Shown in pieces: positions 1 to 64,000 of a stretch of DNA of 64,000 bases. The translations under genes were made by a program, and so were the position numbers. Origin of the DNA: Macrostomum lignano (Eukaryota); the NCBI GenBank assembly GCA_002269645.1, contig NIVC01001206.1, positions 109,850 through 173,849 on the forward strand. Direction: 5' to 3'. How positions within the stretch are numbered: position 1 is the first letter of the stretch; every line of letters starts with the position of its first letter. The notes beneath the pieces are model-generated. The model had not been told where the DNA came from. It saw nothing but the letters and a program-made list of their open reading frames with translations, and made no database searches.

Positions 1-847
1 TCATTCACCGCCGACTCTTTCCACCCGAAGCGGACGTTCCGGGCGTGGTGAAGTCCCAGCTCCTCAGATACGCCCGGCGGTGTTCCCTGATGGCCGATTT
101 CGACGCAGCGTGCACCGGGCTGTTTTCAAGTCTGGTGCAACACCAGGGCTACAATCGGCGGTTCCTGCGCACGATCAAGTACGAGATGCTGACGGAGCTG
201 GGCTTCTACCCGACGAGACGGTGGGATTTCGGCTTTCTGCCGTGCAACCCGACCCGGCTGTGCAGGTGCTGCCAGGCACACGCCAGGTTCGCCTCCGTCT
301 GCCCCGGATCAGCAGCCACGACAGTCCAGCTCATCATCAGTCAGCGGATCGACTGCAACGCCACCAACGCCGTCTATGCCGTGTTCTGCCGCCGGTGCGA
401 CCACACGATCTACGTAGGCGAGACCGCCAACAGCATCCGCGGCCGCATGCTGGCGCACATCGGCGACATCCGGCACGCCCGTGACACTCCGGTGGCCCGC
501 CACTTCACCAGTGATGGCCACAGTCTGGCGGACTTCGCCTTCACCGGCATCTGGTCTCGTGACGGCACGGGACCCAGAGCGAACGAGCGGCGGCAGCGCC
601 ACGAGGCCAAGCTCATCGAGGTGTTAAAGACTCAAACCCCGCACGGCGTCAACGAGCTTGCCGGCACGCTGCACAACCCGGCCATCCCGCTGATCCTGCC
701 CCATTGTGCGAGGTCGGACGCCCTGGTGGCCGCGGTGAAGGACGCGTGGCCCGGTGCTGCGAGGCGCCGGTGCTGCCCGCCTACACCAAAGGGCGGAACC
801 TCCGGCAGCTGCTCTGTCCCAGTCGACTGGAGTCCACCACTGATTGA
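1..847 (+). pseudogene. PLE ORF C-terminus: RT thumb, Cys linker and GIY-YIG endonuclease, with two apparent single-base frameshifts (~41-45 and ~752-761)
   Basis: AVYAVFCRRCDHTIYVGET..R..H....PVARHF..H..E..LI..L.T..P.G.N is the PLE GIY-YIG/CCHH pattern. Frame 1 gives DSFHPKRTFR, joining GVVKSQ in frame 3. A shifted frame at 761-847 gives VLPAYTKGRNLRQLLCPSRL then TGA. Confidence 0.85.
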
Positions 848-1455
848 ATTTTTGTATTTTTTCCTTTTGATTTTTTACTTCACTTTCCCTTCTACTTACC
901 TTTGTCAGACCGTGCCGGTACCTACCAAGCCTTTTGTTGCTCCTTTCTTAGAAATTTTTTTTATTCTCATCGCTAGCCCAAGCACAGCTTTTGTATATTC
1001 TCAGCATTTATTCTGCATCAACATTTCTATTGTTTCTTGACACCCTGTACTTTTTATTACACTTTTTACTTTTACTCTTTTGCTTATCGTACAATTGCTC
1101 TTTTTTAAGTTTTTGAGGGCCTTTCACCTTATTTATTTATTTATTGATTTACTGCTTATTTATTTATTGAGGTCAATTTTGTAAAGTGCTTAGAGTCACT
1201 CTTTCCCCTTTTTAGACACCGGTGCAGTCGCACTATTCCATTATTTATTTCGTGTGTAGGATCGCTGCAGCCCACGTGCGGTTCACTTTATTTGTGCACT
1301 GTTTTTTATTTTGCATTTTCAACTCTAATAGTGTTTTATCGACTCACACCAAGTGTACATACCGTACGCTCTCTATCTACCTGCCTACTCTCTCTCCCCT
1401 CTAACCCGCCTATTTAATAACTTTTACAACACCACTTGTCGCTACTACTTTTCAC

Positions 1456-1496
1456 TTGCCCTGACGAAGAATTTACCTAATTCGAAATATCGGCAA
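1456..1496 (+). ncRNA. Minimal type I hammerhead ribozyme of the PLE terminal repeat
   Basis: ttgcc-CTGACGA-a-gaatt(tacct)aattc-GAAA-ta-TC-ggcaa: stem I ttgcc/ggcaa, CUGANGA and GAAA core boxes, stem II gaatt/aattc, minimal palindromic helix III, predicted cleavage after AUC. Confidence 0.8.
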
Positions 1497-1564
1497 CTTA
1501 AATCATCTTGACTTGTTTGTCCTTTTTACATGTACCGCGTCCGTGCCTGAGATTGGAGGCGCCC

Positions 1565-1752
<188 letters not shown>

Positions 1753-2360
1753 ATCTCAAAATCAATCTGAACATTTTACAGATTTTGCCCAGACCTTGGT
1801 TGTCAGGCTGTTGTTTGGGAATGATAAATGGAAGCAGAGGTGAGCGGGCACTCCCACTCCCACCTGTGCAGGATTAGGATCAAACTGCTAGGAGAGAAAA
1901 CTCGACAAGAATTGTCAACAGTTGACAGAATTGATCTCCTTTTCAAAGAAAATTAGAATAAAAGGTCTTGACGGACGCTCAGATTTTTGATTGACAGGGT
2001 TGGGGGCGGACTTAAATCTGAGGCCGATCCGCGCTGGCTGTTGTCATAAAAAGAACAACATATGACAAATTTCGCTTTAGCCCTGTGTGAAATTTTGAGT
2101 TTATGAAACTTGTTGAGCATTGAAGATAAGCAAATCGTTCGGGATGGCCATTGTTTTCGGGGTTCGTGGTTAACCCCGAGCTCTTCTTTAATCTTTCGGA
2201 AACCCCGAACTCCGTCCCGAACCAAAATCCCGACCACGAACCCCAGAAACTCCGACGCACACGAACTGAACTGAGTCAGGGGGTCACTGACCCAGCGAAA
2301 TGAAAATCTTTGTGTGCTCATCTGATACGCTATGAAGTGCAGCACGACATAGCAAAAGGG

Positions 2361-2760
2361 GGGCCGTAGCCCAGCGGTAGCGCGGCTGCTCTGGTGTGCC
2401 AGCGACCCAGGCTCGATTCCAAGTGCAGTCACATTAATTTGGGGCTGAATTGGAATCTCGGCTTGGCTCTGCTTGTGCAATTAACGGCCTTGAGAGCCAA
2501 TACCCTTAGGCGCAGTGAAGTGTACATGCCTAACGATAAAATAAAGTTAGGGCCGCTGTACACTCCTGTGTGTGTGTGTGCCTGCGTACGTATCGCGCGC
2601 TTGTATGCCTGCTCAGGGGAGTCGGCGGAATGGGCAGCAATGCCTCTCGCCGGTTGTGTGCCTGTCGCCAGTGTGCCTGTCGCCTGTGCCTGTGCCTGTC
2701 GCCTGTTGCCTGTCGCCAGGGTGCACACAGCCCCCCTGCCTCTAATAAAAAAAATGACAC
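2361..2760 (+). mobile_element. tRNA-derived SINE-like element, copy 1
   Basis: Pol III A-box-like TAGCCCAGCGG (2367) and B-box-like GGCTCGATTCC (2410); about 400 bp shared with 3418-3775. Confidence 0.55.
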
Positions 2761-3417
2761 AGCAAAATTTACCCCTTAGCTTAGCTTGTAGTGAGCTAGT
2801 GGGAAGATCGCTCAAACCAATGTACAGTTCGTTCAAATCCATTTTAAAATTGATTTGAGCAATCTGTGGCCTGTCCATCAAGTAACGTTCCTGTATTCAG
2901 TTTGGTTCTCTGATCAGTTTTCAAATTTAACTTTCTCTTTAATAATTCTGTGAGTGCAAAAATTCAAAATCAGTGTGCTGGTCTACAATAAATCCAAAAA
3001 AATTTCTGGAGCTGTCGGAGCGGAAACGAAATTACAAATATAAAAAATTACAATTAAGACAATTAGGTACTAAATTAGAGGTTTTTTGTTAAAAAATTCT
3101 AACAAATTTTTCCGTAATTGGCCATTCAGAAAATTTGCATAGCCTCCCGCCCCCACCCCGAAAACCCGGAAAATTCCGATACCATGGACAACTAAAATAC
3201 GCTCGATTTTCTTAGAAATGTCGTATCGTCAGTACAACTAGTATGCTCTATTTGAGAATGCATAGCGCTGAATGGGGTTTGGCCATAGACTAATTCGGTA
3301 GGGCAAAATCCGAATTTTTTCGACGGCAAATCTTCGTTCTTTACCGGACTGCAGCTCATTTCTAAGAAAATCGGCTGCAAGCGTCTTTCTACTGAAGTTG
3401 TGCATGGGTTTGACTTG

Positions 3418-3775
3418 GGCTGTGCCGTAGCCCAGTGGTCTAGAGCGGCTCTCTCATGTGCCAGCGGCCCAGGCTCGATTCCAAGTGCAGTCACATTAAT
3501 TTGGGGCTGAATTGGAATCTCGGCTTGGCTCTGCTCGTGCAATTAACGGCCTTGAAGGCCAACCCCCCCCCCCAAGGCACAGTGAAGTGTACATGCCTAA
3601 CGATAAATAAAGTTAGGGCCGCTGTACACTCCTGTGTGAGTGTGTGCCTGTGCGTGTGACTGCGTACGCATCCGCGCGCTTGTGTGCCTGCTCAGGGGAG
3701 TCGGCGGAATGGGCAGCAATGCCGGACAATGTCGCTTAAAGTGCGCCAAAGTGCACACAGCCCCCGGCCTCTAAT
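3418..3775 (+). mobile_element. tRNA-derived SINE-like element, copy 2
   Basis: TAGCCCAGTGG (3428) and GGCTCGATTCC (3472); body collinear with copy 1. Confidence 0.55.
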
Positions 3776-4334
3776 AGCTCGTAAAAAGGGTTTGAATTTG
3801 GCCGTCTGAAAGGTTGCAGGGGTACGCGCGGCTGGAGGGGCCGGTGGCTGAGGCATGCAGCTCGTATCTTACTTTGCAAACCATGGTCGCAGGGATGACT
3901 AAACCAGTAGCTGTGCGAACTTTCGAGTTTGTGAAACGTCTCAGTTTTCTCTTCTGTTGCTTCCGACGCGACAGACTCTGAATTGCATTAGCTAATGTGA
4001 GCCCAAAGTCCTCTGAGATCTCAAAATTCCTGTAGAAAGAAGTCCAAGGTTTCTTCGGCACTAATTAACTTTCTCTCTCGCCTACGCAGCGCGAAACTGC
4101 TTGATTTAGCTGGCACAGAACATTGGCTTTTCCGCATAGTACTCAAAGTCAGGCTGGGACTCTCAGTTAACTTTTATACACTTCTGGTAAGCAACAAAGT
4201 TGCTATTGAGCTAGCCCAGGCGTGCTAATGATTCCAGCCTCAAAGGCCAGTTAAATATAAATCCAATATTCATAGACCTTACACCTGCACACTGAAGAGT
4301 GCCTCCTCATTGTCACACCTAAGTCGCATCGATT

Positions 4335-4465
4335 GATAGTCACATCCAGTCACATTTAGTGACATTTAGTGACATTTAGTCACACCCAGTCACACCCAGT
4401 AACACCCCGTCACACCCAGTCACACCCAGTCACATTCAGTCACAACCTGTAACATCCAATCACAC
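4335..4465. repeat. Degenerate 10-bp tandem repeat (cacacccagt / gacatttagt)
   Basis: About 12 imperfect copies visible. Confidence 0.8.
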
Positions 4466-4510
4466 CCCATATTCACGTTCACATTCTCCCTTCCGTTTCG
4501 CCGCACTCAC

Positions 4511-4838
4511 CATCAACGCTGAGCAGTATCTTGCAGCCGGGCAGCCCCAGCATCCAGTACTTGAGCAGCAGCCGGGCCAGGTTAACGGGGATGCAGACGA
4601 GCCCGACCAGCAGGTCCGAACCGGCCAGGCTGATCATCAGGCTGGACACTCGCCTGCGGAGGTTTTTGTAACGCAGGCTGTAGTACAGGACGAGGCCGTT
4701 GAGCACGGCAATGAGCAGCAGAATGATGGCGCTTAAGCTGAGCAGAGCGATCCGTTGGATGGTCATCGGTTGAACGTAGTCCAGGTATTCAGCCACGATC
4801 CCGCTCAGCCGCTCACGGTTCGCAACTTGCTTTGTGCG
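4511..4838 (-). CDS. Exon of a rhodopsin-family (class A) GPCR, biogenic-amine-receptor-like; TM1, TM2, ECL1 and start of TM3
   Basis: AIILLLIAVLNGLVL (TM1 Asn), ISLAGSDLLVGLVCIP (TM2 LAxxD), YWMLGLPGCKILLSVD (WxxG..C and TM3 Asp typical of amine receptors). Acceptor gggcag before 4838, donor gtgagt after 4511. Downstream exons not found in this window. Confidence 0.85.
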
Positions 4839-4915
4839 CTGCCCGGCGGGAGAGGCAAAAATTGTATTGGTTTTTTGTTAACTCCACAAACAAAACCACA
4901 GTCAAATTTTCATCA

Positions 4916-5088
4916 AGCCCCACCCCACTCCGCCTCAAGCCCCACCCCACTCCGCCTCAAGCCCACCCCACTCCGCCGCAAGCACACTCCACTCCGCCTC
5001 AAGCCCACCCCACTCCGCCTCAAGCCCCACCTCACTCCGCCGCAAGCCCACCTCACTCCGCCGCAAGCCCACCACACTCCGCCTCAAG
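4916..5088. repeat. 19-bp minisatellite (ccccactccgcctcaagcc)
   Basis: About 9 imperfect copies. Confidence 0.9.
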
Positions 5089-5540
5089 TCTACTCCAACT
5101 CGATTTTAAACACCACAATTTCGATCTACGAGTAAATTGATTGGACAGCATCCGGTACACAAAACGCTCGATTTCAGTGCAAAAGCACCGGGAAAGAAAA
5201 TGTCCTATCAAATGATGAAAGTGTTCCGTCTGCGGCAGTTAAAAAAGATTTTGCAGGCTGCAGGCTCTTTTAGCGTAATTTGAAGCCCCGCAAAACCTGG
5301 GTCCCGCCCTAATCTTGATCCCCAGTCTAGGGGAACTGGAATTGCATACACTCACTGGCCAGAGATATATTTTAAAGACTGGTTCAGCAGATTTCGACTA
5401 CATTTCCGAAATATTTATACAGACTGTCTATTCAGCCTTTGAGACGAGTCATATCGAATTCCAGGTAGCTGGACTGCCTTGCTTAACTGACCGATTTTGT
5501 TAAATAAAGAAACAAAAAAAAATTGTTTTTTTCTACTGAG

Positions 5541-8433
5541 GGATAGATTAGCAATCCATTCTATTCCTTTATTGATTTAGGCTAGATTAGCAATCCATTC
5601 TATTCCTTTATTGATTTAGGCTAGATTAGCAATCCATTCTATCCCTTTATTAATTTAGGCTAGATTAGCAATCCATTCTATCCCTTTATTGATGTAGGCT
5701 AGATTAGCAATCCATTCTATCCCTTTATTGATTTAGGCTAGATTAGCAATCCATTCTATCCCTTTATTGATGTAGGCTAGATTAGCAATCCATTCTATTC
5801 CTTCATTGATGTAGGCTAGATTAGCAATCCATTCTATCCCTTTATTGATTTAGGCTAGATTAGCAATCCATTCTATCCCTTTATTGATTTAGGCTGGATT
5901 AGCAATCCATTCTATCCCTTTATTGATTTAGGCTAGATTAGCAATCCATTCTATCCCTTTATTGATTTAGGCTAGATTAGCAATCCATTCTATCCCTTTA
6001 TTGATTTAGGCTAGATTAGCAATCCACCTATTCCTTTATTGATGTAGGCTAGATTAGCAATCCACCTATTCCTTTATTGATGTAGGCTAGATTAGCAATG
6101 CATTCTATTCCTTTATTGATGTAGGCTAGATTAGCAATCCATTCTATTCCTTCATTGATGTAGGCTAGATTAGCAATGCATTCTATTCATTCATTAAAGT
6201 AGGCTAGATTAGCAATCCATTCTATTCCTTCATTGATGTAGGCTAGATTAGCAATCCATTCTATCCCTTTATTGATTTAGGCTAGATTAGCAATCCATTC
6301 TATTCCTTCATTGATGTAGGCTAGATTAGCAATCCATTCTATTCATTCATTGATGTAGGCTAGATTAGTATCCATTCTATTCCTTCATTGATGTAGGCTA
6401 GATTAGCAATCCATTCTATCCCTTTATTGATTTAGGCTAGATTAGCAATCCATTCTATCCCTTTATTGATGTAGGCTAGATTAGAAATCCATTCTATCCC
6501 TTTATTGATTTAGGCTAGATTGGCAATCCATTCTATCCCTTTATTGATTTAGGCTAGATTAGCAATCCATTCTATCCCTTTATTGATTTAGGCTAGATTA
6601 GCAATCCATTCTATCCCTTTATTGATTTAGGCTAGATTAGCAATCCATTCTATCCCTTTTTGATTTAGGCTAGATTAGCAATCCATTCTATCCCTTTATT
6701 GATTTAGGCTAGATTAGCAATGCATTCTATTCCTTTATTGATGTAGGCTAGATTAGCAATCCATTCTATCCCTTTATTGATTTAGGCTAGATTAGCAATG
6801 CATTCTATTCCTTTGTTGATGTAGGCTAGATTAGCAATCCATTCTATCCCTTTATTGATTTAGGCTAGATTAGCAATCCATTCTATCCCTTTATTGATGT
6901 AGGCTAGATTAGCAATCCATTCTATCCCTTTATTGATTTAGGCTAGATTAGCAATCCATTCTATTCCTTCATTGATTTAGGCTAGATTAGCAATCCATTC
7001 TATTCTTTTATTGATTTAGGCTAGATTAGCAATCCATTCTATTCCTTTATTGATGTAGGCTAGATTAGCAATCCATTCTATTCCTTTATTGATGTAGGCT
7101 AGATTAGCAATCCATTCTATCCCTTTATTGATTTAGGCTAGATTAGCAATCCACCTATTCCTTTATTGATGTAGGCTAGATTAGCAATCCACCTATTCCT
7201 TTATTGATGTAGGCTAGATTAGCAATCCATTCTATCCCTTTATTGATTTAGGCTAGATTAGCAATCCATTCTATTCCTTTATTGATGTAGGCTAGATTAG
7301 CAATCCATTCTATCCCTTTATTGATTTAGGCTAGATTAGCAATCCATTCTATTCCTTTATTGATTTAGGCTAGACTAGCAATCCATTCTATTCCTTCATT
7401 GATGTAGGCTAGATTAGCTATCCATTCTATCCCTTTATTGATGTAGACTAGATTAGTAATCCATTCTATTCCTTCATTGATGTAGACTAGATTAGTAATC
7501 CATTCTATTCCTTCATTGATTTAGACTAGATTAGCAATCCATTCTATCCCTTTATTGATGTAGACTAGATTAGCAATCCATTCTATTCCTTCATTGATGT
7601 AGACTAGATTAGTAATCCATTCTATTCCTTCATTGATTTAGACTAGATTAGCAATCCATTCTATTCCTTCATTGATTTAGACTAGATTAGCAATCCATTC
7701 TATTCCTTCATTGATGTAGGCTAGATTAGCAATCCATTCTATTCCTTCATTGATGTAGACTAGATTAGCAATCCATTCTATTCCTTCATTGATGTAGACT
7801 AGATTAGCAATCCATTCTATTCCTTCATTGATGTAGACTAGATTAGCAATCCATTCTATTCCTTTATTGATTTAGGCTAGATTAGCAATCCATTCTATTC
7901 CTTCATTGATGTAGGCTAGATTAGCAATCCATTCTATTCCTTTATTGATGTAGGCTAGATTAGCAATCCACTCTATTCCTTTATTGATTTAGGCTGGATT
8001 AGCAATCCATTCTATCCCTTTATTGATGTAGGCTAGATTAGCAATCCATTCTATCCCTTTATTGATTTAGGCTAGATTAGCAATCCATTCTATCCCTTTA
8101 TTGATTTAGGCTAGATTAGCAATCCACCTATTCCTTATTGATGTAGACTAGATTAGCAATCCATTCTATTCCTTCATTGATGTAGGCTAGATTAGCAATT
8201 CACTCTATTCCTTCATTGATGTAGGCTAGATTAGCAATTCACTCTATTCCTTTATTGATGTAGGCTAGATTAGCAATTCATTCTATTCCTTTATTGATGT
8301 AGGCTAGATTAGCAATCCATTCTATTCCTTCATTGATGTAGGCTAGATTAGCAATTCACTCTATTCCTTTATTGATGTAGGCTAGATTAGCAATCCATTC
8401 TATCCCTTTATTGATGTAAGATTAGCAATCCAT
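5541..8433. repeat. 39-bp satellite (ggctagattagcaatccattctatccctttattgattta), about 74 copies
   Basis: Continuous head-to-tail array without unique spacers. Confidence 0.97.
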
Positions 8434-9332
8434 CGAGTCAGCCCCTTTCGTTCGCTAAAGGGCCTTGAAAAAAATTGATTTCATTCCTTTCCTTGTACAA
8501 TGATTTTTCAGTTAGCAAAATTTGTTAAAATAAAGCTCAGAACAGGAAAAGTCGCAACAGATTCGCAGCTGCTCAGTCTGGGAGAACATGGAATTCGCGG
8601 TTCAACTCGCGGCCAGCTTCCAATGCCTGCGGCAGAAGGTTGGGGAGCTGGAAAGCCTCCCTGTGATGTCGGAGCCGCTCATTAGAGATGTTGCACCAGG
8701 CTCCAAGCTGTCTAAATATGGAGGCCCGAAGTGTCACATGACTTCCTGGCACCCAGTTCCCTCCTCAGCTTAGAGCACAAACCGGTTCCACCGCTGCTGG
8801 GAGTTCCGGCGCGGAAGCAGTGAAAGGCAACTATGCCCAGCTTTACTCGCTTCTCATACTTTATAAAAAACTTTCTATAGAAAAAAGGTGATGATGGAAC
8901 GATGCCTGCTTCCCTAGAGTAATCTCCCCCCTTTCCTAAGAGGTTTGTTCAACACATCGCCCTGATCCTCTTCATCGGGATGCAATTTCTTATCCGATCG
9001 TGTTTTGTTCCGCAAGCCTCTCCCAGAGTCTGCATCTCCTGCTCTTTCCTCACTCAGATCCGCTTGGCAAAGCGGGACAATTGCATCGCTGAGAGACTAC
9101 TCATGGAGAATTCATGGTGAATAGCCCTGAGCTGCCGTAATCAGATTTGGAAAGGGTTTAGTCTGCTGTTCAGTACATTTTCTACAAGTGCACACTGCGA
9201 GCGGTCTGCGTTTTTTTACTATATGTGTATCTGTGTTTCTCGCGGGAACTTTTCTGCGGCAATTGTTCAGGAAATCGTGTTAGTGAACAAGAAACAAAAA
9301 AGCGATTTTCACTTCAGAGAACGAAGACTCAC

Positions 9333-9362
9333 CTCTTTTAGGTCAATCACTACGACATCCAT
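9333..9362 (-). CDS. Candidate 30-nt first coding exon of the class A GPCR (MDVVVIDLKE)
   Basis: ATG plus 10 codons followed by a gag|gtgagt donor, phase 0, compatible with the phase-0 acceptor at 4838. Confidence 0.35.
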
Positions 9363-9530
9363 GAGTTGTCGGTGAATAATTTTATGGTGAATATCTTAGA
9401 GAGTAGACAGATTAAGCTGAGGTTTCAGTTTGGAAGAATTCTTGTGGGCTTAGGGGGGGATTTTCCTGTCCCGTCGGGCAATATAAGGCGGATCGGGGGG
9501 TTGGAAGGACCGGCGCGTTAATCTGTGGCT

Positions 9531-9541
9531 CAGCCAATCAG
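9531..9541 (+). promoter_or_regulatory. CCAAT box (cagccaatcag) about 170 bp upstream of the candidate GPCR start exon
   Basis: Matches the extended NF-Y consensus; position is suggestive only. Confidence 0.25.
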
Positions 9542-9770
9542 ATTGTAGCTCGACTTCTGGCTAAGAAGTGCAGTGAAAGCTGCTCTGCTGAGGGGGTACA
9601 TTGAGACAGTCTAGACAGAGGAACTTGAAAGGTGAGAGCGAAAAGAATTATGTGAATTATTAGATTCTTAGTGCTAGGGGATTTTTAAATAAGAGGCGGA
9701 CAGTGAAAGCTGGAGAGTGAGAGGTAGAGTGAGAGTGTAAGTGAAAGAAGAGTGAGAGTGAGAGCTGGAG

Positions 9771-10140
9771 GGGAGTGAGAGGGAGAGTGAGAGGGAGAGT
9801 GAGAGGGAGAGTGAGAGGGAGAGTGAGAGGGAGAGTGAGAGGGAGAGTGAGAGGGAGAGTGAGAGGGAGAGTGAGAGGGAGAGTGAGAGGGAGAGTGAGA
9901 GGGAGAGTGAGAGGGAGAGTGAGAGGGAGAGTGAGAGGGAGAGTGAGAGGGAGAGTGAGAGGGAGAGTGAGAGGGAGAGTGAGAGGGAGAGTGAGAGGGA
10001 GAGTGAGAGGGAGAGTGAGAGGGAGAGTGAGAGGGAGAGTGAGAGGGAGAGTGAGAGGGAGAGTGAGAGGGAGAGTGAGAGGGAGAGTGAGAGGGAGAGT
10101 GAGAGGGAGAGTGAGAGGGAGAGTGAGAGGGAGAGTGAGA
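9771..10140. repeat. 12-bp purine-rich tandem repeat (gagagtgagagg)
   Basis: About 30 perfect copies. Confidence 0.97.
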
Positions 10141-10217
10141 TGTAGCAAGACGTAGCTGAGGGGCAGACAGAGCTCGGGAGCGAATATGCACCACAATTTC
10201 CCTATTTCACGGACCGC

Positions 10218-10790
10218 ACTCCCCTCGGCTGACGACGGCTTCCTGCTGCGCTGACGCATCGGTCGCCGCCACAGCGAAAAGCGTATGAGCCTGCTTGGCT
10301 ACGCCGACGACTCCGCCCTCCTGTCCTCATCCAGATCGACAGGCTGGTTGAGGTCTTGCAAAGGACTTGCCTGGGCGGCCTTCCTTTCGATCCCAGCCGT
10401 CCTCCAGTCCAAAGCGCTGCCCGACCGCCAGAGGGCTCGGCTGTGGCAGGCAATGGTCCTGCTATACAACGCCGAGACGTGGACGCTGACGGTTACACTG
10501 GAGCGGCAGTTGGACTCGGCGCACTCAGAGCTGCTCCGTGCGGCCCTTCGAGCTGACGAGAGCGTCGGGACCGAGGCCCTGTACGATCGGGCCAAGCTGC
10601 AGCGCCCCCCACCATCCTGCGGGCCACGTGATCCGGACCGAGGGCTACTGCCCCCAACCTGTTCACCTTTCAGGGCCCGTTCAGGCGGGGTCAGGCCCGA
10701 ACCCGTCGATATGTAGACTGCCTCCTACGCGACGCCGGGGCGCCCGACACTGCCATCTGACGCGCCCTGCTCAAAATGTAACCTAACATA
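10218..10790 (+). mobile_element. Degenerate, truncated non-LTR retrotransposon (RTE-like) RT C-terminal fragment
   Basis: DDGFLLR*RIGRRHSEKRMSLLGYADDSALL (YADD motif), LLYNAETWTLT..L..QLDSAHSELLRAAL, then GHVIR in another frame; contains a stop and internal deletions. Confidence 0.8.
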
Positions 10791-11175
10791 CGGGGCTGCG
10801 TACTTTGTTGTTGTTGAGAACTCTACAAACAAGGATGTTGGTCAAATTATCAAACTCGTTTTAGAAAGGCTTTTGATGAGATTTTCAGTGCGGTTGTCGA
10901 AGTGCAGCCCCCCTCCGGCTTTTGCTTCCCCAGTTCTTTCTGGTGCAAGTGTGACTTTTTAAATAAAGATGTTTACGCGGCTTGCCCAGTGCAAAAGCGC
11001 CGAGATCAAAGGGTGAGGCCTGCAGTCTTCGGGTCCAGTTTTACTGACTTATTTAATTAAATCTGATTAAATTACGGACATAATTACGCCAGTGCAGGCC
11101 AGGCTTTGCGTAAAGTACATCGCGCTTCTGTTTTGCTGACGCAAACGGAAAAAATTGGCACAACAGATCCTGTGC

Positions 11176-11365
11176 TTTGTTTGAACTGACAATGACACTA
11201 AACTGACATGACACTAAACTGACAATGACACTAAACTGACATGACACTAAACTGACAATGACACTAAACTGACAATGACACTGAACTGACAATGACACTG
11301 AACCGACACTGACGCTCAGCTGACGGTGTCGCTAAACTGTCAATGACACTGCAATGACAGAGAGA
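11176..11365. repeat. Short array of 16-17-bp units (ctgacaatgacactaaa)
   Basis: Related to the B-type monomer of the 11808-14253 array. Confidence 0.85.
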
Positions 11366-11807
11366 AGCCTCTATAGGCCCTTCACTGTCCTGCTGTCTCT
11401 TCCCCTTCGAAGCGACCATTGCACGCAGTTTCAAAGTCTACGCTCGTAGTAGGAATGATGATATAAAGGGCCATACTAATTACGCATCTCCCTGTCACAA
11501 TAATTATTTCGCTGCTTTGCAATCAACAGGTTCTGCATTGTTTTGGAGCAGTTCAGAAGAGTTCGGACAGTTTCAAGACAACAGACTTTTCTACGAGCCA
11601 CATGTTGGAGAGCCGTTTAATCATCGGCGGTAAAGCATCGGGTATGCTGTCCAGCGCTTGAAGACAGGTGCAATCTAAGTTGCACCTGTAAGTAAAGCAA
11701 AGTTCAAGGCCACTGCATGCGAAGAAAGAGAAGCGAGGGACAGCAAGAGAGTCAGAGAGAGTGAGAACGAGACTGATATGGAGTGAGAAGGAGAGTAATG
11801 TGGAGCT

Positions 11808-14253
11808 AGACTGACATAGGAGCTGAACTGACAATGACACTGAACTGACATTGGAGCTGAACTGACATTGGAGCTGAACTGACATTGGAGCTGAACTGAC
11901 ATTGGAGCTGAACTGACATTGGAGCTGAAGTGACATTGGAGCTGAACTGACATTGGAGCTGAACTGACATTGAAGCTGAACTGACATTGGAGCTGAACTG
12001 ACAATGACACTGAACTGATATTGGAGCTGAACTGACAATGGAGCTGAACTGACATTGGAGCTGAACTGACATTGGAGCTGAACTGACAATGACACTGAAC
12101 TGATATTGGAGCTGAACTGACATTGGAGCTGAACTGATATTGGAGCTGAACTGACATTGGAGCTGAACTGACATTGGAGCTCAACTGACAATGACACTGA
12201 ACTGATATTGGAGCTGAACTGACAATGGAGCTGAACTGACATTGGAGCTGAACTGACATTGGAGCTGAACTGACAATGACACTGAACTGATATTGGAGCT
12301 GAACTGACATTGGAGCTGAACTGACATTGGAGCTGAACTGACAATGACACTGAACTGATATTGGAGCTGAACTGACAATGGAGCTGAACTGACATTGGAG
12401 CTGAACTGACATTGGAGCTGAACTGACATTGGAGCTGAACTGACATTGGAGCTGAACTGACAATGACACTGAACTGATATTGGAGCTGAACTGACAATGG
12501 AGCTGAACTGACATTGGAGCTGAACTGACATTGGAGCTGAACTGACATTGGAGCTGAACTGACATTGGAGCTGAACTGACATTGGAGCTGAACTGACAAT
12601 GACACTGAACTGATATTGGAGCTGAACTGACATTGGAGCTGAACTGACATTGGAGCTGAACTGACAATGACACTGAACTGATATTGGAGCTGAACTGACA
12701 ATGGAGCTGAACTGACATTGGAGCTGAACTGACATTGGAGCTGAACTGACATTGGAGCTGAACTGACATTGGAGCTGAACTGACAATGACACTGAACTGA
12801 TATTGGAGCTGAACTGACAATGACACTGAACTGACATTGGAGCTGAACTGACAATGGAGCTGAACTGACATTGGAGCTGAACTGACAATGGAGCTGAACT
12901 GACATTGGAGCTGAACTGACATTGGAGCTGAACTGACATTGGAGCTGAACTGACATTGGAGCTGAACTGACAATGGAGCTGAACTGACATTGGAGCTGAA
13001 CTGACATTGGAGCTGAACTGACATTGGAGCTGAACTGACATTGAGCTGAACTGACATTGGAGCTGAACTGACAATGACACTGAACTGATATTGGAGCTGA
13101 ACTGACATTGGAGCTGAACTGACATTGGAGCTGAACTGACATTGGAGCTGAACTGACAATGACACTGAACTGATATTGGAGCTGAACTGACATTGGAGCT
13201 GAACTGACATTGGAGCTGAACTGACAATGACACTGAACTGATATTGGAGCTGAACTGACATTGGAGCTGAACTGACATTGGAGCTGAACTGACAATGACA
13301 CTGAACTGATATTGGAGCTGAACTGACAATGGAGCTGAACTGACATTGGAGCTGAACTGACATTGGAGCTGAACTGACATTGGAGCTGAACTGACATTGG
13401 AGCTGAACTGACAATGACACTGAACTGATATTGGAGCTGAACTGACAATGGAGCTGAACTGACATTGGAGCTGAACTGACATTGGAGCTGAACTGACATT
13501 GGAGCTGAACTGACAATGACACTGAACTGATATTGGAGCTGAACTGACAATGGAGCTGAACTGACATTGGAGCTGAACTGACATTGGAGCTGAACTGACA
13601 TTGGAGCTGAACTGACAATGACACTGAACTGATATTGGAGCTGAACTGACATTGGAGCTGAACTGACATTGGAGCTGAACTGACAATGACACTGAACTGA
13701 TATTGGAGCTGAACTGATATTGGAGCTGAACTGACATTGGAGCTGAACTGACATTGGAGCTGAACTGACAATGACACTGAACTGATATTGGAGCTGAACT
13801 GACATTGGAGCTGAACTGACATTGGAGCTGAACTGACAATGACACTGAACTGATATTGGAGCTGAACTGACATTGGAGCTGAACTGACATTGGAGCTGAA
13901 CTGATAATGACACTGAACTGATATTGGAGCTGAACTGACAATGACACTGAACTGACATTGGAGCTGAACTGACAATGACACTGAACTGACATTGGAGCTG
14001 AACTGACAATGACACTGAACTGACATGGGAGCTGAACTGACATGGGAGCTGAACTGACATTGGAGCTGAACTGACATTGGAGCTGAACTGACATTGGAGC
14101 TGAACTGACATTGGAGCTGAACTGACATTGGAGCTGAACTGACATTGGAGCTGAACTGACATTGGAGCTGAACTGACATTGGAGCTGAACTGACATTGGA
14201 GCTGAACTGACATTGGAGCTGAACTGACATTGGAGCTGAACTGACAATGACAC
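11808..14253. repeat. 17-bp satellite (ctgacattggagctgaa with variants such as ctgacaatgacactgaa)
   Basis: About 140 monomers in a mosaic of four variant types. Confidence 0.97.
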
Positions 14254-15000
14254 TAGAGAAGAGAATAGAGAAGAGTATAGAGAGATGAGATGGGAGAGAT
14301 GAGAAGAGAATTGAGCTAGTTTACTCCAATGGTTATTGAGTACATGAAGAAAAAGTCCATCTTCATAGGAACTGAAATACCGAGAGTTTTTCAGTGAATA
14401 ATTCAAACCTTTCAGAAGCAATTATTGACTTGTCTTAACCGCGTTCTCCGTAATTCTACTGTTGTATTGACCTGGATTCAAGAGAACCTCGAAGGGATCT
14501 CCAAGTTGGCCCAAATCGCCTTTCTGACGATGAGAATTTTCTTAATTATAACATTTGCTGTTTTTGTGGGAACTTGGCAATTATTTTGTGAATTTCTATT
14601 TATTTGCAACTCGACTTTTTTGTGATTGGAGAGAAATGGAAAAAATATGAAATAAACTTTCTTTTCGTTCCTCGATTTTTTAATGCAAGACAACCCTAAA
14701 AAAATTCTGACACCTGCCTTCGGGCCTCAGAAGCTGCCATGATTAAACACGCAGAGTTGACCCGGTGCGCTTTATCTAAGTTGGCACTGTTTTTTGGCTG
14801 GACTGGTGGGGGCGGTCGGGGCAACAAAAACATGTCACTGATAAGTCTGACAGTTATTTACGATGCGGCAGAAGTTCGTTCTCGAGTCCGCGGCTTTGCT
14901 GAGTCCTCAGGCAACAGGATCAAGAGTTGGCTCAGACTCAGGGGTACTCAGAATTACAGTACTTGCTCACACGTGACTAAGGATATTCTTCGAAGTAAAT

Positions 15001-16286
15001 ACTGTCACTGAACTGACAATAAACTGTCACTGAACTGACAATAAACTGTAACTGAACTGACAATAAACTGTCACTGAGCTGACAATAAACTGTCACTGAA
15101 CTGACAATAAACTGTCACTGAACTGACAATAAACTGTCACTGAACTGACAATAAACTGTCACTGAACTGACGATAAACTGTCACTGAGCTGACAATAAAC
15201 TGTCACTGAACTGACAATAAACTGTCACTGAACTGACAATAAACTGTCACTGACTGACAATAAACTGTCACTGACTGTCACTGAACTGACAATAAACTGT
15301 CACTGAACTGACAATAAACTGTCACTGAACTGACAATAAACTGTCACTGAACTGACAATAAACTGTCACTGAACTGACAATAGACTGTCACTGAGCTGAC
15401 AATAGACTGTCACTGAACTGACAATAAACTGTCACTGAACTGACAATAGACTGTCACTGAACTGACAATAAACTGTCACTAAACTGTCAATAAACTGTCA
15501 CTAAACTGTCAATAAACTGTCACTGAACTGACAATAAACTGTCACTAAACTGTCAATAAACTGTCACTGAACTGACAATAAACTGTCACTAAACTGTCAA
15601 TAAACTGTCACTAAACTGTCAATAAACTGTCACTAAACTGTCAATAAACTGTCACTGAACTGACAATAGACTGTCACTGAACTGACAATAAACTGTCACT
15701 GAACTGACAATAAACTGTCACTGAACTGACAATAAACTGTCACTGAACTGACAATAAACTGTCACTGAACTGACAATAAACTGTCACTGAACTGACAATA
15801 GACTGTCACTGAACTGACAATAAACTGTCACTGAACTGACAATAGACTGTCACTGAACTGACAATAAACTGTCACTAAACTGTCAATAAACTGTCACTAA
15901 ACTGTCAATAAACTGTCACTGAACTGACAATAAACTGTCACTAAACTGTCAATAAACTGTCACTGAACTGACAATAAACTGTCACTGAACTGACAATAAA
16001 CTGTCACTAAACTGTCAATAAACTGTCACTGAACTGACAATAAACTGTCACTGAACTGACAATAGACTGTCACTGAACTGACAATAGACTGTCACTGAAC
16101 TGACAATAAACTGTCACTGAACTGACAATAGACTGTCACTGAACTGACAATAAACTGTCACTGAACTGACAAAAAACTGTCACTGAACTGTCAACATACT
16201 GTCACTGAACTGTCAACATACTGTCACTGAACTGTCAACATACTGTCACTGAACTGACAATAAAATGTCAGTAAACTGTCACTGAG
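15001..16286. repeat. 22-bp satellite (ctgtcactgaactgacaataaa)
   Basis: About 58 copies; each monomer contains TGTCA-N6-TGACA. Confidence 0.97.
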
Positions 16287-17521
16287 CCGGTTTTGAATAT
16301 AGATGGTCAAATTTTATTAGCTCTCAAGCTTTAGTATAAATAAAATCGATTTTTATCATACATACGAGCAAAAACAAACCAGATGTTTCTATAATCCATC
16401 AGAGGCTTTGGCAGCAGGGATTATCTTCTTGGATAGCAGATGATATCAAGGCGACACGCGAAGGCAAAGCAGGGTGCTAATTAGGTTTCGCTGTTTCCAG
16501 TGCAATGCCTCTAAAAATAGAGCATAGATATAGTAGATCGATATCTGCTTTCAGGGCTGGCATTAATTTGCCTTCTGTAAAGCCAACTGCACTACTGAGT
16601 AAAGTAGAGTAACTTGCATTTTTTGTCTATTATAGAAATTCTAAAATCGATCTGTCGATTGATTTTGTCTGATAGAATCTAGCGGGAATAGAATCTAATC
16701 TATCTGATCTATCTGATAGCCAGCAAGGACTAGGGGGGGGGGTCTATTTCTTTCAGCGCAAAAGCAGCAACAGCAGCAGAAGAAGAAAGAAAACTTGCAG
16801 AGATTCGGAGCCAAGAAAGCAAGAGACGGAGAAGTGAGGAAACACACAGAAACACAGAGACAGACAGAGAGAAGTTTCTACGAAGCAAACATTGCGATTG
16901 AAAGTGACGGTCTGTCAGCTTCATGTGCCCCCCCCCCCAGGCAGCATCTCATGGGGTCTGCGCCAAAGCCAGTGCAGCTCTCTCTTAGTTTCTGTTTAAT
17001 CAAGTTTTAGATGAGAAAGAAGAAATTGGTGCCTGATCTTCTTTTAGCAGAATATTTTGCTTCTTATGCCCAACTTTTGCTTCTATGGAACCTCGAAAGC
17101 AAAGTGTGATATGATTATTGATTATCATATACAACATTTAAACACAACTTTAACTGTATTCTTTTGTCTAAAATGTTTTGATTGACATTTTTACAATTTA
17201 GGATTGTCACGGCGGACCAGCTAAAAGGTTTCTTAATGGGTGGGAGATCGGTTCGATCCGGCAGGTGCGCTCGTAGCTGATGAACGGCTCAAACAAAAAT
17301 GCATTCCGATCGAAATTCGCATTGTTGCTTTCAAATTGTGCTTGGCTAAAAGCAGGTAAAGCTTTTTGGCTTGTTTTTTATCCATTGATCCTTGTTAGAT
17401 GGCTAGATAAAAAATTAAAACATGTTGCCGACAAGTAACCAGTTAGACAAGGCTCGACTGTCACACAAAAGGAATACATAGAAGTCAAACTAGGGGCAGT
17501 GAGAAGTGATAGCTGGGTCGG

Positions 17522-18362
17522 ATGAGCAGACACTACAGATGAGCAGACACTGCACATGAGAACACACCGCAGATGAGCAGACACTGCACATGAGCAGACA
17601 CTGCACATGAGAACACACCGCAGATGAGCAGACACTGCACATGAGCAGACACTGCACATGAGCAGACACTGCACATGAGCAGACACTGCACATGAGCAGA
17701 CACTGCACATGAGAACACACCGCAGATGAGCAGACACTGCACATGAGCAGACACTGCACATGAGCAGACACTGCACATGAGCAGACACTGCAGATGAGCA
17801 GACACTGCAGATGAGCAGACACTGCAGATGAGAACACACCGCAGATGAGCAGACACTGCACATGAGAACACACCGCAAATGAGCAGATACCGCAGATGAG
17901 CAGACACTGCAGATGAGCAGACACTGCAGATGAGCAGACACTGCAGATGAGCAGACACTGCAGATGAGCAGACACTGCAGATGAGAACACACCACAGATG
18001 AGCAGACACTGCACATGAGAACACACCACAGATGAGCAGGCACTGCACATGAGCAGACACTGCACATGAGCAGACACTGCACATGAGAACACACCGCAGA
18101 TGAGCAGACACTGCAGATGAGCAGACACTGCAGATGAGCAGACACTGCAGATGAGAACACACCACAGATGAGCAGACACTGCACATGAGAACACACCACA
18201 GATGAGCAGGCACTGCACATGAGCAGACACTGCACATGAGCAGACACTGCACATGAGAACACACCGCAGATGAGCAGACACTGCACATGAGCAGACACTG
18301 CTGATGAGAACACACCACACATGAGCAGGCACTGCACATGAGAACACACCGCAAATGAGCAG
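17522..18362. repeat. 17-bp satellite (agatgagcagacactgc / acatgagaacacaccgc)
   Basis: About 49 variant monomers. Confidence 0.95.
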
Positions 18363-18405
18363 ATAGTTTAGATAATTTATAGCAAACTATATATCTTATT
18401 TGTAG

Positions 18406-18712
18406 AATCGGGCATCGCATGCCTTCCCCATTCTGGTTAACAAGGATTCCGACTGGAGTGCACTGTCAATACTGTACACTGAGTGCCAGGATTGTGAGTG
18501 ACAGCGGGACAGCGCGAGCTAAGATACTATTCACAGGCATCGGTCATACCAATGAAGGTTATTGGCGGTCTGAAGTGCTAATTATGCAGCAGAGTAAGTC
18601 CAAGATTTGTTTCCATCTCTAACTTTCTCTGTTTGGCCTGACTTCTCTGCCTGTCTGTCCCGCCTGCAGACACAACAGTGTTAATGGCAGACACTCCAGT
18701 ACTGCAGCAGGG
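18406..18712 (+). CDS. Two candidate small exons (18406-18493, 18670-18712) of an unidentified gene
   Basis: Consensus splice sites (tttgtag/gtgagt, ctgcag/gtgagt) and compatible phases give NRASHAFPILVNKDSDWSALSILYTECQDYTTVLMADTPVLQQG; no family recognised. Confidence 0.25.
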
Positions 18713-18884
18713 GTGAGTTTATGTCCGACTACAGTCATTGTCAGCGCCTAAATTCTCACACCATTTCTGACCCCTTCCCTGACCTGTTCACCCTGACATT
18801 CATTGTGCATCCCGACAAACTGCTGGTCTATCTGACAGTAATAGCTATGGTCAAGCTGATACAATTCCTGGTGAATCTGACACA

Positions 18885-20152
18885 ATTCAGACAATTCTGA
18901 CACAATTGATCACAATCATGATCAATCTGACACAGTCATGATTAATCTGACACAGTCATGATCAATCTGGCATAGTCATGATCAATCTGACACAGTCATG
19001 ATCAATCTGACACAGTCATGATCAATCTGACACATTCATGATCAATCTGACACAGTCATGATCAATCTGACACAGTCATGATCAATCTGACACAGTCATG
19101 ATCAATCTGACACAGTCATGATCAATCTGACACAGTCATGATCAATCTGACACAGTCATGATCAATCTGACACAGTCATGATCAATCTGACACAGTCATG
19201 ATCAATCTGACACAGTCATGATCAATCTGACACAGTCATGATCAATCTGACACAGTCATGATCAATCTGACACAGTCATGATCAATCTGACACAGTCATG
19301 ATCAATCTGACACAGTCATGATCAATCTGACACAGTCATGATCAATCTGACACAGTCATGATCAATCTGACACATTCATGATCAATCTGACACAGTCATG
19401 ATCAATCTGACACAGTCATGATCAATCTGACACAGTCATGATCAATCTGACACAGTCATGATCAATCTGACACAGTCATGATCAATCTGACACAGTCATG
19501 ATCAATCTGACACAGTCATGATCAATCTGACACAGTCATGATCAATCTGACACAGTCATGATCAATCTGACACAGTCATGATCAATCTGACACAGTCATG
19601 ATCAATCTGACACAGTCATGATCAATCTGACACAGTCATGATCAATCTGACACAGTCATGATCAATCTGACACAGTCATGATCAATCTGACACAGTCATG
19701 ATCAATCTGACACAGTCATGATTAATCTGACACAGTCATGATTAATCTGACACAGTCATGATCAATCTGACACAGTCATGATCAATCTGACACAGTCATG
19801 ATCAATCTGACACAGTCATGATCAATCTGACACAGTCATGATCAATCTGACACAGTCATGATCAATCTGACACAGTCATGATTAATCTGACACAGTCATG
19901 ATCAATCTGACATAGTCATGATCAATCTGACACAGTCATGATCAATCTGACACAGTCATGATTAATCTGACACAGTCATGATCAATCTGACACAGTCATG
20001 ATCAATCTGACACAGTCATGATCAATCTGACACAGTCATGATCAATCTGACACAGTCATGATCAATCTGACACAGTCATGATCAATCTGACACAGTCATG
20101 ATCAATCTGACACATTCATGATCAATCTGACACAGTTATGATCAATCTGACA
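18885..20152. repeat. 20-bp satellite (atcaatctgacacagtcatg)
   Basis: About 62 nearly identical copies. Confidence 0.97.
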
Positions 20153-20647
20153 GTTCCAGTTTAACTACATTTCTGTTTTGCATCAAATCGAGTTCAGTAG
20201 TGGGAGAATGAAAAATGAAAATTCAGAAATTCACTCCTTTCGCTCAACCTGTACCCCTCACCCCCCAGTACATTTTATTTCATCACGCAAGCTTCAGCTG
20301 TGAGAGGCGAGAGCAACGGCAGCTAAACAATGCAAACAATACCCGCCTATCTTATCGCCTATGCTACTTACTACCACTGAATGAGCTTCTGTCACGTACA
20401 GGGTGCAAGATAAATAAAATATGCATAGGCACGTATTGAAGGACAAGAAGGGCCATGTTTTGCTTGGCATTTGAAATTCTCACGCTTGAGGTGCAAAATA
20501 AATATTCTTATGCTTTTAGGGTTCTCTGATTGTGTACACTTAATGTAGAACATAACTACCATGTACTGCTGCATCATGCTTATATCATTAGGTTTTTATA
20601 TGCGCTCGCAGTAAAAGTTTAATTTGCTAAGAAAGAAGTTTAAATTT

Positions 20648-21050
20648 CTGTACAGTGAACGTGAGGTGGGCGTCAGAATGGGCTTTCAATGTACATTGGG
20701 AGTCAGGTGGGTGCTAGATGGTGGTTTTAATGTACATTTGGAGTGAGGTGGGTGCTATTCTGAGGCTTCAATGTACATTAGTAGTGAGTGGATGTTAGAA
20801 TGGGGTTTCAGTGTACACTGGGAGTGAGGTGGATGCTGGAATTGGGTTTCAATGTACATTGGTAGTGAGGTGGATGTTAGAATGGGGTTTCAGTGTACAC
20901 TGGGAGTGAGGTGGATGCTTGAATTGGGTTTCAGTGTACATTGGGAGTCAGGTAGATGCTAGAATGGGGTTTAAGTGTACACTTGGAGTGAGGTGGATGC
21001 TGAAATTGGGTTTCAATGTACATTGGGAGTCAGGTGGATGCTAGAATGGG
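20648..21050. repeat. Degenerate ~40-bp minisatellite (tcaatgtacattgggagtcaggtggatgctagaatgggtt)
   Basis: About 10 diverged copies. Confidence 0.85.
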
Positions 21051-21833
21051 TTTTTAAAGTACAGAGGGAGTAAGATCTTCAGTAAAACTAAATTCAAAAG
21101 TGCGTACAAGTACGGCACAAGGATACAGACGAATTTCGAGTATGAAAGATTTTTGTCTAATGTAGATAAAACAACACTAAAAGCAGCAATAGGAAAGAAA
21201 CAAGCTAGAATTCGATCATTTAAGTATGAAGTGCACACACATTGAGAGATGGCGGCTAAGAGGCTGAGCCATCGCAGCTGTAGGTAAGGGGCAGGTACAC
21301 AGACGCGAGTGACTTTACTCTAGAAATTCCTGCACACTGCAGCCGGGTGGCGCAGTGCTGAGCAAACAGACGCCTGCCTGGCCTCTTTACTCTGCCGGCG
21401 CACCCCCTCCCCCTGCTTTAACAAATTTTCATCGCGAGATTTTGCGATTAGTTCGCGGATTTATATTTTGTTTCAACTCGGCTTTAGCGTTACCCTCGAT
21501 TGCTCACAATAGGCCTAGGCGGAATGATTAAGATTAGGGTCGAGCTGATGGGGAGCTGGTGGGGGATATGGCCGCCATCTGGCGTCTTGGGCTTGCTGGG
21601 AAGAGGCAAGGAGATCCTGAGCCAGAACTTGGAGTGGAAACTCTTTCACAAGCCTTAATTGTCTGAAAACTTTTGTTTTTCGCAATTTTAAACTAGACTT
21701 CAAAATGTTTCTTTGATGTTTGTCTAAACAATTATGAAGACGAATTTATTATCCAGCTTTAAACTGAGATTAACTTTACTTTAAAATAATCCATTTAAAC
21801 AAAGAGAAATTATGATAAATTTAGTAAAACGTT

Positions 21834-22514
21834 AGGAGAGAGGAGAGAGAATAGAGAAGACAGGCGAGATATATGAAAAGGAGAGACGAGGGAATAAAAG
21901 AGAGAAGAAATAAAAAGGATAGGAGGGAGAGAGGAGAGAAAGAAGAGGAGAGAAGAGAGAAGAGAAAGGAGAGGAGAGGAGAGGGGAGAGAAAGGAGAGG
22001 AGAGGAGAGGGTAGAGAAAGGAGAGGAGAGGAGAGAGGAGAGAAAGGAGAGAAGAGGAGAGGAGAGAAAGGAGGGAAGAGGAGAGGGGAGAGAAAGGAGA
22101 GGAGAGGAGAGGGGAGAGAAAGGAGAGGAGAGGAGAGGGTAGAGAAAGGAGAGGAGAGGAGAGAGGAGAGAAAGGAGAGAAGAGGAGAGGAGAGGAGAGG
22201 GTAGAGAAAGGAGAGGAGAGGAGAGAGGAGAGAAAGGAGAGAAGAGGAGAGGAGAGAAAGGAGACGAGAGGAGAGGAGAGAAAGGAGAGGGGAGGAGAGG
22301 AGAGAAAGGAGACGAGAGGAGAGGAGAGAAAGGAGACGAGAGGAGAGGAGAGAAAGGAGACGAGAGGAGAGGAGAGAAAGGAGAGGATAGGAGAGAGGAG
22401 AGAGGAGAGAAAGGAGAGAAAAGGAGAGGAGAGAAAAGAGAAGAGAGTGAAGATCAGACAGAAGGGAGCTGAGAAGAGATAAACATTAAGCTGCCCGGAG
22501 TTTGCTGACCCCTG
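21834..22514 (-). mobile_element. Partial hAT-like non-autonomous element with an expanded AG-rich tract
   Basis: Ends in ggagtttgctgacccctg (22514), homologous to the termini at 33008, 35085 and 46546; preceded by gctgagaagagataaacattaag as in the other copies. Confidence 0.5.
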
Positions 22515-23039
22515 CTTTAAACTGAAGAACTGAACAGTTGTCTGACAACGGGGCGAGGGGGGCTCCCACTCCAGACTCTGCTTCCGGAACTCCCGGAAGA
22601 GGAGGGGGAATATCGGGGATTCGCGAGGTTTTTTTCTGCTTCCTTCCGGGACCAACCCGGTCCGAAATCTGCTCCTGATATTTTCCGGTCTCATTGCCAG
22701 CTTAGCGAGGAATCTGAGCTATTGCCCCAATTCGAGTAATATTGCCGGGTTCAAGCTTAATGAAGCACAAACTGCAAAGCCACCGCTATATGGCCTCTTT
22801 AATTATTCTTTACGCTTTTTTCGATGCAACGGGCAGCAAAGTTTCTTGGAAAAAAGCAAATAGAAAAATAAGGGCTTTGGGGAGACGCCTGACCGGGGAA
22901 GCCATCCGTCATGTCCCGGTCGCTTTTTGCCTCTCTCCCCTTTTCCTCTCACTGTTGCTCAGCGTATGCCCCACTGTGCTGGGGCTTCATAGGGTCGATT
23001 GAAAACTCTGTGACTGAGTTTCTGGCTGTTTAAGAGCCC

Positions 23040-23421
23040 TCTACCCCTCGCCCTCTCCCTCCTCGCCCTCTCCCTCCTCCCCCTCTCCCTCCTCTCCCTC
23101 TCCTCCTCGCCCTCTCCCTCCTCGCCCTCTCCCTCCTCGCCCTCTCCCTCCTCGCCCTCTCCCTCCTCGCCCTCTCCCTCCTCGCCCTCTCCCTCCTCGC
23201 CCTCTCCCTCCTCGCCCTCTCCCTCCTCGCCCTCTCCCTCCTCGCCCTCTCCCTCCTCGCCCTCTCCCTCCTCGCCCTCTCCCTCCTCGCCCTCTCCCTC
23301 CTCGCCCTCTCCCTCCTCGCCCTCTCCCTCCTCGCCCTCTCCCTCCTCGCCCTCTCCCTCCTCGCCCTCTCCCTCCTCGCCCTCTCCCTCCTCGCCCTCT
23401 CCCTCCTCGCCCACTCCCTCT
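23040..23421. repeat. 15-bp pyrimidine repeat (ccctctccctcctcg)
   Basis: About 25 copies. Confidence 0.95.
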
Positions 23422-24244
23422 TCGCGAGCAAATATACACACAGCAAATCTGCGATTGAAAATTGCTAAATCATGCGTCATCAATTTTCCCTAAGCGTCTT
23501 TCTTAAATATCGAGAATGTACATACCGCATGTTGACCTACATGAAAATATCTGCAGTGAAAAAAATGGGAGAGAGTAGAGCAGAGAGAGTAGGTGCACTA
23601 GCACAGTCACTATCTTGTGCTCGGGTGAGGGTGGCCTCGGAGCTCGCAAAGCGGATTGGTTAGGCATAGCCGGTTATAACTGCAATATGGCATGAAAATT
23701 CTTAGGGCTGATAAACCCGAAATCTCGAGTTCTTTCCGCTGTGCGGCTCAGGCGAATTGTCTACCGCGCGAATCTCCAGTTCAAGAGCGCTCCAATTACG
23801 CCGCCTATAACAATTTGGCTTCCGCTGATTTAAAAGGGTTCAGTGGAGGCTGCTTCTCGGCAGCTCAGAACATCTTTGGATACTTTGAAAAGTCAGGTAA
23901 GATCATTGCTTTAAGCTTAAATCAGGACAGGAATTAGTCTTGGGGCTGCGCCCACCCCTCGCCAGCAGCAGAGGAGCTCGCGAGAGTGGCGTCTGCGATC
24001 TTCATCGGGCTGCAATCCCGGGCGAACGCGCGTAGCTTACGATCCTGTCCGGGGTGGTCAGCCTCCGCGCTTCGTTGAAGTGACCTGATGCCAACGCTGT
24101 TTCTTATCCGTAAGCGTTCCCCTTTCGGGGTGACGTTTACGATGGTTAATGACCGGTCGGGCACCGCCCCGTTTGCGCTCGCTCCCTTGCTTTGTCCACT
24201 TTGTGCTCCTAGTGTACTTCTCTCTCCCTCCATCTGCGCCCTCT

Positions 24245-24450
24245 CGTCTCTCTCCGTCTCTCTGCCCCGTGCACACCCACCTCCCTCTCCGTCTCTCTGC
24301 CCCGTGCACACCCACCTCCCTCTCCGTCTCTCTGCCCCGTGCACACCCACCTCCCTCTCCGTCTCTCTTCTCCGTGCACACCCACCTCCCTCTCCGTCTC
24401 TCTTCTCCGTGCATACCCACCTCCCTCTCCGTCTCTCTGCCCCGTGCACA
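24245..24450. repeat. 35-bp minisatellite (ccgtgcacacccacctccctctccgtctctctgcc)
   Basis: About 6 copies. Confidence 0.9.
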
Positions 24451-25446
24451 TAGACCACATTGATCATGTTGAGGATCGCTAGGTTTTTCAAGCTTCTGAA
24501 ACAGCATGAAACTGATTCGGTTAATAGCTTGGTAGATGGTGCATCTCCAACCTGATATCAATATTTTAAAATGAAACCTGAATCTTCAGCAAAACCATTG
24601 AGTCACTAGAACCAGTTTAGCACGAACAAAGCCGTAATTTTTTGTCTGGTCAAGCATTTTCTGTGAAAAAAATCAGGGAAAAAATCATTGGGAGTCCGGA
24701 AAATCAGAGGCACTAATCCTGGCCGATAGGAGAATCTGGAGGATTTTAATTATGTCTGCCTTAAAAAAAGACGCTAAGAAGGCCAGTTTTCGTGCTCCCA
24801 GTCGGACTCAACAGGCTTTGGAATTCCTCCACCATTCCCTTTGGGAATTCGGTAAGTTTCGGCGCATCCATTCGAAAGCTCGAAAACAACGAAAGACGCA
24901 AAGAAAATAGCAGCGAGGCAAATCGAATCAGAAGGACGCTTTCTGACACCTCGCCACGAGAAATGATTAGGATTGAAGCAGCAGCCTCCTGGCCGCTGGG
25001 GGGGGGGGTAGAACTCCCAGCAACCCTCCCATTGGGCAGCTGGAGACAGAAACGAACCCATAAATATTGCAAGCTCTCTCCCTTCTCGCTCTCCCCAAAC
25101 GACATCTGGGCATTGATTTCCCCGATTCCCTCCCAGATACCGACTTGAAACAGCGACAGGAGCGGCTAAAATTAGTGTAAAAACACCGTCAGACAGGCCC
25201 CTCTTCTCTTGTAATAAAAGACCGGGCAAGTGGCCGCTAAAGCCAGAGATTTCCAGCGGGCAGTGACAGCTTCTTCACCCTCAGGCAACGGTAAGATTCA
25301 TTGCTCCCCGGAAAGAAAATAACAGGGCCCGAGTGGCGTCTCATTTCTCACACTGGCCTGTCGCCAGCTTCAGAGAGAAATGACTAGGTGCGTGAAAGCG
25401 ACTTGTTTTATCCAACAGATTCCTCATCCTCATTGCCAGCCTCCGC

Positions 25447-34101
<8,655 letters not shown>

Positions 34102-34552
34102 AGAGCTGCTGGCTTCGCGCCGATTTCTCTGCACAATACCTGCTGATTTCGATTTTTGTTGCAGCTGCTCTATTGCGTAACTAGAACTATGATGTCGAAA
34201 GGGAGTCTGGATATCCTTTGATCGGAGCAAACAAGTGTCAGTTAGATGAACCAGTCTGCTTCCCCTAGCAGATACCCGCGCAGAGTCTCATATATTAAAA
34301 TTGTCGCAATATATTATCATATTTAAGGCCATGCCCAGTTGAGCACAGCTGCAAACAGTCGCACATTGCCTCGCTATTTCCGCCTGCAGTGTCTATAGTT
34401 AAACTGCTTCACTAGTGCAGTGATAGCGCATATAGGATTGCAACGCTTCCCTCTCTTCTCGTTTGAAATTTTCATGTGCACCCCTAACTGCACATTGCAG
34501 CTGACGCCAATCCATCCATGAACTACTTGTGTCTGTTTATTATCCCCTAAAA

Positions 34553-35085
34553 CTGGGGTCGGCTAACCTCAAGAGCCAGATTGAGAACCCAGCTATTGGC
34601 TCGGGCTGAAGAGAGGAGAGAGAAGAGGGGGGGAGAGGGAGGAGAGGAGAGGAGAGGAGAGGAGAGGAGAGGAGAGGAGAGGAGAGGAGAGGAGAGGAGA
34701 GGAGAGAGAGAGAGAGGAGAGGAGAGGAGAGGAGAGGAGAGGAGAGGAGAGGAGGAGAGGAGAGGAGAGGAGAGGAGAGGAGAGGAGAGAAGAGAGAAGA
34801 GAAGGGAGAGGAGAGAAGAGGAGAGGAGAGGAGAGGAGAGGAGAGGAGAGGAGAGGAGAGGAGAGGAGAGGAGAGGAGAGGAGAGGAGAGGAGAGGAGAG
34901 GAGAGGAGAGGAGAGGAGAGGAGAGGAGAGGGGAGGAGAGGGGAGGAGATGTAAAAAGAGAGAGGAGATTAGAGAGAAGCGAGCTGAGAGAAGACACAAA
35001 AACGGCAGGATTGCTATTGTGTGAAGTTTCAAAGGACCCGTGGGCCGGATAGACAGGCTTCGCGGCCGGAGTTTTCTGACGCCTG
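34553..35085 (-). mobile_element. hAT (Charlie-like) MITE with 8-bp TSD, carrying a (GAGGA)n tract
   Basis: Imperfect TIRs ctggggtcggctaac / gttttctgacgcctg; flanks ccctaaaa and ccctaaac (7/8 match); subterminal GGCCCG/CGGGCC motifs. Confidence 0.7.
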
Positions 35086-35844
35086 CCCTAAACTGAAACT
35101 AATACACCGGTTCCTTGTCGATCGCGCAGCAGCACATTGGTTCGATTCAGCGCCCTGTCCAGTCACTTCCTGGATCTCCATGTCACACACAATTTCGATT
35201 TATTTTATTGTTGTTGTGCTTGCTTACAGTCCCCCGTTAGACACGGGCACCGAGTGTGCCCAGACACATAATTACTCTCGGATGTACATTGTTGTTCGTT
35301 GTGTTGTTTTTTTTTAATTTTTGTGCAAAAGCACAGCGAGGTGGAGGCAGGCCTCGCACTGTTAAATACACGCGCGCGTCCGTACAATCAATCGCTGCAC
35401 ACGTTTTTCGTCGCTTTGATAGGCGTTTTTTTGGGTTAAATAGATTAGATTGTACGCCACACTACTTACAGCAGACGGGTGGAATAGTAATGTATATTTC
35501 AGCATGTCAGTTGTTGCTTATAGTTATTCTAAAATCCTTAAGCAAGTTTATAGCTTCAAAGTGCAGAATAAATTCTCTATTAACAGTAAGGAAACATTTA
35601 GTTTGAAATATTTACTGAATAAATACTCCTTGTAAGGCACTGCAAACCAAAAAACAAAACAATGCAATAGACAAAGTTACCGAATGGAGAAGAAAAATAA
35701 AATAAACAAGCACATTTTATGAATATGAGCTATATGGCAATGGAAACTTTTCATATCACTGCCAAACCGGCAAAGTTGCTGGTTTTCTACTTCTACTAGC
35801 ATGGACTGCAATCCATGCTACTTATAGTAGTCCACGCCAGATGG

Positions 35845-38800
35845 CTAAGAAATTTGCTTATCGTCAGTCCACGGGGCGCCAGCCGAGTACTCGCAGCTCA
35901 TCCGGCCTCCTCCGCCTTCCGATTCGCGAAGAATCTCGGCTTCAACGCGCAGGTGCCGACCGCGCAGCCGCCTGCCGCAGCTTTCCGCCGCCGCCGCCGC
36001 CGTGACCGCCGCTGCCGACTGCAGCTGCTGAAGCCGCTGCGGCTCCACGCCAGGCCGCCAGCCGTCGCGCGGCAGCGGCACGCCCGGCTGGAAGATCCGA
36101 CGGAAAAGGGCGAGCGCGACGTCCTGGTCTCGAGCCAGGAGCTCGGACACCGTGGCGCCGACTACCGCTTCCAGCTTGTCAACGGGCACAACGATGAGCT
36201 CCGTAGCTGAGGCTGCGTACGCGGAGGTCGATCGCAGACCCTGTCGGAGCATCGCCTCGGTGCCAACCAACTCGCCGGGCTCGTGCGTGTCCAGCAGCTG
36301 GCTTGGCCGGTTGGGCCCCGGGGTGGCCGAGCTGGTGACGCGACCGGAGTAGACGATGAAGAGGCTGGTGATCTGGTCCGAGCCCTGGCAGGAGAGGAAA
36401 AAGAGAAGGAAGAGCTCAGAATATGAGCTAAAGGGGGCAAGAATATTGGGTACTGTGGTCACTAATGCAGGTTCCTTGTTCAGTCGCATCAAGACACAGT
36501 GACTCATTTTATCTGATTGAAAAGAGAGAAAAGGAAGCTGTTGGAGTTCATAGCTCGTGCGTGTCTGATAAGGATACGACGAAAGAATGCACAAAAGAAT
36601 GTCTGTTTAACCGTTCGCCCACCTCCAAGAAGATGCTCTGGTTCGGCTGCTTCTCATCGATGCACGACATTATGCTGGCTTGGCTGGCCCTCAGCCTCTG
36701 CAGCTCGCGGTCGGTGAACAGCCGTCCCACTTGCTGATGGCACATCAGGGCTTCAAGGCCGAAGGCGTAGACTCTGCCAGCAGCCGCTGGCAACGACTCG
36801 GCCGATGCTGCGGCGGTTAGCAGCTGCAGGTCGGCCTCCGCTGCGCTGGGGTACCTGGCCGCCAGGTAGGCTCGAAAAGCGTCCGGCCGGCGCAGGAAAA
36901 TGTCGCGAAATTCGCAGCCAATTGCCGTCTCAAGGACGTGCTGATTGACTAAGGCGAGCTCCGTGCCGTCCTGCTTCGCGCGAGCTTCGAAGCAGCACAC
37001 GGCCGGCAGGTAGAGCTGCTCGGGGCACAGCAGACTGCCAGCCGGGCGAGTCTCTGTCCGTTCCTGAAAAATATAGAGAGATTTCCCGAGAGTTCCTGCG
37101 AGTTTCAATTGGGCTTCAATGATATTTCAAACCTGCGAGATGCAGCCGCTTCCACCGCCGCAGCGCGCTGTGTGAGTCACCTCCGCCTCGCCGCTCTGCA
37201 AGAAGTAGATGATCCGCCTGCGCGAGGCCTCCTCTGTGACCATCAGGTCTCCGTCGGAGAATCGGCCGCCGCCACGGCCGCCCAGAATAACCGCCCGATG
37301 GCAAAGCCGCAGTGACCTCAGTTCGCTCGCAGTCAGAACATCATCGCCAAGGGGCTCCAGCATCTGTTGAATCTGGGCAGCCACCAAGCGCATCACCGCC
37401 AAGGCCTTGAAGGTGAGCTCGTCCCGGCCGGCTGGCAGACCGCCGCTTTGCTCGCTGCTCAGGAGCTCGTCCCTAGTCGGCGGAAACACCTCGTCCCGGA
37501 AGGCTCGATCCTCGTCTACCGCTGTCAGCTGGGCAGCGCCAACACACCGACGGAACGTCTCCGTTCTTCGCTTCATCACCGAGATGAAACTGCGGCAGAG
37601 GCCCTCCTCCATGGCATCGACGTCCAGCGCAACCACCGTGCAGGCCGTGTTGGCGTAGGCGGAACGCTGGCAGTGGCAGGCGCTCTGAAGCAGCAGCGAC
37701 TCCAGGCAGGCGCAGCCGCCGCGCCTGACGATTCCCAGCAGGGCGTGCGACCCGTCCGGCCCCACCGGCGCCGTCTCGCGCAGCTCGCCTTCCAGTACAA
37801 CGTACACATACTTCGCGTAGTCGATGCCCTCTGCGTAAAGGCAGTCATTTTTCTGTAGCGTCAAAATATGCGTCGCCATCTGCACCCGGTCGCCGAAGAG
37901 GCCGTCCAGTTCAGTTGGCCGCAGGAGGCCGCTGAGCTGCGGAACTCGGCACAGGCGCAGCACGGAGCGTCGGTGAATGGCTGGCAGGTTCAGCCTGCTC
38001 CGGGCTTGCTCGGCCTCGGCGGCAGCGGCGGCCTCGGCAATCTGCTCGGCATCGGCCGCGGCGGCCGCGGCTGCTGCAGCCTCCTCTTCGTCGCGGGTCA
38101 ATTCAGAGCGGAGCTCTTCGGAGGCGCGCTCCAGCGCTTCGGAATCCTCAATCAGCTGGTTGAAGATCGATCGGGGGCACAGGCCGACTTCAAGGCTGAC
38201 TAGAGTTGAAAGCTCCTCGACTGTAGCGGTGTAGGGCGACGGCAGGCGGAGCAGCGCCTGGCAGCAGACTGTCCGGCCGGCGCCGCGGCGCGCTGAGAAG
38301 CCGCGAGAGTCGGTCAGGCTGACTCCGCCCTGCAGGATGCAGAAGAGCCGGTCGGGCACCGAGCCTTCCTCTTGCAGCACGTAGCCGGCTTCGTAGTCGT
38401 AGGTCTGCAGTTTTTAATTTTTGCATCATCCTACTAGTAGTAGTTTACTACTATCAAGAAAAATGTTGAACTTTTTAAACTCTTATAGATTAATTTACCA
38501 TGCACTTCTTGAATCGTGAAAATTTACTTTGGATGCTTTTGCGGCCTGTAAATGACAACTTTAAAAACTTTCATGGAAAATTTTGAACACACTATTAACA
38601 ATATATTGATACTGAGACTAACAATTCCTATTCGCACCTTTAACGGCTCGTCCCAGCTCTCAGCCAGGGCGTGCAGCTCTCTAGCGGGCAGCGGCCGCAG
38701 GTACTTGATGCTGCGAAGGCACTCGAGAAAGGCGCCCCGGCGGATCTCATTGGCCGCGGCCGTCAAACCGCCGAGGTCCTTCAAGCCGAGGGAGAACAGC

Positions 38801-39390
38801 AGCGAGTCCTCGGCGGCCACGCAGCTGAACTGGGAGGCCTGGCCGATGCACAGCGGGTCAAAGAACAGCTCGGCTCCGCACTCAAGCAGTCCGGTCTGGT
38901 ACTGCAGGCCGCAGGGCGCCGGGTGACTGCGCAACGCCCTGAGCTGGCCTTTGTAGACCAGGTAGCACTGCTTGATGGGGTCCCGTTCGCGAATGAGCCT
39001 CTTGCCAGCTGGCAGGCGTAGCGGGCTGAACGCATCGATGAAGGCGTGGATGAGCTCGCTAGTGTAATACAGGGCCGGCCGGCGGAGCCAGGCGTCCAGC
39101 AGGAACAGCCGCTCCTCCGGCCTCTTGCGCTGCTTCGGCAGCTGCGCCAGCACCCGGTTGGGGTCCTGCACTACCGAGTGCGACAGGCTGACGCTCGTCA
39201 CAACGCTCTGCACTTCCGGTACGCGAGGCCGGTAGCGCGGGCAGCCGCACTCGAGGCGCTGACCGTTGCTGCCGCCGCTGGCGCTGCTGCTGAGACTCTC
39301 TTGCAGCACGCCGTCGTTCGCGTTCGTGTTGGCGTCAGGCGATGGCGGGCTGATCAGGACGAATAGTTCGTTGACTTCGGTTGAGCTCAT
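35845..39390 (-). CDS. Protein of five tandem degenerate cyclic-nucleotide-binding (CAP/CNB) domains, predicted 1001 aa. Exons 39390-38638, 38404-37133, 37063-36623, 36384-35845
   Basis: Five repeats of the CNB pattern (e.g. AGKRLIRERDPIKQCYLVYKGQL; AGYVLQEEGSVPDRLFCILQGGV; KNDCLYAEGIDYAKYVYVVLEGEL; DGDLMVTEEASRRRIIYFLQSGEAEV; FLEGSDQITSLFIVYSGRV..GELVGTEAML..LRSTSAYA). Three phase-0 GT-AG introns give 3006 nt of uninterrupted frame. Confidence 0.85.
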
Positions 39391-39557
39391 GATTATTCTG
39401 ACAATGCGATTGTTGCCTTTTGACGTCTGTTTTACCCCAATTCGCTTTCCTGGCGAAAACTGCATTGAACTCGGTGCGTTCGAGCAAGGCTGAAAATGGA
39501 AATGCCATAGACAATGCGATCTCTGAGCTTCTTGTTGATGGTCTTGTTAAAAATTAT

Positions 39558-40197
39558 CAGGGACTTCTGTGATATAAACTTACCAGAGAATAGAAAAGAC
39601 CGCAGAAGGGCAGCGGAGGATTGAAGGGGCGGAGGGTTGAAGGGGCAGAGGATTGAAAGGGTCGGAGGGTTGAAGGGGCAGAGGATTGAAAGGGTGGAGG
39701 GTTGAAGGGGCAGAGGATTGAAAGGGTGGAGGGTTGAAGGGGCAGAGGATTGAAAGGGTGGAGGGTTGAAGGGGCAGAGGATTGAAGGGGCGGAGGGTTG
39801 AAGGGGCAGAGGATTGAAAGGGTGGAGGGTTGAAGGGGCAGAGGATTGAAAGGGTGGAGGGTTGAAGGGGCGGAGAGTAGAAAACAGAGGATTGAAGGGG
39901 CGGAGAGTAGAAAACGGAGGATTGAAGGGGCGGAAAATAGAAAACGGAGGATTGAAGGGGCGGAGAATAGAAAACGGAGGATTGGAGGGGCGGAGAATAG
40001 AAAACGGAGGATTGGAGGGGCGGAGAATAGAAAACGGAGGATTGGAGGGGCGGAGAATAGAAAACGGAGGATTGGAGGGGCGGAGAGTGGAAAACAGAGG
40101 GTTGAAGGGGCGGAGAATAGAAAACGGAGGATTTTAGGACCTAGGGGTAGGATCCTCTTTTCTATTCTATGGTAAATCTATATCGTAGAAGTCCCTG
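39558..40197. mobile_element. Non-autonomous DNA transposon with 42-bp TIRs, 7-bp TSD and an internal minisatellite
   Basis: TIRs begin cagggacttct and match at 37/42; aaattat directly flanks both ends; interior consists of ~30-bp repeats. Confidence 0.8.
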
Positions 40198-40736
40198 AAA
40201 TTATTGATTTGTTTCAGACTAACAACAAACTTTTGTAATTGGAATGAGTTATGATAAGGTTTTAACTTGATGTTTGATCTGGCAATAATATCGGGAAAAT
40301 TCCAACAATGGAGAATTTCAGATAAACAGCAGATTCTGTGGATGCATCAGACACGAAGGAGGAAAGTGAAGTTGATTGACAGCGCCCATCGCATCCCCGC
40401 TGCGTGGCTTCCCTAGTTCTTGACCAGCTATGGAAACTTCTGGAATCCCCACGAGAATGGCGAGGTTTCAGCTTAGACGCGATGGGGAACAAATCATGCT
40501 GGGAAGGGAGAAATAAAATGAAGGGATTTCCATGTTCGGCCAGTGACTAGCTGTCAATGCCAATTATAGTCAGCCGGCATATCCGGCACAGTTTTTGAGA
40601 TTCTCCAGCTATATTCGCTAAACCTACTTGCAGTAGTTTAAATGGGGATTTTGTCTTTTTTGCATTCGTCTTATATCAGAATTAGGAAGTTTAGAAATTT
40701 TACAAATGGATTTAGTCTATTTAGTGAAATCGTATC

Positions 40737-40813
40737 TTAGGGTTAGGGTTAGGGCTAGGGTTAGGGTTAGGGCTAGGGTTAGGGTTAGGGCTAGGGTTAG
40801 GGTTGGGGTTAGG
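40737..40813 (+). repeat. Interstitial telomere-like repeat (TTAGGG with periodic CTAGGG)
   Basis: About 13 hexamers with an 18-bp TTAGGG-TTAGGG-CTAGGG period. Confidence 0.9.
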
Positions 40814-42159
40814 TGAAGTCTGATTAAAGTCTGGTGAAATGCGTCAACGTTGTTCAACTTAAAAACAAAACTTGTACGAACTTTTCTGTGCCTGCGTCCC
40901 CACCTGGTTCGTGAATTATCAATTTTAGACACGAATTCAAAATTTGCCAGCTCTGGGCCTTGCTTGACTTGTCTCGGTTCAGTTATTTTAAAAACCTGAC
41001 TCAGCTCAACAGAATTATGCAATCAGCCTGTCTGCCACTGACCCTCCTTTGCTGCTCCATGAATTGAGCTGAGAATGGCCCGCGGGGTCAGAGCTTGCGT
41101 CCGCCAGTGCGACTACAAGCTAGATTGGCAGGTGTCAATCAAAGCCTGTCAAATTCACCCCCCCCCCTAGAGCCGGGGCAGAGTGTTGACTTTCGCCAAG
41201 TGGGTCCGCCCCCCCCCCCGAAGGGGCAGACTTCTAGACACTATTCCATTGCTTATCCTATCCTTTTAACTGGCAAGACAGGGCTAGGAGGGCATGGACG
41301 TCTAGGAGCTCGATATCTGGACTGGAGTATCTGCGAGTCTGTGGCGCAAGAGTTTACCGCGGATCGTAAAGGTATCTTAGACGGATACCTATTTAGTAAG
41401 CGTTGGTTTTCCTATCCAGATCTCTAGTCCGAGAAGTCCCTGTCAGTGGATAGCCAACCAACCTCCTTTTCGCCTTTCTTAGGGTCTTGGCGAGAAGGGA
41501 ACCGCAGAGAGAGAGAGAGAAAGAATGACAGAAAGAAAAACACGAGCCTGAAAGCCTGGAGGGGGCCGGGGCCCGACCCTGCCTAGGCAAACAGTTCGCC
41601 ATATAGAGAAATAGTCTGGCCGCAATGCCCACTCGCTAGAATAGATCTAAACACAGGGCTCAGACAGTATACACACAGGCCCAGTCCCAGACTGATTGAT
41701 TGACTGGTGTGCCAGGGGCAGGTCCAAGTTATTCGCTCAATTCATAATTGGCCCAGTGTTGCTGGTTAACCAAGGGGCTCGGCAGACTTTGTCCATGTAC
41801 AGATGGATATCTCTGTGAGAGCTTGTCAATACTGTCTAATGCTCTCGATGAGACCCGGGATTGGGAAGGATTTTCTGCGGCCAGAGCCCCGGGCTATTTT
41901 GAACAAATTGTCATGCTTTTAGCCTGTCGAATTGCGACTGCTAAAATATGGAGATTTTTTCAGTAAACTGCCTACCCAGAGCTCAGAGAGACCGGCTGTG
42001 CCGGCTCCCATATCCCCCAGGAGGCAGTCGACTGGAAATGGGGAATGGGCGAGAGATGGGCGAGTGCTGCTCGAGTGGCTCTGAATACCGCAGCGATGCT
42101 CTGGGATTCCCGCTGGCTTTTATCAATAGAGACGCATTATCGAACAGCCTATGCATGCC

Positions 42160-42847
<688 letters not shown>

Positions 42848-43762
42848 GCAAAAGGCAGCAGTGTATTAGCAGTTATCCGAAGTGTAGAGTGTATAGCAAA
42901 AGCAATGGCCATTTCGAGGCCATATTGGGCAAAGATATTCGCCCAGCAGAGTTCGGTGCGGCTTTATTGAATAGAGTCAAGAGCAATGGCAGCAGCATAT
43001 TATCAAGAGCGAAAAGTTGGAGGGCCATGCGCTTTGCAACACACAGACGTGCTTTGTACACATGTACAGTGGCCCCGAAATATCTAGCAGCACTGCCAGT
43101 ACAATAAAAGCAAGTACAGTTTCAGCTGCAGCGGTTGACTTATAGAGGCTGAACATTTTGCGGCTGTCCCGCTATTTTAGGTACAAAAAAGTCCCACACG
43201 GCATTGCAGTGCCGCTGTTAAGCATGCATTCACAAGTTACTTCAAAATGTTTGCGTTCAGGATAGATAGATATAGAGGCTGTCTTAAACAGTCTGTCATT
43301 CTGTATTTACAGCATACTAACAGTTCTGAATTAGGTAAGTGGATGAGGTAGACAAGCAGTTAACAATGGAACGGGCCCAAAATTGCCCATCAGTAGCCAT
43401 AATGAGATCATGAAGTTCGGGGGGGGGGGCAATTCGAATCACGGATGACGTTTTATGACGAGCTGTAGACAGACAAGTTACAGTGAGCGTAAGCAAATTC
43501 AAGGGCAAAGAATGTTCCCATGGATACGAACCTACAGCTAAACACCTATAGCAACACTCGCTAGGCTTGTGCGCAAGGCAAGAACGGGAGCAGGTCTAGC
43601 AAAGCTTTAACTCGAGGGGAAATCTACCGAAAAAGCGTCGATAATCGGGGTTTGCAAAATCGTATCTAAGGGAAACACCGCGCGCTAAGATGCCGGTAGA
43701 ATTCGAACTGAGGCGATGAGAGAGGCGGGATCTGGGATCTGGGGAGGCTGTGTCGGTGGTCC

Positions 43763-46320
43763 CTACGAGAACACGCGGCGCACGAGGCATCTGTGCAGCT
43801 CGATTTGCTGTTCGCATCGCTGGCAGACCACCTTGATTGGATTGTAGCGCATTGCGCAATTGCACCAGTCGGTCTTGTAGTGATACTCAACCCGGTGATT
43901 CCGGTTGCCGCAGCACAGGTGAGTGCACGACCTGTGATTGCTGCGCGGCACAGTCACGTTGCAGAGCCGCTCGTCAACTCCGTAGTAGCCGGCCAGCTCG
44001 TTGCGCTGGCAGAAGTCCGGCGGCTGGTTGGTGTACACCAGCAGCTTCTTGCGCACCCGTTTTACTCGACGCTGCCGCTCGTCGTGGTAGAAAAGCTGCG
44101 ACGCCATGCGACGCCGGCCGATCCGACGCTTGTCTGTCGAGGATGCTGCTCCGGTGGACGAAGTCGAGACCGACGGCGACAGAAGCTGCTGAATGACAGC
44201 CGGCGGCAGGACGTGCTTGGATTTGACGAATAGCTTCTGCAGGTTGCTCTCGATGCGGCGCGAATGTCGGCGAAGGCCTTTGATGCAAATTCGCTTGGAG
44301 CAGGAGCCGGAGATGCCCAGACAGTTGCAGATGCTGATGCGACTGCGCTTAACCACCTGCAGATTGGTGCGTGTGCTTAGGTGCTCAGGTCCCTTTTCTG
44401 GCGTTTATTAAGCCTTCAAAGTTGTGCACTTTAGTGTGTTTGTTAGCTATAATCTACAATCTATAATCTGCTTGCGGCAACGCAAGCAGTCTTGAAAGTG
44501 CATAGATACATGTACGTACTTTTGGAACGTCAGGGGTGGGAAGTGGGTATCGTACCAAGCTTGCTTTCCCTTAGCCCTATTTCCCTTTCCCTTAGTAATT
44601 GTTCTTCCGTTAGTTTTTGCCCCCCCCCTTGTGCTGGCTGGCTGGTTGAGTAATCTTTGAACGAGCGCAACTCACAATGTGACCCGCCCGTCTGTTGTGA
44701 AAGTTGACTTTCTCGATAAAATTCATGTCCGGCGCGAATCCGCGCGAGTCGCTGAAGAACTGTCGAACCCTCTGGCTGGCCAGCGCGATGTTGTCGTCAC
44801 AGGTGGGCACATTCAGGTTACCGTACTTCTCGCTGATCTTCTCCGGGTTCAGCATCTTCAGCTGCTCTTTGCCCAGCGCGATGCTTCGACGCGGTCGCTC
44901 TCGACGATCGTTCGGTCGGCGGCGTCGATTCTGGCGCCGGTTTTTGCGCCGATTCTTGCGTCGATTCTGGCGCTGTTGGTCTTTGTTTCTTCGGCCGACT
45001 CGCTGACGGGGCGTCTGGTGGCACGGACAGTTGAGGCCGGGGACGCCGCGGCGACAGGCCATGACCAGCTCCTCGATGGCTTTGCTGACCGAGATGGCCC
45101 ATACAAAGGCCGCCTGCGGATATCCTGAGGAGGAGTTGGAATAGCAATTATGCGCTCATTTTTCAAAATTTTAGGCCTATGGTTGCTTGTATTTGCCAAT
45201 GGTTTCCTGTGGTTTTCGATGGTTTCCTGTGGTTTTCAATGGCTTTCTGTGGTTTCCAATGGTTTCTTGTAGTTTTCAATGGCTTTCTGTGGTTTCCAAT
45301 GGTTTCCTGTGGTTTTCAATGGCTTTCTGTGGTTTCCAATGGTTTCCTGTGGTTGCCAATGATTTTCTGTGGTTGCCAATGGTTTCCTGTGGCTTCCAAT
45401 GGTTCCTTGTGGTTGCTAATTGACTATTGTTTACCATTGGCTTATGGTTCACACCAGCTCACCCGAGTTAAGAAACGGCGCAGCAAAAGTGCAATTCCAG
45501 CGCTCGTTGCGAAACATCGATTGACAGATTTTGTAGCCATTGGACAGGCCGATGTGCACAAACTGGTCTGATAGGCTGGCCTCGCGACAGTAGGCCGCCT
45601 GGCGACTGCCCGGCACCGACAGCTCGCCGCCGCTGCCGCCGCCGACAACACTGATACCACTTCCAACATCGCCGACATCGCCACTGACCCTGCCGACACC
45701 ACCGACACCGCCGACACCACCGACACCGCCAACACCGCCGACACCGCCGACACCGCCGCCAACACCGCCAACACCGCCGACACCGCCGACACCGCCGACA
45801 ATGCCGCACATGGCCTCCCGACTTGTCGTGAGAAAGTGGAGAAAAGTTTGCGCATTGAATCGGTCGCTGTCGGAGTCGCTACCGACGCCGTCGCTGCCGC
45901 TGCTTGCCGGGTCTCGCCTGCCGGAGCTTTTGTAGCTGAATATGCTTCTGCGAATTCCGGAGTTTGGGAAGATTTTGTCTGATTCTTAAGTAAGTTTAAG
46001 CTCTGTTCTACCCAATACCGTTAATCCCTATACTCAGATCTACTTCCAAAGCACTATAAAATTTACCCTACATTGTAAATATATATGTATTATGCCATTA
46101 TCCCTACATTCTCAAACTCTTCCCAAATTCTATTTTAACTCTCCCTAAATTCTACTCACCCATCCGCATACGGACAAGCCGCCACGATCCAGCAGAGCAC
46201 CGCAACGCCAATCACGAAGTTGATTCGGCGGATTCGCCAGACATTCGAGTCTGTTGATCTCGTCGCCGATGCAGCCTCCGATCCGTCTGTATCGGCCGAG
46301 TCAGACTCCTGCGACTTCAT
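43763..46320 (-). CDS. wnt: Divergent Wnt-family ligand, left-arm copy, predicted 562 aa. Exons 46320-46160, 45947-45463, 45124-44676, 44356-43763
   Basis: CQSMFRNERWNC, AAFVWAIS..AC..G..C.C, CDDNI, NFHNRRAG, CNCLGISGSC, LLVY..PPDFC, LCCG and terminal Cys; consistent GT-AG phases. The exon 2 acceptor could alternatively lie 12 nt downstream. Subfamily not assignable by eye. Confidence 0.93.
45185..45420. repeat. 20-bp intronic minisatellite (tggtttcctgtggttttcaa)
   Basis: About 12 copies in Wnt intron 2; mirrored at ~58145-58380. Confidence 0.9.
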
Positions 46321-46545
46321 CGCGGTTGTCCCTGTCTAGAGATTGCTAATTGGAATCTTCTGAATCGAAGAGATCTCACCCAGACCAGAGAGAAGTGACG
46401 GCTTGACTGGGCCAGTGGTTTATCTGTGGAAGACATTGAAAGCCGGTACTGAAGTGGACAGGGGGGGGCGAACTCTCAGCCAATCAGAGCTTTCCTATGC
46501 GGTAATTGGCCCGGCATTGACCACACTGTTCTTATCTATCTGAAT

Positions 46546-46837
46546 CAGGGGTTGGCACACTCCGGCCCGCGGGCCACATGCTCTCTAGCCGGCCCTCGGA
46601 TCCTTTGAAACTTCCCATAGCAATCCGGCCCGCTCAAGGTTTGCGTCTCTTCTCTCTTCTCAGCTCTCTTCTCAGCTCTCTTCTCAGCTCTCTTCTCAGC
46701 TCTCTTCTCAGCTCTCTTCTCAGCTCTCTTCTCAGCTCTCTTCTCAGCTCTCTTCTCAGCTCTCTTCTCAGCTCTCTTCTCATTCGCTAGGTTCTTTACC
46801 TGCTCCAAAAATTAAAGAATAAACTTGCCGATCCCTG
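46546..46837 (+). mobile_element. hAT-like MITE with an internal 12-bp repeat (ctcttctcagct)
   Basis: Termini caggggttggca / tgccgatccctg; subterminal ccggcccgcgggcc; homologous to 33008 and 35020-35085; no TSD seen. Confidence 0.55.
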
Positions 46838-48180
46838 AGCCAAACGCACAAGAGCCTAGATCGCATCAAACGGCTGTCTCACTACTGTTAAATTGAATTC
46901 TCATAGCCATTTAGTGTCACTCATTGACCGCTATTATTGAGGAGTGGATTAATTAGCAAGCAGTACAACAGTGATTAACCTAACTAGCAAATCAATTAAC
47001 CAAAAAATCAAATTTTCTGACCTGTCAATCAAAATTAAGTCGAATCCATAGCGACCCCTATTTAGCTGGGGGATGAAAATCATTACCAGCAACAATAGCC
47101 GGGCTGCAATTAGCTCTTTTCCAGGAAAGTCAAAGACAATTAGTCCAGAATGGTCGGTCGCTACACTTTTCTTCGCGATAAACAGCAGCCTTGAGAGCCG
47201 TTGTCTGACCTGTCAAGAAAGTTTTTGGCAAATCTCCGGTTCTAATGACCCGGCGGTGCTGCTCCCCTGTCTGCTGCATTTTGTTGCGCACTTTAGAGAA
47301 AAATGGCAAAAGAAGACAGCAGCAGAAAACAGCCGACTGGACACCGAAAGAGGAATTGTTTCCTATGAAATTCCACACTCAACTCTGTAAGGGTCCTAAT
47401 CAGGCGAGAGTTTCGGGTATACAAAATTTTTCTCTGGCCCCAAGAGAAGCACTTTGGCCTCGCCTGTTGGTGGCTGCATTGGTGCACTAGAAACTCGAAT
47501 CTCTGGCCCCTCCATCGCCTTCTGTTTAGGATTAGGAGGACCATGGATTCCTTGGCCCACTGTGTGTGAGGTGGGGGGGGGTGCTGATGGGGTAAACGGA
47601 AAACAGCGCATCCGCAAAAATCTTGGCTTGGCCAACACGACCCCAGTCCCAACCCACCGACCCGCTCTCTGATAACCTCCTGTCAATCAGCATCACCTGT
47701 CAAAGCTGCGCTTCTGGGCACGGGAGGGTTGCATGTCGAGGACTAGTATAAGGGCTATGTTTGGGAGAATTTTCCCCCGCTATCGTGTCAGTGGCAGCGG
47801 GTGCAGAGTGAGAGATGCTTTCAGTCTTGGCTCCCTGTTCCCGGCAGTGCAGCGTGCTTGTGATTGATGGATTGGCCTAAGCATCTCCTGCTGATGGGTT
47901 GCATCACTCAGCTGAATAGGGGAGCGGCCTCAGCATCTCAGGGAGCCCCCGGTTCCACTGCAGCGATTCTCCACTTAACTCACTGGCTTGGCTGCTTCAT
48001 GGCCCACCACTTTACTAAACTGACCTGGTGACAAGGACACTTTCAACTAGAATATGGAGTGGAAACTCTTTGCCAAATAGCTGATGTTCAGTTATTAAAT
48101 GTATCTGTCTATGACAGTGCAGGTCTTTAAACATTTGCACCTCAAAGACTAGACGGACAATTCACCGTATGGCTGCGGGC

Positions 48181-48415
48181 CGGAGGAGGGGAGAGAGGAG
48201 AGGGAATAAAGAAGAGAGAAGAGAGATTGGAGATAGAAGATACGAGGGAATAAAGGAGAAGAGAGGAGACGAAAGGAAAGGAAAGATGAAAAGGGAGTGG
48301 AGAGAGGAGAGGAGGGAGATGCGAGAGAAGAGAGGAGAGAAGGGAGAGGAGAAGGGAGAGAATAGAGAGGAGAGAGGAGAGAAGAGAGAGGAGAGGAGAG
48401 AAATGAGAAATAGAT
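48181..48415. repeat. AG-rich low-complexity tract
   Basis: Polypurine run sharing gagggaataaa with the tract at ~21890. Confidence 0.8.
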
Positions 48416-48909
48416 GATTTTTTTGCGTTCTCAACTTAATATTGCTTAAGTGGGGGCCGAAGTCTGACTTGTGGGGGAGGAGTTTCTATTCCAGTTGCTG
48501 ATTCAAGGAGTCCTTGACCGGGGCTGGCATCTCGCAGGCCGTTAAATCTCCCGCACGTCAGATTGGAGGCGGCAGGCTGGGCGCAGCTTGATGGATGAGA
48601 TTGAAGTTCTCGGGCGCCCCGAAGCGCGCAAAATCGTGAATCTGGAGAGGGACTTGAAAGATAGAGTGAGAGAGGGGATTATCCTGTCATAAACTCCTCA
48701 TCCCATCAATCAGGATTTCTATCTCGTCTACACTTGCGCCATTTCAATTTACGAGTCGATGTTAATTCAAAGTCCTGAGCTCGAATCCAAGGGAGAAAGA
48801 AGTTTTGGAAGCATCGCTCATCATTTTCGAAGGGGATAATACGCTCCTCTATCAGACATTTTGGAGAAAATGGGGTTGGGGAAAAAGTTTTTGGGGAAAA
48901 AATTTAGTG

Positions 48910-49297
48910 GTTGTAGAACTCAGGGGTGTAGAACTCAGGGGTGTAGAACTCAGGGGTGTAGAACTCAGGGGTGTAGAACTCAGGGGTTTAGAACTCAGGG
49001 GTGTAGAACTCAGGGGTGTAGAACTCAGGGGTGTAGAACTCAGGGGTTTAGAACTCAGGGGTTTAGAACTCAGGGGTGTAGAACTCAGGGGTGTAGAACT
49101 CAGGGGTGTAGAACTCAGGGGTGTAGAACTCAGGGTTGTAGAACTCAGGGGTTTAGAACTCAGGGTTGTAGAACTCAGGGGTTTAGAACTCAGGGGTGTA
49201 GAACTCAGGGTTTAGAACTCAGGGTTGTAGAACTCAGGGGTGTAGAACTCAGGGGTTTAGAACTCAGGGGTGTAGAACTCAGGGGTTGTAAAATTCA
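48910..49297. repeat. 15-bp minisatellite (gtagaactcaggggt)
   Basis: About 25 copies; mirrored at ~54275-54648. Confidence 0.95.
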
Positions 49298-49817
49298 GGG
49301 GCTGTAATAGAATTCTTAAATTGTGAAGTCTTATTCAACATTTTAAAAAATTGATTCATTTTATTCGTTTAATTTTCTAAATTCACTACTGACTTCAATT
49401 AGTAAGTAGCACTTAATAGAATGGGGCACAATTAGTTACATTTTGAAAAAATCTGTCGCAAAAATTTACGAATTTGTGAACAGAGTTGCCGGAACACCTC
49501 AAGGTATTAAACAGAATGAGTGCAAACACAAACCCTTAGCTGCCTCAAACACAAAAACTGATTCAACAAGAGTTCGGTTATTTCCTATTTACTTTCTGAG
49601 CGGCTGTCTCCGGCTGACATATAAGACTGGCTGGTCCCGTCAGACCAAATCCGCTTGCAACTCCTTCACTGTCAGAGATACATGTAGAGCGAAATGTTCA
49701 GTCTTTCGAACTGCCGTTTTGTGAAGCTTTTGCTGGCTGTCTTGGTAACAGGCTGGAGCAGTGAAACCGCCTTGGTTCGGGGCGATGAGGTAAGTGCATT
49801 GTTTCCATATGCAAAAT

Positions 49818-50420
49818 AACCTATCCCACACAACCTATCCCACACAACCTATCCCACACAACCTATCCCACACAACCTATCCCACACAACCTATCCCACA
49901 CAACCTATCCCACACAACCTATCCCACACAACCTATCCCACACAACCTATCCCACACAACCTATCCCACACAACCTATCCCACACAACCTATCCCACACA
50001 ACCTATCCCACACAAACTATCCCACACAACCTATCCCACACAACCTATCCCACACAACCTATCCCACACAACCTATCCCACACAACCTATCCCACACAAC
50101 CTATCCCACACAACCTATCCCACACAACCTATCCCACACAACCTATCCCACACAACCTATCCCACACAACCTATCCCACACAACCTATCCCACACAACCT
50201 ATCCCACACAACCTATCCCACACAACCTATCCCACACAACCTATCCCACACAACCTATCCCACACAACCTATCCCACACAACCTATCCCACACAACCTAT
50301 CCCACACAACCTATCCCACACAACCTATCCCACACCCAATATCCCACACCCAATATCCCAAACCCAATATCCCACACCCAATATCCCACACCCAATATCC
50401 CACACCCAATATCCCAAACC
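49818..50420. repeat. 14-bp minisatellite (acctatcccacaca)
   Basis: About 42 copies; mirrored, with many single-base deletions, at ~53140-53745. Confidence 0.96.
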
Positions 50421-50919
50421 CATCGTTTCCAGCATATTTGGGTGGCACAAATAGACGGAGGCAGCCCAGTGGCTCAGTGGGTGGCGGACTCGCTCGGTTT
50501 AATTAACGAAGGAAAGGTGAGTCATTGATAACAAATCTGAGACACCTGACCGATAGAAAAATCTAATCGTTTATCGAGTTCTCCTACCCACTTAAATGCA
50601 ATTATGCAGATCCCCTACCTGAGGAACAAATTTATTTTCCGCTTGTCCGAGTCCGGCAACCAAAGCGTTGGGAGAAATTTCCTGCTGGCTCCGCTGCAGC
50701 TCAGGATTAACCGCAGCCTGCACACGCATCCGGATGTTGCTTGGGTCTCCTACCAGTCTGCTACTAAAAGGACTAAGAGAGACTTGCTGAAGCTGAGCGA
50801 GGTGAGGTCAGCTGATATGAGATGAGGGAAATCCGAAAAGTTCTGAAACCCACACGCAGGACCTTTAAAAATGCAGCAATTTAATCATGTTTTGATAATC
50901 ATAACACCTTTTCGAGATG

Positions 50920-51794
50920 CCATTTCAATGACGCCATTCCAATAACACCATTTTAATGACTACATTCCAATGACCCCATTCCAATGACCACATTTCCATG
51001 ACCCCATTTCAATGACCCCATTCCAATGACGACATTTCTATGACCCCATTTCAATGACCCCATTCCAATGACCACATTTCTATGACCCCATTTGAATGAC
51101 CCCCTTCCAATGACCACATTTCTATGACCCCATTTGAATGACCCCATTCCAATGACCACATTTCTATGACCCCATTTGAATGACCCCCTTCCAATGACCA
51201 CATTTCTATGACCCCATTTGAATGACCCCATTCCAATGATCCCATTCAATGATCCCATTCCAATGACCCCATTCAATAACCCCATTTTATGACCCCATTC
51301 CAATGACGACATTTCTATGACCCCATTCCAATGACCACATTTCCATGACCCCATTTCAATGACCCCATTCCAATGACGACATTTCTATGACCCATTCAAT
51401 GACCCCATTCCAATGACCACATTTCTATGACCCCATTTGAATGACCCCCTTCCAATGACCACATTTCTATGACCCCATTTGAATGACCCCATTCCAATGA
51501 CCACATTTCTATGACCCCATTTGAATGACCCCCTTCAATGACCACATTTCTATGACCCCATTTGAATGACCCCATTCCAATGATCCCATTCCAATGATCC
51601 CATTCCAATGACCCCATTCCAATGACCCCATTTCCAACGACCCCATTCCAATGATCCCATTCCAATGATTCCCATTCCAATGATCCCATTCCAATGACCC
51701 ATTCCAATGACCCCATTCCAATGACCCCATTCCAATGACCCCATTCCAATGATCCCATTCCAATGACCCCATTCAATCGACCCCAAAATCAATC
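50920..51794. repeat. ATTCC-containing ~14-bp satellite (caatgaccccattc) at the apex of the inverted duplication
   Basis: Array runs into the gap and resumes in the opposite orientation at 52507-52650. Confidence 0.92.
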
Positions 51795-52506
51795 NNNNNN
51801 NNNNNNNNNNNNNNNNNNNNNNNNNNNNNNNNNNNNNNNNNNNNNNNNNNNNNNNNNNNNNNNNNNNNNNNNNNNNNNNNNNNNNNNNNNNNNNNNNNNN
51901 NNNNNNNNNNNNNNNNNNNNNNNNNNNNNNNNNNNNNNNNNNNNNNNNNNNNNNNNNNNNNNNNNNNNNNNNNNNNNNNNNNNNNNNNNNNNNNNNNNNN
52001 NNNNNNNNNNNNNNNNNNNNNNNNNNNNNNNNNNNNNNNNNNNNNNNNNNNNNNNNNNNNNNNNNNNNNNNNNNNNNNNNNNNNNNNNNNNNNNNNNNNN
52101 NNNNNNNNNNNNNNNNNNNNNNNNNNNNNNNNNNNNNNNNNNNNNNNNNNNNNNNNNNNNNNNNNNNNNNNNNNNNNNNNNNNNNNNNNNNNNNNNNNNN
52201 NNNNNNNNNNNNNNNNNNNNNNNNNNNNNNNNNNNNNNNNNNNNNNNNNNNNNNNNNNNNNNNNNNNNNNNNNNNNNNNNNNNNNNNNNNNNNNNNNNNN
52301 NNNNNNNNNNNNNNNNNNNNNNNNNNNNNNNNNNNNNNNNNNNNNNNNNNNNNNNNNNNNNNNNNNNNNNNNNNNNNNNNNNNNNNNNNNNNNNNNNNNN
52401 NNNNNNNNNNNNNNNNNNNNNNNNNNNNNNNNNNNNNNNNNNNNNNNNNNNNNNNNNNNNNNNNNNNNNNNNNNNNNNNNNNNNNNNNNNNNNNNNNNNN
52501 NNNNNN
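51795..52506. other. Assembly gap (712 N)
   Basis: Run of N. Confidence 1.
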
Positions 52507-55500
52507 ATGGGGTCATTGAAATGGGGTCATAGAAATGTCGTCATTGGAATGGGGTCATTGAAATGGTCATGGAAATGTGGTCATTGGAATGGGGTCATTG
52601 GAATGTAGTCATTAAATGGTGTTATTGGAATGGCGTCATTGAAATGGCATCTCGAAAAGGTGTTATGATTATCAAAACATGATTAAATTGCTGCATTTTT
52701 AAAGGTCCTGCGTGTGGGTTTCAGAACTTTTCGGATTTCCCTCATCTCATATCAGCTGACCTCACCTCGCTCAGCTTCAGCAAGTCTCTCTTAGTCCTTT
52801 TAGTAGCAGACTGGTAGGAGACCCAAGCAACATCCGGATGCGTGTGCAGGCTGCGGTTAATCCTGAGCTGCAGCGGAGCCAGCAGAAATTTCTCCAACGC
52901 TTTGGTTGCCGGACTCGGACAAGCGGAAAATAAATTTGTTCCTCAGGTAGGGGATCTGCATAATTGCATTTAAGTGGGTAGGAGAACTCGATAAACGATT
53001 AGATTTTCTATCGGTCAGGTGTCTCAGATTTGTTATCAATGACTCACCTTTCCTTCGTTAATTAAACGAGCGAGTCCGCCACCCACTGAGCCACTGGGCT
53101 GCCTCCGTCTATTTGTGCCACCCAAATATGCTGGAAACGATGGGGTTTGGGATATTGGGTGTGGGATATTGGGTGTGGATATTGGCGTGTGGGATATTGG
53201 TTTGGGATATTGGGTGTGGGATATTGGGTGTGGATAGGTTGTGTGGGATAGTGTTGTGTGGGATAGGTTGTGTGGGATAGGTTGCTGTGGGATAGGTTGT
53301 GTGGGATAGGTTGTGTGGGATAGGTTGTGTGGGATAGGTTGTGTGGGATAGGTTGTGTGGGATAGGTTGTGTGGGATAGGTTGTGTGGGATAGGTTGTGT
53401 GGGATAGGTTGTGTGTGGATAGGTTGTGTGGGATAGGTTGTGTGGGATAGGTTGTGTGGGATAGGTTTGTGTGGATAGGTTGTGTGGGATAGCGTTGTGT
53501 GGGATAGGTTGTGTGGGATAGGTTGTGTGGGGATAGGTTGTGTGGGATAGGTTGTGTGGATAGGTTGTGTGGATAGGTTGTGTGGATAGGTTGTGTGGGA
53601 TAGGTTGTTGGGATAGTGTTGTGTGGATAGGTTGTGTGGGATAGGTTGTGTGGGATAGGTTGTGTGGGATAGGTTGTGTGGGATAGGTTGTGTGGATAGG
53701 TTGTGTTGGATAGGTTGTGTGGGATAGGTGTGTTGGTGATAGGTTATTTTGCATATGGAAACAATGCACTTACCTCATCGCCCCGAACCAAGCGCGGTTT
53801 CACTGCTCCAGCCTGTTACCAAGACAGCCAGCAAAAGCTTCACAAAACGGCAGTTCGAAAGACTGAACATTTCGCTCTACATGTATCTCTGACAGTGAAG
53901 GAGTTGCAAGCGGATTTGGTCTGACGGGACCAGCCAGTCTTATATGTCAGCCGGAGACAGCCGCTCAGAAAGTAAATAGGAAATAACCGAACTCTTGTTG
54001 AATCAGTTTTTGTGTTTGAGGCAGCTAAGGGTTTGTGTTTGCACTCATTCTGTTTAATACCTTGAGGTGTTCCGGCAACTCTGTTCACAAATTCGTAAAT
54101 TTTTGCGACAGATTTTTTCAAAATGTAACTAATTGTGCCCCATTCTATTAAGTGCTACTTACTAATTGAAGTCAGTAGTGAATTTAGAAAATTAACGAAT
54201 AAAATGAATCAATTTTTTAAAATGTTGAATAAGACTTCACAATTTAAGAATTCTATTACAGCCCTGAATTTTACAACCCCTGAGTTCTACACCCTGAGTT
54301 CTAAACCCCTGAGTTCTACACCCCTGAGTTCTACAACCCTGAGTTCTAAACCCTGAGTTCTACACCCCTGAGTTCTAAACCCCTGAGTTCTACAACCCTG
54401 AGTTCTAAACCCCTGAGTTCTACAACCCTGAGTTCTACACCCCTGAGTTCTACACCCTGAGTTCTACACCCCTGAGTTCTACACCCCTGAGTTCTAAACC
54501 CCTGAGTTCTAAACCCCTGAGTTCTACACCCCTGAGTTCTACACCCCTGAGTTCTACACCCCTGAGTTCTAAACCCCTGAGTTCTACACCCTGAGTTCTA
54601 CACCCCTGAGTTCTACACCCCTGAGTTCTACACCCCTGAGTTCTACAACCACTAAATTTTTTCCCCAAAAACTTTTTCCCCAACCCCATTTTCTCCAAAA
54701 TGTCTGATAGAGGAGCGTATTATCCCCTTCGAAAATGATGAGCGATGCTTCCAAAACTTTCTTTCTCCTTGGATTCGAGCTCAGGACTTTGAATTAACAT
54801 CGACTCGTAAATTGAAATGGCGCAAGTGTAGACGAGATAGAAATCCTGATTGATGGGATGAGGAGTTTATGACAGGATAATCCCCTCTCTCACTCTATCT
54901 TTCAAGTCCCTCTCCAGATTCACGATTTTGCGCGCTTCGGGGCGCCCGAGAACTTCAATCTCATCCATCAAGCTGCGCCCAGCCTGCCGCCTCCAATCTG
55001 ACGTGCGGGAGATTTAACGGCCTGCGAGATGCCAGCCCCGGTCAAGGACTCCTTGAATCAGCAACTGGAATAGAAACTCCTCCCCCACAAGTCAGACTTC
55101 GGCCCCCACTTAAGCAATATTAAGTTGAGAACGCAAAAAAATCATCTATTTCTCATTTCTCTCCTCTCCTCTCTCTTCTCTCCTCTCTCCTCTCTATTCT
55201 CTCCCTTCTCCTCTCCCTTCTCTCCTCTCTTCTCTCGCATCTCCCTCCTCTCCTCTCTCCACTCCCTTTTCATCTTTCCTTTCCTTTCGTCTCCTCTCTT
55301 CTCCTTTATTCCCTCGTATCTTCTATCTCCAATCTCTCTTCTCTCTTCTTTATTCCCTCTCCTCTCTCCCCTCCTCCGGCCCGCAGCCATACGGTGAATT
55401 GTCCGTCTAGTCTTTGAGGTGCAAATGTTTAAAGACCTGCACTGTCATAGACAGATACATTTAATAACTGAACATCAGCTATTTGGCAAAGAGTTTCCAC

Positions 55501-56721
55501 TCCATATTCTAGTTGAAAGTGTCCTTGTCACCAGGTCAGTTTAGTAAAGTGGTGGGCCATGAAGCAGCCAAGCCAGTGAGTTAAGTGGAGAATCGCTGCA
55601 GTGGAACCGGCGGGCTCCCTGAGATGCTGAGGCCGCTCCCCTATTCAGCTGAGTGATGCAACCATCAGCAGGAGATGCTTAGGCCAATCCATCAATCACA
55701 AGCACGCTGCACTGCCGGGAACAGGGAGCCAAGACTGAAAGCATCTCTCACTCTGCACCGCTGCCACTGACACGATAGCGGGGGAAAATTCTCCCAAACA
55801 TAGCCCTTATACTAGTCCTCGACATGCAACCCTCCCGTGCCCAGAAGCGCAGCTTTGACAGGTGATGCTGATTGACAGGAGGTTATCAGAGAGCGGGTCG
55901 GTGGGTTGGGACTGGGGTCGTGTTGGCCAAGCCAAGATTTTTGCGGATGCGCTGTTTTCCGTTTTACCCCATCAGCACCCCCCCCCCACCTCACACACAG
56001 TGGGCCAAGGAATCCATGGTCCTCCTAATCCTAAACAGAAGGCGATGGAGGGGCCAGAGATTCGAGTTTCTAGTGCACCAATGCAGCCACCAACAGGCGA
56101 GGCCAAAGTGCTTCTCTTGGGGCCAGAGAAAAATTTTGTATACCCGAAACTCTCGCCTGATTAGGACCCTTACAGAGTTGAGTGTGGAATTTCATAGGAA
56201 ACAATTCCTCTTTCGGTGTCCAGTCGGCTGTTTTCTGCTGCTGTCTTCTTTTGCCATTTTTCTCTAAAGTGCGCAACAAAATGCAGCAGACAGGGGAGCA
56301 GCACCGCCGGGTCATTAGAACGGAGATTTGCCAAAAACTTTCTTGACAGGTCAGACAACGGCTCTCAAGGCTGCTGTTTATCGCGAAGAAAAGTGTAGCG
56401 ACCGACCATTCTGGACTAATTGTCTTTGACTTTCCTGGAAAAGAGCTAATTGCAGCCCGGCTATTGTTGCTGGTAATGATTTTCATCCCCCAGCTAAATA
56501 GGGGTCGCTATGGATTCGACTTAATTTTGATTGACAGGTCAGAAAATTTGATTTTTTGGTTAATTGATTTGCTAGTTAGGTTAATCACTGTTGTACTGCT
56601 TGCTAATTAATCCACTCCTCAATAATAGCGGTCAATGAGTGACACTAAATGGCTATGAGAATTCAATTTAACAGTAGTGAGACAGCCGTTTGATGCGATC
56701 TAGGCTCTTGTGCGTTTGGCT

Positions 56722-57017
56722 CAGGATCGGCAAGTTTATTCTTTAATTTTTTGGAGCAGGTAAAGAACCTAGCGAATGAGAAGAGAGCTGAGAAGAGAGC
56801 TGAGAAGAGAGCTGAGAAGAGAGCTGAGAAGAGAGCTGAGAAGAGAGCTGAGAAGAGAGCTGAGAAGAGAGCTGAGAAGAGAGCTGAGAGAGAGCTGAGA
56901 AGAGAGCTGAGAAGAGACGCAAACCTTGAGCGGGCCGGATTGCTATGGGAAGTTTCAAAGGATCCGAGGGCCGGCTAGAGAGCATGTGGCCCGCGGGCCG
57001 GAGTGTGCCAACCCCTG
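56722..57017 (-). mobile_element. Mirror copy of the hAT-like MITE at 46546-46837
   Basis: Reverse complement of the left-arm element. Confidence 0.55.
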
Positions 57018-57242
57018 ATTCAGATAGATAAGAACAGTGTGGTCAATGCCGGGCCAATTACCGCATAGGAAAGCTCTGATTGGCTGAGAGTTCGCCCCCC
57101 CCTGTCCACTTCAGTACCGGCTTTCAATGTCTTCCACAGATAAACCACTGGCCCAGTCAAGCCGTCACTTCTCTCTGGTCTGGGTGAGATCTCTTCGATT
57201 CAGAAGATTCCAATTAGCAATCTCTAGACAGGGACAACCGCG

Positions 57243-59801
57243 ATGAAGTCGCAGGAGTCTGACTCGGCCGATACAGACGGATCGGAGGCTGCATCGGCGA
57301 CGAGATCAACAGACTCGAATGTCTGGCGAATCCGCCGAATCAACTTCGTGATTGGCATTGCGGTGCTCTGCTGGATCGTGGCGGCTTGTCCGTATGCGGA
57401 TGGGTGAGTAGAATTTAGGGAGAGTTAAAATAGAATTTGGGAAGAGTTTGAGAATGTAGGGATAATGGCATAATACATATATATTTACAATGTAGGGTAA
57501 ATTTTATAGTGCTTTGGAAGTAGATCTGAGTATAGGGATTAACGGTATTGGGTAGAACAGAGCTTAAACTTACTTAAGAATCAGACAAAATCTTCCCAAA
57601 CTCCGGAATTCGCAGAAGCATATTCAGCTACAAAAGCTCCGGCAGGCGAGACCCGGCAAGCAGCGGCAGCGACGGCGTCGGTAGCGACTCCGACAGCGAC
57701 CGATTCAATGCGCAAACTTTTCTCCACTTTCTCACGACAAGTCGGGAGGCCATGTGCGGCATTGTCGGCGGTGTCGGCGGTGTCGGCGGTGTTGGCGGTG
57801 TTGGCGGCGGTGTCGGCGGTGTCGGCGGTGTTGGCGGTGTCGGTGGTGTCGGCGGTGTCGGTGGTGTCGGCAGGGTCAGTGGCGATGTCGGCGATGTTGG
57901 AAGTGGTATCAGTGTTGTCGGCGGCGGCAGCGGCGGCGAGCTGTCGGTGCCGGGCAGTCGCCAGGCGGCCTACTGTCGCGAGGCCAGCCTATCAGACCAG
58001 TTTGTGCACATCGGCCTGTCCAATGGCTACAAAATCTGTCAATCGATGTTTCGCAACGAGCGCTGGAATTGCACTTTTGCTGCGCCGTTTCTTAACTCGG
58101 GTGAGCTGGTGTGAACCATAAGCCAATGGTAAACAATAGTCAATTAGCAACCACAAGGAACCATTGGAAGCCACAGGAAACCATTGGCAACCACAGAAAA
58201 TCATTGGCAACCACAGGAAACCATTGGAAACCACAGAAAGCCATTGAAAACCACAGGAAACCATTGGAAACCACAGAAAGCCATTGAAAACTACAAGAAA
58301 CCATTGGAAACCACAGAAAGCCATTGAAAACCACAGGAAACCATCGAAAACCACAGGAAACCATTGGCAAATACAAGCAACCATAGGCCTAAAATTTCGA
58401 AAAATGAGCGCATAATTGCTATTCCAACTCCTCCTCAGGATATCCGCAGGCGGCCTTTGTATGGGCCATCTCGGTCAGCAAAGCCATCGAGGAGCTGGTC
58501 ATGGCCTGTCGCCGCGGCGTCCCCGGCCTCAACTGTCCGTGCCACCAGACGCCCCGTCAGCGAGTCGGCCGAAGAAACAAAGACCAACAGCGCCAGAATC
58601 GACGCAAGAATCGGCGCAAAAACCGGCGCCAGAATCGACGCCGCCGACCGAACGATCGTCGAGAGCGACCGCGTCGAAGCATCGCGCTGGGCAAAGAGCA
58701 GCTGAAGATGCTGAACCCGGAGAAGATCAGCGAGAAGTACGGTAACCTGAATGTGCCCACCTGTGACGACAACATCGCGCTGGCCAGCCAGAGGGTTCGA
58801 CAGTTCTTCAGCGACTCGCGCGGATTCGCGCCGGACATGAATTTTATCGAGAAAGTCAACTTTCACAACAGACGGGCGGGTCACATTGTGAGTTGCGCTC
58901 GTTCAAAGATTACTCAACCAGCCAGCCAGCACAAGGGGGGGGGGCAAAAACTAACGGAAGAACAATTACTAAGGGGAAAGGGAAATAGGGCTAAGGGAAA
59001 GCAAGCTTGGTACGATACCCACTTCCCACCCTGACGTTCCAAAAGTACGTACATGTATCTATGCACTTTCAAGACTGCTTGCGTTGCCGCAAGCAGATTA
59101 TAGATTGTAGATTATAGCTAACAAACACACTAAAGTGCACAACTTTGAAGGCTTAATAAACGCCAGAAAAGGGACCTGAGCACCTAAGCACACGCACCAA
59201 TCTGCAGGTGGTTAAGCGCAGTCGCATCAGCATCTGCAACTGTCTGGGCATCTCCGGCTCCTGCTCCAAGCGAATTTGCATCAAAGGCCTTCGCCGACAT
59301 TCGCGCCGCATCGAGAGCAACCTGCAGAAGCTATTCGTCAAATCCAAGCACGTCCTGCCGCCGGCTGTCATTCAGCAGCTTCTGTCGCCGTCGGTCTCGA
59401 CTTCGTCCACCGGAGCAGCATCCTCGACAGACAAGCGTCGGATCGGCCGGCGTCGCATGGCGTCGCAGCTTTTCTACCACGACGAGCGGCAGCGTCGAGT
59501 AAAACGGGTGCGCAAGAAGCTGCTGGTGTACACCAACCAGCCGCCGGACTTCTGCCAGCGCAACGAGCTGGCCGGCTACTACGGAGTTGACGAGCGGCTC
59601 TGCAACGTGACTGTGCCGCGCAGCAATCACAGGTCGTGCACTCACCTGTGCTGCGGCAACCGGAATCACCGGGTTGAGTATCACTACAAGACCGACTGGT
59701 GCAATTGCGCAATGCGCTACAATCCAATCAAGGTGGTCTGCCAGCGATGCGAACAGCAAATCGAGCTGCACAGATGCCTCGTGCGCCGCGTGTTCTCGTA
59801 G
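57243..59801 (+). CDS. wnt: Divergent Wnt-family ligand, right-arm copy. Exons 57243-57403, 57616-58100, 58439-58887, 59208-59801
   Basis: Same motifs and exon lengths (161, 485, 449, 594 nt) as the left copy; one Val/Ile difference seen in exon 1. Confidence 0.93.
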
Positions 59802-60807
59802 GGACCACCGACACAGCCTCCCCAGATCCCAGATCCCGCCTCTCTCATCGCCTCAGTTCGAATTCTACCGGCATCTTAGCGCGCGGTGTTTCCCTTAGAT
59901 ACGATTTTGCAAACCCCGATTATCGACGCTTTTTCGGTAGATTTCCCCTCGAGTTAAAGCTTTGCTAGACCTGCTCCCGTTCTTGCCTTGCGCACAAGCC
60001 TAGCGAGTGTTGCTATAGGTGTTTAGCTGTAGGTTCGTATCCATGGGAACATTCTTTGCCCTTGAATTTGCTTACGCTCACTGTAACTTGTCTGTCTACA
60101 GCTCGTCATAAAACGTCATCCGTGATTCGAATTGCCCCCCCCCCGAACTTCATGATCTCATTATGGCTACTGATGGGCAATTTTGGGCCCGTTCCATTGT
60201 TAACTGCTTGTCTACCTCATCCACTTACCTAATTCAGAACTGTTAGTATGCTGTAAATACAGAATGACAGACTGTTTAAGACAGCCTCTATATCTATCTA
60301 TCCTGAACGCAAACATTTTGAAGTAACTTGTGAATGCATGCTTAACAGCGGCACTGCAATGCCGTGTGGGACTTTTTTGTACCTAAAATAGCGGGACAGC
60401 CGCAAAATGTTCAGCCTCTATAAGTCAACCGCTGCAGCTGAAACTGTACTTGCTTTTATTGTACTGGCAGTGCTGCTAGATATTTCGGGGCCACTGTACA
60501 TGTGTACAAAGCACGTCTGTGTGTTGCAAAGCGCATGGCCCTCCAACTTTTCGCTCTTGATAATATGCTGCTGCCATTGCTCTTGACTCTATTCAATAAA
60601 GCCGCACCGAACTCTGCTGGGCGAATATCTTTGCCCAATATGGCCTCGAAATGGCCATTGCTTTTGCTATACACTCTACACTTCGGATAACTGCTAATAC
60701 ACTGCTGCCTTTTGCCTATCTACCTACCTACCTACCTACCTACCTACCTACCTACCTACCTACCTACCTACCTACCTACCTACCTACCTACCTACCTACC
60801 TACCTAC

Positions 60808-61000
<193 letters not shown>

Positions 61001-61001
61001 G

Positions 61002-61070
<69 letters not shown>

Positions 61071-61074
61071 CATG

Positions 61075-61212
<138 letters not shown>

Positions 61213-62578
61213 CATGTATCTATCTATGGCATGCATAGGCTGTTCGATAATGCGTCTCTATTGATAAAAGCCAGCGGGAATCCCAGAGCATCGCTGCGGT
61301 ATTCAGAGCCACTCGAGCAGCACTCGCCCATCTCTCGCCCATTCCCCATTTCCAGTCGACTGCCTCCTGGGGGATATGGGAGCCGGCACAGCCGGTCTCT
61401 CTGAGCTCTGGGTAGGCAGTTTACTGAAAAAATCTCCATATTTTAGCAGTCGCAATTCGACAGGCTAAAAGCATGACAATTTGTTCAAAATAGCCCGGGG
61501 CTCTGGCCGCAGAAAATCCTTCCCAATCCCGGGTCTCATCGAGAGCATTAGACAGTATTGACAAGCTCTCACAGAGATATCCATCTGTACATGGACAAAG
61601 TCTGCCGAGCCCCTTGGTTAACCAGCAACACTGGGCCAATTATGAATTGAGCGAATAACTTGGACCTGCCCCTGGCACACCAGTCAATCAATCAGTCTGG
61701 GACTGGGCCTGTGTGTATACTGTCTGAGCCCTGTGTTTAGATCTATTCTAGCGAGTGGGCATTGCGGCCAGACTATTTCTCTATATGGCGAACTGTTTGC
61801 CTAGGCAGGGTCGGGCCCCGGCCCCTCCAGGCTTTCAGGCTCGTGTTTTTCTTTCTGTCATTCTTTCTCTCTCTCTCTCTCTCCGGTTCCCTTCTCGCCA
61901 AGACCCTAAGAAAGGCGAAAAGGAGGTTGGTTGGCTATCCACTGACAGGGACTTCTCGGACTAGAGATCTGGATAGGAAAACCAACGCTTACTAAATAGG
62001 TATCCGTCTAAGATACCTTTACGATCCGCGGTAAACTCTTGCGCCACAGACTCGCAGATACTCCAGTCCAGATATCGAGCTCCTAGACGTCCATGCCCTC
62101 CTAGCCTTGTCTTGCCAGTTAAAAGGATAGGATAAGCAATGGAATAGTGTCTAGAAGTCTGCCCCTTCGGGGGGGGGGGGCGGACCCACTCGGCGAAAGT
62201 CAACACTCTGCCCCGGCTCTAGGGGGGGGGGGGGTGAATTTGACAGGCTTTGATTGACACCTGCCAATCTAGCTTGTAGTCGCACTGGCGGACGTAAGCT
62301 CTGACCCCGCGGGCCATTCTCAGCTCAATTCATGGAGCAGCAAAGGAGGGTCAGTGGCAGACAGGCTGATTGCATAATTCTGTTGAGCTGAGTCAGGTTT
62401 TTAAAATAACTGAACCGAGACAAGTCAAGCAAGGCCCAGAGCTGGCAAATTTTGAATTCGTGTCTAAAATTGATAATTCACGAACCAGGTGGGGACGCAG
62501 GCACAGAAAAGTTCGTACAAGTTTTGTTTTTAAGTTGAACAACGTTGACGCATTTCACCAGACTTTAATCAGACTTCA

Positions 62579-62681
62579 CCTAACCCCAACCCTAACCCTA
62601 GCCCTAACCCTAACCCTAGCCCTAACCCTAACCCTAGCCCTAACCCTAACCCTAGCCCTAACCCTAACCCTAGCCCTAACC
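62579..62681 (-). repeat. Mirror interstitial telomere-like repeat (CCCTAA/CCCTAG)
   Basis: Five CCCTAG variants versus three CTAGGG in the left arm. Confidence 0.9.
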
Positions 62682-63224
62682 ATAAGATACGATTTCACTA
62701 AATAGACTAAATCCATTTGTAAAATTTCTAAACTTCCTAATTCTGATATAAGACGAATGCAAAAAAGACAAAATCCCCATTTAAACTACTGCAAGTAGGT
62801 TTAGCGAATATAGCTGGAGAATCTCAAAAACTGTGCCGGATATGCCGGCTGACTATAATTGGCATTGACAGCTAGTCACTGGCCGAACATGGAAATCCCT
62901 TCATTTTATTTCTCCCTTCCCAGCATGATTTGTTCCCCATCGCGTCTAAGCTGAAACCTCGCCATTCTCGTGGGGATTCCAGAAGTTTCCATAGCTGGTC
63001 AAGAACTAGGGAAGCCACGCAGCGGGGATGCGATGGGCGCTGTCAATCAACTTCACTTTCCTCCTTCGTGTCTGATGCATCCACAGAATCTGCTGTTTAT
63101 CTGAAATTCTCCATTGTTGGAATTTTCCCGATATTATTGCCAGATCAAACATCAAGTTAAAACCTTATCATAACTCATTCCAATTACAAAAGTTTGTTGT
63201 TAGTCTGAAACAAATCAATAATTT

Positions 63225-63863
63225 CAGGGACTTCTACGATATAGATTTACCATAGAATAGAAAAGAGGATCCTACCCCTAGGTCCTAAAATCCTCCGTTT
63301 TCTATTCTCCGCCCCTTCAACCCTCTGTTTTCCACTCTCCGCCCCTCCAATCCTCCGTTTTCTATTCTCCGCCCCTCCAATCCTCCGTTTTCTATTCTCC
63401 GCCCCTCCAATCCTCCGTTTTCTATTCTCCGCCCCTCCAATCCTCCGTTTTCTATTCTCCGCCCCTTCAATCCTCCGTTTTCTATTTTCCGCCCCTTCAA
63501 TCCTCCGTTTTCTACTCTCCGCCCCTTCAATCCTCTGTTTTCTACTCTCCGCCCCTTCAACCCTCCACCCTTTCAATCCTCTGCCCCTTCAACCCTCCAC
63601 CCTTTCAATCCTCTGCCCCTTCAACCCTCCGCCCCTTCAATCCTCTGCCCCTTCAACCCTCCACCCTTTCAATCCTCTGCCCCTTCAACCCTCCACCCTT
63701 TCAATCCTCTGCCCCTTCAACCCTCCACCCTTTCAATCCTCTGCCCCTTCAACCCTCCGACCCTTCAATCCTCTGCCCCTTCAACCCTCCGCCCCTTCAA
63801 TCCTCCGCTGCCCTTCTGCGGTCTTTTCTATTCTCTGGTAAGTTTATATCACAGAAGTCCCTG
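63225..63863. mobile_element. Mirror copy of the 42-bp-TIR element at 39558-40197
   Basis: Reverse complement of the left-arm element including the TSD. Confidence 0.8.
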
Positions 63864-64000
63864 ATAATTTTTAACAAGACCATCAACAAGAAGCTCAGAG
63901 ATCGCATTGTCTATGGCATTTCCATTTTCAGCCTTGCTCGAACGCACCGAGTTCAATGCAGTTTTCGCCAGGAAAGCGAATTGGGGTAAAACAGACGTCA

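Follow-up and report, generated by a model that had tools for sequence, protein, structure and literature searches.

The flatworm Macrostomum lignano carries a genuine gene, Mlig021679, whose product is predicted to be a soluble, acidic protein of ~109 kDa comprised of five tandem domains (D1-D5) of the cyclic nucleotide-binding (CNB) fold, of eukaryotic PKA-R/PKG type. Our verdict is that it is probably a lineage-restricted stand-alone CNB receptor or adaptor, its ligand binding being predicted. At most one site in the protein, that of D5, is likely to be nucleotide-competent. The gene was found in a window of 64,000 nucleotides, the whole stretch of DNA analysed, from contig NIVC01001206.1.

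The gene lies on the minus strand and runs from an ATG at 39390 to a TAG stop at 35847-35845, exactly where a previous sequence-only reading of this DNA had placed a 1001-aa frame. Four exons (Table 1) splice across three AT-rich GT..AG introns of 233, 69 and 238 nt to give a 1001-aa product identical to the M. lignano gene models PAA70796.1 and A0A1I8H799, the latter an older model that lacks four residues, VCCQ, within the D2 cassette. The coding sequence has a GC content of 66% and a GC3 of 80%, compared with 30-44% GC in the introns. The alternative in-frame ATG upstream is part of PAA70796.1. UniRef names the protein ‘cyclic nucleotide-binding domain-containing protein’ and nothing more, and no paper mentioning Mlig021679 was found in the literature, the papers that combine Macrostomum and cyclic nucleotides being irrelevant. 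Thus, the protein is ‘undescribed’, as had been proposed, in the sense of being uncharacterised and having no described orthologue, but public databases already list it as a hypothetical protein with a CNB domain.

Table 1. Features of Mlig021679 and of its second copy, in positions of the window; slashes in splice sites mark exon boundaries
Feature	Positions	Strand	Residues	Remarks
Coding exon 1	38638..39390	-	1-251	Disordered N-terminus, D1, start of D2; ATG at 39390; donor AAG/GTGCGA at 38638/38637
Coding exon 2	37133..38404	-	252-675	Remaining D2, Ala/Glu spacer, D3, linker, first half of D4; acceptor CTGCAG/ACC; donor CAG/GTTTGA; phase 0
Coding exon 3	36623..37063	-	676-822	Second half of D4, linker, start of D5; acceptor TTTTCAG/GAA; donor GAG/GTGGGC
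Coding exon 4	35845..36384	-	823-1001	Remaining D5, C-terminal tail, TAG stop; acceptor CTGCCAG/GGC
Alternative in-frame upstream ATG (MQFSPGK...)	39463..39465	-		Adds 25 aa, giving 1026 aa; ORF 38524..39465
D1, CNB-type domain	38731..39120	-	91-220	Pfam 27.7 bits, E 2.7e-6
D1 cassette				CGAELFFDPLCIGQASQFSC; Arg absent; Gly-Glu deleted or shifted
D2, CNB-type domain	38123..38730	-	221-345	Intron 1 inside; Pfam 27.4 bits, E 3.4e-6
D2 cassette				VCCQALLRLPSPYTATV; Cys-Cys for Gly-Glu, Tyr for Arg
Ala/Glu-rich helical spacer	37994..38122	-	346-388	Between D2 and D3; read from sequence
D3, CNB-type domain	37568..37966	-	398-530	Pfam 35.3 bits, E 1.1e-8
D3 cassette				GCACLESLLLQSACHCQRSAYA; Glu at +1; Arg two residues out of register (Arg-Ser-Ala in CQRSAYA)
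D4, degenerate CNB-type domain	36854..37372	-	~596-745	Intron 2 inside; insertion after beta4
D4 cassette				LLCPEQLYLPAVCCFEARA; Arg absent
D5, CNB domain	36115..36760	-	777-912	Intron 3 inside; Pfam 46.0 bits, E 5.1e-12
D5 cassette	36214..36276	-	859-879	GELVGTEAMLRQGLRSTSAYA
C-terminal tail	35848..36114	-	913-1001	Ala/Arg-rich; no Pfam family at E<=10
Second, inverted copy of Mlig021679, start only	63956..64000	+		Runs past the window edge

The whole protein matches the Pfam family cNMP_binding (PF00027) with 127.5 bits (gathering score 27.5; E 2e-37) over four stretches corresponding to D1, D2, D3 and D5. When pieces are scanned separately, D1, D3 and D5 individually pass the gathering score, with D2 0.1 bit below it. 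D1 and D2 form a contiguous pair and score 22.8 and 24.9 bits with our own CNB HMM, at hhalign probabilities of 96.6 and 95.5%, respectively. D5 is the best preserved of the domains and aligns to CAP and to CNB-B of PKG II; D3 and D5 are clearly paralogous (Smith-Waterman z 15.5). Single-domain phmmer searches of the PDB with D3 and D4 gave chance matches only (among them leptin and a designed protein). A full-length AF2 model from the single sequence has a mean pLDDT of 35.7, too low to be trusted as a structure. Its sole long helix, residues 330-382, is also its sole region with pLDDT > 50 and agrees with the poly-Ala/Glu helical spacer, about 45 residues long, that had been noticed between D2 and D3.

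D4 is the weakest domain. It has no Pfam match and, taken alone, falls below significance (-0.6 bits with our own CNB HMM; hhalign P 0.013). A profile made from D3 and D5 scores 11.6 bits on D4 against a maximum of 6.5 in shuffles, with none of 2000 shuffles reaching the score, and D4 is collinear with this profile, as is the alignment of all five domains. On this comparison D4 shares homology with D3 and D5, though more weakly than these two with each other, and its CNB status rests on internal homology. An AF2 model of D4 (pLDDT 51.4) shows a CNB-like order of strands and helices, and Foldseek finds CNB folds in 48 of the 50 top matches to it (E>=0.016, TM about 0.38), although the input alignment consisted of the other four domains and is biased; such a low-confidence model adds little to the domain assignment. 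The five CNB folds of the sequence-only reading are thus backed by Pfam in D1, D2, D3 and D5, and by the D3+D5 profile instead in D4, so that at least four are supported.

No other Pfam family matches the whole protein at E<=10, and the sole extra match to pieces scanned separately, Leg1, is at chance level (E 0.22). The protein contains no hydrophobic 19-mer above a KD value of 1.35, hence no candidate transmembrane segment. There is no Pkinase match as in PKG, and the ORF ends at 35845; no REM or RasGEF (CDC25) match as in Epac and PDZ-GEF; no patatin match as in NTE/SWS (PNPLA6/7), the 19-residue hydropathy maximum being 1.35; no ion-channel or exchanger match, nor a hydrophobic segment, as in CNG, HCN, KCNH, tetraKCNG and sNHE; and, in the first 92 aa, neither an RIIa docking match as in PKA-R nor any other Pfam family at E<=10. 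The proposal that the protein lacks any kinase, channel, GEF, patatin or docking domain agrees with cNMP_binding being its sole Pfam family.

A phosphate-binding cassette was considered canonical if it follows F-G-E-[LIV]-A-L...R-[ST/A]-A with Glu and Arg both in register, as judged by HMM and PDB alignments; none of the five domains has such a cassette. D1-D4 lack the phosphate-binding Arg in register and have Cys at the cassette Gly position, and they are in all likelihood pseudo-sites. D5 retains the Gly, the Arg-Ser and the SAxxA strand, with G863 and R873 in the canonical register (phmmer alignments to 4ev0 and 5bv6; HMM alignments), but T864 occupies the canonical Glu position and E865 comes one residue late (G863-T864-E865). 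By HMM register, Ile-Thr stands at what we take to be the position of the beta2-beta3 Gly-Asp of PKA RI-alpha. Because of this Ile-Thr and the Thr at the Glu position, D5 is non-canonical and may bind nothing. The statement that D5 alone keeps both Glu and Arg is therefore only loosely true, and the absence of the Arg from D1-D4 holds for the register, D3 having one two residues off. Likewise, of the proposed one active and four pseudo-binding domains, most of the pseudo-sites stand but an active D5 is not secure. HCN channels and CAP are cAMP-responsive. The Ser following the Arg of D5 had been read as a sign of cGMP preference, but this is weak: Ser or Thr at this position is not diagnostic for cGMP because RT or RS also occurs in the cassette consensus for HCN channels and for the bacterial CNB families in the table of Kannan et al. 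(PMC2246266).

Relatives of the protein are scarce. An exhaustive phmmer search of 1.84 billion (1.84e9) representative proteins at E<=1e-3 gave eight matches, all of them generic CNB proteins except the query itself, which was the only metazoan protein. Word-indexed searches, with the full-length sequence or with low complexity masked, found only its own cluster, and a word-indexed search with the D3+D5 profile found nothing. No orthology to a described protein emerged from these searches, and Mlig021679 appears to be taxon-restricted, with no detectable orthologue. The best database match is a metagenomic protein, P0006 (840 aa, E 1.5e-15, five matched stretches), with the source label CRP/FNR regulator. 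Like the Mlig021679 product it consists almost entirely of CNB domains, five in tandem, but its repeats are near-identical to one another, and they preserve the cassette Gly and conform much more closely to the CNB pattern as a whole, though their cassettes lack the Arg (Tyr in four of five repeats, Val in the fifth). Identity between the two is 27% and generic; a global MAFFT alignment was visibly unreliable and was left out. This match raised the question of horizontal transfer from bacteria, which we reject: at about 15 bits per domain the similarity is a generic one, spliceosomal introns interrupt the gene and its GC3 is host-like, and the five-domain profile comes nearest to PKA-R and PKG of eukaryotes, its first matches in the PDB being PKA-R of Toxoplasma (5j3u, 2.1e-8), PKA-R of Plasmodium (5kbf) and PKG I (3shr). 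The CNB tandems of these proteins are the closest solved sequences, D1-D2 are contiguous as are CNB-A and CNB-B of PKA-R/PKG, and two phmmer matches (P0008 and P0009) span both domains. Where PKA-R and PKG have two or four such domains, the Mlig021679 protein has five, and it lacks a docking domain, a kinase domain and a canonical cassette.

The explanation we favour, tentatively and with slightly less than even confidence, is a stand-alone receptor or adaptor of five tandem CNB folds in which D1-D4 are pseudo-sites and D5 is the sole possible nucleotide site. D1-D4 would form rigid modules for protein-protein interaction and scaffolding, and D5 (G863...R873-S-T-S-A) alone may have kept the ability to bind a cyclic nucleotide; the one-residue shift of its Glu would probably make such binding weak. 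With no effector fused to it, the protein would function on its own as a receptor or adaptor, much like CRIS, Trypanosoma CARP1 or Plasmodium CBP-O. Ligand at D5 might move the alphaB/alphaC lid and the C-terminal tail and thereby bring different partners onto the scaffold; alternatively, the outcome may be simple local sequestration of the nucleotide. There are precedents for stand-alone multi-CNB receptors that have degenerate domains and yet bind cAMP or cGMP (PMC12422582, PMC10354285, PMC3854790).

The closest of these in build is Plasmodium CBP-O, formerly ‘Epac-like’, which likewise has five CNB folds per chain and no catalytic effector domain (PMC12422582). It mixes potentially competent CNBs with the degenerate CNB2 and CNBX, just as Mlig021679 appears part-degenerate, and one of its CNBs has a large insertion after beta4, as does D4; this divergent CNB nonetheless bound cAMP and cGMP, and CBP-O has been proposed to sense or sequester cNMP locally (PMC12422582). 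In contrast to the 1001 aa of the flatworm protein, which has no long non-CNB region, CBP-O exceeds 3000 aa, with an extended targeting region at the N-terminus; the canonical Glu, Arg and Thr are kept in three CNBs, and the protein is conserved across Apicomplexa (PMC12422582). In CARP1 of T. brucei, CNB domains are again the sole reported domains, three in number rather than five; one is canonical and two have deviant cassettes with Lys or Tyr for Arg (compare the Tyr in D2), and still CARP1 binds cAMP with an EC50 of about 30 nM (PMC10354285). It is lineage-restricted like Mlig021679, but kinetoplastid-specific and flagellar, and its CNBD-A has the fully canonical cassette that all five flatworm domains lack (PMC10354285). 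The CBP-O and CARP1 families are absent among the phmmer matches and their resemblance to Mlig021679 is architectural only. CRIS/CNBD2 is a metazoan stand-alone CNB protein that has no effector domain and works via protein partners, through a site described as probably of low affinity, but it contains just one CNBD and its conservation spans cnidarians to mammals (PMC3854790); it is absent from the phmmer matches, and no similarity to Mlig021679 beyond the generic fold was detected. Neither sea-urchin flagellar proteomics (PMC7024835) nor T. brucei cAMP-BP1, with two CNBs and five C2 domains (PMC11555346), proved comparable. The stand-alone multi-CNB architecture is, then, already described in protists and not unprecedented, and the list of established CNB architectures against which the protein had first been judged was incomplete in omitting CBP-O, CARP1 and P0006.

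The strongest alternative, possible but less probable than a receptor with a usable D5, is that all five CNB folds have lost nucleotide binding, leaving a structural or scaffold protein that is independent of cNMP. Its folds would serve as interaction modules only, as do those of KCNH channels (in the CNB-homology domains) and of PDZ-GEF (in its degenerate CNBs). The complete lack of cassettes with Gly-Glu and Arg in register, the Cys for Gly in D1-D4 and the Thr at the Glu position of D5 all point this way, and the absence of VCCQ from the D2 cassette of A0A1I8H799 suggests little constraint there; entire families with non-canonical cassettes are listed by Kannan et al. (PMC2246266). Against it stand the features that D5 retains, together with its 46-bit Pfam match, the best of the five, and the binding of nucleotide by CBP-O through a divergent CNB with a large insertion (PMC12422582) and by CARP1 despite two deviant CNBs (PMC10354285).

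It is less probable still that a stand-alone multi-CNB receptor arose de novo in Macrostomum, in an animal, by internal duplication, to serve as a local buffer or adaptor (in cilia or sperm, for example) or as a sensor of a non-cNMP ligand, redox state or metal through the Cys-cassettes ([C]-x-E-x-L-L) of D1-D4. A CNB-fold sensor for some other ligand (a nucleoside, haem, a small molecule, or redox or metal via the Cys-rich cassettes), whatever its origin, we consider distinctly improbable. The fold does accept other ligands: CooA binds haem, FNR, NtcA and their relatives take up still other signals (PMC2246266), and trypanosome PKA-R is reported to bind purine nucleosides (PMC10959531). The Mlig021679 protein has 32 Cys, some in CC, CxC and CHC motifs besides those at the cassette Gly position. 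However, the argument is one from composition only, and no stretch of the protein gives a significant score with a Pfam family other than cNMP_binding.

Should D5 bind cAMP or cGMP, Mlig021679 would provide an animal example of a stand-alone multi-CNB effector, a type otherwise described in apicomplexans and kinetoplastids. It would also offer a natural series of CNB folds at different stages of nucleotide-site loss, useful for understanding pseudo-CNB function. If nothing binds, it would simply add to the taxon-restricted pseudo-receptor scaffolds, and its interest would be local. Both RNAi and transgenesis are available in M. lignano.

It is very improbable that Mlig021679 is the diverged orthologue, enlarged by internal duplication, of one of the described metazoan CNB proteins (PKA regulatory subunit, CRIS/CNBD2 or CNBD1). 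The closeness of the five-domain profile to the CNBs of PKA-R and PKG would fit, and the D1-D2 junction, EIRRGAFLECLRSIKYL, contains an RRGAF motif and resembles what we take to be the basic start of the PKA-R A-to-B helix; but there is no RIIa docking domain or other Pfam family, and the exhaustive phmmer search gave no second metazoan protein. Moreover, RRx[STA]-hydrophobic motifs number two, compared with ~0.6 expected by chance from a composition estimate. Both, RRPAL (103) and RRGAF (217), lie inside CNB helices at about chance frequency, and RRGAF was rejected as a PKA pseudosubstrate on account of this count and of its position in the inter-domain helix.

Just as improbable is an incomplete gene model with further effector exons, or a non-functional, decaying lineage-specific duplicate: the NCBI model carries a ‘partial’ flag for the 5' end, the GTAAGT/CAG pair at 39583/39490 is a possible 5' intron, and for two further genomic copies truncated products are annotated (575 and 591 aa), but the frame is intact over four exons with its high GC3, in-frame stops near 39550 precede the first ATG when the sequence is read directly, the ORF is closed by its stop codon with AT-rich sequence beyond, and the truncation in the copy that was compared, L002, is a single-base deletion in a C5 run of exon 2, typical of long-read assembly error. 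There is neither room nor evidence for extra exons, effector-encoding or otherwise, because the 4.3 kb upstream, as far as the end of a Wnt gene at 43763 on the same contig, contain nothing but tandem repeats. An exon of Wnt (PF00110, E 5.5e-25) places Mlig021679 in an animal-genome context. The three genomic copies are ~99.9% identical and therefore uninformative on selection. The start of one inverted copy falls within the window; 29 nt of it match the ORF's 5' end exactly, and it lies inside an inverted duplication of ~10 kb.

The 1001-aa frame described in the sequence-only reading is exactly what four spliced minus-strand exons yield; it belongs to Mlig021679, a gene for a protein of cyclic-nucleotide-binding-type (CNB) domains. 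The introns (233, 69 and 238 nt) run GT..AG with every junction in phase 0, and their GC content is 30-44% against 66% in the coding sequence (GC3 80%). The protein is 100% identical to a Macrostomum lignano cluster including PAA70796.1 ('hypothetical protein BOX15_Mlig021679g1, partial') and UniRef A0A1I8H799 ('Cyclic nucleotide-binding domain-containing protein'); window 25845-49495 matches contig NIVC01001206.1 of assembly GCA_002269645.1 without a difference. The flatworm gene is therefore already annotated, though uncharacterised. A start at the in-frame ATG 39465 could lengthen the product by 25 residues, and farther upstream the frame is closed by stops. Just 5' of the first ATG, the minus strand of 39490-39584 carries a GTAAGT donor (39583) and a TTTTCAG acceptor (39492-39490), which could bound an intron in the 5' UTR; alternatively, the CAG could serve as acceptor for trans-splicing. 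It is within this stretch that the NCBI model, flagged partial, begins. A0A1I8H799 (991 aa, from an older assembly) lacks VCCQ inside the D2 cassette (aa 297-300; window ~38252-38263), which is either a 12-nt indel, allelic or paralogous, or a difference in modelling.

Coordinates of the CNB gene, its neighbours and its domains D1-D5 (bits: Pfam cNMP_binding, domains scanned as separate pieces; gathering score 27.5 bits)
Feature	Position	Strand	Evidence	Phosphate-binding cassette
CNB gene exon 1	39390-38638	minus	sequence reading and splicing	
CNB gene exon 2	38404-37133	minus	sequence reading and splicing	
CNB gene exon 3	37063-36623	minus	sequence reading and splicing	
CNB gene exon 4	36384-35845	minus	sequence reading and splicing	
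Last exon of Wnt gene	43763-44356	minus (same as CNB gene)	Pfam wnt, E 5.5e-25, positions 153-304	
Annotated Wnt gene, upstream neighbour	approximately 43763-46320	minus	annotation	
Second CNB gene copy	starts 63956, leaves window edge	plus	inverted duplication	
D1	aa ~91-220		27.7 bits	CGAELFF--DPLCIGQASQFSC; Gly-Glu deleted or shifted, no Arg
D2	aa ~221-345		27.4 bits	VCCQALLRLPSPYTATV; Cys-Cys for Gly-Glu, Tyr for Arg
D3	aa ~398-530		35.3 bits	CACLESLLLQSACHCQRSAYA; Glu one residue late, Cys at Arg position, Arg two residues later
D4 (candidate)	aa ~596-745		no Pfam match	LLCPEQLYLPAVCCFEARA; Glu one residue late, no Arg
D5	aa ~777-912		46.0 bits	VGTEAMLRQGLRSTSAYA; G863 and R873 in register, T864 at Glu position, E865 one residue late

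Five CNB-type domains had been claimed, and the count stands: four are backed by a curated profile and the fifth, D4, by internal homology. Over the whole protein Pfam finds a single family, cNMP_binding (E 2e-37), in four stretches. D3 and D5 are clear paralogues (Smith-Waterman z 15.5), and D4 scores 11.6 bits against a D3+D5 profile, the maximum over 2000 D4 shuffles being 6.5. This alignment is collinear from beta3 to alphaB/C, pairing IYFLQSGEAEVT with LFIVYSGRVT, AGSLLCPEQLYL with PGELVGTEAML and TELALVNQHVLETAIG with TELIVVPVDKLEAVVG, and the five-domain MAFFT alignment is collinear too. Against a CNB HMM built from the database matches, D4 aligns in register only faintly, along beta2-beta4 (-0.6 bits), and hhalign gives P 0.013. 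An AF2 model of D4 from the five-row alignment is of low confidence (pLDDT 51.4) with a CNB-like order of strands, short cassette helix and C-terminal helices; CNB folds make up 48 of its top 50 Foldseek matches, though with E>=0.016 and a TM of about 0.38. As the input alignment consisted of CNB domains, the model evidence is weak and not independent; the decisive evidence is the internal homology. The Ala/Glu spacer between D2 and D3 is also present (aa 346-388), as one long helix and the sole part with pLDDT above 50 in single-sequence AF2.

The N-terminal 90 and C-terminal 89 residues have no Pfam match as separate pieces. The highest Kyte-Doolittle mean over any 19 residues is 1.35, which rules out a membrane segment. 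With a pI of 5.45 the protein is acidic, and it is Cys-rich (32 residues). Upstream, at higher coordinates, there are tandem repeats alone up to the last exon of the Wnt gene, and on the downstream side a TAG closes the ORF and AT-rich sequence begins, leaving neither room nor evidence for an added effector-domain exon. The adjoining Wnt gene shows the contig to be genuinely animal. Its 562-aa product has no Pfam match in the precomputed protein table.

Searched exhaustively with phmmer, 1.84 billion representative proteins gave eight matches at E<=1e-3, the protein itself included. The others are generic domain matches: a metagenomic 840-aa protein of five near-identical CNB repeats by Pfam (E 1.5e-15, about 15 bits per domain; source label CRP/FNR regulator), a two-CNB ABC transporter, two environmental multi-CNB proteins linked to kinases (P0008 and P0009) and three short CNB proteins, of which one bears the label Planctomycetota. 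Among 5.8 billion proteins, word-indexed searches returned the protein's own cluster or nothing. As that cluster draws on NCBI and UniRef, the collection evidently includes both, and if any annotated animal proteome contained a recognisable orthologue, it would probably have shown up. Among solved structures the five-domain profile lies closest to PKA-R of Toxoplasma (5j3u, 2.1e-8) and Plasmodium (5kbf) and to PKG I, which places the domains in the eukaryotic PKA-R/PKG branch; there is no sign of horizontal transfer.

In a register taken from alignments to CAP and PKG II and from the CNB HMM, every one of the five domains departs from the canonical G-E-x-A-L...R-[ST/A]-A cassette. Cys occupies the Gly position in D1-D4 of the five-domain alignment, and [C/G]-x-E-x-[LM]-[LY] is common to D3, D4 and D5 but not to D1 (CGAE) or D2 (CCQA). 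D5 had been singled out as alone keeping both Glu and Arg; its Arg is indeed the only one in register, but its Glu is displaced by one residue. Missing from D5 too, in the HMM register, is the beta2-beta3 Gly-Asp, the partner of the Arg in PKA RI-alpha. This Gly is reported to co-evolve with the Arg (PMC2246266). Nor does the Ser after the Arg indicate cGMP preference, as had been proposed. HCN and CAP are cAMP-responsive. The consensus cassettes of HCN channels and several bacterial CNB families have RT or RS (Table 1, PMC2246266).

Judged from its sequence, this is a soluble protein of five CNB-type domains, D1-D4 lacking the phosphate-binding Arg in register. D1 and D2 are contiguous, like the PKA-R/PKG tandem, and the long helix leads on to D3-D5. 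Internal duplication is clear for D3 and D5, while D4 is more weakly related to them. Our tentative preference is for a receptor or adaptor with a predicted nucleotide site in D5. D1-D4 would be structural or interaction modules and D5 the sole candidate site, probably of low affinity; ligand-driven movement of its lid and of the C-terminal tail may alter partner binding, or the protein may merely buffer nucleotide locally. A pseudo-receptor scaffold fully independent of ligand is a lesser, still substantial, possibility. A CNB-fold protein for a different ligand is improbable, and the little probability left is shared by a diverged orthologue, an artefact of the gene model and a gene in decay.

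The preferred receptor or adaptor has parallels. The protein does not belong to PKA-R, PKG, Epac, NTE or the channels, their defining extra domains being absent by Pfam and hydropathy. Missing from the architectures that the sequence-only reading gave as established were stand-alone proteins with several CNBs, such as CBP-O and CARP1. Plasmodium CBP-O has five CNB folds (CNB1-4 and a degenerate CNBX, CNB2 being degenerate too), a large beta4-beta5 insertion in one CNB and no catalytic domain; it binds cAMP and cGMP, with CNB3 as at least one of the sites, and its proposed role is to sense nucleotide or sequester it at the apex of the ookinete (PMC12422582). Of the three CNBs in CARP1 of T. brucei, one is canonical and the other two carry Lys or Tyr in place of the Arg; the protein binds cAMP with an EC50 of about 30 nM (PMC10354285). 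The metazoan CRIS/CNBD2 is stand-alone, has a single CNBD and acts through partners (PMC3854790). By analogy, the flatworm protein most plausibly works like these three; it lies outside their families, since no sequence relationship to any of them was found.

The sequence-only observation was thus essentially correct and the gene is real; this type of build has described precedents in protists and in the metagenomic protein labelled CRP/FNR regulator. Already known are the domain family and the database entry as a hypothetical CNB-domain protein. New are the stand-alone multi-CNB build in an animal, the absence of a detectable orthologue in the protein collections searched and the five non-canonical cassettes with their recurrent Cys-for-Gly substitution. 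Interest could be greater if D5 binds nucleotide, or if the Cys-rich cassettes read another signal.

For two further copies in the genome, the annotation gives truncated products (575 and 591 aa). Sequence comparison covered the paralogous copy on NIVC01002576.1, which is 99.9% identical and has a 1-nt deletion in the exon 2 C5 run (window 38177), hence the g2 model of 575 aa; the deletion is probably a homopolymer error of long-read assembly rather than the mark of a pseudogene. An inverted duplication of ~10 kb (97.9-99.5% identity; 39421-49495 minus, 54069-64000 plus) spans sequence 5' of the CNB gene and takes in the Wnt gene, and so a second copy of the CNB gene begins within the window, head to head with the first and about 24.5 kb away. 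Dense tandem repeats surround the gene (34547-35032, 39600-40175, 40717-41022, 41983-42912, 48800-49300 and 49794-50528). They translate as SSPLL-, ENRKRRI-, TLTLAL-, SIYL-, VELRG- and NLSHTTYPTQPIPH-type repeats and give long spurious ORFs on both strands.

Follow-up and report, generated by a model that had tools for sequence, protein, structure and literature searches.

A Macrostomum lignano Wnt gene without the Trp-Cys-Cys fingertip

Two features of the index fingertip, a Trp and a tandem disulfide, are treated as constants of the Wnt-Frizzled interaction, and solved complexes, surrogate agonists and Frizzled-directed inhibitors are interpreted through both. A Wnt gene in the window (the whole 64,000-nucleotide stretch of Macrostomum lignano DNA analysed here) encodes neither of them. 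What kind of ligand, if any, does such a gene specify, and how would that ligand engage a receptor? The first-pass annotation of the locus had suggested either a Wnt with rewired receptor specificity or an antagonist that competes through its lipid-bearing site alone.

A Wnt gene in one arm of a palindrome

The gene comprises four exons on the + strand between positions 57243 and 59801. Its product matches the Pfam wnt profile (PF00110) with E=6.4e-46 and a score of 157.7 bits against a gathering cut-off of 20.3, and the match covers positions 7-304 of the 305 in the profile. The gene is organised as follows.

57243..57403, + strand: putative exon 1, with start codon, 32-residue polar N-region and hydrophobic segment INFVIGIAVLCWIVAACPYA, placed by a scan of open reading frames, donors and phases
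Putative exon 1 donor, + strand: TGG/GTGAGT, phase 2
57742..58100, + strand: exon 2, with a (Gly-Val)n tract followed by the beginning of the Wnt domain, LSVPGSRQAAYC...ICQSMFRNERWNC...FLNSG
57763-57871: microsatellite (TGTCGGCGG)x11.8, coding for the (Gly-Val)n tract of exon 2
58439..58887, + strand: exon 3, YPQAAFVWAI...ACRRGVPGLNCPC, a basic low-complexity insert, KYGNLNVPTCDDN (the WGGC equivalent) and NFHNRRAGHI
59208..59801, + strand: exon 4, with the thumb, a linker with an insert, the C-terminal domain and the stop, placed by its open reading frame, acceptor, alignment with Wnt5a and Wnt7a, and Pfam match
59235-59282, + strand: thumb CNCLGISGSCSKRICI, with the acyl-acceptor Ser codon at 59253-59255
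59799-59801, + strand: stop codon

All exons are open and are separated by GT-AG introns whose positions and phases are identical to those of a paralogous M. lignano locus (L001). Together with the Pfam match, the open exons bear out the intact frame reported in the first-pass annotation. Exon 2 ends at 58100/GTGAGC in phase 1, which matches the M. lignano exon end FLNTG/G; its acceptor (57740-57741) was placed by a polypyrimidine tract and by phase. Exon 3 has an AG/GA acceptor and an ATT/GTGAGT donor (phase 0), its intron position is that of L001, and the M. lignano protein P0001 aligns here by tblastn. The 5' end of the gene, namely exon 1 and the start of exon 2, was modelled from sequence features; a tblastn search with the N-terminus of P0001 found no 5' exon within the window. 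In putative exon 1, INFVIGIAVLCWIVAACPYA (residues 33-52) would act as a signal peptide or signal anchor. P0001 likewise begins with a long polar region followed by a hydrophobic segment, and exon 1 of the M. lignano paralogue has the same plan, with a signal peptide and then an intron in phase 2.

The gene is contained in one arm of an inverted repeat; the arms (39421-51063 and 52507-64000) extend for at least 11.5 kb and are 99.2% identical. The right arm begins at 52507, immediately past a run of N, and the left arm carries a second copy of the gene.

51795..52506, no strand: 712-N run at the centre of the inverted repeat, an assembly gap or masked stretch
43763..46320, - strand: mirror gene copy, with exons at ~46160-46320, 45463-45821, 44676-45124 and 43763-44356

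The three Wnt-domain exons are 100% identical between the arms. Only 5 differences separate the arms over the 2.6 kb of the gene, I39V in putative exon 1 and four in introns; this divergence is that of alleles, haplotigs or a very recent duplication. The first-pass annotation had drawn attention to the identity of the two copies. That identity holds for the Wnt-domain exons, but because the copies are the arms of a palindrome across a gap, the minus-strand copy provides no independent evidence of constraint. The locus is satellite-rich.

Thumb, finger and cysteine framework

The C-terminus of the protein reads DWCNCAMRYNPIKVVCQRC...HRC and contains neither the fingertip Trp nor the vicinal Cys pair. 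Positions 59697-59777 (+) encode W-C-N-C-A-M-R-Y-N-P-I-K-V-V-C-Q-R-C-E-Q-Q-I-E-L-H-R-C, in which three elements of the finger can be located.

59700..59750, + strand: index-finger hairpin C-N-C-AMRYNPIKVV-C-Q-R-C, from sequence, alignment columns and AlphaFold
59718-59729, + strand: tip Y-N-P-I at the W-C-C position
59733-59735, + strand: canonical finger Val, which is kept

The canonical finger motif C-x-C-x-F-x-W-C-C-x-V-x-C-x-x-C, which forms Frizzled site 2, is not matched: Met stands for Phe, Tyr for Trp and Asn-(Pro)-Ile for Cys-Cys. The finger is still framed by C-x-C and C-x-x-C, its loop has 10 residues versus the canonical 9, and its tip is partly hydrophobic (M, Y, P, I and V). Since both vicinal Cys were lost together, no unpaired Cys is left behind.

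The thumb is altered as well. It reads CNCLGISGSC at 59235-59264 and is followed by C-I rather than C-W (59277-59282). The acylated Ser of Wnt proteins lies in a PROSITE-type WNT motif, C-[KR]-C-H-G-[LIVMT]-S-G-x-C (PMC12371475). In the window gene this motif is broken by Asn for Lys/Arg and Leu for His, while the Ser-Gly and both Cys are retained; acylation by Porcupine is therefore not assured. The equivalents of K204 and W218 of Wnt3a, which make protein contacts beside the lipid in site 1, are replaced by Asn/His and Ile. In exon 3, VPTC occupies positions 58753-58764 where WGGC is expected. In the MAFFT alignment, a conserved K-Y-G that precedes VPTC by five residues takes the position of the canonical W-G. 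An insert that splits WGGC therefore describes this region better than a replacement.

All of the residue changes named in the first-pass annotation (W-C-C absent from the fingertip, VPTC, CNCLG and C-I, with the acyl Ser kept) are thus present in the sequence, and only the term replacement for VPTC fits less well. The same annotation had counted about 22 other Cys. We count 21 in the three Wnt-domain exons, all in columns that are invariant for Cys in a 21-sequence Wnt alignment; the norm for the family is 22-24. No Cys stands where the first canonical one (LC..L.GL) normally lies; the inferred exon 2 contains a candidate ahead of its Gly-Val tract.

In the AlphaFold model (pLDDT 82.9, pTM 0.78) the protein adopts the normal two-domain Wnt fold, including both the thumb and the index-finger hairpin. 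The best Foldseek matches of the model are Wnt3, Wnt7a and XWnt8, with target-normalised TM scores of 0.71-0.77 and E values of 1e-13 to 1e-14. The predicted finger strands span residues 358-375 and 378-394 and are joined by a turn at N376-P377, with pLDDT of ~94-97, although the input alignment consisted mostly of canonical Wnts and may bias the model towards a hairpin. In the predicted structure the finger is remodelled, not missing, and Asn-Pro closes the turn in place of the disulfide. The first-pass description of a Wnt that lacks the fingertip is accordingly right about the W-C-C residues and too strong for the hairpin, which persists with a partly hydrophobic tip.

Relatives, constraint and parallel loss

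Two intact M. lignano genes, P0001 (Mlig015547/Mlig003032) and P0004 (Mlig029070), are related to the window gene, with pairwise identities of 45-51%; both have M. lignano NCBI protein records. The three genes share [VIL]P[TS]CDDN, C[NH]CLG[IV]SGSC, C-I-[KR]-G and WC[NR]C.M..NPI[KR]V.C..C, and the position of the tip Trp holds Tyr or Ser. In conserved blocks, comparison of the window gene with P0004 (locus L001), which is not its closest relative, gave dN 0.26, dS 1.21 and dN/dS ~0.2 (Nei-Gojobori); these values are rough because dS is near saturation (pS 0.60). The two genes use different codons at 78 of 176 identical residues, including the Asn and Pro of the tip. Judged from these comparisons, the losses are under purifying selection and the locus is not decaying. 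The first-pass annotation had proposed dN/dS as a check and had envisaged that orthologues might retain W-C-C beside a decaying locus; instead, the relatives keep the N-P-I tip. A separate proposal, that the fingertip is under extra constraint, was rejected: three-way identity in the loop is 5/10 against a background of 34% (P=0.23).

Could a locus of this kind nonetheless be a pseudogene in decay, or the product of faulty assembly or annotation? The palindrome across an assembly gap at a satellite-rich site, the coding microsatellite that interrupts the N-terminus and the degenerate Wnt motif would all suit such an origin. We regard it as very improbable, given open exons, GT-AG introns with phases that match the M. 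lignano paralogue, a preserved Cys framework, the same substitutions in two other intact genes and dN lower than dS.

Crude NJ bootstraps unite the three genes in 100% of replicates, away from representatives of Wnt2, 4, 6, 7, 9, 11 and 16. A group of macrostomorph-specific ligands, named WntM, has been described in Macrostomum cliftonense and M. hystrix by Gasiorowski, Tripathi, Bavafaye Haghighi and Rink (bioRxiv 10.64898/2026.07.29.741434); it is multi-copy, restricted to Macrostomum and lies outside the 13 bilaterian subfamilies (bioRxiv 10.64898/2026.07.29.741434). The window gene behaves similarly: in an exhaustive profile search only M. lignano proteins match it above 110 bits, and the next matches are drawn from mixed subfamilies. 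On the strength of this behaviour, membership of WntM is the most likely assignment. The text of the WntM preprint does not contain the words cysteine or finger or the stem palmitoleo-, and it gives no description at the level of residues (bioRxiv 10.64898/2026.07.29.741434).

Loss of W-C-C is not confined to Macrostomum. Among the best 148 profile matches other than P0001 and P0004, Cys-Cys is kept in 115 and absent from 9, and the finger is unscorable in the remaining 24, which are fragments or frameshifted models. Scattered Wnts of sponges, tunicates and arthropods are likewise without Trp-Cys-Cys. In a neodermatan Wnt11-type clade that spans schistosomes, liver flukes and tapeworms, the fingertip Trp and the two vicinal Cys are all missing, as in S. 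mansoni A0A3Q0KQY3, E. multilocularis CDS41425.1 and F. hepatica THD25676.1. This clade corresponds to one of em-wnt11a/em-wnt11b, whose expression was described by Koziol et al. 2016 (PMC4778295). A described subfamily with the same substitution and normal signalling had been named in advance as a case that would refute the first-pass claim, and the neodermatan genes supply the described-subfamily half of that case only.

Fingers of the neodermatan genes read CNCRM[GA][EN]GFKV.CDEC in trematodes and C[NR]C[IV]MQ[PQ]NFKVHCQTC in cestodes. Like the window gene, these genes have lost the Trp after the thumb (C-F) and have Met for the finger Phe. Unlike it, they keep CKCHGVSGSC, W[AS]GC and the canonical loop length, and they group with canonical Wnt11. 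The resemblance C-N-C-x-M...[FI]-K-V-x-C prompted us to consider orthology between the Macrostomum and neodermatan genes, which we rejected: the Macrostomum genes scored 56-67 bits against the HMM of the neodermatan group and 91-146 bits against those of canonical groups, and a sister grouping was recovered in only 20% of NJ bootstraps. From these scores and trees, W-C-C was probably lost convergently in the two flatworm clades. A literature search for natural Wnts without the tandem disulfide returned only mutational and structural papers, and the flatworm Wnt papers examined are silent on it.

Receptor engagement and comparison with known Wnts

On balance we favour, with some confidence, the reading that the gene encodes a functional, secreted and lipid-modified ligand of a lineage-specific Macrostomum clade of the Wnt family, with an altered receptor interface. 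The protein retains the predicted Wnt fold, a thumb hairpin that carries the acyl-acceptor Ser, and all of the cystine framework but the tandem disulfide at the fingertip. The tight turn of the index finger, normally imposed by that disulfide, is instead made by Asn-Pro in a loop with one extra residue. The lipid-modified protein might still clamp the cysteine-rich domain of a receptor between thumb and finger through a reshaped interface, and its receptor preference may have shifted, for example towards a particular Frizzled paralogue. The sequence and model show the gene structure, the family membership, the altered residues and their retention in three diverged genes, purifying selection and a confidently predicted hairpin; that the protein is acylated and secreted, binds a receptor and has shifted its specificity is inferred. 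The essential residues S209 and G210 of Wnt3a (PMC4068752) are both kept here as ISGSC, which is compatible with signalling. Rewired specificity, the first of the two options in the first-pass annotation, is plausible and gains from the concurrent changes in site-1 contacts at the K204 and W218 equivalents.

The second option holds that the protein is a decoy or competitive antagonist, whose lipid thumb fills the groove of Frizzled while its altered finger cannot clamp, so that canonical Wnts are blocked. Mutants of Wnt3a lend this some substance: W333A leaves almost no pull-down of the Fz8 CRD, HEK293T cells show no reporter activity with C335A (PMC4068752), and the acyl-acceptor Ser-Gly is retained here. 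The same two mutants, which lower Fz8 binding and cell reporter activity, are nonetheless wild-type-like in zebrafish embryos (PMC4068752). Moreover, a ligand that depended purely on site 1 would be weakened by the changes at the contacts equivalent to K204 and W218, and the N-P-I-[KR]-V tip is kept in three genes at dS ~1.2, which would be unexpected for a functionless surface. Nothing we found positively supports antagonism, and we judge it improbable. A less improbable, though still unlikely, alternative is that the ligand has moved from Frizzled to another class of receptor, such as the WIF domain of Ryk/Derailed, Ror, PTK7 or a lineage-specific receptor. In its favour, the two surfaces that contact Frizzled have changed in concert, the clade shows no affinity with a canonical subfamily (its best general matches are a mix of Wnt2b, 6, 7b, 16 and 11b at no more than 92 bits) and early-branching flatworms are reported to have expanded receptor and sFRP repertoires (bioRxiv 10.64898/2026.07.29.741434). 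However, no feature of the sequence indicates a specific alternative, and the lipid Ser and two-pronged Wnt fold are exactly what binding to a CRD requires.

More tentatively, flatworms may have replaced the Trp-Cys-Cys tip at least twice independently, once in Macrostomum WntM-type genes with Asn-Pro and once in the Wnt11-type gene of all parasitic flatworms, with the thumb-flanking Trp also lost in both. If active, such ligands would present an interface unlike that of every solved Wnt-Frizzled complex, and their receptors may have co-evolved or may not be Frizzleds at all. Conserved natural ligands that have the lipid site and no W-C-C are ready-made experiments on the need for site 2 and on the re-coding of specificity; direct tests are feasible in M. 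lignano, which is transgenic and RNAi-tractable. That schistosomes, liver flukes and tapeworms have lost the tip in parallel, in their Wnt11-type gene, points to a flatworm-specific interface worth characterising. The finding has no bearing on a long-standing open problem, and the clade already has a name in WntM.

The window gene shares with canonical Wnts (XWnt8-Fz8 CRD, 4F0A; human Wnt3-Fz8, 6AHY; Wnt7a; Wnt5a) the fold, the Ser-Gly of the thumb, 21 framework Cys, the frame of the finger and its Val. It differs from them in the absence of W-C-C, the Asn-Pro turn, the longer loop, K->N/H together with H->L in the WNT motif, W->I after the thumb, the insert in WGGC, the change of CCGRGY to CCGNRNH and long basic low-complexity inserts. 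The Wnt3a mutants W333A, C335A and F331A/W333A, in which the tip Trp is removed or the tandem disulfide broken, are laboratory analogues (Kumar et al. 2014, PMC4068752). They carry single or double substitutions in an otherwise canonical ligand, whereas the change in the window gene is old, conserved and accompanied by changes in site 1. Drosophila WntD (Wnt inhibitor of Dorsal) lacks the acylated Ser of site 1. That protein (PDB 4KRR), a distant structural match, is a natural Wnt minus one Frizzled-binding device, and the window gene is its mirror case, with site 1 kept and site 2 altered.

Structure of the gene and its surroundings

Direct reading of the sequence located every residue that the first-pass annotation had named in this Wnt. 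The plus strand at 59697-59777 reads W-C-N-C-A-M-R-Y-N-P-I-K-V-V-C-Q-R-C-E-Q-Q-I-E-L-H-R-C, with the stop codon at 59799-59801. Two exons further upstream complete the Wnt domain; the introns are of the GT-AG type and their phases agree, and the spliced product matches Pfam wnt over nearly the full profile length (157.7 bits, E=6.4e-46). The cysteines remain as described, although they number 21 in the domain rather than about 22; all 21 fall in invariant Cys columns of the Wnt alignment. The last two introns occupy exactly the same residues in the same phases (1 and 0) in P0004 (PAA90069.1, Mlig029070g1), an intact four-exon M. lignano Wnt gene on NIVC01000127.1. In P0004, exon 1 codes the signal peptide and is followed by a phase-2 intron. 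A scan for its equivalent yielded a putative exon 1, whose product has a polar N-region and then INFVIGIAVLCWIVAACPYA; a phase-2 acceptor lies at 57742 after a pyrimidine tract. P0001, another intact M. lignano Wnt, is organised likewise, its hydrophobic segment being preceded by a long N-region.

Exons of the window gene
57243-57403, plus strand: putative exon 1, from ATG to donor TGG/GTGAGT, phase 2
end at 58100, plus strand: exon 2, ...YCREASLSDQFVHIGLSNGYKICQSMFRNERWNC...FLNSG
58439-58887, plus strand: exon 3, YPQAAFVWAI...ACRRGVPGLNCPC...KYGNLNVPTCDDN...NFHNRRAGHI
59208-59801, plus strand: terminal exon, 594 nt, opening with the thumb C-N-C-L-G-I-S-G-S-C-S-K-R-I-C-I

We infer a full window protein of 520 residues, in which the first canonical Cys is absent at its usual place; a Cys upstream of a Gly-Val tract is a candidate replacement. 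This (Gly-Val)n tract, between signal peptide and Wnt domain, is the translation of a 9-nt microsatellite within inferred exon 2 (57763-57871, (TGTCGGCGG)x11.8), another frame of which gives a hydrophobic Ala/Val/Ser tract following an ATG at 57708. Intron 2 is mostly occupied by a 20/80-nt tandem array (58149-58384), and a 12-nt repeat in exon 3 (58591-58642, (CGCCAGAATCGA)x4.3) codes a basic insert, rich in RRKN, that separates C-x-C from the WGGC equivalent.

The copy at 43763-43905 has minus-strand orientation and belongs to an inverted repeat whose arms each span at least 11.5 kb (39421-51063 vs 52507-64000; 99.2% identity). A run of 712 Ns (51795-52506) directly precedes the right arm, which runs to and past the window end. 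Five positions within the gene distinguish the arms: an A/G change causing Ile39Val in the putative first exon, an intronic C/T change, and three homopolymer indels in intron 3. Either a genuine palindrome of recent origin or the head-to-head joining of two haplotigs would explain the repeat, which may be a scaffolding artefact. The copies had been called identical; the arms are indeed nearly so, but because alleles, haplotigs or a duplication of very recent date would show this degree of divergence, the near-identity says nothing about constraint.

Several long minus-strand ORFs with cyclic-nucleotide-binding domains (36548-39465; PF00027, E=2e-16 and 1e-5) probably form one multi-exon gene adjoining the left arm. 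A plus-strand ORF with a signal-peptide-like start (25447-25968) has a weak hormone receptor domain match (PF02793, 21.7 bits, under the curated cut-off) and may represent exon 1 of a class B GPCR gene. Long simple and minisatellite arrays are unusually abundant in the window and cause spurious long ORFs in several frames (9660-14421, 17378-18420, 21810-23483, 26000-28700, 41983-42912 and 60651-61404; for example, (CTAT)x129 at 60716-61227).

Conservation and the predicted finger

The window gene, P0001 and P0004 are intact and share 45-51% pairwise identity. Common to all three are W-C-[NR]-C-x-M-x-x-N-P-I-[KR]-V-x-C-x-x-C in the finger, the thumb C-[NH]-C-L-G-[IV]-S-G-S-C followed by C-I-[KR]-G, one additional residue after C-C-G, and [VIL]-P-[TS]-C-D-D-N. 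A K-Y-G conserved five residues upstream of the last motif suggests that WGGC has been interrupted by an insert and not replaced. For the window gene against P0004, Nei-Gojobori estimates are dN 0.57 and dS 1.20 when all aligned codons are used and dN 0.26 and dS 1.21 in conserved blocks; dS near saturation makes the ratios rough, but their direction is clear. The shared oddities and dN below dS bear out the view that the locus is not decaying. Different codons are used at 78 of 176 identical residues, including the tip Asn and Pro. Conservation of the tip loop does not significantly exceed that of the remaining protein (5/10 vs 34%, P=0.23).

In Wnt3a, a vicinal disulfide induces a tight turn at the fingertip (PMC4068752). 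The loop between C-x-C and C-x-x-C has 10 residues in the window gene compared with nine in canonical Wnts. Phe is replaced by Met, Trp by Tyr (Ser in P0004), and the vicinal cysteines by Asn and Ile with Pro inserted between them, whereas the canonical Val is retained. Loss of both cysteines together leaves none unpaired. An AlphaFold model (42-sequence alignment; pLDDT 82.9, pTM 0.78) predicts a long hairpin with strands 358-375 and 378-394 and a two-residue turn exactly at Asn376-Pro377 (pLDDT about 94-97), the tip remaining partly hydrophobic. The model matches structures of Wnt3, Wnt7a and XWnt8 (TM 0.71-0.77), and by sequence the best solved structure is Wnt5a. The confident hairpin and these structural matches argue that the finger is remodelled, not missing. 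We regard the gene as a Wnt with a disulfide-free finger that is predicted to be closed by Asn-Pro, probably from a clade only just named.

Receptor contacts

Kumar et al. list K204, L208, S209, G210 and W218 as site-1 (thumb) contacts of Wnt3a, and site 2 (fingertip) involves F331, W333, C335 and V337 (PMC4068752). The site-1 equivalents in the window gene are N (H in P0004), I, S, G and I. The window gene retains the essential Ser-Gly, and its thumb misses the PROSITE-type WNT motif at two positions. Since single substitutions in this motif, in published work reviewed in PMC12371475, reduce secretion and activity but do not abolish them, acylation appears likely, though not assured.

On balance we favor a reading in which the protein would be a secreted, lipid-modified ligand whose thumb and finger still grip a cysteine-rich receptor domain; with both contact surfaces re-coded, its receptor preference would differ from that of canonical Wnts. 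The rewired receptor specificity proposed in the first-pass annotation is plausible as a hypothesis. A switch to a non-Frizzled receptor is unlikely. The annotation's other proposal, a competitive antagonist that engages site 1 only, is more improbable still: its sole basis would be cell-culture data on W333A and C335A, mutants that act like wild type in zebrafish (PMC4068752), and a pure site-1 binder would be expected neither to alter its site-1 contacts nor to conserve its fingertip.

Relatives and fingertip loss in other Wnts

When 1.84 billion representatives were searched exhaustively with a profile, only M. lignano proteins scored above 110 bits: P0001 (cluster containing Mlig015547g1 and Mlig003032g1), P0004 (accompanied by Mlig033752g1 and Mlig007946g1) and models of these genes with frameshifts. 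Ordinary Wnts come next, at 92 bits or less. The best ten are a mixture (eight named Wnt2b, Wnt6, Wnt7b, Wnt16 or Wnt11b, two unnamed), so the window gene shows no affinity to any canonical subfamily. A crude NJ tree unites the three Macrostomum genes in 100% of bootstraps, with P0001 sister to the window gene in 78%. Compared by description only, the window gene fits WntM, a group that a July 2026 preprint (bioRxiv 10.64898/2026.07.29.741434) reports as macrostomorph-specific, multi-copy and unplaceable; its text contains no residue-level discussion.

Among the best 150 profile matches plus the window protein, 127 fingers were scorable; Cys-Cys is present in 115 and missing from 12, among them the three Macrostomum genes. 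The rest of the 12 include two sponge Wnts, a "Wnt-6-like" protein of Clavelina, a beetle protein resembling Wnt7, an ostracod protein and a trematode protein. The tunicate protein (P0013, Clavelina lepadiformis, XP_076822536.1) lacks W-C-C, its finger reading CNCKLQKSLNLVCQEC, and carries a Cys where the acylated Ser is expected (CKCHGLCGSC).

The trematode match led to a Wnt11-type clade across Neodermata whose inspected fingers lack the tip Trp and vicinal cysteines (P0127, P0158-P0169 and P0172-P0176, from Schistosoma, Fasciola, Clonorchis, Echinococcus, Taenia, Hymenolepis and others). It keeps CKCHGVSGSC and has C-F, not C-W, after the thumb. The trematode finger, CNCRM[GA][EN]GFKV.CDEC, occurs in Schistosoma (including S. 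mansoni A0A3Q0KQY3), Trichobilharzia, Heterobilharzia, Fasciola, Fasciolopsis, Echinostoma, Calicophoron, Clonorchis and Dicrocoelium. Complete cestode sequences (Spirometra, Mesocestoides, Hymenolepis diminuta) have C[NR]C[IV]MQ[PQ]NFKVHCQTC; the Echinococcus granulosus representative, whose 90%-identity cluster also includes E. multilocularis, Taenia and Hydatigera proteins, has the second half (VHCQTC). In the literature on Wnt disulfides and flatworm Wnts, we found neither the Macrostomum nor the neodermatan loss mentioned.

The nearest named relatives of the neodermatan clade are canonical Wnt11 proteins with W-C-C, with which it nests in the tree; by this relationship it corresponds to wnt11a or wnt11b, "posterior" genes for which Koziol et al. 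described expression (PMC4778295). Other flatworm Wnts thus do lack the W-C-C tip, but they group apart from the Macrostomum genes, which score worse against the neodermatan clade than against canonical groups and pair with it in only 20% of bootstraps. The two losses therefore look convergent.
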